Shown here: positions 1 to 64,000 of the stretch, piece after piece
Position numbering within the stretch: position 1 is the first letter of the stretch
Layout: every line of letters starts with the position of its first letter
Assembly: GCA_038245785.1 (NCBI GenBank)
Contig: JBBRSB010000005.1
Coordinates: 11,110 to 75,109 of the forward strand
Length of the DNA stretch: 64,000 nucleotides
Direction of reading: 5' to 3'
Source of the DNA: Gloeobacterales cyanobacterium
GTDB lineage: Bacteria; Cyanobacteriota; Cyanobacteriia; Gloeobacterales; PMM-0068
Translations under genes and position numbers: made by a program
The notes under the pieces: generated by a model
The model's input: only the letters and a program-made list of their open reading frames with translations
Told to the model about the DNA's origin: nothing
Databases searched by the model: none

Positions 1-527
1 TCAATGACTAGCATCAAATTTGCTGTGCGTAGACCATAGCCCAAGGCTGCCGCCGTAGATTCATCCAAAAGCTGGATCTTAGAAGCCGATAGCGATTGAG
101 CCATCTGGGTCAGCCAGAATCGATAGGGCTCAAAACTATTTACAGGGACAGTCAAGACTAAGTCTTCAACGGTGCTCTCTTGCTGGGCCAATTTTTCTAA
201 AACACGCTGGAGAAACCAACGCCCCACCTGTTCAAAAGTTACTTCTTCCCCATCGAGGACAGGGGTAAAGCCCTGGACCGAAGAACCAATTCCCCGCTTG
301 AAGTTACTGAAAAATCGAGGATCGCCAGCAGTATCCAGCCCTTGAGCAATAACTTCATGCCCGACGCTGACCTTTCCCCGTTGAGCATCATGGATATAGA
401 GAAGGCTGGGGATCATTGGTAGATGAGGAACACTTAAGCCTGGCAATCTAAGGGTCTCTGGCTGGTTGGCAGTTGGAAGCCAGCGCCCTAAGAGAGTATT
501 TGTGGTACCGAAGTCGAGACTATACAT
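1..527 (-). CDS. Hsp70/DnaK-family ATPase, N-terminal part (gene continues past the left window edge)
   Basis: Absent from the ORF track because no stop lies in the window. Manual minus-strand translation from ATG 527..525 gives MYSLDFGTTNTLLGRW...PSLLYIHDAQRGKVSVGHEVIAQG...FWLTQMAQSLSASKIQLLDESTAAALGYGLRTANLMLVI. The DFGTTN phosphate-1 loop and the ExTAAALxYG motif are Hsp70 hallmarks. Confidence 0.8.
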   Translation of the reverse strand, partial: MYSLDFGTTNTLLGRWLPTANQPETLRLPGLSVPHLPMIPSLLYIHDAQRGKVSVGHEVIAQGLDTAGDPRFFSNFKRGIGSSVQGFTPVLDGEEVTFEQVGRWFLQRVLEKLAQQESTVEDLVLTVPVNSFEPYRFWLTQMAQSLSASKIQLLDESTAAALGYGLRTANLMLVI

Positions 528-641
528 AGGTTGAGACAGGGGTAGTCTGGGAGAGAGGCTAGGGGACAATCGTAGCTGAGTAACCTTAAGGCTTTTTGGA
601 CTGGAGAAATCTCTCTCCTTCCCAAAGCACTTCCCAAAGCA

Positions 642-1115
642 CTATAGAGGAATAAAAATGATCCCTTCATCAGCCAGTTGTTCTTCTAAAGCTTTTAGAC
701 CTTCAATACTTTTAGGCAAATGATGAAGGACTCCAACATAGGTAATAAAGTCCCAAGAATCCTTACCTAAATCCAATAAACTGACCTTTTTAAAGGTAGA
801 AGAAGGAACTTCAGCACGGTGACATTGACCCATGCCAATTGTCAGGTTTGTGTCACTGAGGTCTACTGCAAGTACTTCTGCGCTTGGGTTTTGATGGGTT
901 AGATACAGCGTTTCAAACCCAGTTCCACATCCAGCATCAAAAATTTGGCCATCCAAATTTTTGGGGCGGTATGCATGGACAAAGATATGGGCTAATTCCT
1001 GATCCCAACACCAATTCCATCCCCCCAGAGCCATGTTGATAATCGGCTCTGAGGAATAGGGGAAAAGATTATGGGGTTGTGTTACCGCCTGAGTAATATC
1101 CATAGGCAAAAACAA
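642..1115 (-). CDS. class I SAM-dependent methyltransferase (C-terminus apparently frameshifted, continues in ORF 488..670)
   Basis: Motif I DAGCGTGFETLYL followed by EVLAVDLS, then YVGVLHHLP. The ORF stops early at IIFIPL, and the expected continuation LYSALG..GRREISPVQKALRLL lies in another frame. Confidence 0.75.
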   Translation of the reverse strand: MFLPMDITQAVTQPHNLFPYSSEPIINMALGGWNWCWDQELAHIFVHAYRPKNLDGQIFDAGCGTGFETLYLTHQNPSAEVLAVDLSDTNLTIGMGQCHRAEVPSSTFKKVSLLDLGKDSWDFITYVGVLHHLPKSIEGLKALEEQLADEGIIFIPL

Positions 1116-1163
1116 GAGCTTCCAGAGTGCTTTGGAAGCTCAAACCTCATATTAGATAGTGAT

Positions 1164-1655
1164 TCAATCTACGCCCAATAATCTACGCCAGCCAGAACGA
1201 TTAGCATTGGTCGGGACCATTGGCCTAGAGGATTCCTGCTCTTTGCGCAAAGATTCCAGCTGCTCTTTGGAGGCCAGAGAGGACATTTCACGACGAAGCT
1301 CATGAAGAACAGGCCGCATGTGCTCTACAACCCGTGCTGCAACTTTCTCAATCAATTGCTCATCCCATTCAGGCTCATGGGTCCGAACGATACGGTTACT
1401 TTCATCTAAAAATCGTTCTAGCTCTTCCTGAGCGATTAACGTAGGGCTATTGGGTGGATCGTCTTCATGGCGTGCGATGGTGGCCAGCCGACCATCAGCA
1501 ATCCAACGGCGAATAGTACGGACACTGCGGCCCGTTAAGGCTGAAACTTCTACGAGCGTCAATTCTGGTTTCACGACGTCCCCCTTATCCCTATCACTAA
1601 AAGTCACTAAAAAATCTCGCTTGGATTCCACGTCAGTATGACGCGGCACTGACAA
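1164..1655 (-). CDS. helix-turn-helix DNA-binding protein (excisionase/MerR-like HTH)
   Basis: LTLVEVSALTGRSVRTIRRWIADGRL is a typical HTH_17/excisionase-type motif. The C-terminal half looks coiled-coil-like. Confidence 0.55.
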   Translation of the reverse strand: MSVPRHTDVESKRDFLVTFSDRDKGDVVKPELTLVEVSALTGRSVRTIRRWIADGRLATIARHEDDPPNSPTLIAQEELERFLDESNRIVRTHEPEWDEQLIEKVAARVVEHMRPVLHELRREMSSLASKEQLESLRKEQESSRPMVPTNANRSGWRRLLGVD

Positions 1656-1982
1656 AATTACAGACTCTCTTCAGGATCAGGACCACAAAGTATACAAAAC
1701 TTATCTTTGGTATTAGTTGATCTTGCCTGGAGGCTATGGTTTCTTGTTACCAAGAAGAGGCCAGGAATGTCTTATTTATTCCTGGGTTTAGGCCGAATTG
1801 GGACTGTTCTCTCGTCGCACAAAGTGGAGCCAAGGAGCTGTGTTTTATGTTCATCTGCAGTTACTCTTCTCCAGCGGTTCCCTAAAGAGTTGTGATGGTT
1901 TGTGATGTTTCTGGATCCTTTTGGTCGTTTTAGGAACATAATCCAAAGCTGATAGTAAGCGTCGTTCTCATGGGAGTGTCAG

Positions 1983-4900
1983 ATGGCGATTAAGGCAACG
2001 AGTGGCAGCAATGTAGCCCGCCCCCGCAGATTCAACACGGTAATGGTAGAAACCATTGATGGAGCCTGTACCGAGGATCGGTATTTTAGCTCTGGTGAGT
2101 TGGAGTCCATGAAGGGCTACTTCAACGAAGCCCAAAAGCGGCTTGCAGTCTCACAAATTATCATTAGCAATGCGGAATCCATCGTCTCTAGAGCGGCCAC
2201 CCGGATTTTCCAGGGAGGCTCTCCCATGGCCTACGCTCCCCAGCAGATGCAGCGCTCCAAAGAAACCGTGGGTATTGGTGGACGCAAGCGGAATGAAGCG
2301 CCTGAAGGTACTACTGGATTTGGAGATGAGGTGGTTATTGAGGACCGGGGCGGCTTCCTGGAACGACTCAAATCCCTCTTTGCCAGCAGTGGGGAAACGA
2401 TCACAGCGTCTAACTTCCAACCGATCAAGATCGCTCTGTATGGTGCAGAGCGGATGCAAAAATCTCTGAGAGATTTGGATTGGTTTCTACGCTATGTGAA
2501 CTATGCTCTGTTGGCTGGTGATTTAAATATCCTGGAACTCAACTGCATTGGCTTGCGGGAGATTTTAGAGAGAGCTTGTTCGATAGATGCCACGATTGTT
2601 GCGATTCAGGAGATGCGTCGGGCTTCATTGGGCTATTTGAAGACCCAAGACGATAAGACCTTAGTTGGCAGTTATTTCGATGTCATTGTTCGTTGTTTAG
2701 AAGCAGATAAGTCAGACAGCCCCGGCGATATTATTCGTCCGTCTACAACGGACCGTCCTGGTCTGCAATTGCCTTACATCTACGGGCTCGCTGGTCAGGC
2801 CAAGCGCAAGTTCCGGATTGATAGCACTACTACTGGTGAGCAGAAAGAGATTGCAATCAAAGCAGCCTATCGCCAAGTTTTTGAACGAGATATCAGAGCA
2901 CACTATGGCCAATCCGTTTCCGTCCCGGAATCCAAAGTCAAGAATGGTGAATTCTCAGTACGGGAATTTATCCGGAACTTGGGCAAATCAGAACTTTACC
3001 GCAAGCAGTTCTTTGAGCCTTTTATTGACTCTCGGGCGTTAGAACTAGCCTTTAAGCATTTCTTAGGACGCGCACCTGAATCCCGTGCGGAAGTTCAAAA
3101 TTACTTCTCGATCGTGGCTTCGGGCGGCCTATATGCTTTGGTCGATGCCCTAATCGATTCCGATGAGTACCAGCGCGTATTTGGCGAAGATATGGTTCCC
3201 TACATTCGCGATTTGGGGCAGGAAGCGCAACCCTCCTGGAACTGGGGTGCTGCCTACAACCTCTACAACTACGCTGCACCGCGCCGTAAAGTCCCTGAAT
3301 TTATTACGCTGTTTGCGGACTACACCAACAATTTGCCTAACCAGCATCCCTATGGCGCAGGTAATGACCCCTTAGAAATTCAATTTGGGGCTATTTTCAA
3401 CAAAGAGAATAAGAACTTAAATAGCCGTCCTGCCTTGATTGGAAAAGATGTTCAGCGCATCTTGATCCGTACGGGTATTCCTTTTGAGAACGAACGAGGG
3501 ACGAAAGACTTTACACCGGCGAAGGAATCTACCCTCGGACCCAAGATTTTCAAACTCACTCAAAATGTCAGTCAGCGTTCCGGCACTATTGTTCGCAATG
3601 CGGGCATCGTCAACGTTGAAGGCAGTACTAAAGCTGTGATCCGGGCTGCTTATCTCCAAGTGTTTGGACGGGCAATTTACTCTGGACAAGAGCAAAGCGT
3701 CGCCGAAATCAAGCTGGAAAACGGTGAAATTTCTGTACGAGAATTTGTGCGCCGTATAGCGAAGTCAGATGTTTTCCGCAACCTCTATTGGACTCCGCTT
3801 TATGTCTGTAAGTCCATTGAGTATATCCACAAGCATTTGCTAGGCCGTCTCACCTATGGACGTCAGGAAACGAACAAATACTACGATATTGCCTTCAAGA
3901 AGGGCTTTTATGGGGTGGTGGATGCGATTATTGACTCGCCTGAATACGACGAGGTATACGGCGAAGATACAGTCCCCTATGAACGCTACGTCAGCCCGCG
4001 CGGTCTAGCGCTGCGTACTCTCCGGGGTGGCTCCATGCAGCAACCGATGGAGGCAAAAGCCAATCCGATGATGGATATGGTTATGGCTCGCGGAGTTGCG
4101 CCGTCACGCTCTCTCCCGTCCATTCAGGCCAGTATTAACCAAGGGGTTTCTCGCAAGCGCGACCAAACTAAGGTCTTCAAGTACACCAGTAATCTCACCC
4201 GGCCTGAGTTTGAGCAGTTGTTGCGTGCGGTCTACCGCCAAGTATTCGAACGGGATATGGACGGCTACCGCGTAAGCGCGAGCTTCAGTGAGCCTGAGTC
4301 TAAGCTTCGTAATGGTGAGATTTCGGTACGGGAGTTTGTCCGTCGTGTGGGTAGCTCGGAGCTATACCGCAAGCAATTCTTTGACCGCTATCCAAACACT
4401 CAAGTCACGGAAATAGGCTTGAAGCACTTCCTCGGTAGAGCAACCAAGGACCAGTTGGAGTTGGCTCGTCTCGGTAACATATTGGCTAAAGAAGGGTTCA
4501 AAGCCTTTGTCAGTGCGATTATTGATTCTCCTGAGTATGATGCTACCTTCGGTGAGGATGTAGTTCCTTATCGTCGCTTCCCAACCCTACCTGCGGCGAA
4601 CTTCCCGAACACAGAGACCTTATACGAACGTCAGACCTTCCAGACCAAGGCACTAGTCGTACCGAGCTTTACTACCTTGAAAGCACGTAGGGGCATGTCC
4701 ATGGATAAGATGCCGATGACGGAAAGTGCTTTGGCTGATCTTCAGAAGCATAAAACTCTGATTGACCCGACCAAGCCGCGCTATCTGGAATTGGGTAAAT
4801 CTCTCAGAGAAGGGGGAGATGATTACACCGTTGGAGCTCGTCGCAATCCTCTGCCTATCTACAGGCTCACGGACAACAGTGGCTATACCGATAAAGAGAT

Positions 4901-5369
4901 AGCGATTCGAGCGGCCTATCGTCAGGTCTTCGAGCGAGATCTTCCTGAAGGTCTACGCCTATCAAAACCAGAATCTCGTCTCAAGAATGGTGAAATTAAC
5001 GTTCGGGAATTTATCCGTGCTTTGGGTAAATCCGATACCTACCGCAAGCAATTCTTTGATCCTTATCCCAACACGAAGGTGACGGAGTTCAACTTCAAAC
5101 ACTTCTTGGGACGTGCACCTGCGACACAGGAAGAAATCCAACTCTATAACCGGATTTTTGCAACCCAGGGATTGGCTGCTGCTGTAGACGCCATGCTCGA
5201 CAGTGAGGAATATTTCGCAATCTTTGGCGAAAACGTTGTTCCGTACCGTCGTTATCCAACGCTGCCGATTGGGACCTACACAGGCTCGGTGGCGACCAAC
5301 GATGAGCTTATCCAGCAGTCTTGGTCTTCTCTGTCGCCTTCGTACCTCGGTTTTAGCTTTTCTCGTTAG
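1983..5369 (+). CDS. apcE: phycobilisome core-membrane linker ApcE (LCM) with four REP linker domains
   Basis: N-terminus MAIKATSGSNVARPR...SRAATRIFQGGSPMAY is phycobiliprotein-like and carries an inserted loop. LRDLDWFLRYVNYALLAGD and ERACS (chromophore Cys region) follow. Four linker repeats are each marked by AAYRQVFERD / NGEISVREF / KHFLGR / GEDxVPY. Confidence 0.95.
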   Translation: MAIKATSGSNVARPRRFNTVMVETIDGACTEDRYFSSGELESMKGYFNEAQKRLAVSQIIISNAESIVSRAATRIFQGGSPMAYAPQQMQRSKETVGIGGRKRNEAPEGTTGFGDEVVIEDRGGFLERLKSLFASSGETITASNFQPIKIALYGAERMQKSLRDLDWFLRYVNYALLAGDLNILELNCIGLREILERACSIDATIVAIQEMRRASLGYLKTQDDKTLVGSYFDVIVRCLEADKSDSPGDIIRPSTTDRPGLQLPYIYGLAGQAKRKFRIDSTTTGEQKEIAIKAAYRQVFERDIRAHYGQSVSVPESKVKNGEFSVREFIRNLGKSELYRKQFFEPFIDSRALELAFKHFLGRAPESRAEVQNYFSIVASGGLYALVDALIDSDEYQRVFGEDMVPYIRDLGQEAQPSWNWGAAYNLYNYAAPRRKVPEFITLFADYTNNLPNQHPYGAGNDPLEIQFGAIFNKENKNLNSRPALIGKDVQRILIRTGIPFENERGTKDFTPAKESTLGPKIFKLTQNVSQRSGTIVRNAGIVNVEGSTKAVIRAAYLQVFGRAIYSGQEQSVAEIKLENGEISVREFVRRIAKSDVFRNLYWTPLYVCKSIEYIHKHLLGRLTYGRQETNKYYDIAFKKGFYGVVDAIIDSPEYDEVYGEDTVPYERYVSPRGLALRTLRGGSMQQPMEAKANPMMDMVMARGVAPSRSLPSIQASINQGVSRKRDQTKVFKYTSNLTRPEFEQLLRAVYRQVFERDMDGYRVSASFSEPESKLRNGEISVREFVRRVGSSELYRKQFFDRYPNTQVTEIGLKHFLGRATKDQLELARLGNILAKEGFKAFVSAIIDSPEYDATFGEDVVPYRRFPTLPAANFPNTETLYERQTFQTKALVVPSFTTLKARRGMSMDKMPMTESALADLQKHKTLIDPTKPRYLELGKSLREGGDDYTVGARRNPLPIYRLTDNSGYTDKEIAIRAAYRQVFERDLPEGLRLSKPESRLKNGEINVREFIRALGKSDTYRKQFFDPYPNTKVTEFNFKHFLGRAPATQEEIQLYNRIFATQGLAAAVDAMLDSEEYFAIFGENVVPYRRYPTLPIGTYTGSVATNDELIQQSWSSLSPSYLGFSFSR

Positions 5370-5377
5370 GGGTTCTT

Positions 5378-6712
5378 ATGCAGCCTATTGTTCTACGTAA
5401 ACTAACTCCCCGCCGCCCACTGGAAAGCCGTCCTCCCTTGAACAGCTACAATCAGGGCGTGGCGGTCTGGAAGGCCCTCGCGGGTACTCAATATGCCATT
5501 GAGAAAGCCCAGGACATGTCTAAACCGGCTCTGCGGTCTAATAACATAGGGGCCGTACCTGGAGGCCTTCAGGGTAAGCGGGCAGGAGGTAAATCTCAGC
5601 CAGGGAAAGTTTATCGCTTGAGTCCACAGCAGCCCAAAGCTGAGAAAGAAGCTGTCATCAAAGCGGTTTATCGTCAAGTGTTAGAAAGACCCTTGTTCGA
5701 TGGATTCCGCCTGAATGAACCAGAGTCTCGAGTAACCAATGGGGATATAACCGTCCGTGAGTTTGTCCGGGCTGTAGCGACTTCTGATGTCTATATCCGT
5801 CAGTTTTTTACCCGCTTCCCCAACACAAAAGTGGTTGAATATCTATTCAGACATCTCTTAGGGCGTGTGCCTCAAGACCAAGTTGAGCTGATTGCCTACC
5901 ATGATCTGCTGGCTAGAAAAGGTCTAAAAGCTGCTGTAGAGGCGATGATAAGCTCTACAGAGTACACGCAGGTATTTGGGGATGATACGGTCCCCTATCC
6001 TCGCTATACCTCTGATCCTAAGAATGGGTATACGGCTGGTGCTTATGCCGGAAGTATCCGGGTATTTAGCCAGCAGACCTTCCAAAATTCCACCGTCAAT
6101 TTTCCTAGTTTTGAGAATCCCCTTTTAGGCCTAGCACGCTATCAGGGACTTGATACGACTGGGAACCGGGTGCAACCTGCTCGCCCTCAACTAGATGCTC
6201 CTAGAATTTATTCCTTGGGTGACAACACAAAGGTTGAACTCATTTTGCGGGCTGCTTATAAACAGGTCTGGGAGAAGGATTTAGGTGAAGCTCCTCGACT
6301 AAATGAACCCGAATCTCGCCTCCGCAATGGGGATATTACTGTCAAGGAATTTATTCGGGCCTTAGGACATTCCGATTTTTATCTTCGAACCTATCTCGGT
6401 AAGTGGGATAATTCCAAGCTGGCGGAATTTAACTTTAAGCACTTCCTAGGCCGTCGTCCCGCTTCTACCCAGGAGCTTGCACAACATACCCAAACCTTGG
6501 GTCAGCGCGGTCTGAAAGCTGCTATCGATGAACTGTTGAATAGTGCTGAATACCGGAAAAACTTTGGAGACAACACTGTGCCCTATAGTACGCTGCGGTC
6601 TGAGCGCTATGTCGGCACTGTGGACCAACCGTCTCGCGCCTATGCCGGGACCTTCTCACAGGTACGTGAGCAGTACCACAAGAACACTACCCCTGCCTAT
6701 GAAAACCTATGA
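5378..6712 (+). CDS. free phycobilisome linker with two REP (PF00427-type) domains, ApcE REP3-REP4-like
   Basis: Two copies of the linker signature are present. The first is VYRQVLERP..NGDITVREFVRA..FRHLLGR..GDDTVPY and the second is AYKQVWEKD..NGDITVKEFIRA..FKHFLGR..GDNTVPY. They are preceded by a basic arm-like N-terminus. The start lies 8 nt after the apcE stop. Confidence 0.85.
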   Translation: MQPIVLRKLTPRRPLESRPPLNSYNQGVAVWKALAGTQYAIEKAQDMSKPALRSNNIGAVPGGLQGKRAGGKSQPGKVYRLSPQQPKAEKEAVIKAVYRQVLERPLFDGFRLNEPESRVTNGDITVREFVRAVATSDVYIRQFFTRFPNTKVVEYLFRHLLGRVPQDQVELIAYHDLLARKGLKAAVEAMISSTEYTQVFGDDTVPYPRYTSDPKNGYTAGAYAGSIRVFSQQTFQNSTVNFPSFENPLLGLARYQGLDTTGNRVQPARPQLDAPRIYSLGDNTKVELILRAAYKQVWEKDLGEAPRLNEPESRLRNGDITVKEFIRALGHSDFYLRTYLGKWDNSKLAEFNFKHFLGRRPASTQELAQHTQTLGQRGLKAAIDELLNSAEYRKNFGDNTVPYSTLRSERYVGTVDQPSRAYAGTFSQVREQYHKNTTPAYENL

Positions 6713-6878
6713 AGACAGGGCACACCGCTATGGACTTACAGTGCTCACTTCCGAAAGGAAGCGTAGATACCGTGAGTAACAGAAAACTGGGTCAGGCAAT
6801 GCTGGAAGGCTTGACCCATTCGACTCTACCCATTCCAGCAAATTCAAAAAACACTATTGACCAGGAGGAACTCATTAG

Positions 6879-7364
6879 ATGAGCGTCGTTACTAAAGCGA
6901 TCGTCAATGCTGATGCCGAAGCCCGCTACCTGAGCCCCGGCGAACTAGATCGGATCCGCTCTTTCACCTCTAGTGGTGAGCGCCGTCTTCGCATTGCACA
7001 GACCCTGACCGAAGCCCGTGAGCGTATCGTCAAGCAAGGTGGAGACCAACTCTTCCAGAAGCGCCCTGATGTCGTTTCCCCCGGTGGTAACGCTTATGGT
7101 TCTGAGAAGACCGCTACCTGCCTACGTGACATGGACTACTATCTCCGTCTAATCACCTTCGGAATTGCTGCTGGTGACGTAACTCCCATTGAAGAAATCG
7201 GAGTTATCGGAGCTAAGGAAATGTATCGTTCCTTGGAAGTGCCTCTGCCTGGTATGGCTGAGTCTATCCGTGCCATGAAGCAAGTGGCTACCGGTCTTCT
7301 GTCCGGCGAAGATGCCACTGAAGCTGGCTACTACTTCGATTACCTGGCTGGTGCTTTAGGTTAA
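6879..7364 (+). CDS. apcA: allophycocyanin alpha subunit
   Basis: [26 protein letters not shown]...[32 protein letters not shown]; 161 aa; AGGAGG RBS upstream. Confidence 0.95.
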
Positions 7365-7414
7365 TTGCCTGCCAGCCCTCCTACATAACGAGAACCACTT
7401 GGGAGTTTTAAACC

Positions 7415-7903
7415 ATGCAAGATGCAGTAACTTCTGTAATCAATACCTATGATGTTCAGGGCAAGTACCTAGACACCAGCGCCATCGATAAGTTGAAGTC
7501 CTACTTCGCTACCGGTGAGCTGCGCGTTCGTGCTGCTGCTACCATCTCTGCCAACGCTTCTTCGATCATCAAAGAGTCTGTGGCTAAATTGTTCGGTGAG
7601 CAGCCTGACCTCGTCCGCCCCGGCGGAAATGCTTACACCACCCGTCGCTATGCTGCTTGCATCCGCGACCAAGACTACTTCCTACGCTATGCTACCTACG
7701 CTATGTTGGCTGGAGACCCCTCCATCCTTGATGAGCGTGTGCTGAATGGCCTTAAGGAAACCTACAACTCCTTAGGAGTGCCCATTGCTTCTTCTGTAAA
7801 GGGGATTCAATCGCTCAAAGAAGTAGTAGCTAGCTTGGTTGGTCCTGATGCCGGTAAAGAGATGGGAGTCTACTTCGACTATCTGTCCTCTGGGTTGGGC
7901 TAA
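7415..7903 (+). CDS. apcB: allophycocyanin beta subunit
   Basis: [20 protein letters not shown]...[56 protein letters not shown]; 161 aa. Confidence 0.95.
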
Positions 7904-7917
7904 AAACCTGCACTAGC

Positions 7918-7951
7918 TCTCAGTGGTTAGCTCTCCAGCTAATCACTGAGA
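7918..7951 (+). promoter_or_regulatory. intercistronic stem-loop between apcB and the first apcC-type gene
   Basis: tctcagtggttagct / ctcc / agctaatcactgaga forms a 15-bp stem with one G-T pair. No T-tract follows, so this is more likely an mRNA processing, stability or attenuation hairpin than a full terminator. Confidence 0.5.
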
Positions 7952-8005
7952 ACTACAGGTGTGTACTGTTAACTAACTGCTATTGTGCAGACCTAGGAGA
8001 AACCC

Positions 8006-8209
8006 ATGAGCCGCCAAGTGCGTATCACGGCCATCTTGCCTCGCCGTGCCCAGGGAGTGGATACGGGCCGTGAAATTCAAAACGTCTATTTCACAAAGAA
8101 AGTTAGCTACGACCAGTGGACTCCAGAGATGCTCCGCATTGGCCGCCAGGGCGGGCGAATCCTAAAAGTGGAAGTAATGGGCAGTGGAGACACAGCGCTC
8201 AATCTGTGA
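8006..8209 (+). CDS. divergent ApcC-like small core linker (CpcD-domain protein)
   Basis: MSRQVRITAILPRRAQGVDTGREIQNVYFTKKVSYDQWTPEMLRIGRQGGRILKVEV aligns by eye with the canonical ApcC pattern (REhQNxYFTK...GGKIxKVE). AGGAGA RBS. Confidence 0.8.
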   Translation: MSRQVRITAILPRRAQGVDTGREIQNVYFTKKVSYDQWTPEMLRIGRQGGRILKVEVMGSGDTALNL

Positions 8210-8288
8210 GTTTGACCAAGGCGGATGCGTCAGCTGAGGCCTTGATGTAGCTTTTGGTAGTCCCTTATTGATGGAGTTAGGTAATTCT

Positions 8289-8498
8289 ATGAGTCGCTTA
8301 TTTAAACTAACTGCCTGTGTACCTTCTAAAGCAAGAGTCCGCACGGCACGTGAACTGCAAAATACCTATTTCACAAAATTAGTGGAATACGACCGCATGT
8401 ACCCAGAAATGCAGCGTATCTCTCGCCAGGGTGGAAAAATCATCAAGGTTGAGCTATATGCGGGCCGCCCTGGACAAAATGCAGGCGTTGTCGGCTAA
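8289..8498 (+). CDS. apcC: phycobilisome small core linker ApcC (LC7.8)
   Basis: MSRLFKLTACVPSKARVRTARELQNTYFTKLVEYDRMYPEMQRISRQGGKIIKVEL is canonical ApcC. Start moved from the track start (8268) to the ATG at 8289, which gives the usual N-terminus. Confidence 0.9.
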   Translation: MSRLFKLTACVPSKARVRTARELQNTYFTKLVEYDRMYPEMQRISRQGGKIIKVELYAGRPGQNAGVVG

Positions 8499-8510
8499 AA
8501 GTTGGATTTG

Positions 8511-8537
8511 AACCGGGCTTAGACCCGGTTTATTTAT
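8511..8537 (+). terminator. rho-independent terminator of the apc operon
   Basis: aaccggg-cttaga-cccggtt followed by tatttat, 13 nt after the apcC stop. Confidence 0.6.
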
Positions 8538-8582
8538 ATCGATATTTCGCGGCACTATAGTTTCCGTGTTTTTTACTTTCTA

Positions 8583-10505
8583 TCAACTAGAAAAATAGAG
8601 CTTCAGCACAGTTGGGTCCAAGCTGTGAACAACTTTGATCTCTGGCAAACTTTGGCTGAGCGTTTTGCCATAGCCTTTGCGGGTCATCCGTGGATCTAAG
8701 ATAGCAACCACACCCCGATCCTGACGAGAACGAATTAATCTACCAAAACCCTGTTTCAGCCGCAGGGATGCGTAGGGTAACGCGAGGGCTGTGAACCAAG
8801 CCCAGGTATCTCCACCCTGCTTGAGCTGTTCACAACGGGCATCATATACAGGGTCTCCGGGAGATTGAAACGGAATCCGGTCAATAATCACCAAGCTGAG
8901 CTGAGGGCCATCTACGGAAACCCCTTCCCAGAAACTATTGGTGGCAAAAAGGACAGGATTGGGAGTAGAGCGAAACCATTCCAAAAGTTGGCGCTTCGGC
9001 ATCTGTTTTTGATGGTGACTGGGCCAGAGAATTTTTTCGGACAACGCCTCATAGCACTGCAGCATGGCTCCCATGGAAGTAAATAAAACAAACGCCCGTC
9101 CTTGAGAAAGATTGACCAATTTCTCTACTTCTAAAGCGACCTGTTCATTAAAGGCTGGTTGATTGGGGTCTGGTAGATGACGAGGTAAATAGAGCAGAGC
9201 CTGTTCTTTAAAGTTAAAGGGACTGCTAAATTTGAGCTCTAGAGCCTTCTGCGGTTCCAGCCCTACTTGCACCCGGAAATAAGCAAAGGGGTCACTTCCT
9301 CCAGTTGTTAAAGTGGCAGAAGTCCAGACACTGGTCGGGCTGTCCTCTGAGAAAAACCAGCTTTGTAGTTGAGAAGCCAGGTCTAAGGGCGCACTCGAAA
9401 ATGCAGCTTTGGTTCCAGTCCGAGTAGATTCTGTTTGTTGCCAGCTTACCCACTGGGGAGAGGGATGCATCAGTAAGTGGAGATGCCCCAAATAGCCTGC
9501 CAGGATGTCTGACAATCGGTCTCTACGCATCAGAGAGACGGCACTTTCTAGATTCTTTTCCTCGTCTTTCTCCTTAAGGTTGAGGCTCAGGAGATTTTTC
9601 TGGAGGGCCGTAATTTTTTGGTGAAGATGCGCTAAGTCTAATTGGTCAGGGTCCAAGCTCCGGCTACTGGGATTTTCTAACACTCTCGCGAAGACTTGAT
9701 TCGCTATCTGCTCAACCGCTACTCTGGCAAGCTCTACTTGCGCAAACTGCTTACGAATCCGCTTCAACGTCCTTCTAAGACCAAAGTTGCTAAATTCCAG
9801 CGTAAGGGTTCGGGTCGCATACTCAGCAAACTGATGGGCTTCATCCACTACCAAAAAGTCATAGGGTGGCAGCAGTTGGCGGCTGGTGGCCCAATCCATA
9901 AGGAGCAGGGCATGGTTCGTCACGAGAATCTGTGTCTGGGCCAGATTGCGTCGTGACTGAAAGTAAAAACACTCGCTAAAGTGTGGGCAGCGTTCCCGCA
10001 GACAATCATCGCCATCGGAGCGCACTTCATCCCACAGTTCGGGAGAGGGTTGAACCTTGAGCTCAGACCAGTCTCCTTCTAGAGAAGTGTCTACCCAAGT
10101 TCTAAATTCTTCTGGCGTCGCTTGGGCCAGCAAATATTCATCCCAACGACGCTTAGAAAGATAGTGCCCTCGACCTTTAACTAATTGGGCCGTAAAAGGG
10201 ATGCCCAAGGCTTTTTGCAGGAGAGGAATATCTTTGTAGAGATACTGTTCCTGAAGTGCGATGGTCGCTGTAGAGATAACGACCCTCTTGCCCGTGAGGA
10301 CGGCAGGGACCAGAGCCGCAAAGCTTTTCCCTGTGCCCGTTCCTGCTTCTGCGACTACAGGCATTTTTTCGGCAAAGCCCCGGTGGATAGCCCGAGCCAT
10401 TTCCAATTGAGCGGCCCGCACTTCGTACCCAGACAGAGCCCCAGCTATTTTGGTAAAAGCTTGATCAAGGGAGAGGAGCGGCTGGGAATGTGCAGAAGAT
10501 GACAC
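8583..10505 (-). CDS. dinG: DinG/Rad3-family ATP-dependent DNA helicase
   Basis: Walker A AEAGTGTGKSFA, DEAH box VVDEAHQF, a Cys cluster DDCLRERCPHFSECFYF (FeS domain), and C-terminal helicase motifs FGRLIR. Confidence 0.85.
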   Translation of the reverse strand: MSSSAHSQPLLSLDQAFTKIAGALSGYEVRAAQLEMARAIHRGFAEKMPVVAEAGTGTGKSFAALVPAVLTGKRVVISTATIALQEQYLYKDIPLLQKALGIPFTAQLVKGRGHYLSKRRWDEYLLAQATPEEFRTWVDTSLEGDWSELKVQPSPELWDEVRSDGDDCLRERCPHFSECFYFQSRRNLAQTQILVTNHALLLMDWATSRQLLPPYDFLVVDEAHQFAEYATRTLTLEFSNFGLRRTLKRIRKQFAQVELARVAVEQIANQVFARVLENPSSRSLDPDQLDLAHLHQKITALQKNLLSLNLKEKDEEKNLESAVSLMRRDRLSDILAGYLGHLHLLMHPSPQWVSWQQTESTRTGTKAAFSSAPLDLASQLQSWFFSEDSPTSVWTSATLTTGGSDPFAYFRVQVGLEPQKALELKFSSPFNFKEQALLYLPRHLPDPNQPAFNEQVALEVEKLVNLSQGRAFVLFTSMGAMLQCYEALSEKILWPSHHQKQMPKRQLLEWFRSTPNPVLFATNSFWEGVSVDGPQLSLVIIDRIPFQSPGDPVYDARCEQLKQGGDTWAWFTALALPYASLRLKQGFGRLIRSRQDRGVVAILDPRMTRKGYGKTLSQSLPEIKVVHSLDPTVLKLYFSS

Positions 10506-10994
10506 AGAATCATGTAGATATCTTCATTCATGATGCTATAAATAAAGGCTAATTGCTTGTTCTTCAGTAATTCTCTGGATGTTCGATGTTACCTTTCTAA
10601 AGAGATATGTATTTCAAGGATGAATCGTTATAAAACGTAACAAGTCAATTCTCCACTTATACGTTCCTGTCCCTCTCAAAAAAAATGGATGTATAAACCC
10701 TGAAAGCCGCTATTCTAATAGAATCTAGCTCGGCCATGTACCCTGAGATAGTAACAGTGACAAGGCCCTGACAAAGTGGCGCACAACAGGAACTCCTTCT
10801 TGTCAGGATTAAGCCCTGATAGGAATGTAAGTCCTACGTTGACTTTGGAGAAGGGCAGTGTTATCAGAGTTAGAGGAAAACTTAAGTTGTTCTTTAATTA
10901 GAACGATTCCAAGTAGACCCCTCATGGCGTCATTCTGTGTTATCACATATGCGCCAGAAAGTTGACGTTTTTCAGTCAGGAGTCCCCACAAATT

Positions 10995-11480
10995 ATGAGT
11001 GCTATCACCAAAGCTGTCCTGAACGCGGATGCTGAAGCCCGCTACTTGAGCCCTGGAGAATTGGATGTAATCCGTACCTATCTGCAATCTGGAGAGCGTC
11101 GTGTGCGCGTAGCCCGTGCACTGGCCGAGAATGCCCAAAAGATTGTCAGAGCAGCCGGAGATCAGCTATTCCAGAAGCGACCTGATATTGTTTCTCCCGG
11201 TGGCAATGCCTTCGGTGAAGTAAGAACTGCCAAGTGTCTACGTGATATGGATTATTTTCTTCGCATGATCGCCTATGGCGTTCTTGCTGGAGATACTGCT
11301 CCGATTGATGAAATTTGTTTGATTGGCATCAAGGAAACGTATCGTCTTCTAGAAGTCCCAGTCCCTCCTACGGTTGAAGGCATCAAGAACATGAAGGCCC
11401 AAGCCGTAAGCATGATGTCTGGAGACGATGCCGCAGAAGCTGGCTTCTACTTCGATTACGTCATTAGCGCAATGTCTTAA
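10995..11480 (+). CDS. second allophycocyanin alpha-type subunit (ApcA paralog)
   Basis: [26 protein letters not shown]...[35 protein letters not shown]; 161 aa. Start set at the ATG 12 nt after the CAGGAG RBS rather than the track TTG at 10962. Confidence 0.9.
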   Translation: MSAITKAVLNADAEARYLSPGELDVIRTYLQSGERRVRVARALAENAQKIVRAAGDQLFQKRPDIVSPGGNAFGEVRTAKCLRDMDYFLRMIAYGVLAGDTAPIDEICLIGIKETYRLLEVPVPPTVEGIKNMKAQAVSMMSGDDAAEAGFYFDYVISAMS

Positions 11481-11542
11481 TAACATGCCGTACATCCCTC
11501 GCGGAATGCGGTGCTAAAAAAACTACAAGGAGAACCTTCCAT

Positions 11543-12034
11543 ATGGCAATCGATGCAGTCACCCGGGTAATCAACCGAACTGATTCCCAGGGTAAATATG
11601 CTCTAGGTGCAGACCTAGATGAAATCGCAAATTTCTTTAGCGGCGGAGAAGCACGCTTAAGAGCTGCTTCTGCAATCAGTGCGAATGCTTCTGCCATTCT
11701 GCGCCAATCTGTTTCCCGCCTGTTTAGTGAGCAGCCTGACTTGCTCCGTCCAGGTGGATATAGCTATACTTCTCGTCGCTATGCCGCCTGTGTGCGTGAT
11801 ATGGAGTATTTCCTGCGCTACACTTCCTATGCTTTGGTGGCTGGTGACACTTCCATCCTTGATGAGCGCGTGCTAAATGGCTTGAAAGAAACCTATACTT
11901 CTTTGGGCGTTCCTATCGCGTCTACCGTATCTGGTATCGCTGCCATGAAGAGTGTAGTCGCTGAGATGGTTGGTGGAGATGCCGCACAGCAAACCAACCG
12001 TTACTTCGACCATTTGGCTCAGGGGCTGGGCTAA
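11543..12034 (+). CDS. second allophycocyanin beta-type subunit (ApcB paralog) with GGYSY instead of GGNAY
   Basis: MAIDAVTRVINRTDSQGKY...[58 protein letters not shown]; AAGGAGA RBS. Confidence 0.9.
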   Translation: MAIDAVTRVINRTDSQGKYALGADLDEIANFFSGGEARLRAASAISANASAILRQSVSRLFSEQPDLLRPGGYSYTSRRYAACVRDMEYFLRYTSYALVAGDTSILDERVLNGLKETYTSLGVPIASTVSGIAAMKSVVAEMVGGDAAQQTNRYFDHLAQGLG

Positions 12035-12051
12035 AACTTTCTTACCTCTTG

Positions 12052-12078
12052 GAGGGCCTTGTTAGGCCCTCTTTTTTG
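12052..12078 (+). terminator. rho-independent terminator after the second apcAB pair
   Basis: gagggcc-ttgtta-ggccctc followed by ttttttg. Confidence 0.8.
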
Positions 12079-12664
12079 TTGGCTAGTATACGAAGGCCCA
12101 GGTCTCCCTTTTACTGCCTTCCTGGTACGCAAATCGGCTGATGTGTATGCCTTCCTTCGCTTTTATGTGGTTGTCACACGCTCATGCCCACCAAGATTGT
12201 TTCTAGGGCCTTGTAGGCAGAGTACATATCCCAAATAGTGTCTATTGTGCTCTAAACAGTGTCGAGACTTAGGACTAAATTGATAATTCATAGTCTTCCG
12301 AACTATTGTCAATTGGTTCCAGCCGAGTTCATTAGCCTATTGTCAGGGGCTGTCGAGAAGGTCCGAGTAGAAGGCTGGAGGAAATACCGACCCATCCTGA
12401 CAGAGTAAAGTCTAAAGCTTCTTTTAGGGCTAACAGAGGGTTATAGCCTCCATGAAATACTTACTTCGTAAGGAAACAATCTGAATGGTATTGGAGGTTT
12501 GATGTGCGTCTTGTAGGGAAACGTACATGCTCGTTAGAGAGAATCTCACTAAATCTCTGATAACCAAATTCAAAAAATAAGACAATTTATGGTCAGCATC
12601 TCAGAAGATCTATACAGATGATTCGATTGTCACTATACTGTGATTGTCGCTTAGGTAAAAATCC

Positions 12665-13036
12665 ATGGCTCCAGTAACTGGGAAAGATTTACTCAAAAAA
12701 GTTGAAGAACTCAAAGGTACTCCAAAGAAAGAAATGGCTCGTGCACTAGGTTTTGTATCCAAAACCAAAACGGGGCAGGAGCGGGTCAAACTTGCTTCTT
12801 TCATGAATGCTTTGTTGGAAGCAAAGGGTGTTGGCTTTGGTGGAAGTTCTGAGCGTGATGGACGGGGTGGACGCTCTGCCTCCTATCGCATCCAAGTTCA
12901 ACAAAATGGCAACTTGTTGGTGGGTGCAGCTTATACCCGTGAGATGGGTCTAGAGCCTGGTACAGAGTTTGAGATCCAACTGGGACGCAAACATATCAAA
13001 TTGGTCAAAGTCAATGGTGGTGATGGAGACGAGTAG
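12665..13036 (+). CDS. cyanobacterial AbrB-family transcriptional regulator (cyAbrB/CalA-type)
   Basis: N-terminus MAPVTGKDLLKKVEELKGTPKKEMARALGF and a C-terminal AbrB/SpoVT fold signature GNLLVGAAYTREMGLEPGTEFEIQLGRKHIKLV. Confidence 0.8.
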   Translation: MAPVTGKDLLKKVEELKGTPKKEMARALGFVSKTKTGQERVKLASFMNALLEAKGVGFGGSSERDGRGGRSASYRIQVQQNGNLLVGAAYTREMGLEPGTEFEIQLGRKHIKLVKVNGGDGDE

Positions 13037-13563
13037 TTCTATAGAACGTGACAGACGGTCGCAGTATGCCAATACGGAGGACTGTGGAAAAACCTCTAGT
13101 GCTGAACTCAACTATGTTCGAATCGACGGTGTAAAGTATGTTTGGAAGTTTGCTCCCTTGGCAAAATCACATCTGCACTAGGCTTCAATCCATAGACAAT
13201 ATCTAATGCATAAGCTCTAAAGCTTGGTGGATGCTCTTTCTAAAGTCTGCTTTCTCTGGAGCTTATGTCGTTATGGATGGATATCGGTGGCGTGATCCCT
13301 TAAAAAAGGATAAATGGTCGTCTCTAAGCAGCAATAATAAGGAGTCGTTACAAATGATTCCTTCCCCCTCGTCCGTTTTTACCCTTGCCCTACAGTCGCA
13401 GCCTATAGCGCTGTCCTATTAGGACTATATAGGGAGTGTTTAAGTATGATCCTTCATGCTCTCGGAAACATTTGGCCTTCGCACCTTTCTTGCTTCGGAA
13501 TTTTGAATAGTAGAACCTATAGTCACTCACTATGCTGCTGCAAGCCTACTATCCGTCGCCAAG

Positions 13564-13597
13564 TTTTTTGTCCAAGAACTTATTCTTGAACAAAAAA
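13564..13597. terminator. bidirectional terminator between convergent cyAbrB and lexA
   Basis: ttttttgtccaagaa-ctta-ttcttgaacaaaaaa forms a 15-bp stem with one mismatch. The stem's U/A runs allow termination in both directions. Confidence 0.65.
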
Positions 13598-13614
13598 GTG
13601 CTGTAAAGGCCATG

Positions 13615-14202
13615 CTATAGCTTACGAATCAATCCGGTCATCACACCGCACACTTCGAGACCACTGCGAGGATGAATCGGAGGATACTTTTCGTTAGCTG
13701 GATCGAGCCAAGTTTTGCCATTTCGGTTGCGCAAATACTTAAGGGTCATTTCTCCATCAATGCGCGCCACAATAATTTGTCCATCGCGGGCTTGACTGGT
13801 AGCAGCTACTACTACAATGTCTCCTTCGTAGATGCCTGCATTGACCATTGAATCGCCCTTCACTTTTAGTAAGAAGGTTTGATGGCGGTCCTGGATCAGG
13901 TAATCATCTAAAGACATGCGTTGGTCTAAGTAATCTTCTTCTACCCCTACGGGTTCTCCTGCGGGTATGCGGGTTTCTAGAAGGGGGACACCTAGCAGTT
14001 TGGGATGGATATAAAAGCGGGTACTTTCTGGGCGGTCTTTGGCCAAATAGCCCGTTTCTTCTAAAACTTGAATCCAGCGATAGACGGTAGTGCGATGTTG
14101 CCTAAGGTCATCCGCAAGCGTACGGATAGGAGGCAAAGGCCTATTTCCATAGGTGTCAATGAGTTGCTGTAAAAACTCTCTTTGGCGTCTGGTAATCGAC
14201 AT
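13615..14202 (-). CDS. lexA: LexA repressor (S24 peptidase)
   Basis: N-terminal winged HTH (TVYRWIQVLEETGYL), Ala-Gly site in RIPAGEPV, catalytic Ser in KGDSMVNAGI and Lys in MTLKYL. Confidence 0.9.
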   Translation of the reverse strand: MSITRRQREFLQQLIDTYGNRPLPPIRTLADDLRQHRTTVYRWIQVLEETGYLAKDRPESTRFYIHPKLLGVPLLETRIPAGEPVGVEEDYLDQRMSLDDYLIQDRHQTFLLKVKGDSMVNAGIYEGDIVVVAATSQARDGQIIVARIDGEMTLKYLRNRNGKTWLDPANEKYPPIHPRSGLEVCGVMTGLIRKL

Positions 14203-14227
14203 ATTAGGTTGCAGGCAAAATGATTGG

Positions 14228-14241
14228 AGTACTTATGTACA
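14228..14241. promoter_or_regulatory. candidate cyanobacterial LexA box in the lexA/mfd divergent region
   Basis: AGTACTTATGTACA matches 13 of 14 positions of the RGTACNNNDGTWCB consensus reported for cyanobacterial LexA. It lies 26 nt upstream of the lexA start. Confidence 0.5.
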
Positions 14242-14374
14242 CATTGTGCCAAATCTTGTGTCATTTGTCCTCAAAAATATAAATAGCTTCTTCCTCCAAT
14301 AAAAACCTTAGACATTACGACGCAGATACCGTGGCCTCGTAGGACAATTGAATTAAGAAAAGATATCTAGAAGA

Positions 14375-17300
14375 GTGCCCATGTCCTTCCGTCCGCTGAT
14401 TCGCCAAGTCCAGACTTTGCCCTTCATTCAGGAAGCGCTGGCCAAACTAACTCCCGGAGAAAATCTTCACCTGCAAGGGGCTAACCGCGTCGCCCGTGGA
14501 CTGGTGGCGACTGTTTTGGCTCAAACCCAGAAAAATAGCTTATGTATAGTTTGTGGAACGTTGGAAGAAGCCGCCCGTTGGAGTGCCCAATTGGAATTGA
14601 TGGGTTGGGGGGTGGTGCATTTCTATCCCACTTCTGAAGCCTCTCCCTATGAGCCTTTTGATCCAGAAGAAGAGACCACCTGGGGACAACTTCAGGTTTT
14701 GGCAGAATTAGTCCATACCTCTGCAACGCCAAACTTAGCGATTGTCACTACGGAACGGGCCTTACAGCCTCATCTCCCGCCTAAAGACCGATTTAGAGAA
14801 TATGTCCAACAGGTAAGAGCTGGAGAAACTCTGGCGCTGGAATCCTTTATTCAGACCCTGGTCCGTTTGGGCTATGAACGGGCGAACACGGTGGAAACGG
14901 AAGGCCAGTTTGCCCGTCGCGGCGATATTGTCGATGTCTTTCCAGTCTCGGCGGAAATGCCTTTGCGGGTGGAATGGTTTGGCGATGAAGTAGAACGCAT
15001 TCGTGAATTTGATCCGAATACCCAGCGTTCCTTGGACTTGGTACCCCAGCTGCGCCTCACGCCTACAAACTTTGGCAGCGTAGTCTTACCCTTGCTTCAA
15101 GACCGATTGACCGATGCTCAGGTCCAGAGCTTGCCTACTGCAATGCAGGAGGATTACCAAAATAAAATCCTGGAAGACCAAATGCCAGAGGGTGCCCGTC
15201 GCTGGCTCGGTTTTGCCTTTGACCAGGTGCATTCCCTCTTAGACTATTTGCCGGAAGATACCCTGGTCGTTTTGGATGAACCAGCGCTTTGCTATGGCCA
15301 TGCCCGACGTTGGTTAGAACATTCCCAAGAGCAGTTTATAGAGGTTTTTGGTCAAGAACCTGAGCATTACCAACGGCTGCATCGCGATTGTTTTAACCAA
15401 CAATCCTTAGACCTGTTGCCTGACCTTAGAAGAACGTTCTCTGTGTTGTCTTTGAGTGAAATTGCAGCAGATGCGCGTTCTTCTGGCAATTTAGCTGCCC
15501 GTCCCGTACCTTCGGTGCCCCACCAGTTTGGGTCTTTGGCTACTATGCTCAGAGACCTGCGGGACGAGGGGATGGCGGTTTGGCTCATTTCTTCCCAACC
15601 CTCCCGCACCGTCGCTCTTTTACAGGAACACGATTGCCCTGCTCAGTTTTTAACCAATCCAGAGGACTACCGAGCGGCAGAACGTCTACAGCGTGACCGT
15701 GTGGCCGTAGCCCTCAAGTCTTCGGGGCTAGCAGAACTGGAAGGATTCATTCTGCCTACGCTGCGGACGGTGGTCGTTACCGACCGTGAATTTTTTGGCC
15801 AACATCTGCTGACGACCCCCAGCTATGTCCGTAAACGCCGTCGCGCCCAATCTAAACAAATTGATTTGGACAAGTTGCAGCCAGGAGATTTTGTCGTTCA
15901 TCGCAGCCATGGCATTGGTCAATTTAAGAAGCTAGAGACAATGGCGCTCAACCGGACCAGCCGTGAATATTTGGTAATTGAATACGCCGATGGTCTTTTG
16001 CGGGTGGCCGTGGACCAGATGGGTACGCTGTCGCGTTATCGAACTTTGGGCGAGGGAAGACCAGCGCTCTCAAAAATGAGTGGTGCTACCTGGGAAAAAC
16101 AAAAGCAGAAGGTCAAAAAAGCCGTCCAGAAAATTGCCTTCGATTTACTCAAACTCTATGCCCAGAGGGCAGAACAGCGCGGGGTGGTCTTCCCGCCGGA
16201 TAGTCCCTGGCAAGAAGAATTGGAATCCTCTTTTCCCTATCAAGTCACGCCTGACCAGCTAAAAGCAATTCAAGCGGTCAAACAGGATATGGAGCTGGAA
16301 CGACCGATGGACCGCCTCGTCTGTGGAGATGTCGGTTTTGGCAAAACGGAAGTAGCGGTACGGGCTGCCTTTAAAGCGCTCATGGGTGGCAAGCAGTGTG
16401 CGGTCTTGGTGCCGACTACGGTCCTAGCCCAGCAGCACTACCATACGTTTAAGGAACGTTTTGCGCCCTATCCGATTCGGATTGGCCTGCTCAACCGTTT
16501 TCGTTCACCAGCGGAGCGGAAGGTACTCATGGCACAGATGCAGACCGGAGACCTGGATTTGGTGGTTGGAACCCATCAACTTTTGGGCAAGGAAGTCCAG
16601 TTTAAGGATTTGGGACTTTTGGTCATTGATGAAGAGCAGCGCTTTGGCGTAGCCCAAAAAGAGAAAATCAAGCTTTTTAAGACTAAAGTCGATGTTTTGA
16701 CGCTCAGCGCGACACCGATTCCACGCACCTTATATATGGCCCTCTCTGGGGTGCGAGAAATGAGTTTAATTACTACTCCTCCCCCTTCTCGCCGTCCGAT
16801 TAAAACCCATCTTTCGCCGATGGACCTAGAAATGGTGCGGACTGCGATTGCCCAAGAATTGGACCGGGGCGGGCAGATTTTCTATGTTTTTAACCGAGTG
16901 GAAGGCATTGAAGAGGTCGCCGCTAAACTGCGAGAGATGTCTCCTTCGGCCCGCATCGTGATTGCCCACGGTCAGATGGATGAAGGGCAGTTAGAAACTA
17001 CGATGTTGGCTTTTTCCCAAGGGGAAGCAGATATTCTCGTCTGCACTACGATTATTGAGTCGGGGCTGGATATTCCGAGGGTGAATACCATCATTGTTGA
17101 GAATGCCAATCAACTGGGCCTTTCTCAGCTCTATCAATTGAGAGGTCGAGTGGGTCGCTCTGGCATTCAAGCCCATGCCTGGCTTTTCTATAAACGCGAT
17201 GAAGCCCTCACCGATCTAGCCCGTAAACGGCTACGGGCCATCCAAGAATTCACGCAGTTAGGCTCTGGCTATCAGTTGGCGATGCGGGATATGGAAATTC

Positions 17301-17878
17301 GAGGTGTAGGAAACCTTTTGGGCTCCGAACAATCGGGTCAATTGAATACTGTGGGCTTTGACCTCTATATGGAACTGTTAGAAGAGGCTATTCAAGAGAT
17401 TCGAGGTCAGGAAATTCCAACGGTGGACGATACCCAGATTGACCTCAGCCTCACCGCCTTTATTCCCGCTGATTACATTCTGGATCTGGATCGTAAGTTG
17501 GCAGCTTATCGTCATCTCTCCAGTTGTACCAACCGGGCAGAACTTCGGGAAACTTTGGCAGACTGGACGGATAGTTTTGGCCCGGTCCCGCCTCCTGCCC
17601 AACAGTTGGTCCGGGTGATGGAGGTGAAACTGATGGCTAAAAACCTTGGCTTCTCGCGCATCAAACCAGAAGGAGCTTCAGTTGTTCTAGAGACGGCCAT
17701 GGAAGCTCCAGCCTGGGATAAACTGCAGACGAAACTGACGTCTTCTCAACGAGAAAAATGTATCTATGTGCCTGGACGGGTCGTGATCCGGGCTTTGAAT
17801 GCTGAGCCAGGAAGTCAGCAGTTAGCGTTCCTCTCAGATATTTTAGAGCGGTGTAGTGCAGAACTGGTTTCGGTATAG
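14375..17878 (+). CDS. mfd: transcription-repair coupling factor Mfd
   Basis: 1167 aa. Contains a UvrB-homology N-terminus, the CarD-like region [14 protein letters not shown], helicase motifs [11 protein letters not shown] / DEEQRFG, and the TRG region. The start may be GTG 14375 or ATG 14381. Confidence 0.95.
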
Positions 17879-17893
17879 GAGGAAAACCGTCGG

Positions 17894-18202
17894 ATGAGAA
17901 CCTTTCAACGTGGTGATATTTTTAATGTGATTCTAGAAAAATCAGGGTACCAAAGGCTCTGCATTGTCACTCGGGTAGAGGCTACCAGTGCCGGGTTGGA
18001 CGATGAAGAGCTAACAGCCCTGACGGTCTTTATTCAATATGCGCCCAAAGATGGAAAAGCAGGTTTGGGTTGGTTTATCGCTCGCCCGTTGCCAGATCAA
18101 ACGAATCCAGTGCGCAGCTTGATTAAGGAAGGTAGTCGTTATATTTGGACAGGGAAAACAGCCGATCCAGAGACTGCTTGGAGTGCTGAATTATTAGGTT
18201 AG
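17894..18202 (+). CDS. hypothetical protein
   Basis: 102-aa ORF directly after mfd with a GGAGGA RBS. No motif recognised. Confidence 0.4.
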   Translation: MRTFQRGDIFNVILEKSGYQRLCIVTRVEATSAGLDDEELTALTVFIQYAPKDGKAGLGWFIARPLPDQTNPVRSLIKEGSRYIWTGKTADPETAWSAELLG

Positions 18203-18226
18203 GGCAACTATATCAAGTGAAGTACA

Positions 18227-18442
18227 GTGGAGTCTATTATGACAGTACAATCGTCGATGCCAAATCCATCTTTTGATCAGTACCTTCTAGGAAACCTGCG
18301 TCGAGCACGTCTGGAGATAGAAGAGTTAGGACTGCAACTTGAGGAGGTTATTGCCAAGCTTGATGAAGAGATCCGTCAGCAACAGATGAAACGAGTACAA
18401 CAGTCATCAAATATATCTGAGAATAATCCAGTTAATGGGTGA
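18227..18442 (+). CDS. hypothetical small coiled-coil protein
   Basis: 71-aa ORF (alternative ATG at 18239) with heptad-like LEIEELGLQLEEVIAKLDEEIRQQQ. Confidence 0.3.
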   Translation: MESIMTVQSSMPNPSFDQYLLGNLRRARLEIEELGLQLEEVIAKLDEEIRQQQMKRVQQSSNISENNPVNG

Positions 18443-18737
18443 TTAATACGTCCTAACAATTACCTTAATCCTCATTTACTTTTCTAATTTGTCAATTTCA
18501 TATCATTCAATAGGGCTCCTGTATGAATCTCGGAAGTTCCCGTTCGGCTAACGCTCAGGGAAGTCTAAATCTCCCGTAGCAAAGCTTCCCGGAGGGTATT
18601 CTGAGAGACCCTTGAGTGCAGAACCCCCAGAATTGGGGGGCAGGGGGGCAAATGTCAATTCATGAAAGAAGAAGCCCCCACAGTTAGAAAGCATGAGGGC
18701 TATGTGTTTTAAAGATAGAGCTTATTGCAATCTGTGA

Positions 18738-19610
18738 CTATTTAATGCTGAGTGCAAGACGTCGCTGCATTTTGCTCAGCACATCTTGAGAGCGCCATTT
18801 CAAAAGGTTAATTTGCTCTGACAGCCGAATCTTAAAAACGCCATCATTATTGTAGTAATACAACTGCTCACTAGGCACAATGTAGCGTTCCCAATTCAGA
18901 TCTGTATCAACTGATTGGTAGTGGAGAAAATTGCTTTGGTTGACTTTTCTAGCTTCTTGACGGGTTACGAGCCGTAGTTTAATTTGCTCTGGATCTCGAT
19001 ATTGGTAGTGACAGTTGGCAATACGGTAAGAGCCTTTCTTCAGCTTTTTAGTAGCTTTAGGTCGCAGGTATCCAATCGGGTTTTCGGCATCAGTATACTC
19101 TGGCCAAGTTGTATCAGCTTCGATTCGAAATAAGCGCTGCTCAATGTTGGTAAAGCAATAGTAATGTCGCCGCTCGGAAATAGGACGATCGCGTGAATCC
19201 AATCCTGCCTGATGTTGTTGCCAATCCAGCTCAGTGAAGTGGAAGTTGTATTGAAGTGTATTGATTTGCTGAGCACCTTCTGCTTCGGCGATGCAAATCG
19301 CTTTGTGTGGAGATTCTGCTAGAACTTCGTCAGCATCAAGTACATAGAGCCAGTCGCCAATTTCAAAGGTATCGCGTACAGCATTGAACACTTGACCGCG
19401 CAAACCAAAATCAAACTTAAGCACATTTTCATGGCGAAAAGGAATGATTACATCGCTGGCAACTCGTTGGACTTCCTCCCAGCTATTATCGGTACTTCCA
19501 GTATCAAAAACGTAGATTTTATGACAGAATTTGCTGGCTAATTGTAAAATTTGAGCGATCACATCTCCTTCATTTTTAACAAGGCAGATGGCATGAACAC
19601 GCGTTGTCAT
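18738..19610 (-). CDS. glycosyltransferase family 2 protein
   Basis: ICLVKNEGDVIAQ...VFDTGSTDNS...YVLDADEVL (DxD) is typical of the GT-A fold. Confidence 0.7.
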   Translation of the reverse strand: MTTRVHAICLVKNEGDVIAQILQLASKFCHKIYVFDTGSTDNSWEEVQRVASDVIIPFRHENVLKFDFGLRGQVFNAVRDTFEIGDWLYVLDADEVLAESPHKAICIAEAEGAQQINTLQYNFHFTELDWQQHQAGLDSRDRPISERRHYYCFTNIEQRLFRIEADTTWPEYTDAENPIGYLRPKATKKLKKGSYRIANCHYQYRDPEQIKLRLVTRQEARKVNQSNFLHYQSVDTDLNWERYIVPSEQLYYYNNDGVFKIRLSEQINLLKWRSQDVLSKMQRRLALSIK

Positions 19611-19656
19611 AGAACCTCAGTAACCGCAAAGGACTCAAAAATATCCAGCAAGAACT

Positions 19657-22600
19657 TTAGACCATCGCCATCTGGCCACCTTTTAGCAACAGCTCAGCGC
19701 CTCTAAGTAAGTCTTCTTCCAAGTAGGGCTTGGTGAAGTAACCTTTGGCTCCTAGCTGATAGGCCGTTTGCCTATGTTTGTCTGCGCTACGAGAGGTGAG
19801 CATAGCAACGGGAAGATGTTTGAGACGGCTATCTTTTTGAACTTGGGAGAGGAACTCAAAGCCGTCCATTCGAGGCATTTCCACATCGCAGAATACCATA
19901 TCGCAGGCAAGACCAGCCTTGAGTTTTTCGGTGGCTTCTTGTCCATCTCTGGCCTGTTCTACGCGGTAGCCTGCCTTGATAAACGTCATCGATAACAGCT
20001 CACGCACCGTGATCGAATCATCCACAATCAGAACAGTAGGTTGGCTTTGCTTCTTGACTACTTTGGCCGGGCGGTATGGTTTCATCTCCTTGGCGGCAGG
20101 GAGTTGGCCTGTCACCATCCCAATCAATTCACCGACATCTGCAATCGACATCACCTGGCCATTGCCAAGAACCGTGACCCCAGCCAACCCCTGAGGTTTA
20201 TCTACAGGCCCTTTGAGTTGCTTGATAACAATTTCTTGCTCTTCGATAAAGGCATCCACCCCGACGGCGACGTAAGTCTCTCCGCTGCGGAGGATGACCG
20301 TAGCTACTTCTTTCTCCTTCATAAAGTCTGTGGAAGTACTGATACCAGGACGCTGATAAACCAGCAATTCAGAGAGAGGAACAAAAGGAATAAAGCGATC
20401 GCGCCAGAGAATGTAACGCCGTTTTCCTTCAGCCTTAATCCGGTCTGTCGGCAGTTCAACCATTTCATCAATACTGTCTAGCGGGAAAGCGATCATCGCT
20501 TGACCATTGCGACAGAGGATGGCCCGAGAAATACTCAAGGTTAAAGGAAGGCGGATGGTAAAGGTTGTTCCTTCCCCAGGAGTGGAATCAATCAGAACAT
20601 TCCCGCGCAAACGGTTCAGTCTATTCTGAACAACGTCCATACCGACGCCCCGTCCAGCAATCTCCGTCACCTGCTCCACGGTGCTGAAACCAGGTAGGAA
20701 GATCAGGGGGAAGACTTCGCCATCTGTCATCACCGCAGCCTGTTCAGGAGTGAGTAACCCCCGCTCTACCGCTTTGGCTCGGATCCGACGGGCGTCCAAT
20801 CCCCGGCCATCATCTTTGACGGAAATGATCGTTTGGTTGCCTTGATGAGAGGCCGAGACAGTAATTTTACCTTTCGCTTTTTTGTTCAATCTGCGCCGCT
20901 CCTCAATCGGCTCAATCCCATGCATCAGGGCATTGGTAGTGAGGTGGGTGAGCGGGTCATATAGCTCTTCTAAGATCGCCTTATCGAGTAAGGTTTCGCG
21001 TCCCAGCAGTTCTAGCTCAACTTCTTTACCCATGTTGATCGAGAGGTCGCGCACGGCGCGGGGTAGACGGTCTACCAGTTCGCTGAGCGGCAACATCCGG
21101 ATCTGGTTGAGTCCGTCCTGGAGTTGGGATGAGGTCTGCCGGAATTGACGGCTGGTTTCATCCGACTCATCCGTGACAAATTCAATATCGTCGGAAGCTT
21201 CTTTAATCCGTACGATCAGTTCCATAATCTCCTGAGAGAGGGTATGGAAGGCGGTGTAGCGGTCCATCTCTAGAGCATCAAAAGCTTCTTGGCCCCGATT
21301 GATATCGGCAATTGGGCTGGAAGTAGCTCCTGGAGCCTGAATGCCAAGTACAGATTTGTCGTAGTATTCCTCTAGCTCTCGGCTGACTCGGTCCATTTTG
21401 GTAACCCGCTGCTGGAGCATTTCCAAGGAAGCCCGGAGACGAGTCTGCTGATTCTCGAGGGTATTGCGGTTGATGACGAGTTCGCCTACCAAATTGCTCA
21501 AACCATCTAAGTGGCGCACTTCTACCCGCATGGTGCGACGGACCACAGGTCCGGTCAACGGAGCCCGTGACTCTGCGGATGCCGCCACCGCTGGTTGGGG
21601 AATTTCACGACCACCGCGCTCAGGCGGTGTTCCAGTACGGGTGGGACGACGGGCAGGACGTGCCGCAGGGGTCGCTTTGGGCGCAGGAGTCGCAGGAGTA
21701 ATAATAACAGGAGAAGGAAGAATATCTGTAGCTTGAGTCTGTTCCACAGCTTCTTTAGGAGCGTCAAACAAGGCTGCCAGATCCATCTCTTCATCAGAAT
21801 TGACGGTAGAAGCAAGTTCCTTCGAGGCAGGTGAGCTTTCCCGCTCCATCTCAGGCATGGAGGTAAACAAGTCGGCCAGAGAGTCTGCTGTTTCCGAGAC
21901 CGCAACTGGTTCCTGTAAGCGCAGCTCACGTGCCAAGTCGTATCCGGCAGCCGAAGGCGAGAAGGGGGGTTCGGCTTCGTCTTCGGGGAAAAGACTGGAG
22001 AGCGATGCTATCGTATCTTGCTCTTGGGCCTGTTCTTGCTTGACTAGCTGTTCGAGGACAGGAGCTGGAGCCACAATGAAGTTGTCTTTGGGCGGAGCAA
22101 ATAGTTGAGCGAGGATGTCGCCAAGGGATTCCTCTTCGGAAAGCTCCGCAACTGCAGCCATCGGCTCTACCGCTGGAGCTTCTAGAGAAACCAGAGGGAC
22201 CACAGCTTCGGCTACAGGAAGTTCTAACTCTTCTGATAGTAGAGACTCTAAAGCTGAAGCGGTCAGCCCCATACCAAGGGTGACTTCTAGGACTCCTGGG
22301 ATTTCCAAAACTGCTGTTTCTTCTGCCGCAGTTTCCACGACCTCTGGTGCGAACAGGTCGAACAGTTCTTCTGGCACAACCATGGGAATTTCAGGGAGCA
22401 CTTCTGGGGCCAGAACTTCCGCAAGGATTTCTTGCGTAAGCTGCTCTTCTGCAAGAACCTCTGACAGGATTTCCTGTGTGGGCCGCTCTTCTACTTCTTC
22501 AATCACCGGCACTGGGAACCCAGCACATTCCATGAGCCAAGGAGAAGGTTTTACCTGAGCGCCATCGCCCTGCAGAATCAGCGCTTTTGATTGCTGGAAT

Positions 22601-24279
22601 TCTGCCAGTACCCTGAAGCCCATCTCTTGCCAGCAAGAATCTCCACTGCGCAAGAGCGCCATCGCCAAGGTTTGACAGAGATTTTCCCACTGGGAGTATC
22701 CGTTGGCTGTGCCTAGCTCTGTCAGAGTCCGAGCCAGGGTCAGTATCTCTTCGCGCACAGGCTCAAACCGAGGCTGGATGAAGCATTCCTGTAGAGCGTA
22801 AATCCCTTCATCGACTTCTTCTAAGAATTCAGCGGGTAGCGTAAGCGGTTCTGGTTCTGCGGGGGCTGCGACTAATTCGGGTTCTGCCTGGGATAGGACA
22901 GCAAAAATCTCTACTGGTTCTGGCTCTATCGGTTCTGGCGCTTCGAAGGCTAGAGGGACAGTAACAAGTTCTGCTTCAACAAATATGGGTTCTTCTTGAG
23001 GTATGGCTTCAACAATTTCTGCTATTTCTGTTGCTTCTACTAGCGGTGCTGTGACCTCGAGCGGTACTTCCAGAGAGGCCAGAACGAGTTCAGGCTCTGT
23101 CTCTTGCCCTGTAAGGTCCCCAGTAGATGCAATGGCCTCTACTACAGGAACTGCAAGCGGTACTTCAGGAGCCAGGACAAATTCAGGTTCTGTTTGGGAG
23201 AGCGCTTCTATTTCAACAGCCACAGGTTCATAAGCTGCTACCTCAATGCCGTTGAGCTTTTGCTCAATGCGCATCAGCAGAGGTTCAACTTCTTGCAGGG
23301 CGGCTTCGTCTAGTTCAAGATTGACAGCCGGTAGTCGATCAACGACACCTTGTAAGATAATCCGAGCTTGATCTAAATAGCTATGGAGGACGGCATCAAA
23401 AAGCGCAGGCTGATTGTGGATTTCACGGCAAAAATGCTCCAAGCGAAAGGCAATTTGCCGGATCGCTTGCAGGTGGAGCATAGCAGCTCCTCCCTTGAGG
23501 GAGTGAAAAGACCGATATAGCTCTTCGCGGATTTCGTCTAGATCTAGGCTTGGGTCAAAATCTGGGGTGCTTAGGGACAGCAAGTTCCGCTCGGCAGTCA
23601 CTAAGTTCTCTTGGGCTTCTTCAATAAAATATCCCAAAATTCTCTGTTGGTCAGGACTGAGCGGCGTATGCACTAAAGTCGTTACTACAGGAGCAGGAAG
23701 CCCGGTTATAGGAGCGACGGGAGGGACAGAAATTTCAGGTTTTTCTTCTTCAACTTCTTCAACTAGTGTTGCCTGTTCTAACTCAAATGGTTTTAATGTT
23801 TCTACTGCTTCTGGCTGTTCTAGCCAAAGCTGTTCTATCTCAAAGGGTTCTAAAGTTTGTATAGAATCTGTGCTTAGGTTATTGAGCTTGGCTGCAATCT
23901 TCTCTCCGATTGGCCCCATATCAGCTAAACACTTCTCATTGATGACTGGGTCAATCGTCGGTAGCGCGTAGAACATAACCTTGAGCAGATCTAGCCCCTG
24001 CAAGAGGTAGCCTTCTAACTCTTGGTCTATGTGCAGTTGGCGGTCTTGCAAGATGTTGAAACAATCTTCTAGTTTGTGAGAGACACCCAGGATTGCCTGG
24101 AGGCCCAGCATGGCGGCTCCACCCTTGACTGAGTGCGCAGCCCGAAATAGTTCTCTGAGAACATCTGCAGGGTCATCACTGTACTGTAGCTCCATCAAGC
24201 CCTGTTCCATCGTATTGAGATGGTCACGGGCTTCCTCGATAAAGTACTCCAGGATGCGTTGCTGTGCGTCTTGCTCCAT
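19657..24279 (-). CDS. pilL: CheA-like hybrid histidine kinase (PilL/HmpE type): two Hpt domains, long acidic Pro/Glu/Val-rich spacer, kinase, CheW-like and C-terminal receiver domains
   Basis: Hpt motifs FRAAHSVKGGAAMLGL and YRSFHSLKGGAAMLHL. HATPase motifs HLTTNALMHGIE, DDGRGLD and GRGVGMDVV. Receiver VLIVDDSITVRELL...DVEMPRMDGFEF...KP. Confidence 0.85.
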   Translation of the reverse strand: MEQDAQQRILEYFIEEARDHLNTMEQGLMELQYSDDPADVLRELFRAAHSVKGGAAMLGLQAILGVSHKLEDCFNILQDRQLHIDQELEGYLLQGLDLLKVMFYALPTIDPVINEKCLADMGPIGEKIAAKLNNLSTDSIQTLEPFEIEQLWLEQPEAVETLKPFELEQATLVEEVEEEKPEISVPPVAPITGLPAPVVTTLVHTPLSPDQQRILGYFIEEAQENLVTAERNLLSLSTPDFDPSLDLDEIREELYRSFHSLKGGAAMLHLQAIRQIAFRLEHFCREIHNQPALFDAVLHSYLDQARIILQGVVDRLPAVNLELDEAALQEVEPLLMRIEQKLNGIEVAAYEPVAVEIEALSQTEPEFVLAPEVPLAVPVVEAIASTGDLTGQETEPELVLASLEVPLEVTAPLVEATEIAEIVEAIPQEEPIFVEAELVTVPLAFEAPEPIEPEPVEIFAVLSQAEPELVAAPAEPEPLTLPAEFLEEVDEGIYALQECFIQPRFEPVREEILTLARTLTELGTANGYSQWENLCQTLAMALLRSGDSCWQEMGFRVLAEFQQSKALILQGDGAQVKPSPWLMECAGFPVPVIEEVEERPTQEILSEVLAEEQLTQEILAEVLAPEVLPEIPMVVPEELFDLFAPEVVETAAEETAVLEIPGVLEVTLGMGLTASALESLLSEELELPVAEAVVPLVSLEAPAVEPMAAVAELSEEESLGDILAQLFAPPKDNFIVAPAPVLEQLVKQEQAQEQDTIASLSSLFPEDEAEPPFSPSAAGYDLARELRLQEPVAVSETADSLADLFTSMPEMERESSPASKELASTVNSDEEMDLAALFDAPKEAVEQTQATDILPSPVIITPATPAPKATPAARPARRPTRTGTPPERGGREIPQPAVAASAESRAPLTGPVVRRTMRVEVRHLDGLSNLVGELVINRNTLENQQTRLRASLEMLQQRVTKMDRVSRELEEYYDKSVLGIQAPGATSSPIADINRGQEAFDALEMDRYTAFHTLSQEIMELIVRIKEASDDIEFVTDESDETSRQFRQTSSQLQDGLNQIRMLPLSELVDRLPRAVRDLSINMGKEVELELLGRETLLDKAILEELYDPLTHLTTNALMHGIEPIEERRRLNKKAKGKITVSASHQGNQTIISVKDDGRGLDARRIRAKAVERGLLTPEQAAVMTDGEVFPLIFLPGFSTVEQVTEIAGRGVGMDVVQNRLNRLRGNVLIDSTPGEGTTFTIRLPLTLSISRAILCRNGQAMIAFPLDSIDEMVELPTDRIKAEGKRRYILWRDRFIPFVPLSELLVYQRPGISTSTDFMKEKEVATVILRSGETYVAVGVDAFIEEQEIVIKQLKGPVDKPQGLAGVTVLGNGQVMSIADVGELIGMVTGQLPAAKEMKPYRPAKVVKKQSQPTVLIVDDSITVRELLSMTFIKAGYRVEQARDGQEATEKLKAGLACDMVFCDVEMPRMDGFEFLSQVQKDSRLKHLPVAMLTSRSADKHRQTAYQLGAKGYFTKPYLEEDLLRGAELLLKGGQMAMV

Positions 24280-24298
24280 GGAAAAGCTCCTTTATCCG

Positions 24299-26392
24299 TT
24301 AGCTATTAAAAGATATGAACGGGTTGCCGTGGCTTTCTAAAGCCGATTCCACGGAGTCTTCTGCGGTAGGCCTATCGTCAGACTGCGGGCTTTTTGAGAC
24401 CTGGAAACGGTCGGTGGAGGTCTCCAGACTATTGGACACCGCTACGAGCTCATGCAGAGAGTCAGAAACACGACGAGCTTCTTTTGAAGTTGTTTGAGCA
24501 GTACCTTCTAGCCCTTCCATGACCTTGGCTACCACACGCGCTGTTTCTTCTTGATCTACAGCCGTATGGGCAATGCCTGTAACTAGCATGTCAATCTGGC
24601 GTGAGACGGTAATAATCTCATCCAGAGAAGCTTTAGACTGTTGAGCTACGGCCGTTCCCTGAATGACCTGGTTAATTCCGGTATCCATGGCCGCCATAAC
24701 ACCGCTGGTCTCTGATTGAATATTTAGTACAATCTGTTCGATTTCTCGGGTTGCTTTGGCTGCCCGGTCGGCCAACTGGCGCACCTCATCCGCTACGATA
24801 GCGAACCCCCGTCCTGCCTCTCCGGCCCGTACCGCTTCAATACTGGCATTCAGCGCCAGCAGATTGGTTCGAGAAGAGAGCTGGTTGATCAGAGCAACGA
24901 TCTTAGAAATTTCTTGCGTAGATTCTGCTAAGCGCTTTACTTTCTTGCCGGTCTCTGAGACCGTTTCGCGGATCGCTAAAATTCCTGCTACTGTCCGCTC
25001 TACCGCTTCTCCCCCGCGCGTTGCCGTTTCGCTGGCTTGACGTGCTACCGTCTCCGCTGTCCGTGCGTTTTGGGCTACTTGCTGGATAGACTCCGTCATA
25101 TTGCGCACGGCCCAGAGGGTCTGACCAATTTCCTCGGATTGGCGTAAGGCATCGGTGGATAGACCACGGGCAAACTGTTCGTTCTCCAGAGCAGAAAGGC
25201 TGACCTGTCCGGCCGTTAGCTTGACCTTGCGGACCAGTTGGCTGAGGTTCTGAATAGTCAAGTTGAAGGAGTCTGCGACTGCTCCCATAATGTCTGCGGT
25301 GACTTCCGCCTGGACTGTCAGGTCTCCCCGCGCAGCGCCCTCAACTTCATCCAAAAGTTTGATTACTTGGCGCTGTAGATCTTCTTTCTCTTGCTTTTGT
25401 CTGCTGGACTCTTGCTGCTGTTCCTTCAGAAAGGTACCGAGCTTGCTCATCAAACTCTTGGCAGGGTCTATCAGCTTTTTAGAGGTTTGGGAGAGAAGTA
25501 CTAAGGAAGCTGCTGTTCCGAGCAGGACCGGCAAACCATAGAAAGCGGCTTTATCCAGCGGCAGTCCTTCTGTGATGGCCCAACCTAACCCTAAAAAGCC
25601 TCCTATTCCTGGAATCAACACGATCGGGAGCAAAGTTTTCCCGATTTGCTCTTGTTGTGAAACTGCACTTTCAAACTCTGCTGGGCTCAGGAGGTCTTCC
25701 TGTTTGCTGGGAGGAGTATTGGACGCTGGAGCCTGCGAAGAACGGTCTTCTAACATTGTGCTCATCATCGGACTGGGTAAGCCCATATCTGCATAGGAAC
25801 TTTGTTCTCTCATTTCTTCTCGGCTGGGCTCATTGGAACGGGTTGCATAGTTTGGAGCAGGATAATCTTGCGCAGAAGGGGCCGTCGATTCAGTCTCTGG
25901 AGAGGAGAAAGGTTCCAGATAAAAATTTTGATAAGCGATCGCTTCTGACGGCGAAGGTTCCTCTCTAGGTTCTTCTTGCAGAAAATTTGTGGGACCCAGG
26001 TTGCTAGTTGGATAGGGGAGTTCAGATTCTGGACTGGCAAAACTGGAGTCTGGGGATTCGTAGTTGTTCATTCCAAAAAAGGGCTCGGATTCGCTTGCAG
26101 ACATAGGACTGGCCACCGTTTGGGGTTCCATATTTTCCAGGTCCAATCGCTGTAGCGCCTTGTGCGCTGTTTGGTGAATTTCAGGATCAGCATTGAGCCC
26201 TAGAACCTTCTCATATTGGATCCGTGCCATATCAGGGCGACCTATTTGCTGTTGGGCTGAAGCCAACCAGAGACGAAGATTTGGGTCTTCAGGCTGGACA
26301 TCTACAAGATGGGTAAACAGATTGACGGCTTCCTCGTAATTCTCTTGAGCAAAAGCCTCTACTGCTTGTTGATATTCGGTTGCCGAAACCAT
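24299..26392 (-). CDS. pilJ: methyl-accepting chemotaxis protein (PilJ/HmpD type), TPR-like N-terminus, no GAF/phytochrome domain seen
   Basis: MCP signalling hairpin [34 protein letters not shown]. Start placed at ATG 26392 (MVSATEY), which follows a GAGGTAGG RBS; the track start is 26470. Confidence 0.8.
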
Positions 26393-26454
26393 GGTCCTAC
26401 CTCTTTTGAAACTCGTCTTTGAAAACTCATCTTGCATGCGCTGGGTGAATGGTC

Positions 26455-27006
26455 TTAGGCTGCTGCCCATTGTTTGGCGGTGACGATGGAGCCAGGAGTA
26501 AGGAGGATCACAGGTTGGTCCTCAGTGTGGAACTTGCCCTGAATATGTTGGGCCAATCCTTCTTCTAAAGATTGATTCACCATCTCTTCAATCTGGTCTG
26601 CATTGATCCAGGCCATACCTTGGATAGCGTGCACGGCCAATCCCAAAACTCCTTCTCCCTCTTGCACAACAATCACGGAACAGGAACCGATAAATTCTGT
26701 ACTGGCCTGACCGTAGAGCTGGCGAAGGTCCAGAATCCAGATAATTTCTCCCCGTAAATTAAAGGTTCCCAAAAGGAGTGAAGAGATATTGGGCATAGGC
26801 GTAATTTGCTCTGGCAAAATCTCTACGACTTCGACAACGGTAGTAGCGGCGAAAGCAAATTGTTCTTCTCCAGACAGACCAAAGCGCAGGTAAAGGTCTC
26901 CTTGCGGTATGGGCATGCGGGGAGCGTCTTCTAAGGGAGTGAGGTCTATCCCTCGGAAAGCGGTGTTTACTGCGTTCGAGTCTCGTGCGTTCAAGTCTTG
27001 TGCCAT
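26455..27006 (-). CDS. pilI: CheW-like coupling protein (PilI/HmpC type)
   Basis: 183-aa CheW-fold pattern ([21 protein letters not shown]...[10 protein letters not shown]). It sits between the CheY-like and MCP genes. Confidence 0.75.
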
Positions 27007-27012
27007 GCAGCC

Positions 27013-27378
27013 TTATCTCTTAAGTAGATTTCTAACGATTTGAATCAGTTCTTGGGCAATAAAGGGCTTGGTGATGTAGGCATCTGCTCCCTGCTTCATA
27101 CCCCAATAACGGTCAAATTCTTCCCCTTTAGAACTGCACATCACCACGGGCAACTGTTGGGTAACCGGGTTGGATTTCAGCCTGCGGCATACTTCGTAGC
27201 CATTCAGCCGAGGCATAATGATGTCCAGAACTACAAGATCAGGGCGGATACGCTCCACCTGATTGAGCGCTTCCAGTCCATCCTGGACAGAGATTACTTC
27301 AATCCCGTTTTCGCGCAGCACACTCGCAATCATTTCTCGCTGGGATAAATTGTCTTCGACAAGCATTACGGTGCTCAT
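27013..27378 (-). CDS. pilH: single-domain CheY-like response regulator (PilH/HmpB type)
   Basis: VMLVEDN...DLVVLDIIMPRLNGYEV...SSKGEE...GADAYITKP. Confidence 0.85.
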   Translation of the reverse strand: MSTVMLVEDNLSQREMIASVLRENGIEVISVQDGLEALNQVERIRPDLVVLDIIMPRLNGYEVCRRLKSNPVTQQLPVVMCSSKGEEFDRYWGMKQGADAYITKPFIAQELIQIVRNLLKR

Positions 27379-27385
27379 GGCAATC

Positions 27386-28567
27386 TCATGAAAGGGTTTT
27401 AGAAGAAGGGGTAGAAGAAGAGGAAGGAGAAGATACAGAATTGTTCTCAGCAGAGCCTACATACTTATCAACAATGGCCAACAGCTCCTGCTCGCCAAAG
27501 GGCTTGGTCAGGTACTCTGTGGCCCCAGCCATACGGGCTCTCACTCTGTCAATGAAGCCGTCTTTGCCTGTGAGCATGACCACAGGAGTTTTATGAAACG
27601 CTCCTGATTTGCGAATCATGGCGCATAGCTCATAGCCATCCATCTTCGGCATGGCAATATCCATGAGGATCAGGTCTGGCATCAGCTTGTACAAATCGGC
27701 AATTGCCTTAACCGGGTTGGCAATGGTATGAACCTGATACCCTCTGCCACCGAGGAAATTTTCTACACTTTTCTGAATGACAATACTGTCATCAATGCAG
27801 ACTACGACCCGGCTTCCGCTAGAAGCACTAGAAGCACGTATCGGAGCAACTTCCAAGTCGCGAATACCTAGAATTCCCTCTTCTACGTAGGGCATGATGG
27901 CCTTGGTTACGGTCACGATGTCGCGGCAGAGAAAGCGAGCAATAGAGCGGAGACTATGGGTCCCGTTTATCCAGCGAACGAGTTGGTCATAGGCTGTTTT
28001 AGGTAGCTTTTGCTGTAGCAGGTCTTGAGAATTGATGAAAGGACGCTGTTCAGGGGAGAGCACACGAGGCTGGAGTTTTTGCCACTCCGTCATCCGAGCG
28101 CCGACCCGCTTGAGGGTCAAGCCTACTTCCAAGGGGAGCAGCACCGCTGCCATCGATGGTTTGTCATCAAAAATAAAAGAGCCCTGGTTCAGGGTCATCA
28201 GATCGAAAAACACTTCTTCGACCATGGCTTGAATGATCTGTTTAGCCTGGACGGACTCAAGCTGTCCCTGGTTCACCAATTGAACGAGAAAGGCGTACTC
28301 CGGAGCTGTTTGATCGGCGGAAGGTTCTAAAATATGCCGATCTTCAACCAAATGTGTGAGGTTGAAGCGCTGCAAATAGTCTTTGAGCCGTCTAAATCCG
28401 CCTTCCGTCTCAGCGGCATAAATACAACGCCCTTGCTCAAAGGCGACGACCCAGAAGCGGTTCTTCTGTTCCGTTTCCAGAAAGAGTTCTCCGGAGCGTT
28501 GACCTAATTCAATGAGCTGAAGAAGGTTAGAGGCATCCATCTCATGGAGTTTTCCCTGCATCGGCAT
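27386..28567 (-). CDS. pilG: PATAN (DUF4388)-domain response regulator (PilG/HmpA type)
   Basis: N-terminal GKLHEMDASNLLQLIELGQRSGELFLE is the PATAN signature. The C-terminal receiver is VVCIDDS...DLILMDIAMPKMDGYELC...TGKDG...GATEYLTKP. Confidence 0.8.
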   Translation of the reverse strand: MPMQGKLHEMDASNLLQLIELGQRSGELFLETEQKNRFWVVAFEQGRCIYAAETEGGFRRLKDYLQRFNLTHLVEDRHILEPSADQTAPEYAFLVQLVNQGQLESVQAKQIIQAMVEEVFFDLMTLNQGSFIFDDKPSMAAVLLPLEVGLTLKRVGARMTEWQKLQPRVLSPEQRPFINSQDLLQQKLPKTAYDQLVRWINGTHSLRSIARFLCRDIVTVTKAIMPYVEEGILGIRDLEVAPIRASSASSGSRVVVCIDDSIVIQKSVENFLGGRGYQVHTIANPVKAIADLYKLMPDLILMDIAMPKMDGYELCAMIRKSGAFHKTPVVMLTGKDGFIDRVRARMAGATEYLTKPFGEQELLAIVDKYVGSAENNSVSSPSSSSTPSSKTLS

Positions 28568-28842
28568 CCTTGTCCTGATCGTGATGGTTTGCGATCTCTA
28601 AGACCGTCCGCTACTCGCAGAGGTAACACCATGGGGCGTCACGCACTATGAGGAGCCTGATCTCAGTCTTCCCTCCGTGAGCTCACGGACCTCTCGCTGC
28701 AATATAAAGATTTGGTTAATTCTCTGTGTATTAGCGCGATTACGGAGCCACAGGAATTTCGAGCGCAGGTAATAATACGCGCAGCGGAAAAGGGTAGACT
28801 GATTTATAAAGACACCGACTAACCTTTACCCTTCATCAACAC

Positions 28843-30630
28843 GTGCGCTACCTAGGAATCATTCAGCGCAAAAGCAAAACTTTTCTGGGCCAGCAGGAGC
28901 TTTATCTGCTAGCGAAAGAAGAGGGCGACTATGTTTGGAAAGCGACGCAAGGTCAGCTTTCTTCAGACCAGCTAAGCCGATTTGGACCCGGTGCGATGGT
29001 GATTGCAGAAATCACGCAAGGGAAACAACTCCAGCGGGTAGAAGATGCAGCGCCTCATCTCGTAGCGATTCTTCAAGGATTTGTACGCTTTACGGACAAT
29101 TTGCGGAATCAGTCCAGTGAGATAGATCTTTGGCGCAATGCTCTAGATCTTCAAGCGAAGGCGGTTTCAGACCGTGAGCAAGAGTTGATGGATTGGGAAA
29201 ATCGTCTGGCGCTATTTCAGCAAGAATTGGGCATTCAGCAGAGTCCCTCAGGCGGAATAGTCGGTGCTAGTGAAGCAGGTTCCCAGCAAAACGAAGCCGA
29301 ATTCATCAAGTTGCGTTCTGTCTTAGACAACAAAGAGCAGCAACTCATAGCTATGCATGGTGAGCTTGACCAACTCAGAAGCAAAATCCAAGGACAAGAA
29401 GAACTAGGTCAGCTCCTTCAAACTTCCAATGCGGATCTACAAAAGGAGTTAGAGCAAGCCCATGAGCGCTATGAGCAATTGACTTGGGCCAATCAAAATC
29501 AGCAGGCTGACCGTTCTGTCTCTGTGGATAACACCTTAGTAGTCTCTCTGCAGGAAGTTCTACAAGCCCAACAGCTACATCATCAAGAAAATGATCAAAA
29601 TTTCAATGCCCTGCTGCAAGACCTGGATACCACACTCGACAAGCTCCGGATGCAAGCGCAGCAATTGGCGGAGAGCCAGCAGGCGCATCAAGCTGAAACG
29701 CTAAATTTAGCAGAGCTCTATCGACACCTCCAATCCCAAAATCAAGAAGCTCTTGCCCAAAGTCTGCAGTGGGAACAGACCGAGGGTGTGTTTCAAGCCT
29801 ATAGTCAGCACTATCAGAAGTATCAAAAGTTCCTCGCGAGTCTTGAGGACCTCTATACCCAGCAGCGTCAGGCTTCTGCCCTGTTAGAAGAGCAAGTAGG
29901 ACCTGCAGGGGTCACCGAAGCGCTTTCTCCAGAATTAGAGAAAAAACGTCAAGAGCTTCGTCGTTCTGCTCAACAGGTCCAAGACCAAGAGTATGAACTG
30001 CTAGAGATAGAGCAGCATGTCCAAAGTTTGCAAGACCGTTTAGAAAAGATGAAGAAGGAAGGCGCTTCCGAGGACGATATTGAGGAAGTCGTAGATGATT
30101 TGGACTTCCAGCAGCAGCGCTGTCAGATTCTAAAAGAAGGCCTTGCACCCCAGCAACAACGGTTAAAACAATCGGAAGAAGAGCTACAGCAGCAAATCAA
30201 TGCCTTCCGGCAAAGCTCGGGTGCAGGCTCGTCTTCAATTCCAGTGCCCGAGGTACTAGAGCCCCTGGTCCATCAGATGGCAGAACGGGTCCAGCAACTT
30301 GCTCAATATCTGAAAACTCAAGAAGAAGAGCTATCTTCTTGGTGGCAGCAGGTTCAGGAGCAACTGCAGCAGCATCAGCAGCAAAAAAGTCTATGGCAAG
30401 AATTGACGGACCACCTAACAGCCCAAGAAGCGTCCTATCAGCTTCAGTGGTCTGCATATCAAGACCAGCAACAAAAGCTCCAAGAACAGATCCAGGTTAT
30501 TCAGCACACTCAAGAAGTATTGCTTCAACAACGGAATGATTTGGTTACTTTGCAGGGGAGCCTGAATGGCCATTTAGAGCAACCTTTGCAGATGCTTCAA
30601 GATCTACTAGAGGGCGAAGTTAAAAACTAA
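28843..30630 (+). CDS. hmpF: Gln/Glu-rich coiled-coil protein, HmpF-like by position and architecture
   Basis: 595 aa. A short globular N-terminus (MRYLGIIQRKSKTFLGQQELYLLAKEE) is followed by about 500 aa of heptad-rich Q/E/L sequence. The gene is divergently transcribed from pilG, as hmpF is from the hmp operon in Nostoc. Confidence 0.5.
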   Translation: MRYLGIIQRKSKTFLGQQELYLLAKEEGDYVWKATQGQLSSDQLSRFGPGAMVIAEITQGKQLQRVEDAAPHLVAILQGFVRFTDNLRNQSSEIDLWRNALDLQAKAVSDREQELMDWENRLALFQQELGIQQSPSGGIVGASEAGSQQNEAEFIKLRSVLDNKEQQLIAMHGELDQLRSKIQGQEELGQLLQTSNADLQKELEQAHERYEQLTWANQNQQADRSVSVDNTLVVSLQEVLQAQQLHHQENDQNFNALLQDLDTTLDKLRMQAQQLAESQQAHQAETLNLAELYRHLQSQNQEALAQSLQWEQTEGVFQAYSQHYQKYQKFLASLEDLYTQQRQASALLEEQVGPAGVTEALSPELEKKRQELRRSAQQVQDQEYELLEIEQHVQSLQDRLEKMKKEGASEDDIEEVVDDLDFQQQRCQILKEGLAPQQQRLKQSEEELQQQINAFRQSSGAGSSSIPVPEVLEPLVHQMAERVQQLAQYLKTQEEELSSWWQQVQEQLQQHQQQKSLWQELTDHLTAQEASYQLQWSAYQDQQQKLQEQIQVIQHTQEVLLQQRNDLVTLQGSLNGHLEQPLQMLQDLLEGEVKN

Positions 30631-32279
30631 CGGGTCCGCGCTAAGGTCCAACCTTGAACTTGCCCCAAGGATTGGTAAACAAAGCCAACTTTGTCTAGCG
30701 CTTGGCGTGATTCTGGGGAGAGCCACAAGACTTTTGGTTCTTCGGTACTAATCACTTTCGCTGCGGTTGTTTCATTTCCTGGAGTAGGCGCATAAAAAGC
30801 GAGGGCTGCGAACTCTGTGAAACGGTCACCGTTGCCTTCAAAAACCAAATCAATCGGTTCTTGGGAATTTACTAAAGTGATTAATTTCTGCTGGCTAAAT
30901 TCTTTAAAAGCAGGACTATAGTTCCCCAGAGAAGTGGTCCCTGCCGCCAGAATCAGGGTTAGCCAGGGAGCTCCAATTACGCTGCCAGCCCAAAAAGGAA
31001 GCCACTGTCCTAACCAGCCTCGATTCATATAGCAGACCAAAGGGAACAGCCAACCGATGCCTAAAGCCGTCGCTAAAGGAAGATAGGGAAATGCACTAGG
31101 AATCAGACTGGGCGAAAGATAGAGCGCTACAACAAGACCCAGTAAAAGCAGGGCAAACAACCCAATCAAGTAGCTTAACCAAGCAATTCCCTGTTCAGGA
31201 CGTGCTACATAAGCCCCTGCATAGGTAGCACTTCTACTTTGCTCACGGGTGGTCTGCTGCCAAAGTCGGTCTAGCGCAACTCCAGCCAAAAGTGCCAAAA
31301 AAGGACAAATCTGGACTAGATAATAGGGGGTTTTTGTTTGAAAGATCTGGAGGAGTACAAGGAAAGCAAAAGGGTAGGTGAGTGGTAAAAAATTGGATTC
31401 TTTTCGCTCTTGCCAAAGCACCCAAGCGCCTGCCAACGCGAAAAGAGTCCAAGGGAATGTATTGGCTGGCAGGTTCCATAAATAGTAGAAAGGTCCTACA
31501 TGGTGAAAGTCTCGCTTGCTTAGAGAGAAGAGAATGCCGAATAGCCCATCATAGACAGCAGTTCCATAGGCTTTGCTGGCTAGCCAGTACCAGACACCAA
31601 AGAGGGCTAAACCCGCTCCAGCCCCAATATAGAGATAGGAATTTTGGAGCAGTTTATGTCGTTTGTTTTGAAAAAGGAAGTAGGGCAGCAGAGCGACAAC
31701 GGGAACTAAAGCCATAGAACTTTTGAGCAAGATACTGAGACCCAGCATCACGCCCCACCCGATAGCCACAAAACGCGTTCCAGTCTTAGGTGCTTGCAGG
31801 AGACACCAAATGCCCACTAATTCCAAGAAGGTTAAAACAACATCCTGCCCGGCTAACCGCCCATTGCTCATCCACAAATAGATGGTCGGTAATATCAAGG
31901 CTCCCAAGAAAGCCCGGCGAGCCTCAAAAAATTCTCGCCCAATAAAATAGGTCATCAAAACGCCCAGAAGGGCGGCCAGGCTGCTTGGGAAACGCGCACT
32001 CCACTCACTCACACCGAACAGGCTATAGCTGGTGGCGATCAGCCATTGATTAAGCGGGGGTTTTTCAAAATAGGGATTGCCCAAAAAAGTAGGAGCCAGC
32101 CAGTTTCCACTGAGGTACATCTCACGGGCCATCTGCGCATAGTAGCCTTCGTCAGACCCCGCCATACTCTGCTGGCCTGAGTTTACCCATAGGGTGGGTA
32201 TAGTCCAGAGGAGCAGCAGGCCACTGTACAACCAATCTAGAGCAGCAGGTGTACGGTTGGGTTCGTAGCGGACAATCAT
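30627..32279 (-). CDS. ArnT/PMT-like (GT39/GT83-type) membrane glycosyltransferase
   Basis: GSDEGYYAQMAREMYLSGNWLAPTFLGNPYFEKPPL is the typical first-loop motif, followed by more than 10 predicted TM helices. Confidence 0.75.
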   Translation of the reverse strand: MIVRYEPNRTPAALDWLYSGLLLLWTIPTLWVNSGQQSMAGSDEGYYAQMAREMYLSGNWLAPTFLGNPYFEKPPLNQWLIATSYSLFGVSEWSARFPSSLAALLGVLMTYFIGREFFEARRAFLGALILPTIYLWMSNGRLAGQDVVLTFLELVGIWCLLQAPKTGTRFVAIGWGVMLGLSILLKSSMALVPVVALLPYFLFQNKRHKLLQNSYLYIGAGAGLALFGVWYWLASKAYGTAVYDGLFGILFSLSKRDFHHVGPFYYLWNLPANTFPWTLFALAGAWVLWQERKESNFLPLTYPFAFLVLLQIFQTKTPYYLVQICPFLALLAGVALDRLWQQTTREQSRSATYAGAYVARPEQGIAWLSYLIGLFALLLLGLVVALYLSPSLIPSAFPYLPLATALGIGWLFPLVCYMNRGWLGQWLPFWAGSVIGAPWLTLILAAGTTSLGNYSPAFKEFSQQKLITLVNSQEPIDLVFEGNGDRFTEFAALAFYAPTPGNETTAAKVISTEEPKVLWLSPESRQALDKVGFVYQSLGQVQGWTLARTR

Positions 32280-32411
32280 GACGTAGCCCTGAAGATTTGA
32301 CGAAGAATTTGGTAGAAGTGAAATATTTCACCAAAGGTATTGTTTATTAGCTAGTTACTCAAGGCATCATATGTTTTATAGTTAGAGATTGTCAGAGAAC
32401 GGAGCGGATCA

Positions 32412-32702
32412 GTGCCCAATATTAAGTCGGCTATCAAACGCGTGGAAGTGGCGGAGCGTAACCGTCAGCGTAATGTGCAGTACAAGTCTACAATCAAGAC
32501 CTTAGTTAAGAAATCCTTAATAGCCGTGGATGCTTACGGACAAAATAACACACCGGAGACCCTGTCCAGCGTCAATGCAGCGATCGCAGAAGCTTATTCA
32601 AAAATTGATAAGGCTGCTGGTCATGGGGTAATGCATAAAAATACTGCTAGCCGCAAAAAAGCTCGTTTGGCTGCTGCCCTGCAAAGAGCGACCAAAGTTT
32701 AG
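32412..32702 (+). CDS. rpsT: 30S ribosomal protein S20
   Basis: MPNIKSAIKRVEVAERNRQRN...; GTG start. Confidence 0.9.
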   Translation: MPNIKSAIKRVEVAERNRQRNVQYKSTIKTLVKKSLIAVDAYGQNNTPETLSSVNAAIAEAYSKIDKAAGHGVMHKNTASRKKARLAAALQRATKV

Positions 32703-33370
32703 GTCTTGGGCAATAGGGGGACGTGGTCGCTACTCTGAGCATCCCTAAGCTCTAGATTGAAAACCTGGGCGAAGCTCTGGATGACCATGGGCTGAATTTG
32801 CTCTATGGTCACATTGGGAAGCCATTGTTGTATAGACCCTACCTCCCGGCCCGTAAGCCCACAGGGCACAATCCGCTCGAATCCCTTGAGGTCTGGACAG
32901 ACATTCAAGGCAAATCCGTGCATGCTAATCCAGCGAGAAACCTTGATCCCTAGGGCACAAACTTTACGGCCCTGGCACCAAACTCCCGTTAAACCAGCGA
33001 TTCGTTCTCCTGGTAGCCCTAGGTGCGCCAAAACTCCAAGCTGGACTTCTTCGAGCTGACGCAGATATTGATGAAGGTCTTTGCCGTGATGGGTGAGATC
33101 CAAAATCGGATAACCGATCAATTGCCCTGGGGCATGATAGGTGACTTCTCCTCCTCGTTCGATACGGTGAAGCTCTGCCTCACCTTGGGTGAATAGAACG
33201 TGGCGGGGGTCTGCTCCTTGGCCCAAGGTATAGACGGGAGGATGTTCTAAGAGCATCAAAAGGTCGGGCCGACTACGGTCTTGCACTTTCCAGGCCAAGA
33301 GCATTTTTTGCCACAGCCAGGCCGTAGTGTAGGGAACGGTTCCGAAAGAAAGAACGATGCAGTCCCTCAT
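32699..33370 (-). CDS. lipB: octanoyltransferase LipB
   Basis: LLMLLEHPPVYTLGQG, RGGEVTYHAPGQLIGYPILDL and KVCALGIKVSRWISMHGFALNV. Start set at ATG 33370, which overlaps the upstream stop (ATGA); the track start is 33412. Confidence 0.9.
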   Translation of the reverse strand: MRDCIVLSFGTVPYTTAWLWQKMLLAWKVQDRSRPDLLMLLEHPPVYTLGQGADPRHVLFTQGEAELHRIERGGEVTYHAPGQLIGYPILDLTHHGKDLHQYLRQLEEVQLGVLAHLGLPGERIAGLTGVWCQGRKVCALGIKVSRWISMHGFALNVCPDLKGFERIVPCGLTGREVGSIQQWLPNVTIEQIQPMVIQSFAQVFNLELRDAQSSDHVPLLPKT

Positions 33371-33771
33371 AGCTCTAGAGAAATAGCATCCACAGGACAA
33401 ACGGGGATGCATTGCTCACAGACAACGCAACGACTACGGGTGAACTGTAGTTGGAAGGTCTGCTTGTTGAGCGATAGGGCACCTGTGGGGCAGACGGCGG
33501 TACAAAGGCCACAGTGGACACAGGACTGTTCATCAATGGAAATTTCCTGCCCCAGTTGCGACACCTGAATGCTTTGATCTCGCATCCAGCTCAAAGAGGC
33601 TTCCATCTGGTCAATATCCCCAGAAAGCTCCACGACTAATTTTCCGACTTCATCCGGAGCCACCTGAGCTCGGAGGATATTACAGGCAATATTGAAGTCT
33701 TTAGCCAGTCGATAGGTGACGGGCATGTGCACGTTTTGAGGAGAAAAAGTCAGAATGACTCGTTTACGCAT
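33367..33771 (-). CDS. NIL-domain protein fused to a 2x[4Fe-4S] ferredoxin domain
   Basis: The N-terminal half is NIL-like (VTYRLAKDFNIACNILRAQV...GKLVVELSG). The C-terminal half carries CVHCGLCTAVCP and CVVCEQCIPVCP. Confidence 0.7.
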   Translation of the reverse strand: MRKRVILTFSPQNVHMPVTYRLAKDFNIACNILRAQVAPDEVGKLVVELSGDIDQMEASLSWMRDQSIQVSQLGQEISIDEQSCVHCGLCTAVCPTGALSLNKQTFQLQFTRSRCVVCEQCIPVCPVDAISLEL

Positions 33772-34063
33772 AGCAATCTGAGCCTGTTGGTTTGCCCTCT
33801 CCCATCATATAAGTAGCTAGGTAGAATTAAATAGAAGTCCCCCTCGAGGGGGACGGCGATAGCCGGAGGTTATCCTAGGAAACTTTTAGAATCTCAAGCT
33901 GATACTTTTACATGGTTAACCGAGGTAGATAGCAAGCCTGTCCATGGTTTTGCCTGCCCTAGCTTTGATGATGTGATGAAGCGTAGTCCTTTTGCTGAAT
34001 AGGGGTTGAACTTTATCTGCAATGTTATTACATTAGTATTACTGCTTCTTTAAGGATGCGACT

Positions 34064-34288
34064 ATGTACACGCTAAAGATTCGTCGAGTTGGAAATTCTC
34101 AAGGCATTACTCTGCCCAAAGAGCTTTTGCAAAAGTTAAATGTGCGCGAGGGGGATAGTGTATTTGTCACTGAAACTGCTGAGGGGGTTCAACTCACTGC
34201 CTATGACCCTGAGTTTGAAAAAGCGATGGCAGCTTATAGAAAAGTGAGCAGCAAGTACAAAAATGCCTTGCGTGAACTCGCTCAATGA
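34064..34288 (+). CDS. AbrB/MazE-fold antitoxin (Phd-role partner of Doc)
   Basis: MYTLKIRRVGNSQGITLPKELLQKL; overlaps the doc start by 4 nt. Confidence 0.75.
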   Translation: MYTLKIRRVGNSQGITLPKELLQKLNVREGDSVFVTETAEGVQLTAYDPEFEKAMAAYRKVSSKYKNALRELAQ

Positions 34289-34674
34289 AGGAACCTTTTT
34301 GGCTAAATGAGCGCATGGTCAGGGCCATGCATGCTGACCAAATATTACAGCATGGGGGTAGTTCAGGCATTCGAGATGAAAATTTGCTCTCGGCTAGTCT
34401 AGCTAGGCCGCGACACGTATTTACCTATGCGGATACTCCGACTTTATTCGATTTAGCGGCAGCATATGGTTACGGCTTGGCAAAAAATCATCCATTTATA
34501 GATGGGAACAAAAGGACTGCCTTTGTTGTAATGGCAGCTTTTCTGGAGTTAAATGGCTATTCTCTCAATGCTCCGGAAATGGAAGTCGTTTTAATCATGG
34601 AACGTTTAGCGACCGATCAGGAAAGTCAAGAATCATTGTCTGAATGGCTTAGGGAGAAATCAGTCCTGCTTTAA
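34285..34674 (+). CDS. doc: Doc (death-on-curing) Fic-family toxin
   Basis: Fic motif HPFIDGNKRTA. Confidence 0.85.
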   Translation: MKEPFWLNERMVRAMHADQILQHGGSSGIRDENLLSASLARPRHVFTYADTPTLFDLAAAYGYGLAKNHPFIDGNKRTAFVVMAAFLELNGYSLNAPEMEVVLIMERLATDQESQESLSEWLREKSVLL

Positions 34675-34700
34675 GTCGCTAAGATGAAACATCGAAGTTC

Positions 34701-37376
34701 TTAATCTTTTTGCAAGACAAAAGCAATAGCATCAGCTCGATTTTTAAGCTCACCATCTAATTGCTTTTCTCGGAGTGTAGCTAAGATGCTCTTAAAGGCC
34801 GGGCCTGGTTTTAAACCTAAACTCTTGAGATCATTTCCGGTGAGCAAGGGAGCTGTTTCTTTCCAGGCTTTTAGATACTGGTGAATTGTCTGACGCAAAG
34901 GTGAAGAAGCACGAGCTGCGAGCAGGAGTAGGAGTTCATAGGAAATAGCTTCCAAGTGTCCATAGACCACACTGGCTTTAGCATTTACCTTCAAGGCTTG
35001 CTCTAGCTTTTCTTCTAGAGCGAACAGCTGCTCTAAGCGTTCAAAAGATTCTCCAGAGAGATTTAATTGGCCTGCTACTTGTAGAGATTCTCTCAAAGAC
35101 AAAGTAGACAGAATCAGTTCTAAGCGCAATAGCCAGGGATGTTGGAGTCGGTTACTTTCAGGCATTTGATGTTTCAGAATAGACCACCAACGATTCATTC
35201 TATGTAGTTGGCGAATGAATGCGGGTGACTGAGTGATTCCTTCAAGCTTAGGATGAATACAGCGGAGGGCTCCCAGTACATCCAAATGTTTAAGCGCTGC
35301 CAGCCAATGCCCTGATTCCAGAATGTAGCGGACTTCTGTTTTTAAGCGATCCCCACCGACTCCATCATGGAGACCCGATTGAAGGGCATAAAGGATATGG
35401 CTCTCCGTTTGTGGCTCCAACGCGAATTGCAAACGAGTCGCAAAGCGTACGGCTCGAAAAATACGGGTTGGATCTTCGATAAAACTATTGGCATGAAGAA
35501 CACGGACTTGTTTCTTTTCAAGATCGTCCAAGCCTCCGAAGAAATCTAAGAGCACCCCTTGCTCGGGGCCATTTAAGCAGATAGCCATCGCGTTAACCGT
35601 GAAATCTCGACGATAGAGATCCTGACGAATAGAAGAAGACTCTACCTCTGGGTTGGCTGCGGGGTAAGCATAAAACTCAGTGCGGGCCGTGGCAATATCC
35701 AACATCAAACGGTCAGGCCATAGAAGCGTGGCTGTTTGATAGCGACCATAGACTTCTAGGCGAGTTTCCGGATAATCCTGTTGCAGTTGTTCGGCTAAAT
35801 GAACAGCCATACTCGAAGAAGACCCGTCTGTCGGCACTTCCCCGGTTTCGAGGTTTCCTAGCTCCACCACTACGTCTAAATCAATATTTTCGGTAGGGTG
35901 ATCCAAGAGCACATCCCGAACGGCACCGCCTACCAGATAGAGTTTCAGTTCCAGGGTATCGGCGTGCTTACCCGCTTGCGTGAGAATAGACCACACCCGT
36001 GCCGGTAACTTTTGGGCCAGGAGGTCTACATTGCGGTAAGGAGTGATCGCATAAGTGGGTTTTCGGCCGTTTCTAGAGTTTTGCAGCGTAAGATGCCGCA
36101 ATACGTCAGTGCGAGAAACAATGCCCACCAATCGGCCAGCCTGCATCACGGGTAAACGACCAATATCAAATTTGACCATCAGCTCTTCGATTTCGGACAG
36201 GGGCGTGGTGGGGGTGATCGTTCTTACCAGGCGCGGCATATATCCCTTCACCGGAGCGTGACCAAAACCGTGGTGAAGAGCGATGTCTATATCTCGACGG
36301 GTCACAATCCCTGTAAGCGCACCTGTTTCATCAACTACGGGTAAGCCCGAATGGCCATAGCGCAATAGGACCCGCTGAGCTTCCTGAATCGTGCACTCCG
36401 GGCGAACGGTTCGTACTGGGCTGGACATTAATACTTTTGCTAAAACGGGACGGGGCAGAAGTTCTAGAAGTTTCTGTTTGAGTTCCTCTAAAATTGCCTC
36501 ACTGCTACTTCCTCTGATTTGGGCTGAGGCTGCCTGGGCATGACCGCCACCGCCATAGTCACTAAACAAAACGCCAAGGTCTACCCCTTCGATACGCGAA
36601 CGCCCAATGAGACTGTTACGGACTACCTCTCGGTCTTGATGACCGGCGACGAAAAGACAGAGGTCTAGATTCTGCATATCTACTAAAGAAGAGACCAAGG
36701 CAGAAAGCCCAACCGTAAATTGGGGAAGGGTAATCGCTACGTACCCCAGACGATAGTGCCCATGAGTTTCTACGACTAATTGCTCTAAGACCTCAGGCAA
36801 AAGCAGCTGCACTTCCTCCGTCAGCCCTCCCTCCACATACTCCTGGACCACCTTGAGATTTACACCTTGGGTCATCAACCAAGCCAGGGCTAAGGCATCG
36901 CGCGAGGTACTGGCTGGGTAGGTCAAAGAGCCAGTGTCTACATGAATACCAAGCGCCATGACCGTACTTTCATTGGCGTTCACAGAAAGAGATTGGGACT
37001 GCAATTTTTCCGCGATGATCGTGCAGGTAGACCCCACAGGCTCGATCCAAGATTCAAAGGGCTTGAACGTAGCAGGCTGTCCTGGATGATGGTCGAATAG
37101 ATAAACTTTTTGGGCTTGCTGAATCCAGGCTCCACAGGCTCCAAATCGCTCTTCGTCCTGAGCATCCACCAGAATGAGCGAGCGAATTTTTTTAGGATGG
37201 ACGGCACGAGCTTCTATAAAAGGAAATTCATCTCGATAGAGCGCGAGAAACTTTTTAAGGCTGGGATGAGCCCCTCCCGTCAACACAATCTTGGCCCCAG
37301 GCCATAGCCGAGCGGCCCCCACCGCTGCGCCGAGGGTATCGAAATCTGCCGTGGTATGACAAAGAATTAGATCCAC
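34701..37376 (-). CDS. DHH/DHHA1 - tandem CBS - poly(A) polymerase/CCA-adding nucleotidyltransferase fusion protein
   Basis: DFDTLGAAVG and FDHHPG (DHH), two CBS-like repeats (VVDETGALTGIVTRRDI / LPVMQAGRLVGIVSRTDV), and the nucleotidyltransferase head LYLVGGAVRDVLL...DLDVVV. Confidence 0.8.
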   Translation of the reverse strand: MDLILCHTTADFDTLGAAVGAARLWPGAKIVLTGGAHPSLKKFLALYRDEFPFIEARAVHPKKIRSLILVDAQDEERFGACGAWIQQAQKVYLFDHHPGQPATFKPFESWIEPVGSTCTIIAEKLQSQSLSVNANESTVMALGIHVDTGSLTYPASTSRDALALAWLMTQGVNLKVVQEYVEGGLTEEVQLLLPEVLEQLVVETHGHYRLGYVAITLPQFTVGLSALVSSLVDMQNLDLCLFVAGHQDREVVRNSLIGRSRIEGVDLGVLFSDYGGGGHAQAASAQIRGSSSEAILEELKQKLLELLPRPVLAKVLMSSPVRTVRPECTIQEAQRVLLRYGHSGLPVVDETGALTGIVTRRDIDIALHHGFGHAPVKGYMPRLVRTITPTTPLSEIEELMVKFDIGRLPVMQAGRLVGIVSRTDVLRHLTLQNSRNGRKPTYAITPYRNVDLLAQKLPARVWSILTQAGKHADTLELKLYLVGGAVRDVLLDHPTENIDLDVVVELGNLETGEVPTDGSSSSMAVHLAEQLQQDYPETRLEVYGRYQTATLLWPDRLMLDIATARTEFYAYPAANPEVESSSIRQDLYRRDFTVNAMAICLNGPEQGVLLDFFGGLDDLEKKQVRVLHANSFIEDPTRIFRAVRFATRLQFALEPQTESHILYALQSGLHDGVGGDRLKTEVRYILESGHWLAALKHLDVLGALRCIHPKLEGITQSPAFIRQLHRMNRWWSILKHQMPESNRLQHPWLLRLELILSTLSLRESLQVAGQLNLSGESFERLEQLFALEEKLEQALKVNAKASVVYGHLEAISYELLLLLAARASSPLRQTIHQYLKAWKETAPLLTGNDLKSLGLKPGPAFKSILATLREKQLDGELKNRADAIAFVLQKD

Positions 37377-37502
37377 AAGATTTGTATGAGCCTCCGCTTC
37401 TATCCTAGAGCTAGAGCAGCAACCCCGGCGATATTGCCCACGAGCAAGACATCCGAATTCAACACTTGTATAGAATGGAGATTCATCGTGGAGTGAAGCT
37501 GT

Positions 37503-37727
37503 ATGTCAGACTTACTCAAGAGAATTACGGTTAACCCTAAACAGTGTGGTGGTCGCCCCTGTATCCGAGGGATGAGAATTCGAGTATCAGATGTACTAGA
37601 CCTGTTTGCTGCCGGACTTAGTGCTGAACAAATTTTGGAAGAGATGCCTGATTTGGAGGCAGATGATCTGAAAGCAGCACTTCTATATGCCTCACGTAAG
37701 CTCAATCATCCAGTGTTAGTGGCATGA
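37503..37727 (+). CDS. DUF433-family antitoxin-like protein
   Basis: CGGRPCIRGMRIRVSDVLDLFAAGLSAEQILEEMPDLEADDLKAALLYA. Confidence 0.75.
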   Translation: MSDLLKRITVNPKQCGGRPCIRGMRIRVSDVLDLFAAGLSAEQILEEMPDLEADDLKAALLYASRKLNHPVLVA

Positions 37728-38065
37728 CAATCTGGGTAGATGCTCATTTGTCCCCTGCGATTGCAACTTGGATCACTAGCACTTTTTTTGGCATAACAGC
37801 ATTGGCTTTGCGCGATCTTGGTTTGAGAGATGCTGAAGACCCTGAAATTTTTGAAAGAGCAAAAGCTCAAGATGTGATTTTCATGACTAAGGACAGTGAC
37901 TTTGTGGATTTGGTTGATCGATTTGGAGCGCCACCAAAAGTCATTTGGTTGACCTGTGGAAATACATCAAATGCTCGGCTACGGGAGATTCTGAGTACAA
38001 CGTTGTTAGCAGCACTCGAACTGTTACGAGCAGGCGAAGGATTGGTCGAGATCAGTGGAGATTAG
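37724..38065 (+). CDS. DUF5615-family PIN-like putative toxin
   Basis: MTIWVDAHLSPAIATWI...; the 4-nt overlap with the DUF433 gene is the usual pair arrangement. Confidence 0.7.
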   Translation: MTIWVDAHLSPAIATWITSTFFGITALALRDLGLRDAEDPEIFERAKAQDVIFMTKDSDFVDLVDRFGAPPKVIWLTCGNTSNARLREILSTTLLAALELLRAGEGLVEISGD

Positions 38066-38307
38066 CCTAATATGTGCCCTGAGGCAGACTACTGAAGAGG
38101 TCCTATAGAGGAAATTGAGACCTAAACCTAAAAAATTGGGCAGTAAACTTCCCGCTATCCACTGAAATTTACCGAGGTTGTCTGCCTAGTGTGCTATTCA
38201 GGTGACTAGATAAAGAAAGTCAGTCAAAAAACAGGTGGCTTACATAGTCTACATACTCACTTAGTAAAAGATTATGATTGAAGCTGTAACAACTATGAAC
38301 AAAGCTT

Positions 38308-39018
38308 ATGCATTCATCCCAAGGTTCGCAGAATCCATCGCACAGAAAGACTTTCCAACTAATTTGTGAGTGCTTGGATGAAACAAAAAAACTAAAAAAA
38401 GAGAAGGTTACTGAAAAACTTAAGGATTATGGAGGAAAACTAGCTCAATTACAACGCTTGCTAATTATTTATCCGAGAACTTCTTCTTCTGTTTTGCTTA
38501 TTGTAAATTTTGTATTTTTTGTTGCCAGTTTGTTAATTATTAACTATTTTCCAATTCCTGATGAGATTCGTTTGACCCTATTTTGTATTTTCTTCGTTCT
38601 GTACTTCGCAATACCAATATTCCTTGAATGGCACATTTCTCAATTTAATATGGAATGGGATGAGAAATGGGGACGTGTTTTAGGTAGCTATTTGGATAAA
38701 ACAAATCTTAATCCGATTCAAGCAGAACGTAGAATTAAAAGAGCAATTCGTTACTACAGTAGTAAAGGTAGACCTTTTAGTTTTATTGTCAATCTTTTGG
38801 GAAGTGGGATCTTTATAGGTTGTCTTTCTGATCCAGCTTTTCAAAAAGCTCTTATGACAATGTCATGGACAGAAATATATAAAGCTAATTTGCTGGGGGC
38901 AGTGTGTACAGTTGTTATGCCACTTATCTATTACTACTGCATCATTAAGTACGACATACCTATAGCTTGGATGGAGAATGTTGCAATGCAAATTGAGCTT
39001 GAAGGCTTAGATGATTAA
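38308..39018 (+). CDS. hypothetical membrane protein (about 4 TM), AT-rich gene
   Basis: Hydrophobic stretches VLLIVNFVFFVASLLIINYF, LTLFCIFFVLYFAIPIFL, FIVNLLGSGIFIGCL and LLGAVCTVVMPLIYYYCII. No motif recognised. Confidence 0.5.
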   Translation: MHSSQGSQNPSHRKTFQLICECLDETKKLKKEKVTEKLKDYGGKLAQLQRLLIIYPRTSSSVLLIVNFVFFVASLLIINYFPIPDEIRLTLFCIFFVLYFAIPIFLEWHISQFNMEWDEKWGRVLGSYLDKTNLNPIQAERRIKRAIRYYSSKGRPFSFIVNLLGSGIFIGCLSDPAFQKALMTMSWTEIYKANLLGAVCTVVMPLIYYYCIIKYDIPIAWMENVAMQIELEGLDD

Positions 39019-39045
39019 CTGCATAAAACTTGTACTTTCCAGCGA

Positions 39046-39246
39046 TCAAGATGCAAATAAAAGACACGCTCTAGTATCTGCCTCAACCAAACCTTCATAT
39101 TCTTCCAGAATCTCTGTCATAGTTGCGCCATAGGCGAGAAGATTCAGAATATACTCAACTGTAAGACGTGTTCCTCTAATGACTGGCTTTCCCGCCATGA
39201 CTTTGGGATTGGTGGCGATTCGGTTCAAAAGTTCTTGGTCTGTCAT
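39046..39246 (-). CDS. orphan DUF433-family protein
   Basis: NPKVMAGKPVIRGTRLTVEYILNLLAYGATMTEILEEY. No partner gene is seen downstream. Confidence 0.7.
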   Translation of the reverse strand: MTDQELLNRIATNPKVMAGKPVIRGTRLTVEYILNLLAYGATMTEILEEYEGLVEADTRACLLFAS

Positions 39247-39849
39247 GATTCTAAAATGCTGTGTTTAATCGGTTATGACTATCATAAGCAATCTTGCCAT
39301 CTAGCAGAATCTATTGGTCCGGATGCAGCTATTGCGCAGATGGGAAATATGCGCAGAATTGAACATATGGCTAGCCCAACCGAGCATATTCAGCAACAGT
39401 TGCGAAATCAGCTAAATGAAGGTTCCTATATTCTTCCTCCGCTCAAGCGTTGGGGAGATGGGTCGCCTTTCTGGGGCGTATTGATTCGGCTCTCGCGAGA
39501 TGAGGCGGAATCCTTCCGGACCCAGCCACCGCTTCACTCTCTTATTCCAGGAGAAGCGCCTGTCTTAGGACTTGCGATCGGGGGCAGCTATGCCAAAGAA
39601 AGCGAACGTTTGGCTTCTGATATTGACCACCAAGGCTATGGCGGTATCGTCCAGTTCAATGACTACACCCATGACGATACATTTCTGCGTATTGTCTTTG
39701 GAGAATTTCAGTATCCGATTTTGGTCCCCATAGACCATCTCAAAGACTTCTGGGCCGAATTAACCCTAGGTTGTTGTCGCCACTTCCTGATGGTGGCCCA
39801 TGAAAGCAATTGCTACGGATGGTGGGAATCGGACCTGCTATTAGGATAA
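39235..39849 (+). CDS. hypothetical protein (start uncertain; ATG 39340 or 39367 more plausible)
   Basis: Long ORF. The 5' end as given overlaps the divergent DUF433 gene, so an internal Met (MGNMRR or MASPTEH) is likelier. Confidence 0.45.
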   Translation: MVCHDSKMLCLIGYDYHKQSCHLAESIGPDAAIAQMGNMRRIEHMASPTEHIQQQLRNQLNEGSYILPPLKRWGDGSPFWGVLIRLSRDEAESFRTQPPLHSLIPGEAPVLGLAIGGSYAKESERLASDIDHQGYGGIVQFNDYTHDDTFLRIVFGEFQYPILVPIDHLKDFWAELTLGCCRHFLMVAHESNCYGWWESDLLLG

Positions 39850-40000
39850 GTGTTGCGAGATGTGTGCCAATGCTTAAGAGAATCTTAAGAAATTTATTTT
39901 ATCGGGGATCGCTTGAAGGCTCTCTGGATAAGAGCTTTGAGGGGATCGTCAGAAATTTCAGCTACTGAGATTATTTAAGAATATATTTTCAATCTTCTTC

Positions 40001-40297
40001 ATGAAACAAGCTCTTTTAAAAAAATGCAGGTTTTGTAAATACTACGGCCAAGATCACGGCACACAGGGCGTCTGTACGCTCATGAATGTACCCGTGCATG
40101 GTGAATGGCAAGCCTGTCGTATGGGAGTACTTGTTTTTACCTGTGAAGAAAGACTTGATGCTGCCTCTTTAGACGCTGACGCTATTTCTCCTTCCGCTCA
40201 GCCTTTTCAATATACGCATGCGCATATCCCCCAAGATGAAATGTGGCTGACCGGAAGTACTCATCATTCTCGTCACATGAAACAGGAAGCTATATAG
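40001..40297 (+). CDS. hypothetical Cys-rich small protein
   Basis: KKCRFCKYYGQDHGTQGVCTLMNVPVHGEWQACRMG is a possible metal-binding CxxC...C...C pattern. Confidence 0.4.
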   Translation: MKQALLKKCRFCKYYGQDHGTQGVCTLMNVPVHGEWQACRMGVLVFTCEERLDAASLDADAISPSAQPFQYTHAHIPQDEMWLTGSTHHSRHMKQEAI

Positions 40298-40420
40298 CTT
40301 GCTTCGGATAGGCATTTACCTCGACCATGTTCCTTTTTCTTCAACAAGAACTTTAGTCCCTTTTGAGATAGTCAAGGTCCTCACCGCCGCTCGGTCTTAA
40401 GGCAGGCGTAGAGTATCTTT

Positions 40421-41041
40421 CTACTTCCCTGCTTTGAAGATTTGCTCTGCGGTTAATTTCAAGTCAGGGAAAAGGGCTGATGCGATCGGGTCTGAATCTC
40501 TGAAATATTGAACCTGATATTCACCTTCTACTAGGGTGTATATCGAAAGGGTGGGTTGTTTAGAAAAACCGATGTAACGCTTGGCTCCCAGGGCTCGGTA
40601 GTCCACAATCCAGTACTCTGGAATCCCCATTAGCTCATAATCTGTGAGCTTGCGCCCGTAGTCATCTCGCCAGTTTGTGCTGACTACTTCGATAGCAAGC
40701 TTAACCGATAAACCAAGGGTAATCGTTGAAGACTTCTTCCACAGAGACTCTGTCTCCATTGCATTTCGGTCCAGCACTAACAGGTCAGGCTGGTAGCCAG
40801 AGACAGCATTGGGAGACTTAACCAGGTAGGTTCTAGGAATGAAAAAGGGCAAATTGAGGCGATCGATGGCTACATTCAGTTTGCGGTTGAGAAACGCAGC
40901 GACCTCCTTGTGGTCCCCCGTTGGATTCATTTCAACGACCACCCCATCGATTAATTCATAGCGTCCTCTACCATCTGGATACCACTCCAGAAATTCTTCA
41001 AAGGTTCTGAAGGTTAGGACTGCGGGTAATGCTTGAGTTAT
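40421..41041 (-). CDS. Uma2-family (DUF820) endonuclease; canonical N-terminus present in frame but headed by ATA instead of ATG
   Basis: The track ORF starts at an internal GTG (40942). The in-frame upstream sequence reads I-TQALPAVLTFRTFEEFLEWYPDGRGRYELIDG, the usual Uma2 N-terminus, and is bounded by an upstream TGA. Confidence 0.65.
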   Translation of the reverse strand: MTQALPAVLTFRTFEEFLEWYPDGRGRYELIDGVVVEMNPTGDHKEVAAFLNRKLNVAIDRLNLPFFIPRTYLVKSPNAVSGYQPDLLVLDRNAMETESLWKKSSTITLGLSVKLAIEVVSTNWRDDYGRKLTDYELMGIPEYWIVDYRALGAKRYIGFSKQPTLSIYTLVEGEYQVQYFRDSDPIASALFPDLKLTAEQIFKAGK

Positions 41042-41192
41042 TTCAGTTCTTCCTCACCTGAGGTGCTGAGACCGTTGCCTAATTGTGGTCTGTAGGTATA
41101 GCGATTCCTAAGTTCTATCCTTTCGCCGCTCGTTTCTCCGCGAGAGAATGTTGGCCAACTTTTACCTTTATCAAGAAGAAGGAAGCACTGTA

Positions 41193-41519
41193 ATGGAAGC
41201 CAAATTTTATACCTACCGAGTGTTTTGGTCTGAAGAGGATGAAGAGTTTGTTGGCTTTTGCTCCGAATTTCCTGGCATGAGCTGGCTGGATGAAAATCAC
41301 CAAAAAGCTTTCTCTGGCATTGTTGCTTTAGTCCAAGAATGCCTTAATGATTTGGAGGCTAGACATGAGCCTATTCCACCTCCCCTATCCAAAAAACAAT
41401 AAAGTGGCAGGTTCATGGTCAGAATTCCGCCTGAACAGCATCGAGAGCTGGCGCTCCAAGCGGCTGAACAAGGCATCAGTCTAAATCGTCTTGCAAGCAG
41501 TAAATTGATTGCAGATTAA
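41193..41519 (+). pseudogene. HicB-family antitoxin (N-terminal HicB fold + C-terminal RHH) interrupted by an in-frame TAA at 41400..41402
   Basis: MEAKFYTYRVFWSEEDEEFVGFCSEFPGMSWLDENHQKAF...PLSKKQ * SGRFMVRIPPEQHRELALQAAEQGISLNRLASSKLIAD. Both halves are in one frame. Confidence 0.7.
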
Positions 41520-41636
41520 GGGACAGTGCGCTCAAGTATCAAATATTTTTTGGATATTTGCTTTTGGCTGAGGGACTTAGGGATAGCAAGATACACAAAT
41601 ACCTAAAAGTATTAGCCAGGTAAGCATTGTGTAGAG

Positions 41637-42008
41637 CTACATTCCTACTGCAACTTGCTGGAAAGGCTCACCCTCATGATGCTGTGAGATCTGGATAATG
41701 ACCTTTTGATTCAGTTTATTCAGAAAGCCAAAAAGCCGACCTTCAGAAAATAAATAGTATTTCCCTTGCATCAGATTGGAGACTTCTGGCTGCTTGATAT
41801 CTAGTAGCTCGGCAATCTCACGTTGTCTGAGGCCACGCTCTTTCAGCATTTGTCGCACCGAATAGCCGAGCTGCGCCCGAGTCAATAGCTCATCTGCTTC
41901 TTCAAGACCCATATTGGCAAAAACATTGCCGCTGCTTTCAACATATTCATGGGGTGTAGATATATTCGTTATTTGGCCTCCTGTTGGCTTGACTCGCTCA
42001 CTCTTCAA
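41637..42008 (-). CDS. XRE-family helix-turn-helix protein (antitoxin-like, orphan)
   Basis: SSGNVFANMGLEEADELLTRAQL...GLRQREIAELLDIKQPEVSNLMQGKYYLFSEGRLFGFLNKL. No intact toxin gene was found upstream. Confidence 0.65.
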   Translation of the reverse strand: MKSERVKPTGGQITNISTPHEYVESSGNVFANMGLEEADELLTRAQLGYSVRQMLKERGLRQREIAELLDIKQPEVSNLMQGKYYLFSEGRLFGFLNKLNQKVIIQISQHHEGEPFQQVAVGM

Positions 42009-42169
42009 TTCTATAAGTAAACACTTATAAAAACAAGGCCAAGCGGAGAAGAGAAAAATTCGCCATTCATCGCACGGGCAGAAGTCGAATGTCTACGATT
42101 ACTGGCGACGTTGCGGCTAGACCCTGCGAGATCTCAGCTTATTTTATGTGGATACCTGGCTGCGGCTGA

Positions 42170-42288
42170 ATGTTCAGAGAGCAGGTGTTTCAGACAGCAG
42201 TTGGTACATTAGGAGAGGCTGGACGGATTATCAGCGCGCGCCGGGCAACACGCATGAAAGGAGGGCTTATGAAGAAGGGACCATCTAA
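42170..42288 (+). pseudogene. remnant of a BrnT-type (DUF497) toxin gene
   Basis: GRIISARRAT in one frame and HERRAYEEGTI-stop in the next frame. The N-terminal half is not recoverable in any single frame. Confidence 0.4.
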
Positions 42289-42560
42289 TTCGGTACCGCC
42301 GAAAATACAGGCTGAAATTGATGCTCTAGCCGCGTTGGAAGAGCCGATCCGTACTGACCTTATCCCGGAGGCAAACGGAGATTGGAGTAATGCGCGGCGT
42401 GGAGTTTTTTATCGCCCAATCAAACAGCAGATCACGCCATGCCTTAATGAATGCCGACCTTATAGATTGGTTCAAAACCCACGTCACCGAAGGGGAGGGG
42501 TATCAGACCCGCATCAACCGTACCCTGAGGGAATATATTACCCAGCGGCTAAATGGCTGA
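42269..42560 (+). pseudogene. BrnA-type antitoxin with a 1-nt frameshift
   Basis: Frame 1 reads MKKGPSNSVPPKIQAEIDALAALEEPIRTDLIPEANGDWSNARRGVFYRPIKQQIT. Frame 2 continues LMNADLIDWFKTHVTEGEGYQTRINRTLREYITQRLNG-stop. The total length is not a multiple of 3. Confidence 0.65.
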
Positions 42561-43101
42561 GGAATATTTCCTAAGTCTATACATAGTCTCCCAATCTCTT
42601 GAGATGCCTCGCAATATAGGGATCTGGGAAGAAATGCCCTCTGGCCTTTGGATTTGTCAGCCCTCCGGCGATAAATATTTTTATTTTTTGGAGGAACGCT
42701 GGCAGGTCATCGGTCAGCACCGCATTCATAGCTCCTCACCAATCAGCCAGAGGCATAGGTCATCGAATTAATCCGCAAGCATCACAAGTCTGGCAAGTCT
42801 TTCCAGCAAATCGCTATCTGGCTCAATGGTCAGGGCTACTCGCCCAAGCGTGGCGAGAGCTTGAGAATCAGCTAGTAAAGAAATTTCAGTCATAGAACCC
42901 CTTATAGCGAACTCCTCACTGAGCATCATCAAAAGTGCGCAAGACCCATCATGTGAGCCCAAGATCACCTTGTTTGCAAGCTGGTGTGATTATGATTGCA
43001 GTCTCTTACACATAGATGCGTGTTTCACTGTGGGGTCGCTATGCTCTTCAAGAAAAGCGTAAGGGTTGGGCACTATATATTCGGACCGACAGGAAAACAT
43101 C

Positions 43102-43545
43102 ATGAAAAAGATAGCAACAACTCTTATATTGCTCTATCTGTCCACGGGGGTCGCTAATTCTCAAACATTAGACGCCCCGTCTCCCCCCACTGTCAATCCG
43201 GTGCATTCTGGGGCATACCTTGCGAGGAAAGCGGAGGTTGCAACTGAAATAGTTTCTTATATTCAAGCAGGCATAGAGTTGCCTACATGCGAGATAGCTA
43301 CCCAAGCTTGGAATAAGGCAGAGACAGATAGAGCAGCCAATCAAAGCGCTACCGATTCTGATAGATTCTGGTGGGGGCCATGGGGCGTTACCCCCAGAGA
43401 TAATTCAAAGCAGATGGCTATGTTGTTTTACAGTGCCGAGGCAGCACAAAGATTGTGTGGAAATTCTTCTCTTGTAGACAATTTGGAAAAACGCTTTAAC
43501 GCTGCTGTTCCGAGTGAGGAATTGCCTTCAAATCGCAAACACTAA
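43102..43545 (+). CDS. hypothetical secreted protein
   Basis: Signal peptide MKKIATTLILLYLSTGVANSQ; AGGAAAA RBS. Confidence 0.5.
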   Translation: MKKIATTLILLYLSTGVANSQTLDAPSPPTVNPVHSGAYLARKAEVATEIVSYIQAGIELPTCEIATQAWNKAETDRAANQSATDSDRFWWGPWGVTPRDNSKQMAMLFYSAEAAQRLCGNSSLVDNLEKRFNAAVPSEELPSNRKH

Positions 43546-43804
43546 CCTATTTTCTAAGCTAGAAAAATATCAGCTTAAATTTCTTTTTTGCTTAAGGAAA
43601 AAAACAGATGGATGCTGTGAGAAATGACAGTACCACGGTGGATTCTCTCTCTAGAGTGGCTTTTTCATATTGCTTTCTCTTAGGGGAGTTGAGTTAATGG
43701 AAAATCTACATTCGGGGTAGTCTGTTTATTTTTTAGAGTGACAGATATTACTTAGACTTCACTCTTAGCCGCGACTGGCTAGTGGACAAATTCTATAGGA
43801 CATC

Positions 43805-44515
43805 ATGAAACGATTACTTGCAATTACCTCTCTAATGGCTCTTTTGACTGGCCCTGCCATGGCCGCGCCAAGCAAGCTTGAACAAGTTTTTGATCCTGAA
43901 ATGCTCTCGGTAGATCTTTCATACTTCGAGCTAGTGACTGGTCCGGCTAGAAACACTCACGGAGGCACTAAAATCTACAAAGTTGACGGCTGTGAGGTGA
44001 CAGCTACCTTAGACGGTAGCACGATTCAATCACTTAGATTGGAGTTAAGCCCCTCTTGAACGTTCGACATAAACAAGTTCTTGCATGGATACGGAAAGTT
44101 CCCCGCCCCTCATCTCATGACATTTGGGCAATTTGATGCATTAACAGGTAACGTTGGACAGTTCATGACTGCCTGCCTGAACGAATGCGGCAATATCACG
44201 GACCCGAGCGTGTATGAATATAGGTCTGGACCTCATTCAGATGGTTGGCTTGACGTAATGCTAGAGGTCAAACTAGTTGACACCCCCTCGATAGATGCAT
44301 CGTTTAAATGGGCGAAAGCGATGAAGAAGACAGAAGGAGAGGAATGGGTTCTCCAGACCAAATTTAATTGCCAACTCACGAAGTACGATACTGTCGCCCA
44401 CAACACTTTCAAGAAAGTCAGAATCACGGCAATCACAGTTGGACATAACATCAAGACTCCGGGTCATGGACTTTTAACCACATGGTCTGGTGCCGATGAT
44501 TGCGGCGGAGGTTAA
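43805..44515 (+). pseudogene. secreted Cys-containing protein, single reading frame interrupted by TGA at 44057..44059
   Basis: Signal peptide MKRLLAITSLMALLTGPAMAAP. Track ORFs 43805..44059 and 44081..44515 are in the same frame and read LELSPS * TFDINKFLHGYG. Confidence 0.55.
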
Positions 44516-44807
44516 CAGTACTAGTATTTGAAATGCTTAACTATAGAGAATTACGCTAAGGCTATAACTCTCACTGAACGGTGCTCGGCGTGGGGACATG
44601 GCAATAGAAGACCCCTGGGTTTTGAATTTTTTCCATCCTGCGATTAGGATTTGTATTTCTCGGTCGAGGGCTGGCAAATTGTCGGGTTAGTAATCTAGTT
44701 GATTGCTCAGGTCTGATAACCCTCTTGAGCGAAATTTGAAAGCACATTCTCACTAGAAGACAATCGACTAACGATGGAAATTAGTGGCGCGCGTCCGCCT
44801 GAATTGG

Positions 44808-45596
44808 TTAGGAATCATACCTATAGATTCTGTTGGCTAACATTTCAGCAAGGCTTTCCTCAGATCCATATAGTGAATATGCGTTTATGTTCATTGCGTC
44901 AAGGTCAGCAAGTGCTTCAGCCCTAATGCATGAAGGGATAATATACCTGGTTGCAATATCTTGGTGATCGTTGCTGGGCTGAAGGGCTTCTTCGTGGCTC
45001 CCGTAATGCCAAGTACTACCAATTTTCTTCCTGCAAAAGGTGTATTCCGCCTGCTGAATATAATGCCGTCTGTGCGTTCGGATGGTTGGGCCACACCCAA
45101 TTATTTGTGATTCAGATGACCACCCGCCCTTAGCGCCATCCGCGTATTCTCTGAACGAGTAAATTGCGACAGTCTTTTCTGGGCTTGGGTGCTGAAAGGC
45201 AAAGAAGGAGGCAATGTATGGAGATCTGGTCCAATCCAAAATAGGCGTTGGGAAACCGTGATGGCGTAGATAAACCATGAATTCGTAGTTCTTTGGAGGG
45301 GATGGATGATCAGCGTTGTCAAAAGCGGTGACCCATACATTATTGGTGTATGACTCAAAGGCGTGTTTTGCTACCTCTACCGTGGTTCCATATTCATCAA
45401 TAGAGGGAAGGCTGCTTCTTCCCTTTCTTTCAATAGTGGATTCAAGACGCCAGCTCGAACACTTGTGTCCGCGAAACAATAGCGGTGATATATATAATTC
45501 TCCGTTAACCTGTTTGGATTCTTGGTCTAGAAGTTGGGATATTATTTCTTTCCAAGACGCCCAACTGGATAGTTCTTGACTTTTCATTCTTAGCAC
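44808..45596 (-). CDS. FRG-domain protein
   Basis: LLFRGHKCSSWRLESTIER is the eponymous FRG motif near the N-terminus. Confidence 0.65.
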   Translation of the reverse strand: MLRMKSQELSSWASWKEIISQLLDQESKQVNGELYISPLLFRGHKCSSWRLESTIERKGRSSLPSIDEYGTTVEVAKHAFESYTNNVWVTAFDNADHPSPPKNYEFMVYLRHHGFPTPILDWTRSPYIASFFAFQHPSPEKTVAIYSFREYADGAKGGWSSESQIIGCGPTIRTHRRHYIQQAEYTFCRKKIGSTWHYGSHEEALQPSNDHQDIATRYIIPSCIRAEALADLDAMNINAYSLYGSEESLAEMLANRIYRYDS

Positions 45597-46063
45597 CTCA
45601 CTTGCTGGGATTCCTAACTATTTATTGGACTGAATCAAATCTACCTATCACACCCAATAGGGATCTTAGGTAGATTCATTTCCACCTATTTATTCCAAGC
45701 AGGTAATTGGGTAGAAAGACTCATACTCTAATTCTACCTTGCACCTCTAATAGGGATCTTAGGCTGAAACATAACCACCTATCCGATTCCACACTATACT
45801 TTCATGAAATTTTAATCAGGGCAGAGAGTTAATTTTCTACTTCACTCAAGCAGCTATGGAACCCTGCCCAAAAAACTGGTCTAACTATTAAGTGCACATA
45901 CCCAGGCATCAGAAAATTTAAGAGCGACAGCCATTTCACGTTCGCTTAATCCTTAACTTGAACTTGGAAGGCCAGAAGATAAATTTCAAACTACTGACAT
46001 AAACTGCAACTTAAGCGCTAACGTTTAATTCACCAGCGAGCTTCAGCGAGTCCGGTGGAATGG

Positions 46064-46074
46064 CTGGTTGGGCA
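46064..46074. repeat. left arm of an inverted repeat flanking the HEPN/MtlR-like gene
   Basis: ctggttgggca is the exact reverse complement of 46630..46640. The match extends to 14 of 16 positions (aatggctggttgggca versus aatcactggttgggca). Confidence 0.7.
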
Positions 46075-46076
46075 TT

Positions 46077-46610
46077 TTATTTTTCATTTATAATTTTTTG
46101 CCTAATTGGTTCCCAAATTGAAGTGATGTCGTCTCTACTTAACCCATTTTCTTCCGCATAATTATATACGATTCCGTGAAGTAACTTTATTGCTACACCA
46201 TGAAGACACCATTGTGGTTCATCGTTGGGAACAGCCTCAAGTTTATCTGAGATTGCTTGTAATCTTGAAGATACCTCTTTGTCATCACTCAGAAGAGTTA
46301 CGCCATGAGCAAGATCGTTACGTAAGTCTCTAAGCATATGAATTCCTTCGGCTGTTATGTCATTAACAATGCCGATTAATTGAGCTGTATTTATTGCTTT
46401 AAAAAAAGTATTGTAGGCTTCTTTGCCTTTTATTAGGTTCTTTATAGCTTGCTTTTTCTGACTTGTATCCTGCTCAATAAGTTCCTTTAGTAAGGCTTCA
46501 AGAGCAGCGCATAACACAATTACATTTCCCCTAGTTGATTCTGTAAATAGATTACGATCATAAAAAATACGTAGCCTAATGACTCTTTCAATGATCTTAT
46601 CTATTTCCAT
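46077..46610 (-). CDS. HEPN-superfamily protein (MtlR/DUF4145-like), AT-rich gene
   Basis: FFKAINTAQLIGIVNDITAEGIHMLRDLRNDLAHG matches the F..KI..A.LLGLI....L..LR.IRN.FAH pattern with the Rx4H HEPN motif. Confidence 0.55.
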   Translation of the reverse strand: MEIDKIIERVIRLRIFYDRNLFTESTRGNVIVLCAALEALLKELIEQDTSQKKQAIKNLIKGKEAYNTFFKAINTAQLIGIVNDITAEGIHMLRDLRNDLAHGVTLLSDDKEVSSRLQAISDKLEAVPNDEPQWCLHGVAIKLLHGIVYNYAEENGLSRDDITSIWEPIRQKIINEK

Positions 46611-46629
46611 AATTTTGCTCTAGTTTTAG

Positions 46630-46640
46630 TGCCCAACCAG
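46630..46640. repeat. right arm of the inverted repeat flanking the HEPN/MtlR-like gene
   Basis: tgcccaaccag is the reverse complement of 46064..46074. Confidence 0.7.
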
Positions 46641-46959
46641 TGATTATACAGTTTCTGGATATCTCCACGGGGAGAATATCAGCGCATTTGTAAGGATAGA
46701 CAGCAGAAACAGCCATAAATAAGTTCCCAGAGATTGACGCTAGATAAGAAGAGCTGCTCAACTGGCAAGATCAGAGTTCAGCGCGGGTAAATGCTTCCGT
46801 GAGGTTTGTTCCAGCCGACTAAGAATCATAAGCTACCTGGTGGCAGCAAGATAATGAAGACTGGGAGTTAGACTTTCTTTCATGGTCGTATGCTCCTTAA
46901 TGCATGGATAAATATGCTATAAGCTAATACTTAGCCATCTTTCGATTAGGATTAGGGGG

Positions 46960-47190
46960 TTAGTTTATGTCATGGTTGTTTAGAGTCTCTTCCAAATGAT
47001 CAACTTTGCTTTCCAGGTCAGAAACTTTTTCTTCAGTTTTTTCCTCTCGAATGTCTGTATTGTTTTCTAGCTGCCCAAGGCGGGTTTCCATTTCATCTAC
47101 GCTGGATTGCATATTCTGGAAACTTGAAATAGCAAAAGTAGCTGTCGATAGCAATAACAAAACTAGCGCTATACCGATTACTCGATTCAT
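46960..47190 (-). CDS. small single-pass membrane coiled-coil protein
   Basis: MNRVIGIALVLLLLSTATFAISSF, then an acidic heptad-like tail. Confidence 0.35.
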   Translation of the reverse strand: MNRVIGIALVLLLLSTATFAISSFQNMQSSVDEMETRLGQLENNTDIREEKTEEKVSDLESKVDHLEETLNNHDIN

Positions 47191-47516
47191 GATTTTCTCA
47201 TATTTATGTATGTGGACTGTTGTAAGTTGCACGGCATATAGCCATTCAGCATTACGCGGACCTCTCTTTGAATATGCCCCTTAATCGGGGCCGATCCATC
47301 GCCCAAAGCTTCTCCCCTGATAGAGAAGTTGGGGGGGGTGCATATCCCTCGAAAAGGTATATTTCGGGGTCTAAGCAGCGAAGAATTAGGCGTTAAGAAG
47401 CCCTGATATAAAGGCTTCTGCCGATCCTTTGGACTCATAGTTTCCGTAACTCTCTTTGACCTTCCCTCGAAAAAGTGGACATTCCCGAAGAGTCGTTAAC
47501 CGAGGAGAATGTTCAG

Positions 47517-47825
47517 ATGTCGCAAAAACCACGCAGACTATTTACTCCTGAGCAAAAAGCTGAGGCAGTTCGCATCGTCACTCAATCTGGCAAACCCGTC
47601 AGCCAAGTTGCCAAAGAGATGGGTTTAACCGAAAGTGCCCTTCGCCAATGGGTTAAACAAGCCCAGATCGACCATCAATCAGACCCACAGGGTCCATTGA
47701 CCTCTACTGAACGTAAAGAACTGATTACTTTACGCCGGGACTTGAAACGGGTTCAAATGGAGCGGGATTTCCTAAAAAAAGCAGCGACCTTCTTTGCGAA
47801 GGAAAGCTCAGACCCTATGAGCTAA
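47517..47825 (+). CDS. IS3-family transposase OrfA (HTH)
   Basis: MSQKPRRLFTPEQKAEAVRIV...SQVAKEMGLTESALRQWVKQ plus a leucine-zipper-like tail. Start set at the ATG after the GAGGAG RBS. Confidence 0.85.
   Translation: MSQKPRRLFTPEQKAEAVRIVTQSGKPVSQVAKEMGLTESALRQWVKQAQIDHQSDPQGPLTSTERKELITLRRDLKRVQMERDFLKKAATFFAKESSDPMS
47774..47781 (+). promoter_or_regulatory. programmed -1 ribosomal frameshift site of the IS3 element
   Basis: AAAAAAAG in orfA. The -1 frame continues KKSSDLLCEGKLRPYELIHAEKVNFSIALMCKVLNLSRSGYYAW into orfB. Confidence 0.7.
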
Positions 47826-47857
47826 TCCATGCAGAGAAGGTTAACTTTTCTATTGCC

Positions 47858-48697
47858 TTGATGTGTAAAGTGCTCAATCTGTCCAGGAGTGGCTATTACG
47901 CCTGGTTCAAGTGCAAAGCATCCCCCAGAACTCAGGAGAATGAAATCTTGTCACAACAAATTCAACAGATTTACCAAGCAAGTCGTGAAACCTATGGCTC
48001 CCCCCGGATTCATGCATCGCTAGTGGACAAAGGCTTTCAGGTCGGTCGTCAACGGGTCGTGCGATTAATGGCAAAGCTCGGTATCTGCGTCCGCCCTAAG
48101 CGTAAATTCAAGGTCACGACCGATTCTGGACATGACTTACCGATTGCTGAGAATGTTCTGGATAGGGACTTTACAACGAGTGAACCTGACCGGTCTTGGG
48201 CAGCAGATTTGACGTATGTCTGGACCACTGAAGGATGGCTTTACTTGGCTGTCATTATCGACCTGTTCTCCCGACGGGTAGTGGGGTGGTCCATGGCTGA
48301 GCATATGCGTACAGAATTGGTTTTGACAGCTTTAGACGCAGCTTTGGGGCAGCGCATACCCTCACAAGCTGGGTTGGTCTTTCATTCTGAACGGGGCAGC
48401 CAATACGCCAGTGGAGACTACCAAGCTGCTCTCCAGAAGGCTGGCATAACCTGTAGTATGAGCCGTCGAGCCAATTGTTGGGATAACGCCGTGGCTGAAA
48501 GTTTTTTTGGTACCCTCAAAACCGAGTTGATCTATCCGAGGATTTTCTCCTCAAGAGCAATCGCCAGGACAACCATCGCGGAGTGGATCGAAGTGTTTTA
48601 CAATCGACAACGAATGCACTCGACGATTGGATATCTTTCCCCAGTTCAATTTGAAGAAAATTACTGGTGCACCCTAAATCACCCCATGGTAGCTTAA
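47858..48697 (+). CDS. IS3-family transposase OrfB (DDE/rve integrase core)
   Basis: WAADLTYVWT, FHSERGSQYAS and CWDNAVAESFFGTLKTE are DDE motifs of IS3 transposases. Confidence 0.9.
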   Translation: MMCKVLNLSRSGYYAWFKCKASPRTQENEILSQQIQQIYQASRETYGSPRIHASLVDKGFQVGRQRVVRLMAKLGICVRPKRKFKVTTDSGHDLPIAENVLDRDFTTSEPDRSWAADLTYVWTTEGWLYLAVIIDLFSRRVVGWSMAEHMRTELVLTALDAALGQRIPSQAGLVFHSERGSQYASGDYQAALQKAGITCSMSRRANCWDNAVAESFFGTLKTELIYPRIFSSRAIARTTIAEWIEVFYNRQRMHSTIGYLSPVQFEENYWCTLNHPMVA

Positions 48698-48843
48698 GTT
48701 ACCTGTCCACTTTTTTGGGGTAAGGTCACTTTGAGCACGGCAGAGATGAGTTCGCAATCCACCTAGAAATGCGAACTCTCTGTCTATTTCGCTCTACTGG
48801 TCAACATAAAGCTCGGCCACACAAGTAGATATTCTGGATGAGG

Positions 48844-49707
48844 CTACGGTTTATAGAAAGCAGGCCCAGTACATCCTTTCAGAGCATTGGGCATAGATGG
48901 AGTTGCACATTGTAATTTCATGTCTTCAACTTCAGTTAGCGCACCATCTTTACTAAGCACTACTGCGCAATCATTTGCAAGGTAATCCCTTCTTGCTCTG
49001 TTGCGCTCTTCTTGCCCAATATACGCTCCTGTGTATGGGTTGTAAGGTTGATACTCTGACTTTGCGCTGTTCAGAAAATAGCACATGTTCACGGAATAGT
49101 CACTGAGGATGCGGTCACAGTGCATCGATTGAGACCAATGCTTACCGATTGAAAGGTATGGCTCTTCCCACGGAATTGCTAGCGCCCCAGTAAAAGGATC
49201 AAATTTAGCTTTACCCGTCAAATGGTCGCTTTTTATTCCGCACGATTGAGACGTGAATAGAACGTATCTAGAAGGTTTGTTCTCCTTCACCTCAAGTTTT
49301 GCATTTTTTAAAAAACTTTCAAGAGTTCCATCACTGAAAGCAATCTTTATCTGAGTTTTGTGAGCGCTAGCTTTAGGGCAATTCAACTTATCTTCAAAAA
49401 GATTGTCTGCTATCCATGAACTAATAGTACTTTGCTTCTGCTCCTCAAGTGAGCCTGGATAAAGAGGTTCTAGTAAGTTAATTTGGTCGCTTCCCATAGA
49501 AAAACTTTTATCTATTGATTGGCAATTTTGTCCTAAAGCACTATCGGCTAATACTTCAAATTCAAGTTCTTGCGCATTAGATTGTATGTATTGTTCCAAA
49601 GTCTTAGGTAAAGGGGCAGCTTGCCCAGCATCGCCCGTCAAAACAACGGTCGAGAAAAGAACACAGAGAACAGTTAGTCGAAAGAGTAGGGTAGACATAG
49701 TGGTCAT
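48844..49707 (-). CDS. hypothetical secreted Cys-rich protein
   Basis: Start moved to ATG 49707, preceded by AGGAG, which gives the signal peptide MTTMSTLLFRLTVLCVLFSTVVLTGDAGQA. The track start at 49890 would overlap the upstream gene. Confidence 0.5.
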   Translation of the reverse strand: MTTMSTLLFRLTVLCVLFSTVVLTGDAGQAAPLPKTLEQYIQSNAQELEFEVLADSALGQNCQSIDKSFSMGSDQINLLEPLYPGSLEEQKQSTISSWIADNLFEDKLNCPKASAHKTQIKIAFSDGTLESFLKNAKLEVKENKPSRYVLFTSQSCGIKSDHLTGKAKFDPFTGALAIPWEEPYLSIGKHWSQSMHCDRILSDYSVNMCYFLNSAKSEYQPYNPYTGAYIGQEERNRARRDYLANDCAVVLSKDGALTEVEDMKLQCATPSMPNALKGCTGPAFYKP

Positions 49708-49837
49708 GGGAACTCCTAAATTGGATGGGAACACGGTCTGATCTACGAGGTTGAGACAGCTATGGCTTTTGAAACTCAAACTTGCGGGGGATGTTTTACA
49801 GAGATTGCAGTTACAAATATTGGAGGTAAGGCCCTTT

Positions 49838-50671
49838 TCATTTCTTTTTTTTAGTGCTTGCGGTGTGGGCGACGATAGCCTCTCGCCCATAGAGAAGTGC
49901 TGAGTATGCTGTAGGTGCTTCAGGCCACCCCTCGGGCGGAAGAGGGCGAAGACTGAGCGGCAGTTCCGTTTCCATATCGAAGGTGCTGTTCCGCCAGGGA
50001 TTCAGGCTTTGCACGGGAAAGGGAAGAGTGGGCGAAGCGTCCCACGCTACCAAGAAAGCTAGTGGGAAGAACTTGATGAACCAGGCGAGGAATGGCTCTT
50101 GTCTTCCGAGATCTATGTATGAGGCGTCTCGCACCAAGACTTGCGGCTTGTGCGGGTACGCCCAGTAGTACATAGACAAAGCCTGCGGTAATGGTTTCGA
50201 CAAATCAAGAATGTAGTCTCGGACTTCTTCGGTATGCGGCCCCTTTCTGTATCGATCTACCCCTTGTGCTGCGATATGGCCGAGCACCGAACGCATGATC
50301 GCCTGCGGGCGGGCAGGCACTGCCAAGGGCGACGGCAGATACAGACTACTCTGAAGGAGCGCTGCGGTCCCATTGGCGACGGCAATCAAGTAGGGATCGT
50401 ACGTGTGGCCGAGAAGTTTGTTGTTGCAGCGACCGCAGAGCGTTCGGTACTTGACCCCATTCTGCGAGAATGACCTTTTCACCTTAGGCACCGAAGCGGA
50501 AAGTGCGTGAGTGATGTGTAGAAGTTCGACTTCTGTCGGACGGACACAGCCTTTTGGTGGAGTGTGATCCTCCGTGAGTGGACCTACTTCTCCGCAGATA
50601 TTGCAAGCGCCGTTCCTTGGACCCCTAGTCTCAACGCTGAAACCCTTATTTGACTTTGAATACTTCCGCAT
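49838..50671 (-). CDS. HNH-like nuclease-motif protein with an uncharacterised C-terminal domain
   Basis: CNICGEVGPLTEDHTPPKG ... LCGRCNNKLLG resembles the CxxC..DH..P...N..CxxCN HNH zinc-finger pattern, though with a longer than usual spacer. Confidence 0.45.
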   Translation of the reverse strand: MRKYSKSNKGFSVETRGPRNGACNICGEVGPLTEDHTPPKGCVRPTEVELLHITHALSASVPKVKRSFSQNGVKYRTLCGRCNNKLLGHTYDPYLIAVANGTAALLQSSLYLPSPLAVPARPQAIMRSVLGHIAAQGVDRYRKGPHTEEVRDYILDLSKPLPQALSMYYWAYPHKPQVLVRDASYIDLGRQEPFLAWFIKFFPLAFLVAWDASPTLPFPVQSLNPWRNSTFDMETELPLSLRPLPPEGWPEAPTAYSALLYGREAIVAHTASTKKKK

Positions 50672-50910
50672 AGCAGCTTAAATTAGCAGGATACCCAGAA
50701 AATTTCTGGATATAACTCAATATTGGAATGTCATCTGGAAATGCCTAGACCAAGGGAGAGATGTAATCGGAATCCATCAATTTCTAGGGAGTCAGGCGGG
50801 CAAACTCTCCCAAAAGAGTCTCTACTTACAAAAATCTGTAGAAGGGGAATTGAAGCATTAGAGCAGTTTTATAGATTTAAGTAGTTGCATGAATTTTAAT
50901 TAGCAATCAC

Positions 50911-51342
50911 TTAATAGTTTGCGAAGAAAACACTAGGTGAAACGTGAAGATATTCTGCAAGTTTCTGAATGTTCTCAACCGTGAGATTGCGCTCTCCGTG
51001 CAGCACTGCAGACACAATAGATTCGGTCTTAAAGATAGGAACTAAGTCTTTCTGCCGAAGCTCATGCTCTTCGATGAGTACCTTCAGCAACTCGACTCCA
51101 TAAATATCAGGAATGGGATGATGAATCTGCTCATACTCATGAATAAGGGTACCGAGCACATTAATGTACTCACGCTCTGCTTGTCCCATCGGTCCTTGGT
51201 CCAGTATTGAATTAACAGCATTTTGTGTCTGCTTCAACTCTTCCTCCGATTTGATGGGCCGGGGAGGGAATGCTAAAAGCAGTTCTGCGTATCTGCTATC
51301 GCTTAAACCAACGGTCATTTCTTTTCCATTTTTCCTTGTCAT
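50911..51342 (-). CDS. HTH antitoxin of the HigB(COG4680)/HigA(COG5499)-type module
   Basis: LLAFPPRPIKSEEELKQTQNAVNSIL...YINVLGTLIHEYE...LRQKDLVPIFKTESIVSAVLHGERNLTVENIQKLAEYLHVSPSVFF. Confidence 0.7.
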   Translation of the reverse strand: MTRKNGKEMTVGLSDSRYAELLLAFPPRPIKSEEELKQTQNAVNSILDQGPMGQAEREYINVLGTLIHEYEQIHHPIPDIYGVELLKVLIEEHELRQKDLVPIFKTESIVSAVLHGERNLTVENIQKLAEYLHVSPSVFFANY

Positions 51343-51472
51343 ATTCAGCGTGTGTCAGGACATACCTGATAAAAACTTTTTGGAGCTCAAAATCTACATA
51401 TGCGATGAGCCTGTGTTTGTTGCCACCAATGTTGAAAACTACGAAATTTCCAACGAGGTCAGCATAGATCAT
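51296..51472 (-). pseudogene. 5'-truncated HigB-type toxin (PF09907-like), 58 codons
   Basis: Below the track size cut-off. Manual translation gives MIYADLVGNFVVFNIGGNKHRLIAYVDFELQKVFIRYVLTHAEYDKEKWKRNDRWFKR, the C-terminal half of the family (VFNIGGNKYRLI...YIR.VLTHAEYDK). An in-frame TAG lies 16 codons upstream. Confidence 0.65.
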
Positions 51473-51556
51473 GTGTGAATTGGAGTGTTCAATTTGATAT
51501 TCAGATCGCTTATACCTCTAATTGTTGCGTAGTGCGCAACGCGCTATAGTTGAAAG

Positions 51557-51835
51557 GTGATTAAGTCGTTCCGCCACAAAGGGCTAGAAAAGCTTTACGA
51601 AACGGGCAGCACCGCTAAAGTACAAGCTAATCATGCCAACCGTCTTCGAATGCAACTGGCAGCGCTTGATACTGCCCAATCTATCGAGGATATGGACGTC
51701 CCAGGTTTTCGTCTGCACCCACTCAAAGGCAAAGCGAAAGGGCGTTGGTCTATTTGGGTGAATGGCAATTGGCGCATCACATTTGAATATCGAGATGGGA
51801 ATGCCTACGTTTTGGACTATGAGGATTATCACTGA
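51557..51835 (+). CDS. higB: HigB toxin (plasmid maintenance system killer, RelE/ParE superfamily)
   Basis: MIKSFRHKGLEKLYETGSTAKVQANHANRLRMQLAALD...HPLKGKAKGRWSIWVNGNWRITFEY. Confidence 0.85.
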   Translation: MIKSFRHKGLEKLYETGSTAKVQANHANRLRMQLAALDTAQSIEDMDVPGFRLHPLKGKAKGRWSIWVNGNWRITFEYRDGNAYVLDYEDYH

Positions 51836-52128
51836 TGGCTATGCACAATCCACCGCACCCTGGCGAGTTTATCCGGTCTGTTTATCTCGAGCCTTTCGAG
51901 ATGAGCGTACGCACATTGGCCAAAAACCTCGGAGTTGCTCCGTCTACGCTCAATCGAATAGTTACCAGCAAGAGTGGCGTGAGTCCAGAAATGGCGTTAC
52001 GTCTGTCAAAAGCACTAGGGCGGTCTCCTGAAAGCTGGCTTGCCATGCAGGATCATTATGATCTTTGGCAGGCAAAACAGTATGCCAATCTGGACAAAGT
52101 GCATCACATTGAATTTGTAGTCCTATGA
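51835..52128 (+). CDS. higA: HigA antitoxin (VapI-type XRE HTH)
   Basis: HNPPHPGEFIRSVYLEPFEMSVRTLAKNLGVAPSTLNRIVTSKSGVSPEMALRLSKALGRSPESWLAMQ. Confidence 0.85.
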   Translation: MAMHNPPHPGEFIRSVYLEPFEMSVRTLAKNLGVAPSTLNRIVTSKSGVSPEMALRLSKALGRSPESWLAMQDHYDLWQAKQYANLDKVHHIEFVVL

Positions 52129-52172
52129 CCGCTGCGACAAGGTTTCTAATCGAGACCCTGCACAGAAATGCT

Positions 52173-54725
52173 CTAATTTAGGTGGCAGCGGTGGCTATGC
52201 ACTAACTGAATAGCATGCTCTTTCCCTGTCATGGTCCTGTACTCAGCCTGGACTAACTGTTCGACATCACTGGGCTTGATAGTAGCTCCATCTTTGGTAT
52301 AGCTGGAGCGATAGCGGAGTACGGCGGCTTGGTTCTTTACTTCCACTAGCTCTAAGTTATGGAGCCAAAAACGCACATCGAGAGGCCAAACTTTCCCTGA
52401 TTTGCGATGGGTCCGCTGGACAAATAGCTTAGGACTCTGGTGTAAGCGCTCGACTAAGTGGGGCCAATCTTCACCACCGACAAAAGTTAGGTCATAGCCT
52501 ACTTCCTTGAGGACAGCGCCAGCATGGGCAGCGTTAGTCTCTACGACCTCTGCCTCAAAGAGCGGAATTTCCAGGGGAAGTTGGGCCTGCAGTTGGACCA
52601 GAAAATCTTGGGTTGCCATATCTTGATGCAGTTCAAATTCCGCAATTTCTGCCGTACTGGTCATGCCTAAGGGCAGGGCTGTAGCCACGGATATTTTAGG
52701 CAGCGGGTGAAAACCTTCGCTAAAGTGCATAGGCAGCTGAGCACGACGGCAGGCTCGCTCAAAAAGCCGAATTAAGTCTAAGTGGCCGATAAATCGCAGT
52801 TCATCTAGTTTCCCAAAACGCACCCGCAGGCGATAGCGTTCCTTTGGGGGAGTGGGCTTTTCTGTATAAGCTTTAGGCATCGCTGGAATCGGCAGCGATA
52901 GATTGGCCCCAAAATCCTCTCCGCAGATGCCACAGTGGGAGCATCCCTCAAACGAACAGTCTGGAACTACTGTAGTCGCCAAGGCCCGCGCATAGTCTGC
53001 CACCAGCCATGCTTTATCGATGCCCGTATCGATAAAATCCCAGGCAAGAATATCCTCTACGTTTGGAACAGGGCTATTCCAATCGAGTCCATGTTCGGCC
53101 AGCGCTTGAGACCAAGCTTTATAGACCTTTCCCACCCCGTCATACCAGGCGTCCATGCCTGCCCCTAATTCCCAGGCTCGTTGCACAATCGGTGCAAATT
53201 CCCGTCCGGCTCGGCCCAGTACTTCTTCCATCGCAGAAAGCCGGACATCACTGTAGTTCACCCTGACGCCATTCATGCCGTGAAAAGCATCTTTTAGGAG
53301 AGCCTGTTTATGCTCGAACGCTTCGGTGGACACATGATGCCACTGAAAAGGAGTATGCGGTTTGGGTGTGAAGTTGGAGATGGTCAATTGGAAATACATC
53401 GGTCCTCGGCTGTTGCACTCCTTGCGTAACCAGCGAATAGTCTCGGCGATGCCGACCACATCTTCATCGGTTTCCGTTGGATGACCAATCATGAAGTACA
53501 GTTTGACCTGTTTCCAGCCATTTTCGTAAGCTGTCTTAATCCCTCGGAGCAGCTCAGGATCGGTAAGCCCTTTGTTAATCACGTCCCGTAGACGCTGGGT
53601 TCCTGCTTCGGGTGCAAAAGTGAGATTCGGTTTGCGGTCTGCTTGGCCAAAAACTTGAGCCAATTGGTCATCAAAGCGATCTACCCGCTGAGAGGGCAAA
53701 CTGACGGAGACTTCTTTGCCCGCCAAGGTTTCTTGGAGGCGTGTCCCGACATAAGGCAGCGAAAGATAATCGGAGCAACTGAGGGAAGACAGAGAAAATT
53801 CGTTATAGCCTGTGGCTTCTAAGCCCTCTTCCATCGCCTGGATCAGCTCTTCGGGGTCCACATCACGGGCAGGACGGGTCAGCATCCCTGGTTGGCAAAA
53901 ACGACAGCCTCGAGTACAGCCACGGCGCACTTCCATCACCAGTCGGTCATGGATCGTCGAGACATAGGGGACTAAGCCAATCGAGTAGCGGGGCATCGGG
54001 TCAGCTACCCGACGTAGGATTCTCTCTGGAATGCCCTGGACGAGCGGTTTCAAATTTCCTTGTTCATCCCGTGCATACAGGCTGGGTACATAAACGCCTG
54101 GCACATGAGCTAAGTCCAAAAGCACTTCTGCACGGCTGAGACCCTGACTTTTTGCTTCTTCCAGGACCAAGCCGATCTCAGGCAAAACCTCTTCACCATC
54201 TCCCAGCACAAAGAAATCAAAGAAGGCACTATAAGGCTCTGGGTTTGAGGTGGCGGTCGGTCCGCCAGCAAAGACTAGAGGAATACTGTTTTCTTCAGCA
54301 TCTCCTGCCCATTGAGCAGGTCGGTCTTGGGCGAGTAAAGGAATTTGGGCTAAATCCAGCATTTCCAGAACATTGGTTGCGCCCAATTCATAGGCCAGGG
54401 AAATACCGATGACATCGAAGTCCTGGAGCGGTTTTCTAGATTCCACGGCAAATAGAGGAATCTTCTGCTGGCGAAGTTTTTGGCTAAAATCCGTAGCCGG
54501 AAGATAGGTCCGGTCACACAGTTGCCGAGGCTGAGTATTGAGGATGGTGTAGAGGATGATATGCCCCAGGTTAGAAGCACCCACCTCATAGATTTCGGGG
54601 TAGCTCAAGACCCAGTGCACCTGTCTCGCCTCCCAAGGTTTGCGAAAAGCGCCCCACTCATTGCCCAAATAGCGAGCGGGCGTCTGAATATCTGGAGTGA
54701 TCAGGGGCGTAATATCGACAGGCAT
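52173..54725 (-). CDS. B12-binding-domain radical SAM protein fused to a DUF2344-type C-terminal domain (TIGR03960/TIGR03936-like)
   Basis: CTRGCRFCQPG radical SAM cluster motif; 850 aa; the N-terminal region is typical of this family. Confidence 0.75.
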   Translation of the reverse strand: MPVDITPLITPDIQTPARYLGNEWGAFRKPWEARQVHWVLSYPEIYEVGASNLGHIILYTILNTQPRQLCDRTYLPATDFSQKLRQQKIPLFAVESRKPLQDFDVIGISLAYELGATNVLEMLDLAQIPLLAQDRPAQWAGDAEENSIPLVFAGGPTATSNPEPYSAFFDFFVLGDGEEVLPEIGLVLEEAKSQGLSRAEVLLDLAHVPGVYVPSLYARDEQGNLKPLVQGIPERILRRVADPMPRYSIGLVPYVSTIHDRLVMEVRRGCTRGCRFCQPGMLTRPARDVDPEELIQAMEEGLEATGYNEFSLSSLSCSDYLSLPYVGTRLQETLAGKEVSVSLPSQRVDRFDDQLAQVFGQADRKPNLTFAPEAGTQRLRDVINKGLTDPELLRGIKTAYENGWKQVKLYFMIGHPTETDEDVVGIAETIRWLRKECNSRGPMYFQLTISNFTPKPHTPFQWHHVSTEAFEHKQALLKDAFHGMNGVRVNYSDVRLSAMEEVLGRAGREFAPIVQRAWELGAGMDAWYDGVGKVYKAWSQALAEHGLDWNSPVPNVEDILAWDFIDTGIDKAWLVADYARALATTVVPDCSFEGCSHCGICGEDFGANLSLPIPAMPKAYTEKPTPPKERYRLRVRFGKLDELRFIGHLDLIRLFERACRRAQLPMHFSEGFHPLPKISVATALPLGMTSTAEIAEFELHQDMATQDFLVQLQAQLPLEIPLFEAEVVETNAAHAGAVLKEVGYDLTFVGGEDWPHLVERLHQSPKLFVQRTHRKSGKVWPLDVRFWLHNLELVEVKNQAAVLRYRSSYTKDGATIKPSDVEQLVQAEYRTMTGKEHAIQLVHSHRCHLN

Positions 54726-54795
54726 GGGAACAGCGTAGACAATCTATCTACTATGTACGCCATGAGGCGAAGGGTTCACAAGACTGCTATGTTCT

Positions 54796-55185
54796 TTAAA
54801 GCTTCTTAACGCCACATTTGGTTAACCCTTTGGACTTTTTTGCAAACCGCTCATCAAATGTACATAGCTCTGCACAGTGTTGACTATGAGACAGATGAAG
54901 GGCATCCGCAAAATCTAAGCCATTCTCATGCCATTGAAGTACTTGAGCCATGGAGTTGTCATGAGCAAGGTACACGTTGGATAAACCAAAAAGATTTCTA
55001 AAGGCTAGAACGATTTCGGTGGGTTTGAACTTGTAAGCAAAACGTAGCACCCACTCAGTTTCTAGGACCACGGTATCTGCAATGAATATTTCCTGGGCTT
55101 TGAAAATCTCGACACTCTTTTGGAACTGTACGGCATCATCCTGGGTTAGCAGTCGGACAATAATATTGGTGTCAACTGCGATCAT
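54796..55185 (-). CDS. vapC: PIN-domain toxin VapC
   Basis: MIAVDTNIIVRLLTQDD; 14-nt overlap with the upstream antitoxin. Confidence 0.8.
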   Translation of the reverse strand: MIAVDTNIIVRLLTQDDAVQFQKSVEIFKAQEIFIADTVVLETEWVLRFAYKFKPTEIVLAFRNLFGLSNVYLAHDNSMAQVLQWHENGLDFADALHLSHSQHCAELCTFDERFAKKSKGLTKCGVKKL

Positions 55186-55435
55186 GCCATAGCTCCTCTA
55201 CTCCTTGGCGAATCGCATCCTCCATATCCACAAGGCTTTTGGGCGGTCCTTGATACTTTAGACAACCTGCTACGTCCTCTAAGGTGGTCTCGGAAAATGG
55301 TTTTTTAGGCTTTAATAAGATGCCATCCCCCATATCAATCGCAACCAACTCCTGACCCACTTCCCAGTGATGAGCCGTACGTAGAGATTTAGGAATAATT
55401 ACCTGCCCTTTACTCGACAATTTTGTGGTTTCCAT
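55172..55435 (-). CDS. vapB: AbrB/MazE-fold antitoxin VapB
   Basis: METTKLSSKGQVIIPKSLR. Confidence 0.75.
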   Translation of the reverse strand: METTKLSSKGQVIIPKSLRTAHHWEVGQELVAIDMGDGILLKPKKPFSETTLEDVAGCLKYQGPPKSLVDMEDAIRQGVEELWHDRS

Positions 55436-55666
55436 CAGGCTCCAAAGCCAACAAAGTAAGAAACATGTAAGAATTCTAGCATTTTCAAAAGAAGTAGGGA
55501 GAGCTGATAAGAACTCTTCGAAGCCTCAGTTCCTCTATGAGAGCATACAGTGGCTCCAGTCTTTCCTCGATGAAGCTCTGAGCCACTAAGGGCAAAATTA
55601 TTGCAACTATTCTCTACAATGCGTTGCTATTATGTGTATCTATTGAGAATTATATTTATTTAGCCC

Positions 55667-56680
55667 GTGTTCCCCAAACCTTTTCAATTGATTAATCGGC
55701 GAACATTACTTCAACTGGGACTTGCAGGGGTAGGGGTGACTGGAGCTGCGCTTGCCTTTAGACAGTTTACTGGGCAAAAGGCCGTTCAGATCCCTCCTCT
55801 TCCCACCGATGCTCCTACGATTACAGGTCTAAATCCGCTGAAGATGCTGCGGGAGTTCGATTATGGGACGCTCAAGCAGGAAGGCGGAAAGACGATCCGA
55901 GAATTTCAGATTACGGCGGGAACTTCCACGATTCAGTTAAACAGTGCGGTCTCTTTTGTGAGCTGGAACTTCAATGGCAGAGTTCCAGGGCCAACCCTGA
56001 GGGCTACGGAAGGGGACAGAATTCGGGTGGTGTTTTTCAATAAAGGGGGTCATGCTCATTCCATGCACTTTCACGGGATGCATCCAGCAGGTATGGATGG
56101 TCTAAAACCCATTCGCAATGGTACCGCCACCGTCTACGAATTCGATGCCGAGCCTTTTGGCGTGCATCTCTACCATTGCCATGTGGCTCCTGTTACCCGT
56201 CATGTGGGCAAGGGATTGTATGGCATGTTTATCATTGACCCGCCTGGAGGACGTCCCCCTGCCGATGAAATGGTCCTGATTATGGGTGGTTATGACGTCA
56301 ACGAAGACTTAAAGAATGAGTTTTATGCCTTCAATGCTTTGCCGGATTACTATATGCGTCATCCGATTCCAATCCAGCAGGACCAGCTGATTCGGCTCTA
56401 TTTGCTCAATATGATTGAACTAGACCCCGTAGTCACCTTTCATCTGCATGCCAATATGTTTCAGGTCTATCGGACAGGCCGCACGCTGAGCCCCACTGAA
56501 GAAACAGACGATATCACCATGGGCACTACTGAGCGGCACATTTTGGAGTTTAGTTACCGCTATCCAGGCATGTATATGTTTCATCCTCACCAGGACTACA
56601 TCGCCGAACGGGGCTGCATGGGCTCTTTCCAGGTACTAGCGAAAGAGGGAAGTCCATCAACAGGGCACACCATGTCCTGA
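55667..56680 (+). CDS. Tat-exported two-cupredoxin-domain multicopper oxidase (NirK-related fold)
   Basis: Twin-arginine signal INRRTLLQLGLAGVGVTGAALA. Copper motifs HSMHFHG, YHCHVAPVTRHVGKGLYGM, FHLH and FHPH. Confidence 0.7.
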   Translation: MFPKPFQLINRRTLLQLGLAGVGVTGAALAFRQFTGQKAVQIPPLPTDAPTITGLNPLKMLREFDYGTLKQEGGKTIREFQITAGTSTIQLNSAVSFVSWNFNGRVPGPTLRATEGDRIRVVFFNKGGHAHSMHFHGMHPAGMDGLKPIRNGTATVYEFDAEPFGVHLYHCHVAPVTRHVGKGLYGMFIIDPPGGRPPADEMVLIMGGYDVNEDLKNEFYAFNALPDYYMRHPIPIQQDQLIRLYLLNMIELDPVVTFHLHANMFQVYRTGRTLSPTEETDDITMGTTERHILEFSYRYPGMYMFHPHQDYIAERGCMGSFQVLAKEGSPSTGHTMS

Positions 56681-56793
56681 ATGTAAGGCTAAAATTTGTT
56701 GACAACTATTCTCATTAGAAATAAAGTAATGAGGTCAGATTTTCAAAAGTAGATAGCTCTTTTGAAATGTGTGAGCAGCTTCTGGAGGTTGGT

Positions 56794-57789
56794 GTGCGGA
56801 TTGTTAAATTCTTTTCAGTGTTGCTCTGTCTTTCAGCTCTGGCTGCCTGTGGAAATGACAGTTCTGTGGCGACTAAAGAAACTCCTAAGGCTGCGGCAGA
56901 GGCTACGACAGGAATGGGGGAAATGGGCACTAGCAAGAGCCCCAAAATCAACATTAACTCCGCCATCCTCTCAGAATTAGACAAATTTGAAGCCAAATTG
57001 GGGGTGGCCGGGCTATCGAATCGTATTCAGGCAGAGCGACCCTATGGTAGTCCCGAAGACTTAGTAGCGAAGAAGGTTGTCACTCAAGAACAATTTGACC
57101 AAATTAAGGACATGGTGAGCATTGAGGATGTGGTGCTCACGGGTGAAGCCAAAGATGTTGATTACATGCTCAAACTGGGTTTAATGAAAGGACACATGCT
57201 TGTCGCCAAAGAACTACTAGACCTCAAAAAACCTGACCAAGCCGAACCCCATATTGGGCATCCGGTCGAAGAAATTTATGTAGATGTAGAAGACCAACTT
57301 AATGAGCGCAAGGTTAAAGAGTTTAAAACGGTGCTCATTAACCTCCAGGAATTGATCAAATCTGCGCCCAATGATCCAAAAATGGCAGCATCCTACAGCA
57401 CAGCGATGACAGCTATCAATGATGCCATCAAGGCTCTTCCAGAAGCACAGCGCCAGTCTCCAGGATTTATAGTTCAGGTGATAGATAGTTTGCTCCAGGC
57501 GGCCAGTACGGAGTACACGGCTGCCATCGCCAATGGGAAGATTTCAGCGGCCATTGAGTATCAAGACTCTCGTGGTTTTGTGCTCTATGCCAATGAACTC
57601 TACAGAGGGGTTGCGCCACAGATGCTCAAGTCTAGTCCCGAAGCGCACAAAATCATGGAGGCTAGACTATCTCAGCTTTTAAAGGCATGGCCAACTGCCA
57701 CCGCTCCCGCTACTCCTGTTCTAACTACCAAGGAGGTTTCTAAGCTAGTGCAAGATATACAGGCCGCTAAACAAAAGATGACGGCGTAA
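56794..57789 (+). CDS. lipoprotein with an N-terminal ComEA/PsbU-like helix-hairpin-helix module and a helical C-terminal domain
   Basis: GTG 56794 lies 6 nt after GGAGG and gives MRIVKFFSVLLCLSALAAC (lipobox LAAC). NINSAILSELDKFEAKLGVAGLSNRIQAERPYGSPEDLV is HhH-like. Confidence 0.55.
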   Translation: MRIVKFFSVLLCLSALAACGNDSSVATKETPKAAAEATTGMGEMGTSKSPKININSAILSELDKFEAKLGVAGLSNRIQAERPYGSPEDLVAKKVVTQEQFDQIKDMVSIEDVVLTGEAKDVDYMLKLGLMKGHMLVAKELLDLKKPDQAEPHIGHPVEEIYVDVEDQLNERKVKEFKTVLINLQELIKSAPNDPKMAASYSTAMTAINDAIKALPEAQRQSPGFIVQVIDSLLQAASTEYTAAIANGKISAAIEYQDSRGFVLYANELYRGVAPQMLKSSPEAHKIMEARLSQLLKAWPTATAPATPVLTTKEVSKLVQDIQAAKQKMTA

Positions 57790-57818
57790 ATGCTTTTTCA
57801 GGATACTTGAGGATGTTC

Positions 57819-58808
57819 ATGAATTTTAGTGCTGCCTTACCCACTTTTGTGATTACGCTACGTGAAGGCGTAGAAGCTGCTCTAGTGGTAGGTATTGTCC
57901 TGGCCTATCTCAAGAAAGCAGGGCGTACCCAGCTTAATCCTTGGGTCGGAGCCGGCGTAGCGGTTGGGCTTGTGGCTAGTGTCCTCGTTGGTATCTTATT
58001 TAATGCTTTGATTCAAGGGTTAGGGTCCTCCGATAGTCGATATGCGCCTGTATTCGAACCTTTGTTAGAGGGGACTTTTAGTGTTCTAGCGATTGTGATG
58101 TTGAGCTGGATGTTGGTTTGGATGACCCAGCAAGCCAAATTCCTTAAAGGACAAGTGGAAGGTGCGGTCGGAACAGTACTCCAAGATGGACGCGCTGGTT
58201 GGGGAATCTTAGGGCTTATTCTATTTGCTGTCTTGCGAGAAGGCTTTGAAACCGTACTCTTTATCGCTGCCAAGTTTCAGCAAGGACCGATGCCCGCACT
58301 AGGAGCAATCGCAGGCATAGGAGTCGCTTCTTTGATCGGGATGTTGCTCTTTAAGTGGGGCATCAAAATTAATATCCGTCTCTTTTTCCAAGTGATGGGT
58401 GTTTTTCTGATTTTGATCGTGTCTGGTTTGGTGATTACAGCCCTGAGCCATTTTGATAATGCTGTGCAGATCTTGTCTCAAATGGACCGTCAGTCTGCAT
58501 CTCTGTGTTTTTATTACGAGCGTTTTTCTAGAAACCCTTCTTGTGTTTTAGGACCGATGGTCTGGAATGGAACCCATATCCTGCCTGATGAGAAATTTCC
58601 TGGCGTGGTGCTAAGTGCCCTATTCGGTTATTCCCAGAAGCTTTATTTGGTTCAAGCGCTAAGCTACATTGCATTTCTCATGAGCCTAGGAATCATCTAT
58701 TTCAAGAGTATTTCTGTCAAAGCGTTGAGTGCGCCTATAGGTAAGAACGAAAAAAACTTGAGAAATCCAAGTAAGAGTGCCGGGTTACAGGCTGAAGCCA
58801 GACGCTAA
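57819..58808 (+). CDS. FTR1/EfeU-family high-affinity iron permease
   Basis: Two REXXE motifs, LREGVEAALVV and LREGFETVLFI, in a multi-TM protein. Start chosen at ATG 57819 after GAGGA; the track start is 57807. Confidence 0.85.
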   Translation: MNFSAALPTFVITLREGVEAALVVGIVLAYLKKAGRTQLNPWVGAGVAVGLVASVLVGILFNALIQGLGSSDSRYAPVFEPLLEGTFSVLAIVMLSWMLVWMTQQAKFLKGQVEGAVGTVLQDGRAGWGILGLILFAVLREGFETVLFIAAKFQQGPMPALGAIAGIGVASLIGMLLFKWGIKINIRLFFQVMGVFLILIVSGLVITALSHFDNAVQILSQMDRQSASLCFYYERFSRNPSCVLGPMVWNGTHILPDEKFPGVVLSALFGYSQKLYLVQALSYIAFLMSLGIIYFKSISVKALSAPIGKNEKNLRNPSKSAGLQAEARR

Positions 58809-59018
58809 CCGGGTTTTGGTTTGAGTTTTTGTTAGGTCTATTCCTAAAAGTTTGTCTTTTAACTAATTTCACTTCTTAAAAACTTATGTACTGCTTTTTG
58901 TTGTTTTACGTAGGTTTACGTAGATAGGAGGCACAAAAGTTCTAAGATCGAGCTTGATAGGTCCTACACACAAATGGGGTACTAATACCTTAATCTGGTT
59001 GTTAGTAGAAGCTATGAG

Positions 59019-61544
59019 ATGACAAAGGTGAGACGCGGTAAGGGTGGCTTTTCACTGGTAATGACCCTCTTCATCGGAATCATTCTGACTGGGGCTTCCT
59101 TAGCCATTGTTTATCGGTCTTCGAATGAGGTGCAAATATCTACCGCTCAAAGCGGCTCTGTAAGTGCTTTAAATGCTGCTGAATCAGCGGGAGCTTCAGC
59201 CCTTCAAGAACTCCTCACCCGTGCCAACAGCGTGTCGTTTGCCAATGCGCTGAGCAGTGATAACTTTCTTCCCTATCTCTGTAAAAATACTCCAGACTGG
59301 GCACTCGTCGAAAAGGCCAGTGGAACCATGATTTCTGCTGCTTCTGTGGTGACGGAAGACTCCAGCAGTCCGTCTAGCAATTCCTCAAAAGACTATCCGG
59401 CACAGACATTTGATCCTCTACTCTTAGCGACCAATCAGAATTTAAGTGCTGGAGGGATTACAGATCCTAAGGATCTGGGATTGGTTAATCTAACCCTGAC
59501 TAGCTGTACCGGAAGCGAGCCGAATACAGCCAGTGGCGGAAAAGCATTCCTTCCAGGTTCGGCAGCCGGACCTGGCTTGACCTGGACTACTGCTCAAGTA
59601 GATCCTGGGCCAGGTCCAACGGCGGGTGGCCTTGAAATCAGCCGTGCGAAGAAGATTGGGAATGCAGGAAATAATGAAGTTTGGAGCAGAGCCGTCCTCA
59701 AAGATTTCAAACTGAATGTGGTAGAAGCCATTGCTGGAGCAGATCCGGCCAATGCCGCCACCTTTAATAAGCCGACCGGTGTATTTCGCCTAATCTATAC
59801 CTTTAATATTGTGGCTGAAGGTACCATCCGCACTGCTGGCGGGGCGATTACGGGCCGCCAGATTATTCAAGCCCCCAATCTGCTTGTCATCGATATCAGA
59901 CAAAAGACTCAAGGAAATTCAAGTTTTTCCCAGTACTCTTTCTTTATTGATGATTCAGATGTTTGCTATGGTACCAATCAAATCATTACGGGCAGAGCGC
60001 ATGTGAATAAAGATATTTGCTTCTTCAATCCTGCGCCTGGTGAGACCAAGATAGAATTTACCGATGAATTTACTACTGCCCAATGTCAGTTTATAGGGAA
60101 TTGCCCCTATGGCGTAGTCGGTCGCCCTAGAGCTGCTAACTTTTCAGGGGGAGCTAAGTTCAAAGAGCAAGGTATTGGCTATATTCAAAAACCTGATATC
60201 GGGAACTATCAACTTAAAGCTGCACTTTTCGGACAGGCTAGCCCTTCTCTTAATCCTGAAAACGACACTTTAAAAAATTCAGAAATTCGCACCCAAATTG
60301 GTATAAATTCATCTTCCACGCCTCCGCCTGTCGGGGTCTACTGGGTTAATCCCACGGATAAGGCAGCGAGCAATACAGACCCGACAACGTATAGTAATTG
60401 GCTGGCTCAAGCTACCAATAAGGCTACGAATCCCAACAACATAGAAGACAATCTACTCCCTGGCATTTTTATTCAAGGCAATGTGGACTATGTCAACATG
60501 TACGCAGCAAAGTCTAGTGGAAGCAATGACCCTGATCTGCAGATTATAGAAATTCAACAGATTACAGCAGGAGAGACTCGAAAGACCAGGTTTTCTTTGA
60601 ATAAAGAGGCTAATACAACTGCTGTTGAAGTAGCTTCTGGAACGGGGACCTACGGTGCACCGATTAGCTATAACAAAACTTTTAATGGCATTATTTTCAT
60701 CGATGGTGATGTGGGAGATAATACAAAAGCCTGTTCTCCTAACAATAAAAATACTTGTCGCGGGGTGATTAGTATTTCTGGTAATGATTTGCCCACGGGG
60801 GTCACAGCCCCTGCGACTCTTTCTGTAGGTCCGCCCTCTAATCTTGATAGCATCAAGGACACGCCAACGATTCAAAAAGACTGGGGTATCACGCTGGCAG
60901 TGAATGGAGATATAGCGATTCAAGATAATTTAGATTATCAGGTCGATCCAAGGGGGGCAGACCGTAAATTTGGCACAAACCCTTTTACGAATAGCCATGA
61001 TGATCCAGAGGTAGCAGAGGCGAAAAATGCCCTGGGTATCATTGCTTTTGACAAAAGACAATACAAGAATGAAGACGGCACGGTGGCCTCTCCTATCCAA
61101 GTAAACGGCACTATCTACTGGGGACAGGGCCTGAAAGATAATGTTCGACTGGGTAGAGATCCTGCTGACAGTAAGGACGTCGATGTTGTCAATGTCCAAG
61201 CCTCTCTCTATGGCTACAGCGAAACTTTGAACTACGATAATGATCGCCTCGCTGAATATATACAGGTACTCGGTAGTGAGATTATGACGAAGGCCAAGGG
61301 AGATTACCGCTTTGGTTGCTCTTCCCGAATTACTCCACCGGGAGGGGCCACTTTCACTTCTGACTTTTGCAGTGGCAGTAAGGTGAAAATTATTGGCGAT
61401 AAGCGTTTTTCTAATGGTACCTATGCTCCACCCGGATTTCCCACCGTTGCCCAAACGATCACAGGTCCTTTTCCTTATGATGTAAAGGCTGCAGGTAAAC
61501 AATCTATTGGTAAGGTCCGCTGGCAAACTCTTGAATATCAGTAA
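59019..61544 (+). CDS. large PilX-N-like pilus-associated protein (841 aa)
   Basis: N-terminus RRGKGGFSLVMTLFIGIILTGASLAIVY is prepilin-like but lacks Glu at +5, followed by SNEVQISTAQSGSVSALNAAESA. Its stop overlaps the next gene's start (TAATG). Confidence 0.55.
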   Translation: MTKVRRGKGGFSLVMTLFIGIILTGASLAIVYRSSNEVQISTAQSGSVSALNAAESAGASALQELLTRANSVSFANALSSDNFLPYLCKNTPDWALVEKASGTMISAASVVTEDSSSPSSNSSKDYPAQTFDPLLLATNQNLSAGGITDPKDLGLVNLTLTSCTGSEPNTASGGKAFLPGSAAGPGLTWTTAQVDPGPGPTAGGLEISRAKKIGNAGNNEVWSRAVLKDFKLNVVEAIAGADPANAATFNKPTGVFRLIYTFNIVAEGTIRTAGGAITGRQIIQAPNLLVIDIRQKTQGNSSFSQYSFFIDDSDVCYGTNQIITGRAHVNKDICFFNPAPGETKIEFTDEFTTAQCQFIGNCPYGVVGRPRAANFSGGAKFKEQGIGYIQKPDIGNYQLKAALFGQASPSLNPENDTLKNSEIRTQIGINSSSTPPPVGVYWVNPTDKAASNTDPTTYSNWLAQATNKATNPNNIEDNLLPGIFIQGNVDYVNMYAAKSSGSNDPDLQIIEIQQITAGETRKTRFSLNKEANTTAVEVASGTGTYGAPISYNKTFNGIIFIDGDVGDNTKACSPNNKNTCRGVISISGNDLPTGVTAPATLSVGPPSNLDSIKDTPTIQKDWGITLAVNGDIAIQDNLDYQVDPRGADRKFGTNPFTNSHDDPEVAEAKNALGIIAFDKRQYKNEDGTVASPIQVNGTIYWGQGLKDNVRLGRDPADSKDVDVVNVQASLYGYSETLNYDNDRLAEYIQVLGSEIMTKAKGDYRFGCSSRITPPGGATFTSDFCSGSKVKIIGDKRFSNGTYAPPGFPTVAQTITGPFPYDVKAAGKQSIGKVRWQTLEYQ

Positions 61545-62305
61545 TGGATGCGATGAACGGTTTTAGCTTATCTATCCCCAAGCGACAGGTTAAAGGCTTA
61601 ACACTGATTGAAGTGCTTGTCTCGATCGCCTTTGCTGCTATCCTTTTATCCGCTCTATCGGTCCCCCTAGCGATTGGCCTTATTAATCGCATTCAGGGGA
61701 GAAAACTTACAGAAGCAACCAATTTGGCGCAGACTCAGATGGAAGCTATCCGTGCGAGTTGGTCAGTACCCACTGCTGTGAGCGCAAGTACAGCAATGCT
61801 AACGATAGGACAGCAGAATTTTGATAACAATAGAATCAATATTCCCTGGAATACCTTGAATGCTATCCAAACCTGTCCTCCAACTCCCGTAGGCGAAAAA
61901 ACGATCTATGCAGCTACCAACAAAGACTTAAACTATAGCGATGCCACCAAAAGCCCCAAGTTGCTGACAGACCCCTCCTTAGTCGCACCCAATAATGTCA
62001 ATATTCCTAGTGTGGTCAAAGCGATTGAGATTGATGCTGATGGGAAGCCTGATCTGAACGGAAAATGCACTCAGGACTATTGGGGACAAATCATGTTTGG
62101 CAATGCGCCTGATGATAATACGGGCGTAGCACTCAAAGACACGAAGCGCATTGTAGTCCGCATTTTTACCTTGGAAGAAGACCCAAAAACGCTTAATATT
62201 GCGCTTGCTCCTACTGCTAAACTCACTACCTATAGTCTCAATCCAAACCAACAAAATTTGGGTTTGCCTTTAGTCGTACTTATTTCTGATATTCCCCGTC
62301 CCTAG
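61544..62305 (+). CDS. type IV minor pilin-like protein (prepilin N-terminal methylation domain)
   Basis: VKGLTLIEVLVSIAFAAILLSAL (G/LTLIE with Glu+5). Confidence 0.7.
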   Translation: MDAMNGFSLSIPKRQVKGLTLIEVLVSIAFAAILLSALSVPLAIGLINRIQGRKLTEATNLAQTQMEAIRASWSVPTAVSASTAMLTIGQQNFDNNRINIPWNTLNAIQTCPPTPVGEKTIYAATNKDLNYSDATKSPKLLTDPSLVAPNNVNIPSVVKAIEIDADGKPDLNGKCTQDYWGQIMFGNAPDDNTGVALKDTKRIVVRIFTLEEDPKTLNIALAPTAKLTTYSLNPNQQNLGLPLVVLISDIPRP

Positions 62306-62315
62306 AGAAATTCCC

Positions 62316-62822
62316 ATGCACCGCCAGCGTAGTGGTTTTACCTTAACAGAGATGCTCGTTACTATTTCGATGGTAGGAATTTTAGCAGCGATTAGCACAG
62401 CGTCTCTTCAGCCTTTACTCCAAAGACAAAGACTTGCCCAAGCTGCTCAACAGGTTGAACAAGCAATCCGCAAAACACAGCAAACAGCGGTTACACGCGC
62501 TCAGCAGATTTATATCGAATTTGATAACGACTCCTACACGCTTGGCTCTGGAAACCCTTGCACAGTGCCACGGAGTATTCTAGCGACAGAGCGTCTTCCT
62601 GTTCAAATACAGATAAATTTGGCGATGCCCGGAGGTAGCACGCTCAATACAGGCGGTTGTCCTCCTGCCCTAAAGCCTCTGGTCCTCTTTGATTTTCAGG
62701 GTATGGCGAGAATGAATGATGCTGGTAAATTTGTTCGCTTAAATAGTTCATCTCTGACAGACATTAATTATGACGTTTACATCTTGAGTATTTTGGGTGA
62801 TGTGGGTACTGCAAAACCATAG
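62316..62822 (+). CDS. GspH/FimT-like minor pilin
   Basis: QRSGFTLTEMLVTISMVGILAAI. Confidence 0.7.
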   Translation: MHRQRSGFTLTEMLVTISMVGILAAISTASLQPLLQRQRLAQAAQQVEQAIRKTQQTAVTRAQQIYIEFDNDSYTLGSGNPCTVPRSILATERLPVQIQINLAMPGGSTLNTGGCPPALKPLVLFDFQGMARMNDAGKFVRLNSSSLTDINYDVYILSILGDVGTAKP

Positions 62823-62836
62823 GATTTCAAACCATC

Positions 62837-63616
62837 ATGAAGACTAGATATGTACGTAAAAAAAGCGGCTTTACTCTTTTCGAAGTGCTGGTCACCGCTG
62901 TAATCTCCAGTGTGATGGTCTTAGCCTTGATCAGTGGAGCCACAGGATTTTTTAGCCGTGATAGTCAGGAACAACAAAGAGTTCTTGCTCAGCAGCGTTT
63001 GCGCTTAGTAACTTCTGTAATCAGTGCTGACCTGCGAGAAGCTGCATATATCTATCGAGATGCAGACCTGAATATAGTTGTCGGTCTAGTGAATGGAGGA
63101 ACCAGCAGTGCAAAATTGAACGGAACAACCCCAAAACTAGCCATGTTGGTTCCTTATAAAGGGACCTCTATTAGTGACAAAGATAAATTCAGATTAGTGA
63201 TCTATGCGCTTGGTCCCGTTCCCAATGCCGAACCTTTCAACTCCATTCGTTCTATCAAGGGGAAAGGCAACGTTATTTATCGCTGGTTTTCGGCGCCGGA
63301 AGAATTCGATCCAATTATCCAAAATCAGGGAAACGGCAAACCCCCTAATGCATTGAATGGCAGTTTTATGACCTATGGCGGTACAGGGACCGACACTCGC
63401 CCTCCAGTATTGGTCGTGGGGGTAGCCAATGATGGCCTATCCACAACTTCTACTGGTGGGCAATTCGGACCAGCGAATAGTGACCTTGGCAAAAATATAA
63501 CGGTCCAGGCCTATCAAGATTCTTCGCTTGTGGGGGATGCTCCGAAAGTCAGCTTTTATGCTCAGGCCCGCAATTTGGGGCTACCGTCTACGCCCATTCC
63601 CCCTTCGAGCCTCTAA
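62837..63616 (+). CDS. PilW-like minor pilin
   Basis: KKSGFTLFEVLVTAVISSVMVLAL. Confidence 0.65.
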   Translation: MKTRYVRKKSGFTLFEVLVTAVISSVMVLALISGATGFFSRDSQEQQRVLAQQRLRLVTSVISADLREAAYIYRDADLNIVVGLVNGGTSSAKLNGTTPKLAMLVPYKGTSISDKDKFRLVIYALGPVPNAEPFNSIRSIKGKGNVIYRWFSAPEEFDPIIQNQGNGKPPNALNGSFMTYGGTGTDTRPPVLVVGVANDGLSTTSTGGQFGPANSDLGKNITVQAYQDSSLVGDAPKVSFYAQARNLGLPSTPIPPSSL

Positions 63617-64000
63617 TCCCCTAAGCTTTGCCTGACTTTCACCATCATCTGGATCATTTGGGCTTGCTCTTGCTCACTCAAAATGCTGTCTAACATCTGT
63701 GCAACATGCTGGTCATACGCAGGGGTCAGCGTTTGCATCAGCGTTTTGGCCTTATCGGTCATTTCGATGAGCGTTACCCGACGGTCATTAGGGTCGGCCA
63801 CTCTTCTAACCAAACCCTCTCGCTCCATTCGGTCAATGATGCCTGTCATATTGGCCTTGGAAACCCCCTGACTGTGGGCAATCTCAGTAATCGGCATCCC
63901 TGCGTCTGGAGAACGAGCATTCAGAGTCCACAGAACATTTCCTTGCGGCAGGGTCAGACCATAGCGAAACAAGTAGTCTTCCATCTCGCGATAAAGTAGC
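63613..64000 (-). CDS. MarR-family transcriptional regulator (may extend past the right window edge)
   Basis: GVSKANMTGIIDRMEREGLVRRVADPNDRRVTLIEMTDKAKTL is a winged-helix MarR signature. The frame is still open upstream of the Met at 63984. Confidence 0.8.
   Translation of the reverse strand, partial: LLYREMEDYLFRYGLTLPQGNVLWTLNARSPDAGMPITEIAHSQGVSKANMTGIIDRMEREGLVRRVADPNDRRVTLIEMTDKAKTLMQTLTPAYDQHVAQMLDSILSEQEQAQMIQMMVKVRQSLGD

Follow-up and report, generated by a model that had tools for sequence, protein, structure and literature searches.

Gene content of the apcE locus

The window analysed here is a 64-kb stretch of DNA from an uncultured lineage of Gloeobacterales, an organism known from MAGs and metagenomes only. 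Positions 1983-12034 of the window encode a four-REP ApcE, a two-REP linker, ApcA, ApcB, two small core linkers with a CpcD domain, and a second allophycocyanin alpha/beta pair, and the Pfam and NCBIfam assignments confirm the complete standard core set with additional parts that had been described in the first-pass annotation. A tblastn search found no further phycobilisome genes elsewhere in the 64-kb window, and genes for CpcN, CpcJ, CpcG, ApcD and ApcF were likewise not found within it.

The core-membrane linker gene apcE (1983..5369, plus strand, 1128 aa) encodes an N-terminal phycobiliprotein-like domain (PF00502) followed by four REP domains (PF00427), and is of the pentacylindrical-core type. 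Its top PDB match is ApcE of Anthocerotibacter panamensis (8imi_0; 1556 bits, residues 1-1126 against 1-1133, 62.5% identity), and the second is ApcE of Gloeobacter violaceus (1350 bits). The canonical allophycocyanin subunits, both with PF00502, are encoded on the plus strand at 6879..7364 (alpha, ApcA2 type in the A. panamensis nomenclature) and 7415..7903 (beta, ApcB2 type). They score above the NCBIfam equivalog cut-offs for ApcA (284 against 270 bits) and ApcB (TIGR01337; 251 against 228 bits), with 8imi_A ApcA2 (302.6 bits) and 8imi_H ApcB2 (294 bits) as their top PDB matches; the beta subunit keeps Asn72 and Cys82 in the alignment.

Two small linker genes with the CpcD/ApcC domain (PF01383) follow on the same strand. 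The first (8006..8209, 67 aa) encodes a divergent protein that is an ortholog of ApcC1, as its top PDB match is 8imk_M ApcC1 with 72.4 bits, whereas ApcC2 reaches 53 bits and crown ApcC no more than 49; it carries a C-terminal extension of 7 residues relative to A. panamensis ApcC1. The second (8289..8498) encodes the canonical ApcC of the ApcC2 type, for which crown ApcC and A. panamensis ApcC2 score equally (92-96 bits) and ApcC1 only 54 bits. Its start is most likely the ATG at 8289, giving 69 aa, and not the TTG at 8268, because homologs in relatives have matching length. A terminator-like hairpin, recognized by consensus match only (8509..8532, plus strand; a 9-bp stem and then a T-run), lies 11 nt past the apcC stop codon and would end the apcE-apcH-apcA-apcB-apcC1-apcC2 unit.

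The extra alpha/beta pair, apcA1-apcB1, is not contiguous with this operon, since a DinG/YoaA-type helicase gene on the minus strand (8583-10505) lies between them. The pair forms a transcription unit of its own 2.5 kb downstream of the operon, and independent regulation is therefore possible. A second terminator-like hairpin, again a consensus match only (12051..12072, plus strand), with a 9-bp stem (6 GC pairs) followed by TTTTTTGTT, is located 17 nt past the apcB1 stop and would end this unit. In the window clade, a gene for an AbrB-like regulator (12665-13036) adjoins apcA1-apcB1.

The two-REP linker and the divergent allophycocyanin pair

The gene between apcE and apcA (5378..6712, plus strand, 444 aa) is an ortholog of apcH, the core-core linker (LCC) gene of A. 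panamensis. The encoded protein consists of an ApcH-specific N-terminal arm of approximately 80 aa, two REP domains and an ApcH-specific C-terminal tail; Pfam detects two stretches of PF00427 and nothing else, and thus no bilin-binding domain PF00502. It aligns with the structurally characterised A. panamensis ApcH (8imk_1) collinearly over its full length (516 bits, E 5.2e-154, residues 1-442 against 1-429) at 56% identity. ApcE contains nothing that corresponds to the N- and C-terminal segments, while for both REP domains its REP4 is the nearest relative (51-52% identity). Among 13 sequences the N-terminal arm is conserved, with M1, Q2, P3, L6, R7, R13, R18, P19, L21 and W31 invariant. An AF2 monomer model of the window ApcH is of low confidence (mean pLDDT 49).

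Linkers of related build exist in Gloeobacterales, where CpcN, CpcJ, Glr1262 and Glr2806 also consist of tandem PF00427 domains with no bilin-binding domain, and such multi-REP linkers do attach phycocyanin. The window protein could on these grounds be a rod-core or chain linker for phycocyanin hexamers and not a core-core linker, the more so as CpcN (323 bits), Glr1262 (275 bits), Glr2806 (271 bits) and CpcJ (141 bits) are detectable homologs. We consider this very improbable: these matches are restricted to the REP domains, whereas the match to ApcH covers the ApcH-specific segments at both ends; the phycocyanin-binding linkers differ in domain numbers and non-REP segments; and the gene stands between apcE and apcA, as it does in A. 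panamensis. Based on its similarity to ApcH, the window protein is instead predicted to bridge the C/C' half-cylinders of the core to extra D/D' allophycocyanin cylinders.

The extra alpha subunit (10995..11480, plus strand, PF00502; start at the ATG 10995 as against 10992, 161 aa) is an ortholog of ApcA1. Its top PDB match is 8imk_A ApcA1 with 272.7 bits, all others scoring at most 236 bits; it is 77% identical to A. panamensis ApcA1 as compared with 61.5% to the window's own ApcA2, and it clusters with the ApcA1 proteins of A. panamensis, Cyanaurora and GCA_038226175 in a neighbor-joining tree. The extra beta subunit (11543..12034, plus strand, PF00502, 163 aa) is correspondingly an ortholog of ApcB1, with 8imk_G ApcB1 as its top PDB match (243.4 bits, versus 209 bits for ApcB2), 71.5% identity to A. 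panamensis ApcB1 and a position within the ApcB1 clade. Both fall below the NCBIfam equivalog cut-offs for ApcA (233 against 270 bits) and ApcB (205.5 against 228 bits) and are therefore divergent paralogs. The bilin-binding Cys81/82 is kept in both, in the motifs TAKCLRD (alpha) and YAACVRD (beta, as Cys83). In the alignment, Tyr73 of the extra beta subunit takes the place of the normally methylated Asn71/72 of beta subunits. This substitution varies among ApcB1 orthologs, and A. panamensis ApcB1 and some close relatives keep GGN; the 'GGYSY' motif named in the first-pass annotation is thus not a marker of the family. Owing to the Tyr residue, the top cylinders may differ in their properties from those of A. 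panamensis, and the recurrent change from Asn71/72 to Tyr in ApcB1 could give them distinct energy-transfer properties.

Allophycocyanin paralog pairs beside apcE-like genes are also a hallmark of the FaRLiP and LoLiP clusters, in which ApcE2/ApcD2/D3/D5/ApcB2 and the ApcD4/ApcB3 nanotubes, respectively, pair such paralogs with linker genes in an altered antenna. We regard it as scarcely credible that the pair at this locus is a far-red or low-light allophycocyanin (LoLiP ApcD4/ApcB3 or FaRLiP paralogs) with the two-REP linker as an ApcE2-like element. The far-red paralogs belong to other subunit clades and serve a spectral shift, not the addition of cylinders. For the extra beta subunit, the matches to FRL-AP beta (8ddy_B) and FaRLiP ApcB2 (8uhe_B) reach 147.7 and 180.6 bits, far below the 243 bits of ApcB1; for the extra alpha subunit, FaRLiP ApcD5 (8uhe_A) reaches 127.5 bits and ApcA1 272.7 bits. 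ApcE2 keeps its bilin-binding domain, which is absent from the window linker, and neither rfp genes nor photosystem paralogs were found in the 64-kb window.

Synteny, co-occurrence and selection

Seven independent loci, which represent at least four lineages, share the gene order apcE-apcH-apcA-apcB-apcC1-apcC2, a recurrence that argues against a chance arrangement. Together with a divergently transcribed upstream HTH_17 gene, it is identical in A. panamensis (locus L005), Cyanaurora vandensis (L001) and the MAG GCA_038226175.1 (L002), as well as in three sublineages of the window clade (L003, L008 and L011); apcH lies between apcE and apcA in all of these. The check for phylogenetic co-occurrence suggested with the first-pass annotation proved positive for ApcH and ApcA1/ApcB1, which occur together in all 4 lineages that could be checked: on one contig in the window clade, and at separate loci in A. 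panamensis (L005 and L012), GCA_038226175.1 (L002 and L013) and C. vandensis (L001 and L014). The accompanying claim that all extras cluster next to apcE holds for the window's own clade and not for the other three lineages, in which apcA1-apcB1 is located elsewhere in the genome. Clustering at 90% identity limits the ApcB1 family to approximately 13 protein clusters, of which four are unplaced metagenome sequences; the clusters that could be placed on genomes belong to the lineages named above.

According to the neighbor-joining trees, the ApcA1/ApcA2 and ApcB1/ApcB2 splits are older than the divergence of these lineages. All extras are under strong purifying selection, with dN/dS of 0.10 for ApcH, 0.08 for ApcC1, 0.07 for ApcA1 and 0.03 for ApcB1. 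The dS values of ApcA1/ApcB1 (0.35-0.40) are as low as those of ApcA2/ApcB2, in comparison with approximately 1.0-1.3 for the linkers, which is consistent with the codon bias of highly expressed genes.

These data also bear on the possibility, raised in the first-pass annotation, that the extras serve an alternative, condition-specific core, with the cylinders added, or a separate bicylindrical complex formed, only under certain light such as very low light. The separate apcA1-apcB1 unit with its own terminator-like hairpin and the adjacent AbrB-like gene would suit such a scheme, and the light-dependent loss of a core layer in G. violaceus provides a Gloeobacterales precedent for core remodelling. 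However, every lineage carries apcH and apcC1 within its main apcE-apcAB-apcC operon, and their co-transcription with the standard core is therefore expected. At the window locus, only apcC2 and apcB1 are followed by terminator-like hairpins. The neighbours of apcA1-apcB1 in the other three lineages are unrelated and include no conserved regulator, and purification from A. panamensis grown under ordinary culture conditions yielded the 5+2 core (PMC10696076). A condition-specific core thus appears unlikely.

A predicted 5+2 core and its relation to known systems

The heptacylindrical (5+2) core of A. panamensis was solved by cryo-EM (Jiang et al. 2023, PMC10696076; PDB 8IMI, 8IMJ and 8IMK), and its top bicylindrical subcomplex is composed of ApcH, ApcA1/ApcB1 subunits and an ApcC1 cap (PMC10696076; PMC13436157). 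ApcH, ApcA1, ApcB1, ApcA2, ApcB2, ApcC1, ApcC2/ApcC and ApcE of the window are one-to-one reciprocal best matches to chains of 8IMI/8IMK. From the gene content, orthology, synteny, co-occurrence and purifying selection documented directly here, we propose, with a probability of about 0.85, that this uncultured Gloeobacterales lineage has at the locus the complete set of allophycocyanin-core genes for a 5+2 phycobilisome core like that of Anthocerotibacter; the assembly, stoichiometry and expression of this core we infer. Its membrane-proximal part would be a pentacylindrical core (A, A', B, C and C') built from two four-REP ApcE copies, allophycocyanin of the ApcA2/ApcB2 type and canonical ApcC. 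Two ApcH copies would dock on the C/C' half-cylinders via the N-terminal arm, and the two REP domains of each would be threaded through two allophycocyanin hexamers to form one extra cylinder, D or D', in which ApcA1/ApcB1 trimers would predominate and ApcC1 would serve as the cap. This would raise the number of allophycocyanin hexamers in the core from 8 to 12 and enlarge the absorption cross-section. The enlarged core that had been proposed from the two-REP linker, the extra ApcC and the extra pair is borne out in that every extra is the reciprocal best match of a part of the A. panamensis top subcomplex. The 'extra-cylinder parts list' of the first-pass annotation is the correct reading of an already characterised system, encoded here by a further lineage; the wider distribution of ApcH and the Tyr replacement that varies among ApcB1 orthologs are modest additions to what was known.

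The window clade is a deep uncultured clade outside A. panamensis, Cyanaurora and GCA_038226175 in the trees of four allophycocyanin subunits. ApcH homologs exceeding 50% identity were reported only from Aurora in the 2023 structure paper, which did not decide between an ancestral origin of the extra cylinders and their late, lineage-specific acquisition (PMC10696076). ApcH is more widespread than published: Gloeobacteraceae-like MAGs carry a second, divergent ApcH clade (39-42% identity) on contigs whose own ApcE is closest to that of G. violaceus. Its members are likewise encoded between apcE and apcA and keep the signatures of both termini. We tentatively raise the possibility, which for now seems less probable than its opposite, that the ApcH-based enlarged core is a general, possibly ancestral design of Gloeobacterales and not an oddity of A. 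panamensis and Aurora; if so, the five cylinders seen in cultured Gloeobacter would represent a reduction, as might those of crown cyanobacteria. The heptacylindrical core has so far been known from one cultured organism. Another deep Gloeobacterales lineage, one met repeatedly in environmental metagenomes, is now seen to carry the complete module in conserved form, with the gene order maintained and purifying selection acting on the genes. This opens the question of ancestral versus derived cylinders to phylogenetics and provides concrete targets for enrichment and structural work.

With the pentacylindrical cores of Anabaena 7120 (7EYD), T. vulcanus (7VEA) and G. violaceus (9K9W), the window shares canonical ApcA, ApcB and ApcC and a four-REP ApcE that aligns end to end (1234-1350 bits), whereas those systems lack ApcH, ApcA1/ApcB1 and ApcC1 and their cores end at five cylinders. 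The paddle-shaped phycobilisome of the A. panamensis type, taken as a whole, has the CpcN chain linker and CpcJ and lacks ApcD and ApcF. In Cyanaurora, ApcH is present and CpcN reportedly absent (PMC10696076), so that core type and peripheral architecture can be uncoupled. Unlike the pair in the window, apcA1-apcB1 of A. panamensis lies in a separate region (at approximately 1.58 Mb in a 4.19-Mb chromosome assembly, the two loci having been read from different assemblies). The core of A. panamensis nevertheless corresponds to that of the window part for part, in the order of the operon including its divergent HTH_17 gene, and in the plan of ApcH, with an N-terminal arm, two REP domains, a C-terminal tail and no PF00502 domain.

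Gene content of the locus and identity of its products

Listing of open reading frames (ORFs) together with Pfam and NCBIfam scans of the window confirmed the inventory of phycobilisome core genes that the first-pass annotation had read from the sequence. The locus opens with apcE (1983-5369, forward strand), encoding a 1128-aa protein with one PF00502 phycobiliprotein-like domain and four PF00427 REP domains, followed on the same strand by the two-REP linker gene apcH (5378-6712; 444 aa, bilin-binding domain absent) and by the canonical apcA (6879-7364) and apcB (7415-7903), both of which score above their NCBIfam equivalog cut-offs. Next in the operon are two genes for small CpcD-domain linkers, apcC1 (8006-8209, forward; 67 aa) and apcC2 (8289-8498, forward; 69 aa); the ORF lister placed the start of the latter at TTG 8268, while its homologs begin at the position of ATG 8289. 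A DinG/YoaA-like helicase gene on the reverse strand (8583-10505) separates this operon from a second alpha/beta pair on the forward strand, apcA1 (10995-11480) and apcB1 (11543-12034), whose products fall short of the equivalog cut-offs for ApcA and ApcB and are thus divergent paralogs. Forward-strand terminator-like hairpins with a consensus match lie only 3' of the second apcC (8509-8532) and 3' of the extra beta gene (12051-12072), which suggests two transcription units.

A 57-aa ORF (6709-6882, forward) that exactly spans the apcH-apcA spacer, with ATGA overlaps at the apcH stop and the apcA start, is annotated by gene callers in relatives; it is probably not a gene and was rejected as spurious, as an indel breaks its frame in two sublineages of the window clade (L008 and L011) and no such ORF is present at the loci of Anthocerotibacter panamensis, Cyanaurora vandensis, and the metagenome-assembled genome (MAG) GCA_038226175.1.

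The remaining 52 kb of the 64-kb window contain no further phycobilisome genes. They include a reverse-strand chemotaxis-like cluster (19657-28567) encoding a 1540-aa hybrid CheA that combines Hpt, HATPase, CheW, and receiver domains, a TPR-containing MCP, a CheW protein, and a response regulator of the PatA type (DUF4388 and receiver), which by domain content is the usual cyanobacterial type IV pilus/phototaxis signaling module. An IS-type transposase gene (47858-48697, forward; HTH_21 and rve integrase core) and a gene for an FRG-domain protein (44808-45596, reverse) occupy a stretch of lower GC content (0.41-0.46) that may be mobile or variable.

Each protein of the locus was searched against the Protein Data Bank, and the matches identified the locus unambiguously. 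The two-REP protein matches A. panamensis ApcH (8IMK chain 1) from end to end (E 5.2e-154, residues 1-442 against 1-429). The extra alpha subunit is best matched by ApcA1 (272.7 bits; runner-up 236), the extra beta by ApcB1 (243.4 bits versus 209 for ApcB2), and the 67-aa linker by ApcC1 (72.4 bits; others 53 or less), while the operon alpha and beta are nearest to ApcA2 and ApcB2, the 69-aa linker corresponds to the ordinary ApcC/ApcC2, and ApcE is nearest to A. panamensis ApcE. These match scores, together with the linker architecture, rule out that the extra pair represents far-red or low-light allophycocyanins.

Conservation, co-occurrence, and selection

Searching a collection of 5.8 billion proteins returned twelve full-length relatives of the window ApcH with 54-97% identity, among them those of A. 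panamensis (56%) and Candidatus Cyanaurora vandensis (56%), and the DNA flanking the relatives was compared by tblastn with the window proteins. The gene order HTH_17 gene (reverse strand), apcE, apcH, apcA2, apcB2, apcC1, apcC2 is identical in A. panamensis, Cyanaurora, GCA_038226175.1, and three sublineages of the window clade, L003, L008, and L011, whose ApcH proteins are 97%, 83%, and 80% identical to that of the window. The position of the ApcA1/ApcB1 pair 3' of the operon, beyond the helicase gene, is confined to the window clade; the other three lineages (A. panamensis, GCA_038226175.1, and Cyanaurora) have the pair elsewhere in the genome with unrelated neighbors, so the proposed clustering of all the extra genes does not hold as a general feature. 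Their proposed co-occurrence, followed here for ApcH and ApcA1/ApcB1, was found in each of the four lineages that allowed a search for both (4/4). Across the whole collection, a search with the extra beta subunit found only about thirteen clusters of the ApcB1 type, and those that could be placed on genomes all come from the lineages named above.

In neighbor-joining trees the extra pair of the window groups with ApcA1/ApcB1 and the operon pair with ApcA2/ApcB2, the split between the A1/A2 and B1/B2 paralogs predates the split between lineages, and the window clade falls outside A. panamensis, Cyanaurora, and GCA_038226175. The latter three are assigned to the family Anthocerotibacteraceae in a 2026 comparative study (PMC13237429); the phycobilisome genes of the window clade mark it as a deeper relative of this group. 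Close relatives are found on many metagenome contigs from JGI, ENA, and Logan.

All the extra genes are intact. In comparison with the relative of 83% ApcH identity, their dN/dS values (ApcH 0.098, ApcC1 0.076, ApcA1 0.072, ApcB1 0.034) are comparable to that of ApcE (0.041). Synteny and selection exclude that the extras are pseudogenes or products of random paralogy; against the latter, the first-pass annotation had argued from the clustering for a functional module. The dS of ApcA1/ApcB1 (0.35-0.40) matches the low value of the canonical pair and amounts to roughly a third of the value for the linkers, which would fit the strong codon bias of highly expressed genes.

The first-pass annotation had referred to the extra beta subunit by a 'GGYSY' motif. 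ApcB1 of the window has Tyr at residue 73, where beta subunits have Asn71/72 (GGN to GGY), a residue that is CpcM-methylated in nearly all beta subunits and required for efficient energy transfer (PMC10038336). The Tyr is common to Cyanaurora, GCA_038226175, and several metagenomic ApcB1 proteins, but Asn is retained in A. panamensis ApcB1 and in P0149, which has 90% identity to the window protein; the motif is therefore a variable feature within the ApcB1 family and does not serve as its marker.

A core assembled only under particular conditions, the other reading initially offered for this locus, is possible but less likely: apcA1 and apcB1 form a separate unit that adjoins a gene for an AbrB-like regulator. 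However, apcH and apcC1 are part of the main operon in all lineages, and the 5+2 core of A. panamensis forms in normal culture. The AbrB-like gene (12665-13036, forward) and a LexA-like (Peptidase_S24) gene (13615-14202, reverse) are located directly 3' of apcA1-apcB1, an arrangement kept within the window clade (L003 and L008) and not in other lineages. Divergent from apcE is an HTH_17 (MerR/excisionase-type) gene (1164-1655, reverse), which occupies the same place at every Anthocerotibacteraceae-type locus examined, with 44-48% identity to its counterparts in A. panamensis and Cyanaurora, and is missing at Gloeobacteraceae-like loci. Its product may be a conserved apc operon regulator.

Architecture and distribution of ApcH

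The N-terminal arm of ApcH, which docks on the lower core in the A. panamensis structure (PMC10696076), holds ten or more invariant residues in an alignment of thirteen sequences and has no counterpart in ApcE. Both REP domains are most alike REP4 of ApcE (51-52% identity), consistent with an origin of ApcH from the ApcE C-terminus. An AlphaFold2 model built from the 13-sequence alignment was too poor for a fold search (mean pLDDT 49, pTM 0.28). That the two-REP linker attaches phycocyanin, as CpcJ, CpcN, Glr1262, and Glr2806 do, is unlikely, since its likeness to these proteins is confined to the REP domains.

Jiang et al. reported that, other than in Aurora, ApcH has no homolog above 50% identity (PMC10696076). 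Judging from the relatives found here, ApcH is more widely spread, with at least five further lineages, and no paper combining 'ApcH' and 'Gloeobacterales' was found in the literature searched. An HMM search that exhaustively covered 1.84 billion cluster representatives yielded only two full-length ApcH-type clusters at 50% identity. Five other two-REP proteins ranking high in this search (P0175, P0178, P0194, P0197, and P0202) lack the ApcH N-terminus and were rejected as ApcE fragments or unrelated linkers. When genome contigs were scanned with the alignment of ApcH N-termini, the only matches came from Cyanaurora and GCA_038226175.1; A. panamensis and the window's own MAG were missed, so this collection is unfit for counting ApcH-bearing species. 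The top match of the ApcH profile search, P0159 (2006 aa, from ENA metagenomes, outside the window), has seven REP stretches; it is longer than A. panamensis CpcN, which has five REP domains, and may be a chain linker too.

A divergent second ApcH clade, the other of the two clusters at 50% identity, is represented on Gloeobacteraceae-like contigs by P0044 and P0160, which share 69% identity with one another and 39-42% with the window ApcH, and retain the N-terminal and C-terminal ApcH signatures in the alignment. Their genes lie between apcE and apcA at 10001-11296 of contig L006 (GCA_031399965.1) and at 7283-8575 of contig L015; ApcE on these contigs is nearest to G. violaceus ApcE (2101 bits), and one member of the cluster is labeled 'Gloeobacterales cyanobacterium ES-bin-141'. 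The L006 operon has a single apcC, and the L015 contig stops inside apcB. No ortholog of the divergent ApcH was found in cultured Gloeobacter, in agreement with the reported absence of ApcH from strain PCC 7421 (PMC10696076). This clade is relevant to deciding whether the extra cylinders represent an ancestral or a derived state.

Comparison with the heptacylindrical core of Anthocerotibacter panamensis

The roles of the matching chains are described by Jiang et al. 2023 (PMC10696076) and in a 2026 review (PMC13436157). ApcE, ApcA2/ApcB2, and ApcC2 build a pentacylindrical core, to which ApcH, a linker resembling ApcE but devoid of the bilin domain, is fixed in two copies by its N-terminus at the C/C' half-cylinders; these copies organize two added cylinders, D and D', in which (ApcA1/ApcB1)3 trimers predominate and ApcC1 forms the cap, giving a 5+2 heptacylindrical core with twelve allophycocyanin hexamers. 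The view of the locus as a parts list for extra cylinders was right, because its chains match a system already solved by cryo-EM, and correspondence of the extras to ApcH, ApcA1/ApcB1, and ApcC1 supports the enlarged core that had been proposed. From the genes alone, we infer that a 5+2 core is assembled in the window lineage. For how the heptacylindrical core is distributed and has evolved, the locus is of moderate interest and, by the match of its encoded proteins to the A. panamensis chains, is another case of an already known system.

Follow-up and report, generated by a model that had tools for sequence, protein, structure and literature searches.

Probable ApcH core-core linker encoded next to apcE in a deep-branching, thylakoid-free member of the Gloeobacterales

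The 64,000-nucleotide stretch of contig JBBRSB010000005.1 analysed here (the window) encodes, between apcE and a set of allophycocyanin genes, a 444-residue protein that is best explained, with a probability of roughly 0.85, as the core-core linker (LCC) ApcH of a Gloeobacterales cyanobacterium that lacks thylakoids. ApcH was described and named in 2023, in a study that determined its structure by cryo-EM and identified the protein in purified phycobilisomes by mass spectrometry (PMC10696076). In Anthocerotibacter panamensis (PDB 8IMK, chain 1) it connects a pentacylindrical core with two allophycocyanin cylinders on top (PMC10696076), and its functional role is also given in a 2026 review (PMC13436157). 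The gene in the window is a further member of this known family and not a new class of linker. The main value of the identification as ApcH lies in correction. The public annotations 'core-membrane' and 'rod-core' linker mislead.

The top match of the protein in a phmmer search of PDB sequences was ApcH itself, 8imk_1, in a single stretch running from residues 1-442 against residues 1-429 of the chain (E = 5.2e-154, 516 bits), and identity with A. panamensis ApcH, a member of the homolog set recovered with the window protein, is 56% by BLASTP. ApcE chains scored 416-475 bits, totals reached only as the sum of four partial domain matches, and the multi-REP linkers of Gloeobacter scored 271-275 bits. 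Two stretches of PF00427 (Pfam, E = 4e-86) agree with the original prediction, made from the sequence of the window, that the protein carries two linker (REP) domains; the basic N-terminus that it described is likewise present, with 15 K+R against 4 D+E in residues 1-89 and a pI of about 10.5 for that segment, and every peptide string that it quoted was found as written. A Pfam search of the 444-residue ORF returned no match to PF00502 at E <= 0.01, in the same search that matched ApcE, and none to PF01383. No ORF of the window beyond apcE and apcH contains a REP domain. Two PF00427 REPs without PF00502, a length within the range of about 430-445 residues, end-to-end orthology, a family-specific N-terminal arm, location after apcE, and co-encoded ApcA1, ApcB1 and ApcC1 together place the protein in the ApcH family. 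Positions of the gene, its segments and its neighbors are collected in Table 1.

The N-terminal arm is conserved in nine family members, with a mean identity to the window residue of 0.58-0.63, and the C-terminal tail is conserved at 0.63; conservation is lowest (0.36) in the inter-REP spacer, which exceeds that of A. panamensis by about 13 residues. When residues 1-89 were searched by phmmer against 1.84 billion representative proteins, the sole true match was the representative of the ApcH cluster, the other three matches being repeat proteins that contain no REP domain. The N-termini of ApcH proteins from the Gloeobacter side are too diverged to be recovered by this search. The dN/dS ratio of the window gene, measured against two related loci, is 0.09-0.10, as expected of purifying selection on a gene that is both intact and conserved.

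Table 1. Features of the phycobilisome core locus, with positions numbered from the first letter of the window.
Feature	Position	Strand	Basis
HTH_17/MerR-like DNA-binding protein, divergent neighbor upstream of apcE	1164..1655	-	PF12728
apcE, core-membrane linker, 1128 aa, PF00502 plus four PF00427, 63-65% identity with ApcE of A. panamensis and Ca. Cyanaurora vandensis	1983..5369	+	Pfam
apcE–apcH junction: TAG (5367..5369) plus 8-nt spacer gggttctt	5367..5377	+	sequence read directly
apcH, probable core-core linker (LCC) ortholog, 444 aa, ~50.2 kDa, pI 9.7	5378..6712	+	full-length match to 8imk_1
apcH N-terminal basic arm, aa 1-89, MQPIVLRKLTPRRP...	5378..5644	+	family conservation; putative anchor to C/C' half-cylinders
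apcH REPa, aa 90-210	5645..6007	+	Pfam and custom REP HMM; ApcE-type, nearest REP4 profiles
apcH conserved tail after REPa (aa 211-246), then the variable spacer between the REPs (aa 247-285)	6008..6232	+	
apcH REPb, aa 286-406	6233..6595	+	Pfam and custom REP HMM; REP3 and REP4 profile scores about equal
apcH C-terminal tail, aa 407-444, and stop codon	6596..6712	+	aligns with C-terminus of 8imk_1
apcA2-type (canonical) allophycocyanin alpha	6879..7364	+	8imi_A ApcA2, 302.6 bits; above NCBIfam ApcA cut-off
apcB2-type (canonical) allophycocyanin beta	7415..7903	+	8imi_H ApcB2, 294.2 bits; above TIGR01337 cut-off
apcC1-type small core linker	8006..8209	+	8imk_M ApcC1 72.4 bits vs ApcC2 53.2; PF01383
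apcC2-type (canonical) ApcC core linker	8289..8498	+	canonical ApcC 92-96 bits, ApcC1 54
apcA1-type divergent allophycocyanin alpha, putative top-cylinder isoform	10995..11480	+	8imk_A ApcA1 272.7 bits; next match 235.9
apcB1-type divergent allophycocyanin beta, putative top-cylinder isoform	11543..12034	+	8imk_G ApcB1 243.4 bits vs ApcB2 209.2

The relationship of ApcH to ApcE was explored at the level of individual REP domains, of which the ApcE of the window has four (aa 288-410, 549-669, 743-866 and 971-1091). A neighbor-joining tree of 156 REP domains (121 columns, 200 bootstraps) showed a clear split between ApcE/ApcH-type and rod-type domains and resolved REP1 and REP2 well, but did not settle how REPa and REPb are related to REP3 and REP4; REPa appeared as sister to REP3 plus REP4, and REPb was basal. 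At the diagnostic alignment columns, both REPa and REPb carry residues of the REP3/REP4 type and not of the REP1/REP2 type. On this sequence evidence, both REPs of ApcH are assigned to the ApcE type and, within it, to the REP3/REP4 class.

Taken strictly, the original prediction goes further, and makes the gene a collinear duplicate of the 3' half of apcE, with REPa derived from REP3 and REPb from REP4, now encoding a polypeptide of its own. The gene does lie directly 3' of apcE, as a tandem duplication would leave it, and in collinear profile-profile alignment residues 37-442 of ApcH fit best on residues 693-1122 of ApcE, that is, on REP3-Arm4-REP4, with a score of 596 against 492 for REP2-REP3 and 422 for REP1-REP2; identity to the C-terminal half of ApcE in such alignments is 39-40%. 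The inter-REP segment aligns with ApcE 867-967 (E = 9e-4), and in eight of nine ApcH proteins the tail following REPa scores best with the tail following REP3, a weak likeness of 6-16 bits; all profile comparisons of arms and tails gave weak scores only (E from 0.02 to 9e-4). Against the one-to-one mapping, the core of REPa scores higher with the REP4 profile than with the REP3 profile by 7-20 bits in nine of nine ApcH proteins, and its identity within the window is 55% with REP4 against 50% with REP3. The N-terminal arm and REPa taken together likewise fit Arm4-REP4 (378) better than the REP3 region (325). REPb, 51% identical to REP4 and 40% to REP3 within the window, shows no preference by profile, with HMM scores within about 6 bits of each other and alignment scores of 285 and 279.5. 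Bootstrap support is 0% for REPa with REP3 and 0% for REPb with REP4, and ApcH falls outside the ApcE clade in the maximum-likelihood tree of PMC10696076. No more than four columns distinguish REP3 from REP4, so neither placement has a strong signal behind it. The PNTKV motif, which the original prediction noted as missing from REP1 and REP2, does not tell REP3 from REP4, as REP4 has it as well (PYPNTKVTEF), and REPb has only a degenerate counterpart, KWDNSKLAEF. Strict collinear duplication is, on balance, doubtful: the REP3/REP4 class and the REP3-Arm4-REP4 register stand, but the pairing of individual REPs does not. ApcH is not a recent duplicate: REPa and REPb each cluster by themselves across three deep lineages. 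The most likely origin of apcH is a tandem duplication of sequence from the 3' part of apcE, old enough to precede the divergence of the Gloeobacterales lineages.

All four of the parts specific to top cylinders, ApcH, ApcA1, ApcB1 and ApcC1, are, as judged by homology, encoded within the window, which makes this a third deep lineage of Gloeobacterales with the full top-cylinder kit. ApcC1 is specific to top cylinders in A. panamensis. The apcA1-type product falls below the NCBIfam cut-off for ApcA (232.7 < 270), and shares 77% of its residues with ApcA1 of A. panamensis and 61-65% with canonical ApcA; the apcB1-type product falls below the cut-off of TIGR01337 (205.5 < 228). CpcN and CpcJ, linkers of the Anthocerotibacter type, are absent from the window. 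Terminator-like hairpins occur at 8509..8532, after apcC2, and at 12051..12072, after apcB1, in a promoter and terminator scan whose count of matches was not above chance; neither Rfam nor tRNA scans gave a match in the window.

By analogy with A. panamensis, for which N-terminal docking by ApcH and a connection between top and bottom cylinders are stated (PMC10696076), two copies of ApcH, a basic 50-kDa protein made separately from ApcE with its own ATG as start, would attach to the pentacylindrical core organized by ApcE, with the conserved basic N-terminal arm docking each copy on the lateral C/C' half-cylinders. The two REPs of ApcH would be housed within the allophycocyanin discs that form an additional top cylinder (D/D'), as can be expected from how the REPs of ApcE work, and the top cylinder would consist mostly of the divergent ApcA1/ApcB1 isoform, with ApcC1 as its small core linker. 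The predicted outcome is a seven-cylinder core with a greater absorption cross-section per unit of membrane area. For the organism of the window, the physical position of ApcH, and with it the heptacylindrical core, is inferred from the A. panamensis structure, to whose ApcH identity is no higher than 56%, and the longer, poorly conserved inter-REP spacer could alter the geometry. An ApcH ortholog connecting the core sub-assemblies in some other arrangement than in A. panamensis, with a different number of extra cylinders for example, would suit that spacer and a different set of linkers elsewhere in the genome. It would suit also what is reported of Aurora, which is related to A. panamensis, differs in its linkers, and may build a different phycobilisome (PMC10696076), and the nearly equal distance of the window lineage from Anthocerotibacter and from Gloeobacter (ApcE identity 62-65% with Anthocerotibacter, about 59% with Gloeobacter). 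We consider such an arrangement unlikely, given that the four top-cylinder-specific parts are all present, each nearest to its A. panamensis counterpart, and that conservation extends over the N-terminal arm, the two REPs, and the two tails.

A linker of phycocyanin rods, rod-core junctions, or chains (of the CpcG, CpcJ, CpcN, or Glr1262/Glr2806 type) that adjoins apcE by chance is a far more remote prospect. The only NCBIfam models matched by the protein are those for CpcG1-4, and NCBI and JGI label orthologs 'rod-core linker' or 'core-membrane linker'. The CpcG1-4 scores, however, are 158-177 bits, far under cut-offs of 420-440, and CpcN, CpcJ, Glr1262 and Glr2806 score 141-323 bits against 516 for ApcH. 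The phylogeny proposed with the original prediction as a check on whether the REPs belong with rod linkers or with ApcE separates the REPs of ApcE and ApcH, REPa and REPb included, from those of rod linkers with 99% bootstrap support. Two REPs in place of one and scores below the CpcG1-4 cut-offs speak against a CpcG/CpcL rod-core linker, and the missing PF01383 domain, together with REPs not of the rod type, speaks against a rod linker of the CpcC/CpeC type. Nor does the protein belong to ApcE (LCM), which has an N-terminal PF00502 domain with a bilin site followed by two to four REPs, as it has no PF00502, which makes the JGI label 'core-membrane linker protein' given to the orthologs a misnomer.

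The ORF begins eight nucleotides past the apcE stop, as the original prediction had it, and its reading of the product as a polypeptide separate from ApcE is supported by a stop codon, short spacer, and ATG that are kept in all six loci read (the window plus five other genomes, across separate assemblies); the spacer measures 8, 9, or 16 nucleotides, and the frame relation between apcE and apcH differs accordingly. The notion that the TAG at 5367 reflects a sequencing or assembly error, or is read through, so that the real product is a six-REP ApcE, has only the shortness of the 8-nt spacer in its favor and can hardly be sustained, given this conservation, the different reading frames of apcH and apcE in the window, an ApcE and an ApcH identical to those of the window on a contig from run SRR19962014, and the ortholog in A. 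panamensis, which is its own chain in the cryo-EM structure and was detected by mass spectrometry in purified phycobilisomes with 94% coverage, including the N-terminal peptide MQPIILR (PMC10696076). Spacing suggests that apcH is probably co-transcribed with apcE and with the downstream apcA2-apcB2-apcC1-apcC2. The HTH_17 gene has an equivalent position in A. panamensis and Ca. Cyanaurora vandensis, and its product may have a regulatory role.

The order HTH, apcE, apcH, apcA, apcB, apcC was found in the window and in the nine other loci checked. The run apcE-apcH-apcA-apcB-apcC occurs in A. panamensis, Ca. Cyanaurora vandensis, two Gloeobacterales MAGs, and three contigs from the Gloeobacter side; metagenomic contigs from that side thus also have an ApcH-like gene following apcE, and one of them encodes an ApcC1-like protein. 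Three deep lineages therefore have apcH at the same locus: the group of the window, the Anthocerotibacter/Cyanaurora group, and a Gloeobacter-side group whose ApcE scores 2101 bits against that of G. violaceus and 1392 bits against that of A. panamensis. In a search with ApcA1, the matches fell into a distinct ApcA1 group of 77-98% identity and, below it, canonical ApcA (61-65%), with no recognizable ApcA1 from the Gloeobacter side, and Aphanocapsa lilacina has no apcH despite matching upstream synteny. The divergences of ApcH and ApcE are congruent, which argues for vertical descent. PMC10696076 reports no homologs beyond Aurora and does not decide between loss of the linkage in other lineages and its late acquisition. 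The ApcH-like genes after apcE on the Gloeobacter side are one modest new point on this question, and they favor an ancestral origin with later loss. The chances seem evenly balanced that the extended core bridged by ApcH is ancestral to the whole of the Gloeobacterales and no relict of the A. panamensis lineage, in which case the pentacylindrical core of G. violaceus is a secondary reduction. The choice between a seven-cylinder core that is ancestral and lost and one that was acquired late, which bears on antenna evolution before thylakoids, is now testable with existing MAGs and cultures.

Free polypeptides with more than one REP had been held in the original prediction to occur only in atypical phycobilisomes such as that of Gloeobacter. 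The hint was sound as to the group, since Gloeobacterales MAGs are the nearest genomic relatives of the window, but free two-REP linkers of other types exist in crown cyanobacteria also. These crown proteins share with ApcH a free polypeptide and two PF00427 domains, but they differ in length (for example about 550-615 aa), lack its N-terminal arm, in some cases carry PF01383 (the CpcD domain), and have REPs that group with the rod-type outgroup, outside the ApcE/ApcH clade. Glr1262, Glr2806/CpcJ, and CpcN, from Gloeobacter and Anthocerotibacter, are again free polypeptides, with two to five PF00427 domains, from thylakoid-free cyanobacteria, but they tether hexamers of phycocyanin or phycoerythrin and not allophycocyanin cylinders (PMC10696076). 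The C-terminal half of ApcE is of the same REP class as ApcH, and both would organize allophycocyanin cylinders. In contrast to ApcE, ApcH has no phycobiliprotein-like domain, and so should have no bilin site, terminal-emitter role, or membrane contact; its inter-REP arm is about 75 residues long, against about 105 in ApcE, its N-terminal arm matches ApcH alone, and there is no clean correspondence of REP to REP.

The closest comparison is with ApcH of A. panamensis. The protein of the window, which belongs to a separate deep lineage of Gloeobacterales (ApcE identity 63%), has 444 residues against 431, a difference due mostly to the longer inter-REP spacer, and its apcA1-apcB1 pair lies 2.5 kb downstream, whereas in A. 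panamensis that pair is not within 8 kb. Both proteins begin with the motif MQPI(I/V)LR...RRP...RP, both are encoded between apcE and apcA-apcB-apcC1-apcC2, and both genomes encode ApcA1, ApcB1, and ApcC1.

The best match to the apcH product in a PDB-wide sequence search is chain 1 of 8IMK, named ApcH (E 5e-154, 516 bits), in a single alignment pairing query residues 1-442 with residues 1-429 of the 431-residue chain. Chains of ApcE reach 416-475 bits only as the sum of four partial domain matches; lower still are CpcN at 323 bits, Glr1262 and Glr2806 (multi-REP linkers of Gloeobacter) at 271-275 bits, and CpcJ at 141 bits. By Pfam, ApcE carries the phycobiliprotein domain PF00502 plus four PF00427 REP domains (REP1 to REP4), and in the apcH product PF00427 is matched twice (E 4e-86) and PF00502 not at all. 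A hidden Markov model trained on the window's own six REP domains places the pair at residues 90-210 (REPa) and 286-406 (REPb), and its scan of the 64 kb finds no REP-bearing ORF besides apcE and apcH. Residues 1-89 are strongly basic (pI about 10.5), and this N-terminal arm matches the ApcH cluster alone among 1.84 billion representative proteins. Identification as ApcE is ruled out by the missing PF00502 domain, as CpcG by scores far under the cut-offs, and as a CpcC-type rod linker by the lack of both a PF01383 domain and a rod-type REP. Every ApcH feature that a sequence can reveal is present: paired REPs, no PF00502, full-length orthology, the arm, placement directly after apcE, and co-encoded ApcA1, ApcB1 and ApcC1. 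Judged by these characters, the ORF is an ortholog of ApcH, an already-described protein family.

Features of the window and of comparison contigs (Gloeobacter-side contigs are L004, L011 and L012)
Feature	Position	Strand	Remarks
apcE	1983..5369	+	1128 aa, stop TAG 5367..5369
apcE-apcH spacer	8 nt after TAG (gggttctt)	+	followed by ATG at 5378
apcH	5378..6712	+	444-aa ORF from ATG at 5378
apcA2	6879..7364		best PDB match 8imi_A, 302.6 bits
apcB2	7415..7903		best PDB match ApcB2, 294.2 bits
apcC1	8006..8209		8imk_M 72.4 bits vs 53.2 to ApcC2
canonical apcC	8289..8498		by best PDB match
apcA1	10995..11480		8imk_A 272.7 bits vs 235.9 for next match
apcB1	11543..12034		best PDB match ApcB1, 243.4 vs 209.2
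ApcH-like gene, L004	10001-11296		after apcE
ApcH-like gene, L011	8624-9919		after apcE
ApcH-like gene, L012	6661-7956		after apcE
ApcC1-like gene, L011	11188-11367		59 aa
Comparison locus, L009	9468-9680		

The original prediction of a separate two-REP linker beginning 8 nt past the apcE stop is confirmed by the ORF, the Pfam domains and the junction, and all peptide strings quoted in it occur in the sequence. Its further suggestion, that this would be a free multi-REP core linker not described before, has been overtaken by the work of Jiang et al. on ApcH, published in Nat Commun in 2023 (PMC10696076). That paper, on the thylakoid-free cyanobacterium Anthocerotibacter panamensis and its 'paddle-shaped' phycobilisome, presents ApcH as a core-core linker (LCC), two copies of which join the bottom pentacylindrical core to two extra top cylinders; the protein has ApcE-like REP domains, lacks PF00502, and binds the C and C' cylinders through its N-termini. 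A 2026 review (PMC13436157) gives the same description. Mass spectrometry of purified A. panamensis phycobilisomes covered 94% of ApcH and picked up its N-terminal peptide, MQPIILR (PMC10696076 supplement). An ortholog has thus already been put through the cryo-EM and mass spectrometry proposed earlier for the window protein. Public labels of ApcH orthologs, 'phycobilisome core-membrane linker protein' at JGI and 'rod-core linker polypeptide' at NCBI, do not fit; in NCBIfam, which lacks a model for ApcH, the only matches are to CpcG and fall below threshold. Free multi-REP linkers also exist outside Gloeobacteria: crown cyanobacteria and metagenomes encode two-REP proteins about 520-615 aa long, some of which also carry a CpcD domain (homologs P0063-P0086, P0065 and P0074); the REPs sampled from these group with rod-type linkers.

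The order apcE-apcH-apcA-apcB-apcC, with an HTH gene upstream on the opposite strand, recurs in A. panamensis, Candidatus Cyanaurora vandensis and two Gloeobacterales MAGs (L001 and L002). At each locus compared, apcE ends in TAG or TAA, and after 8, 9 or 16 nt apcH opens with ATG CAG CC. In the window apcE and apcH lie in different reading frames, and the frame relation differs between loci because spacer lengths differ, which excludes a conserved read-through fusion. The assembly of run SRR19962014 has a contig encoding identical ApcE and ApcH proteins, and so does a 161-kb contig in NCBI. The conserved junction and the SRR19962014 copy show that the TAG is genuine rather than a sequencing error. 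Between the window and L001 or L002 (protein identity 81-83%), apcH has a dN/dS of 0.09-0.10; conservation extends to the N-terminal arm, the two REPs and the two tails, leaving the inter-REP spacer (residues 247-285) as the only variable part. An HTH_17/MerR-like gene (1164-1655, minus strand) diverges from apcE in the window, A. panamensis and Ca. Cyanaurora vandensis, is absent from Gloeobacter-side apcE loci, and may encode an apc-operon regulator specific to its lineage.

The window's ApcE is 62-65% identical to the Anthocerotibacter/Cyanaurora group, about 59% to the Gloeobacter-side group and 54-56% to crown cyanobacteria; among genomes, the nearest are MAGs that carry the label Gloeobacterales. 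The window thus stands for a deep lineage of its own within this order, one common in JGI metagenomes. A 431-aa two-REP gene lies directly 3' of apcE in three Gloeobacter-side contigs, from GCA_031399965.1 (L004), SRR22405868 (L011) and JGI 3300036045 (L012). Its products have the ApcH N-terminal motif, here MQQPVILR...RP, with 39-44% identity to other ApcH proteins and 68-79% among the three; P0129, the ApcE neighbouring the copy in L004, reaches 2101 bits with ApcE of G. violaceus vs 1392 with that of A. panamensis. An Aphanocapsa lilacina MAG has the same upstream genes as the Gloeobacter-side loci (YbeY, DAGK, NdhS, EbsA), and its apcE lies immediately 5' of apcA, with no apcH. A search with the ApcA1 sequence could not demonstrate an ApcA1/ApcB1 pair in Gloeobacter-side genomes.

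PMC10696076 gives ApcH as missing from G. violaceus, with homologs above 50% identity only in Aurora, and does not decide between loss of the core-core linkage elsewhere and its late acquisition. The Gloeobacter-side genes contradict the published confinement to the Anthocerotibacter/Aurora lineage, and none of the papers in the library searched reports this distribution. Congruent ApcH and ApcE distances make vertical inheritance, followed by loss, the simpler explanation, and the distribution suggests that ApcH was ancestral in Gloeobacterales and later lost. The main value of the present analysis lies in a correct annotation and in this wider, probably ancestral, spread within the order.

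The original prediction held that apcH arose by duplication of the 3' half of apcE, with REPa corresponding to REP3 and REPb to REP4. A neighbour-joining tree separates the REPs of ApcE and ApcH from rod-type REPs at 99% bootstrap, upholding their ApcE-like nature, and at diagnostic columns REPa and REPb show REP3/REP4-type rather than REP1/REP2-type states (10:2, 6:0, 11:0 and 8:2 for REPa). The best collinear profile-profile alignment between the ApcH and ApcE families pairs ApcH 37-442 with ApcE 693-1122 (REP3-Arm4-REP4; score 596, vs 492 for REP2-REP3 and 422 for REP1-REP2), and BLASTP identity in that register is 39%. Repeat class and collinear register are supported; the one-to-one mapping is not. 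REPa+REP3 and REPb+REP4 each appear in 0% of bootstraps of the tree, which places REPa sister to REP3+REP4 and REPb basal with low support throughout. REP4 rather than REP3 is the nearer match for the REPa core, by 55% vs 50% identity in the window and by 7-20 bits of profile score in nine of nine ApcH proteins; PNTKV is no marker for REP3, occurring also in REP4 (PYPNTKVTEF). Profile alignment of the arm and REPa half alone scores 378 with Arm4-REP4 vs 325 with the REP3 region. For REPb the REP3 and REP4 profiles score within about 6 bits of each other, and with its C-tail the scores are 285 vs 279.5. The ApcH inter-REP segment aligns to ApcE 867-967 (E 9e-4), and the post-REP3 tail profile gives 6-16 bits for the tail that follows REPa (QQTFQNSTVNFPSF) in eight of nine proteins; this tail is the only REP3-specific signal in ApcH. 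The maximum-likelihood tree of PMC10696076 puts ApcH outside the ApcE clade. Our reading is that ApcH would derive from ApcE-type repeats of the REP3/REP4 class, an ancient tandem duplication of the 3' part of apcE being a plausible route; a domain-by-domain mapping is not recoverable from present data. The origin of apcH is older than the divergence of the lineages that bear it.

Elsewhere in the window, DNA-repair genes are interleaved with antenna genes: a DinG-like helicase gene (8583..10505), on the opposite strand between apcC2 and apcA1-apcB1, and a LexA-like S24 peptidase/HTH gene (13615..14202, minus strand) adjoining mfd, for transcription-repair coupling factor (14375..17878, plus strand). 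A chemotaxis-like or phototaxis-like signalling cluster (19657-28567, minus strand) encodes a 1540-aa Hpt-CheA-CheW-receiver hybrid kinase, an MCP with TPR repeats, CheW and a PatA-type (DUF4388-receiver) response regulator. The region 38000-50700, probably an island that is mobile or was acquired recently, has lower GC (0.41-0.46 vs about 0.49) and contains Uma2 endonuclease-like and FRG-domain genes, several ORFs lacking a Pfam match, and an IS3-type transposase (47858..48697). A multicopper oxidase near an FTR1-family iron permease (55667-58808) looks like an iron-uptake module. Next to it, at 59019-63616, comes a cluster in which pilin-like N-terminal methylation motifs occur together with large ORFs lacking a Pfam match.

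According to PMC10696076 and PMC13436157, the top cylinders in A. panamensis consist of divergent ApcA1/ApcB1 with ApcC1, and the bottom five of ApcA2/ApcB2 with ApcC2. In the window the ApcA2/ApcB2 pair scores above the NCBIfam equivalog cut-offs and the ApcA1/ApcB1 pair below them; the window's ApcA1 shares 77% identity with its A. panamensis counterpart, against just 61-65% with canonical ApcA proteins. Mainly because all four top-cylinder-specific parts (ApcH, ApcA1, ApcB1 and ApcC1) are encoded in the window, we infer that its organism would also build an extended core. The inter-REP spacer of the window's ApcH is about 13 residues longer than that of A. panamensis, and, whereas A. panamensis has no second apcAB pair within 8 kb downstream of apcH, the divergent apcA1-apcB1 pair of the window lies only 2.5 kb past the apcE-apcH-apcA2-apcB2-apcC1-apcC2 cluster.

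Follow-up and report, generated by a model that had tools for sequence, protein, structure and literature searches.

A stretch of 64,000 nucleotides from a Gloeobacterales cyanobacterium, called the window here in its full length, encodes a second allophycocyanin pair that forms its own transcription unit apart from the main apc operon, and the beta subunit of this pair has a tyrosine where an asparagine is the rule. The asparagine in question, at beta-72, is described as methylated in nearly all beta subunits and, in that form, as required for efficient energy transfer (PMC10038336). In allophycocyanin crystals, the side chain of methyl-Asn71 contacts the beta bilin, with its Odelta1 about 3 Å from the pyrrole nitrogen, and Thr74 in the same loop contacts the neighboring alpha bilin (PMC4414346). 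What kind of allophycocyanin is this pair, and what might a tyrosine be doing at such a site?

The first-pass annotation described a separate and intact alpha/beta bicistron with its own ribosome-binding sites and a terminator at its 3′ end, and all of these parts were found on re-reading (Table 1): two open frames, each preceded by a Shine-Dalgarno site, and a hairpin followed by a T-run. Pfam family PF00502 covers both proteins over their full length. In NCBIfam, the top model for the alpha subunit is ApcA (233 bits, cut-off 270) and that for the beta subunit is ApcB (205.5 bits, cut-off 228), so that both fall below the equivalog level, and the copies in the operon, ApcA2 and ApcB2, exceed the same cut-offs. 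BLASTP aligns the pair with these copies without gaps, at 62% identity for alpha and 63% for beta, close to the two-thirds estimated earlier by eye, and the bilin cysteine is retained in both subunits, also as first reported.

Table 1. Features of the window around the second allophycocyanin pair, with positions counted from the first nucleotide of the window
Feature	Position	Strand	Remarks
apcE, core-membrane linker	1983..5369	+	four REP domains
apcH, core-core linker, top cylinders to pentacylindrical core	5378..6712	+	8imk_1, E 5e-154 over full length; two PF00427
canonical apcA2-apcB2	6879..7903 (6879-7364, 7415-7903)	+	NCBIfam ApcA/ApcB cut-offs passed; beta GGNAY
apcC1-like small core linker, top-cylinder cap	8006..8209	+	8imk_M ApcC1, E 1.5e-19, vs ApcC2, 1.9e-13
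canonical apcC (ApcC2-like)	8289..8498	+	
DinG/YoaA-type helicase	8583-10505	-	
conserved leader/regulatory region 5′ of apcA1, probably structured	10745..10994	+	
Shine-Dalgarno AGGAG	10978..10982	+	12 nt 5′ of apcA1 ATG; direct sequence reading
apcA1, putative top-cylinder allophycocyanin alpha subunit	10995..11480	+	161 aa; GGNAF for GGNAY
apcA1 bilin Cys81 (TAKC)	11235-11237	+	
Shine-Dalgarno AAGGAG	11527..11532	+	10 nt 5′ of apcB1 ATG; direct sequence reading
apcB1, putative top-cylinder allophycocyanin beta subunit	11543..12034	+	163 aa
apcB1 Tyr codon TAT	11759..11761	+	gamma-N-methyl-Asn site; gapless alignments
apcB1 bilin Cys83 (YAAC)	11789-11791	+	
intrinsic-terminator-like hairpin and T-run	12051..12080	+	hairpin 12051-12072; 9 pairs, 6 GC

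Canonical ApcB and CpcB share with ApcB1 the fold and a loop of the form RPGG-x-x-YT-x-RRYAAC with the bilin cysteine; they differ in carrying the methyl-acceptor Asn71/72, the substrate of CpcM, where ApcB1 has tyrosine. The ApcB1 loop reads RPGGYSYTSRRYAAC and lies in gapless register with the loop of the operon ApcB2, which has GGNAY. Tyr73 in ApcB1's own numbering is the consensus position beta-72 and corresponds to Asn71 of allophycocyanin. The loss of the conserved asparagine (GGNAY to GGYSY) noted at first reading is thus upheld by a TAT codon and a gap-free alignment, and the residue replaced is, as had been supposed, the CpcM-substrate asparagine beside the beta bilin. That a better alignment might move an asparagine into register from elsewhere had been raised as the main objection to this; the alignments are gapless and no shift can restore the residue, because the nearest asparagines are N48 and N112, with none within 24 residues. 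A beta subunit methylated by CpcM has Asn at beta-72 and ApcB1 has Tyr at the aligned position; it should therefore not be methylatable by CpcM there, and we infer that it lacks methylation at this site. The further suggestion that the tyrosine alters the chromophore environment is plausible, as methyl-Asn touches the beta phycocyanobilin with its side chain (PMC4414346). An AlphaFold2 model of ApcB1 built on the clade alignment has a mean pLDDT of 82.8, and it is uninformative on the orientation of the tyrosine because loop residues 73-75 score below 50 and the bilin is not modelled.

Comparison with known structures places the pair in a class that has already been described. Searched against all PDB chains, the alpha subunit matches ApcA1 best (8imk_A, E 7e-81; ApcA2 follows at 1e-67) and the beta subunit matches ApcB1 best (8imk_G, E 8e-72; ApcB2 3e-61), so that the ApcA1/ApcB1 of 8IMK rank above ApcA2/ApcB2, crown ApcA/ApcB, ApcD, ApcF and the far-red subunits. 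Identity to the Anthocerotibacter panamensis orthologs is 77% for ApcA1 and 72% for ApcB1. In the beta tree, the window's ApcB1 falls inside an ApcB1 clade with support of 99/96, which groups with the ApcB2 of the same lineages (99/98), and in the alpha tree ApcA1 is a clade of its own outside all ApcA (90/83); the two trees differ in what they suggest about how the duplication arose. There are 24 alignment positions that are diagnostic of ApcB1 against all canonical ApcB. The original description places ApcA1 and ApcB1 outside the ApcA/ApcD and ApcB/ApcF clades (PMC10696076). On these comparisons the pair is orthologous to the ApcA1/ApcB1 of A. panamensis (PDB 8IMK). The first-pass annotation was right about a separate, intact pair that resembles neither ApcD nor ApcF, and it overlooked that the class was known.

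Three other identities were considered and rejected. ApcF (beta-18) is a poor description of the beta subunit, for which ApcF matches reach 1e-48 or weaker against 8e-72 for ApcB1, and which has 163 aa, whereas ApcF has about 169 aa with an extension at the C-terminus. ApcD (alpha-AP-B) matches to the alpha subunit are at 4e-50 or weaker against 7e-81 for ApcA1. The far-red allophycocyanins match more weakly still (ApcD5 4e-36, 8ddy_B 2.7e-42), and the neighboring genes are dinG, cyAbrB and lexA, not a FaRLiP or LoLiP cluster.

Cryo-EM of the A. panamensis phycobilisome has shown a heptacylindrical core whose two top cylinders consist of (ApcA1/ApcB1)3 trimers (Jiang et al. 2023, PMC10696076). 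The linker ApcH joins these cylinders to the pentacylindrical part, ApcC1 caps them, and the ApcA1/B1 and ApcA2/B2 isoforms coexist in one complex (PMC10696076). The present genome shares with A. panamensis the alpha-beta bicistron, the bilin cysteines, ApcH, ApcC1 and ApcA2/B2/ApcE, with no ApcD or ApcF. The genes for ApcH and ApcC1 lie within the window, 3-6 kb upstream of the pair. The pair is 3.6 kb from the apcE-apcH-apcA2B2-apcC1C2 operon, whereas a great distance separates the two loci in A. panamensis. A metagenome-assembled genome (MAG) of the same genus, PMM_0068, has an identical gene order, and the alpha-beta pair is on its own in Cyanaurora and in a further MAG from Gloeobacterales.

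By analogy, we infer that the source organism builds a seven-cylinder core with the pair in its top tier, an assignment based on orthology with the A. panamensis phycobilisome and on the complete set of parts that the window encodes. Above a pentacylindrical core, stacked (ApcA1/ApcB1)3 trimers would form a pair of additional cylinders, D and D′, through which the two-REP linker ApcH runs and which have ApcC1 as their cap; each subunit would hold one phycocyanobilin on its conserved cysteine. Such top cylinders would widen the cross-section for red light and pass excitation from phycocyanin to the lower core. In the original paper, ApcH was confined to Anthocerotibacter and Aurora (PMC10696076). 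With the locus described here, a third Gloeobacterales family has the ApcA1/ApcB1-ApcH-ApcC1 module, and the heptacylindrical core is therefore probably more widespread among thylakoid-free cyanobacteria.

How the tyrosine is distributed within this class bears on what it could mean. The source genome (5.0 Mb, 98% complete) belongs to a Gloeobacterales family (f1) separate from that of Anthocerotibacter and Cyanaurora (f32) and from that of Gloeobacter (f2). The first two of these families have ApcB1 orthologs, and Gloeobacter has none. Tyrosine is present at beta-72 in four of the six Gloeobacterales species genomes that have ApcB1, each time with the codon TAT (the source genome, G096, G104 and the Cyanaurora genome G102); the other two have asparagine, encoded by AAC in G079 and by AAT in A. 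panamensis (G101). A further 13 ApcB1 clusters from a collection of 5.8 billion proteins comprise seven with Tyr and six with Asn, and no other residue. Since the A. panamensis ApcB1 has Asn (GGNAY where the protein studied here has GGYSY), the tyrosine varies by lineage and does not define the pair. On the maximum-likelihood tree of ApcB1 at least four changes between Asn and Tyr are needed, three of them forced by strongly supported branches. Synonymous divergence (dS) within the genus gives the species tree (source genome,(G096,G079)), because of which the genus probably started out with Tyr and the lineage of G079 went back to Asn; the direction of these changes is taken from parsimony and dS alone.

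Both genes are functional and under purifying selection. Within the genus, apcA1 has a dN/dS of 0.05-0.22 and apcB1 one of 0.07-0.27, as against 0-0.02 for apcA2/apcB2. Because the pair thus evolves 10-30 times faster than the operon copies, part of the change in ApcA1/ApcB1 may reflect relaxed constraint.

The source genome encodes a CpcM-like methyltransferase of 411 aa; its domain starts near residue 55, much as in Sll0487 (402 aa, methyltransferase domain 58-155; PMC7801250). The gene adjoins cpcBA in divergent orientation. Of 101 genomes of the class, 95 have it in a single copy; it is missing where ApcB is missing, and it is found in 13 of 14 Gloeobacterales, the Tyr-type lineages included. 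NCBIfam holds no CpcM model and no curated model names the gene; from its architecture, linkage and phyletic pattern we read it as a putative CpcM. With this gene present and the pair under purifying selection, the tyrosine would therefore be an allowed alternative state in which the methylation site has been removed. Among other subunits, beta-18 is treated as methylated and the phycocyanin of Acaryochloris as unmethylated (PMC12883523).

The same replacement turns up in one other place. Position beta-72 was surveyed for residues other than Lys in 401 genomes spread over the cyanobacterial class. Tyrosine was found in 15 genomes (4 in ApcB1 and 11 in ApcF, the latter from three families), serine in three (one family, ApcF-like) and histidine in two (small genomes, in a phycoerythrin-beta-like sequence), so that Tyr accounts for 15 of the 20 non-Asn genomes. 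Among the 401 there was no bulk ApcB or CpcB that lacked Asn, and no Asp, Thr or Ile at the site. The genomes with Tyr72 in ApcF include those of Trichothermofontia, Leptodesmis, Leptothermofonsia sichuanensis, Romeriopsis navalis and Pantanalinema, which come from a mixture of hot springs, marine settings and alkaline lakes. Metagenome contigs were also scanned for the exact pattern PGG-Y-x-Y-x-x-RR-Y-x-x-C-x-RD, giving 22 contigs: one ApcB1 and 21 ApcF (169 aa). These 21 proteins read RPGGYAYTTRRY(A/S)ACLRD and have ApcF chains as their best PDB matches, every one of which has Asn. ApcF with Tyr72 resembles ApcB1 in having the same replacement in the same loop of a specialized core beta subunit; it differs in being another paralog of 169 aa that starts with MRDAVT and has ApcE as its partner in the basal cylinders. 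The tyrosine in ApcF arose independently of that in ApcB1. A literature search found no mention of Tyr or Ser at beta-72 in ApcF or ApcB, which does not prove that there is none, and the change from Asn to Tyr at this position appears to be undescribed so far. What is known, then, is the class to which the pair belongs; what is new is the Tyr72 state within that class, with its independent parallel in ApcF.

Putting these observations together, the reading that we favor, with confidence somewhat above even, is that ApcA1/ApcB1 is a top-cylinder allophycocyanin in which the tyrosine is an encoded stand-in for methyl-Asn that brings at most modest tuning. The tyrosine of ApcB1 would occupy the place of the gamma-N-methyl-Asn packed against the beta bilin. 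It could fill and desolvate the pocket of the methyl-amide and so make the subunit independent of CpcM, and its effect on the beta bilin would be modest at most. The CpcM-like gene would be kept for ApcB2 and CpcB, both of which have Asn. Against this reading, the Asn/Tyr state does not co-vary consistently with other sites across the whole ApcB1 clade. A bolder version is more tentative, and we hold it possible without expecting it: that Tyr72 is a hard-wired replacement of methyl-Asn, giving the same desolvated and rigid packing, that evolved repeatedly in ApcB1 and ApcF, or else a deliberate retuning of the beta bilin where sub-complexes join. If the hard-wired replacement is real, it offers a direct test of what a methylation known for 40 years is for. 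The natural, recurrent and selected tyrosine, restricted to specialized core subunits, marks where methylation is dispensable, and the natural Asn/Tyr pairs, some of them within one genus, can serve as natural mutants for the function of the methylation.

The same data could also be read as near-neutral toggling, in which beta-72 carries little weight in the top cylinders or in ApcF and the residue drifts between Asn and Tyr with no link to methylation. The repeated switches (at least three to four) among close relatives, the dN/dS of apcB1 at 10-30 times that of apcB2, the lack of any habitat or sequence correlate among those looked for, and a phycobilisome that functions in A. panamensis with Asn in ApcB1 (PMC10696076) would all fit this. 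What such drift does not account for is the choice of residue. If the site were free of constraint, Asp, Ser, His or Thr should be commoner there than Tyr, yet tyrosine, a disfavored exchange, makes up three quarters of the non-Asn genomes; the 401 genomes have no Asp, Thr or Ile at the site, and no bulk ApcB or CpcB among them has lost Asn. Because replacements are limited to Tyr (repeatedly), Ser (once, in ApcF) and His (in two phycoerythrin-beta-like genes), we take the site to be still constrained, with Tyr one of very few states allowed. Drift of this kind accordingly seems to us rather unlikely.

Under adaptive spectral tuning, Tyr72 would instead shift the beta bilin in energy or lifetime, together with the alpha/beta pair coupled across the trimer interface, and would be selected in particular niches of light or temperature. 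It would determine how large the energy step is from the top cylinders to the lower core; in ApcF it would act beside the ApcE emitter. The position is suited to this, as the loop with this residue touches the beta bilin and also, by way of Thr74, the neighboring alpha bilin (PMC4414346), and the exchange is limited to the specialized positions ApcB1 and ApcF. There is also a hint from the genus of the source organism (g1), in which Tyr72 with Ala82 and Asn72 with Val82 are perfectly linked: the probable return to Asn in G079 is accompanied by Ala82Val beside the bilin cysteine and by other changes, and protein change is faster on the switching lineage (omega of 0.27 between G096 and G079). 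This linkage is, however, one evolutionary event. The mixed habitats of the ApcF-Tyr hosts also speak against a niche, and we are doubtful of tuning as the explanation of the tyrosine.

The control region of the pair bears on a third possibility, that it is a conditional replacement antenna, taking over the same cylinders in special light like the far-red and low-light ApcD4/ApcB3 or ApcD2-5/ApcB2. The upstream region (10506-10994) had been called AT-rich, and its GC content is indeed lower, at about 0.40 compared with about 0.50 in genes. Within it, the 250-nt leader has 88-96% invariant columns across three species that differ by 0.3-0.5 at synonymous sites, and its predicted fold of -77.8 kcal/mol has a z of -3.5 against shuffled sequence. 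The leader is genus-specific, with no similarity to the regions upstream of apcA1 in Cyanaurora and Anthocerotibacter or upstream of apcE and apcA2 in the window. Rfam has no family in 10450-12700, and a scan for the sigma-70 consensus gave no promoter on the plus strand ahead of apcA1. The separate regulation suggested at first reading is thus favored by a transcription unit of its own and a conserved leader of predicted structure, and this, with the pair's own terminator, is also what a replacement antenna would have. The far-red and low-light pairs (ApcD4/ApcB3 and ApcD2,3,5/ApcB2) do resemble the present one as extra alpha/beta pairs outside the main operon. But far-red ApcB3 retains Asn71 in methylated form (PMC10038336) where ApcB1 has Tyr, the far-red matches given above are much weaker, and a far-red gene cluster is missing from the window. 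The genes for ApcH and ApcC1 belong to the constitutive main operon and both isoform pairs coexist in one complex in A. panamensis, and for these reasons a replacement antenna is very improbable.

An error of assembly or sequencing, or a pair of decaying pseudogenes, has nothing in its favor beyond the NCBIfam scores below cut-off and can practically be discounted, given intact frames, the same codon in four species genomes and many independent metagenome contigs, purifying selection on both genes and conserved synteny.

The alpha subunit carries a change in its own loop, from GGNAY to GGNAF, which the first-pass annotation had also pointed out and which is present in ApcA1. This exchange of Tyr for Phe is nothing special, since one crown ApcA likewise reads GGNAF.

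Within the source genus, Asn at beta-72 (the methylated-Asn site) is always paired with Val82 (RRYVAC) and Tyr72, the state in ApcB1 of the second allophycocyanin pair, with Ala82 (RRYAAC). Residues 72 and 82 alike line the bilin site. This linkage is only suggestive of compensation, because it represents one evolutionary event.

Asn is also replaced at this site in other beta subunits. In several crown cyanobacteria the methylated Asn71 of the regular ApcF (beta-18) gives way to Tyr (sequence RPGGYAYTTRRY[A/S]ACLRD); in the genome survey such an ApcF was found in 11 of 401 genomes from three families, with hosts that include Trichothermofontia, Leptodesmis, Leptothermofonsia, Romeriopsis and Pantanalinema. 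ApcF-like beta subunits with Ser (motif beginning GGS[A/G]) come from one family, f30, and His is present in a phycoerythrin-beta-like sequence, GGHCYPTRRMAACLRD, from two genomes of family f3, both small (1.8-1.9 Mb). In the source genus, the CpcM-like methyltransferase shares 67-77% identity with its counterparts in crown cyanobacteria and only 45-56% with those of other Gloeobacterales, a pattern that horizontal transfer or unequal rates could explain.

ApcB1 clusters with the ApcB2 of its own lineages in the beta tree, while the alpha tree has no corresponding grouping, so the two trees give no consistent age for the duplication. ApcB2 (in the source-genome and Anthocerotibacter families), ApcB1, ApcF and CpcB have in common the loop FxEQPDL[VL]RPGGNAY. 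The loop common to ApcB of Gloeobacter and of crown cyanobacteria, LYSD[IL]TRPGGNMY, is shorter by one residue.

The flanks of apcA1-apcB1 have features of their own. The genus-specific upstream region (about 250 nt) has 88-96% invariant columns across three species, exceeding the conservation of the genes' synonymous sites, and it is predicted to fold with unusual stability (z = -3.5). Rfam gave no match to this region, which may act as a regulatory element or form a structured 5′ leader. Downstream, an ORF-free spacer of 585 bp separates apcB1 from a gene for an AbrB-like (cyAbrB-type) regulator, an order that is kept in a MAG of the same genus.

Positions of the features compared (G, genome; C, contig; L, locus; P, protein; G000, source genome)
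Feature	Location	Remark
Upstream region of apcA1	window 10745-10994	
AbrB-like regulator gene	window 12665-13036	directly downstream of apcB1
ApcB2 loop comparison	window 7415-7903; L017-L057	
72/82 linkage, one group	P0006-P0008, P0143, P0149, L016	
72/82 linkage, other group	P0002-P0005, P0137-P0148	
ApcF-Tyr sequences	L170-L172, L177-L184; L148-L169	genome loci; metagenome contigs
ApcF-like Ser variants	G069:C1:1272909-1272956, G304:C1:1918124-1918171, G111:C31:10564-10611	
Phycoerythrin-beta-like His variants	G070:C1:326975-327022, G112:C1:1689891-1689938	
CpcM-like methyltransferase	G000:C33:49081-50313	minus strand; outside window
Two very divergent phycobiliprotein-like ORFs	L008 1465-2437	G000 contig C22, about 56.6-57.5 kb

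Elsewhere in the source genome, the two very divergent phycobiliprotein-like ORFs encode proteins of 155 and 154 aa, which score 73 and 29 bits against PF00502. The pair is flanked by two related ORFs of ~220 aa, one on each side, and upstream of it lies an ORF of 160 aa that carries a ferredoxin-like Cys cluster.
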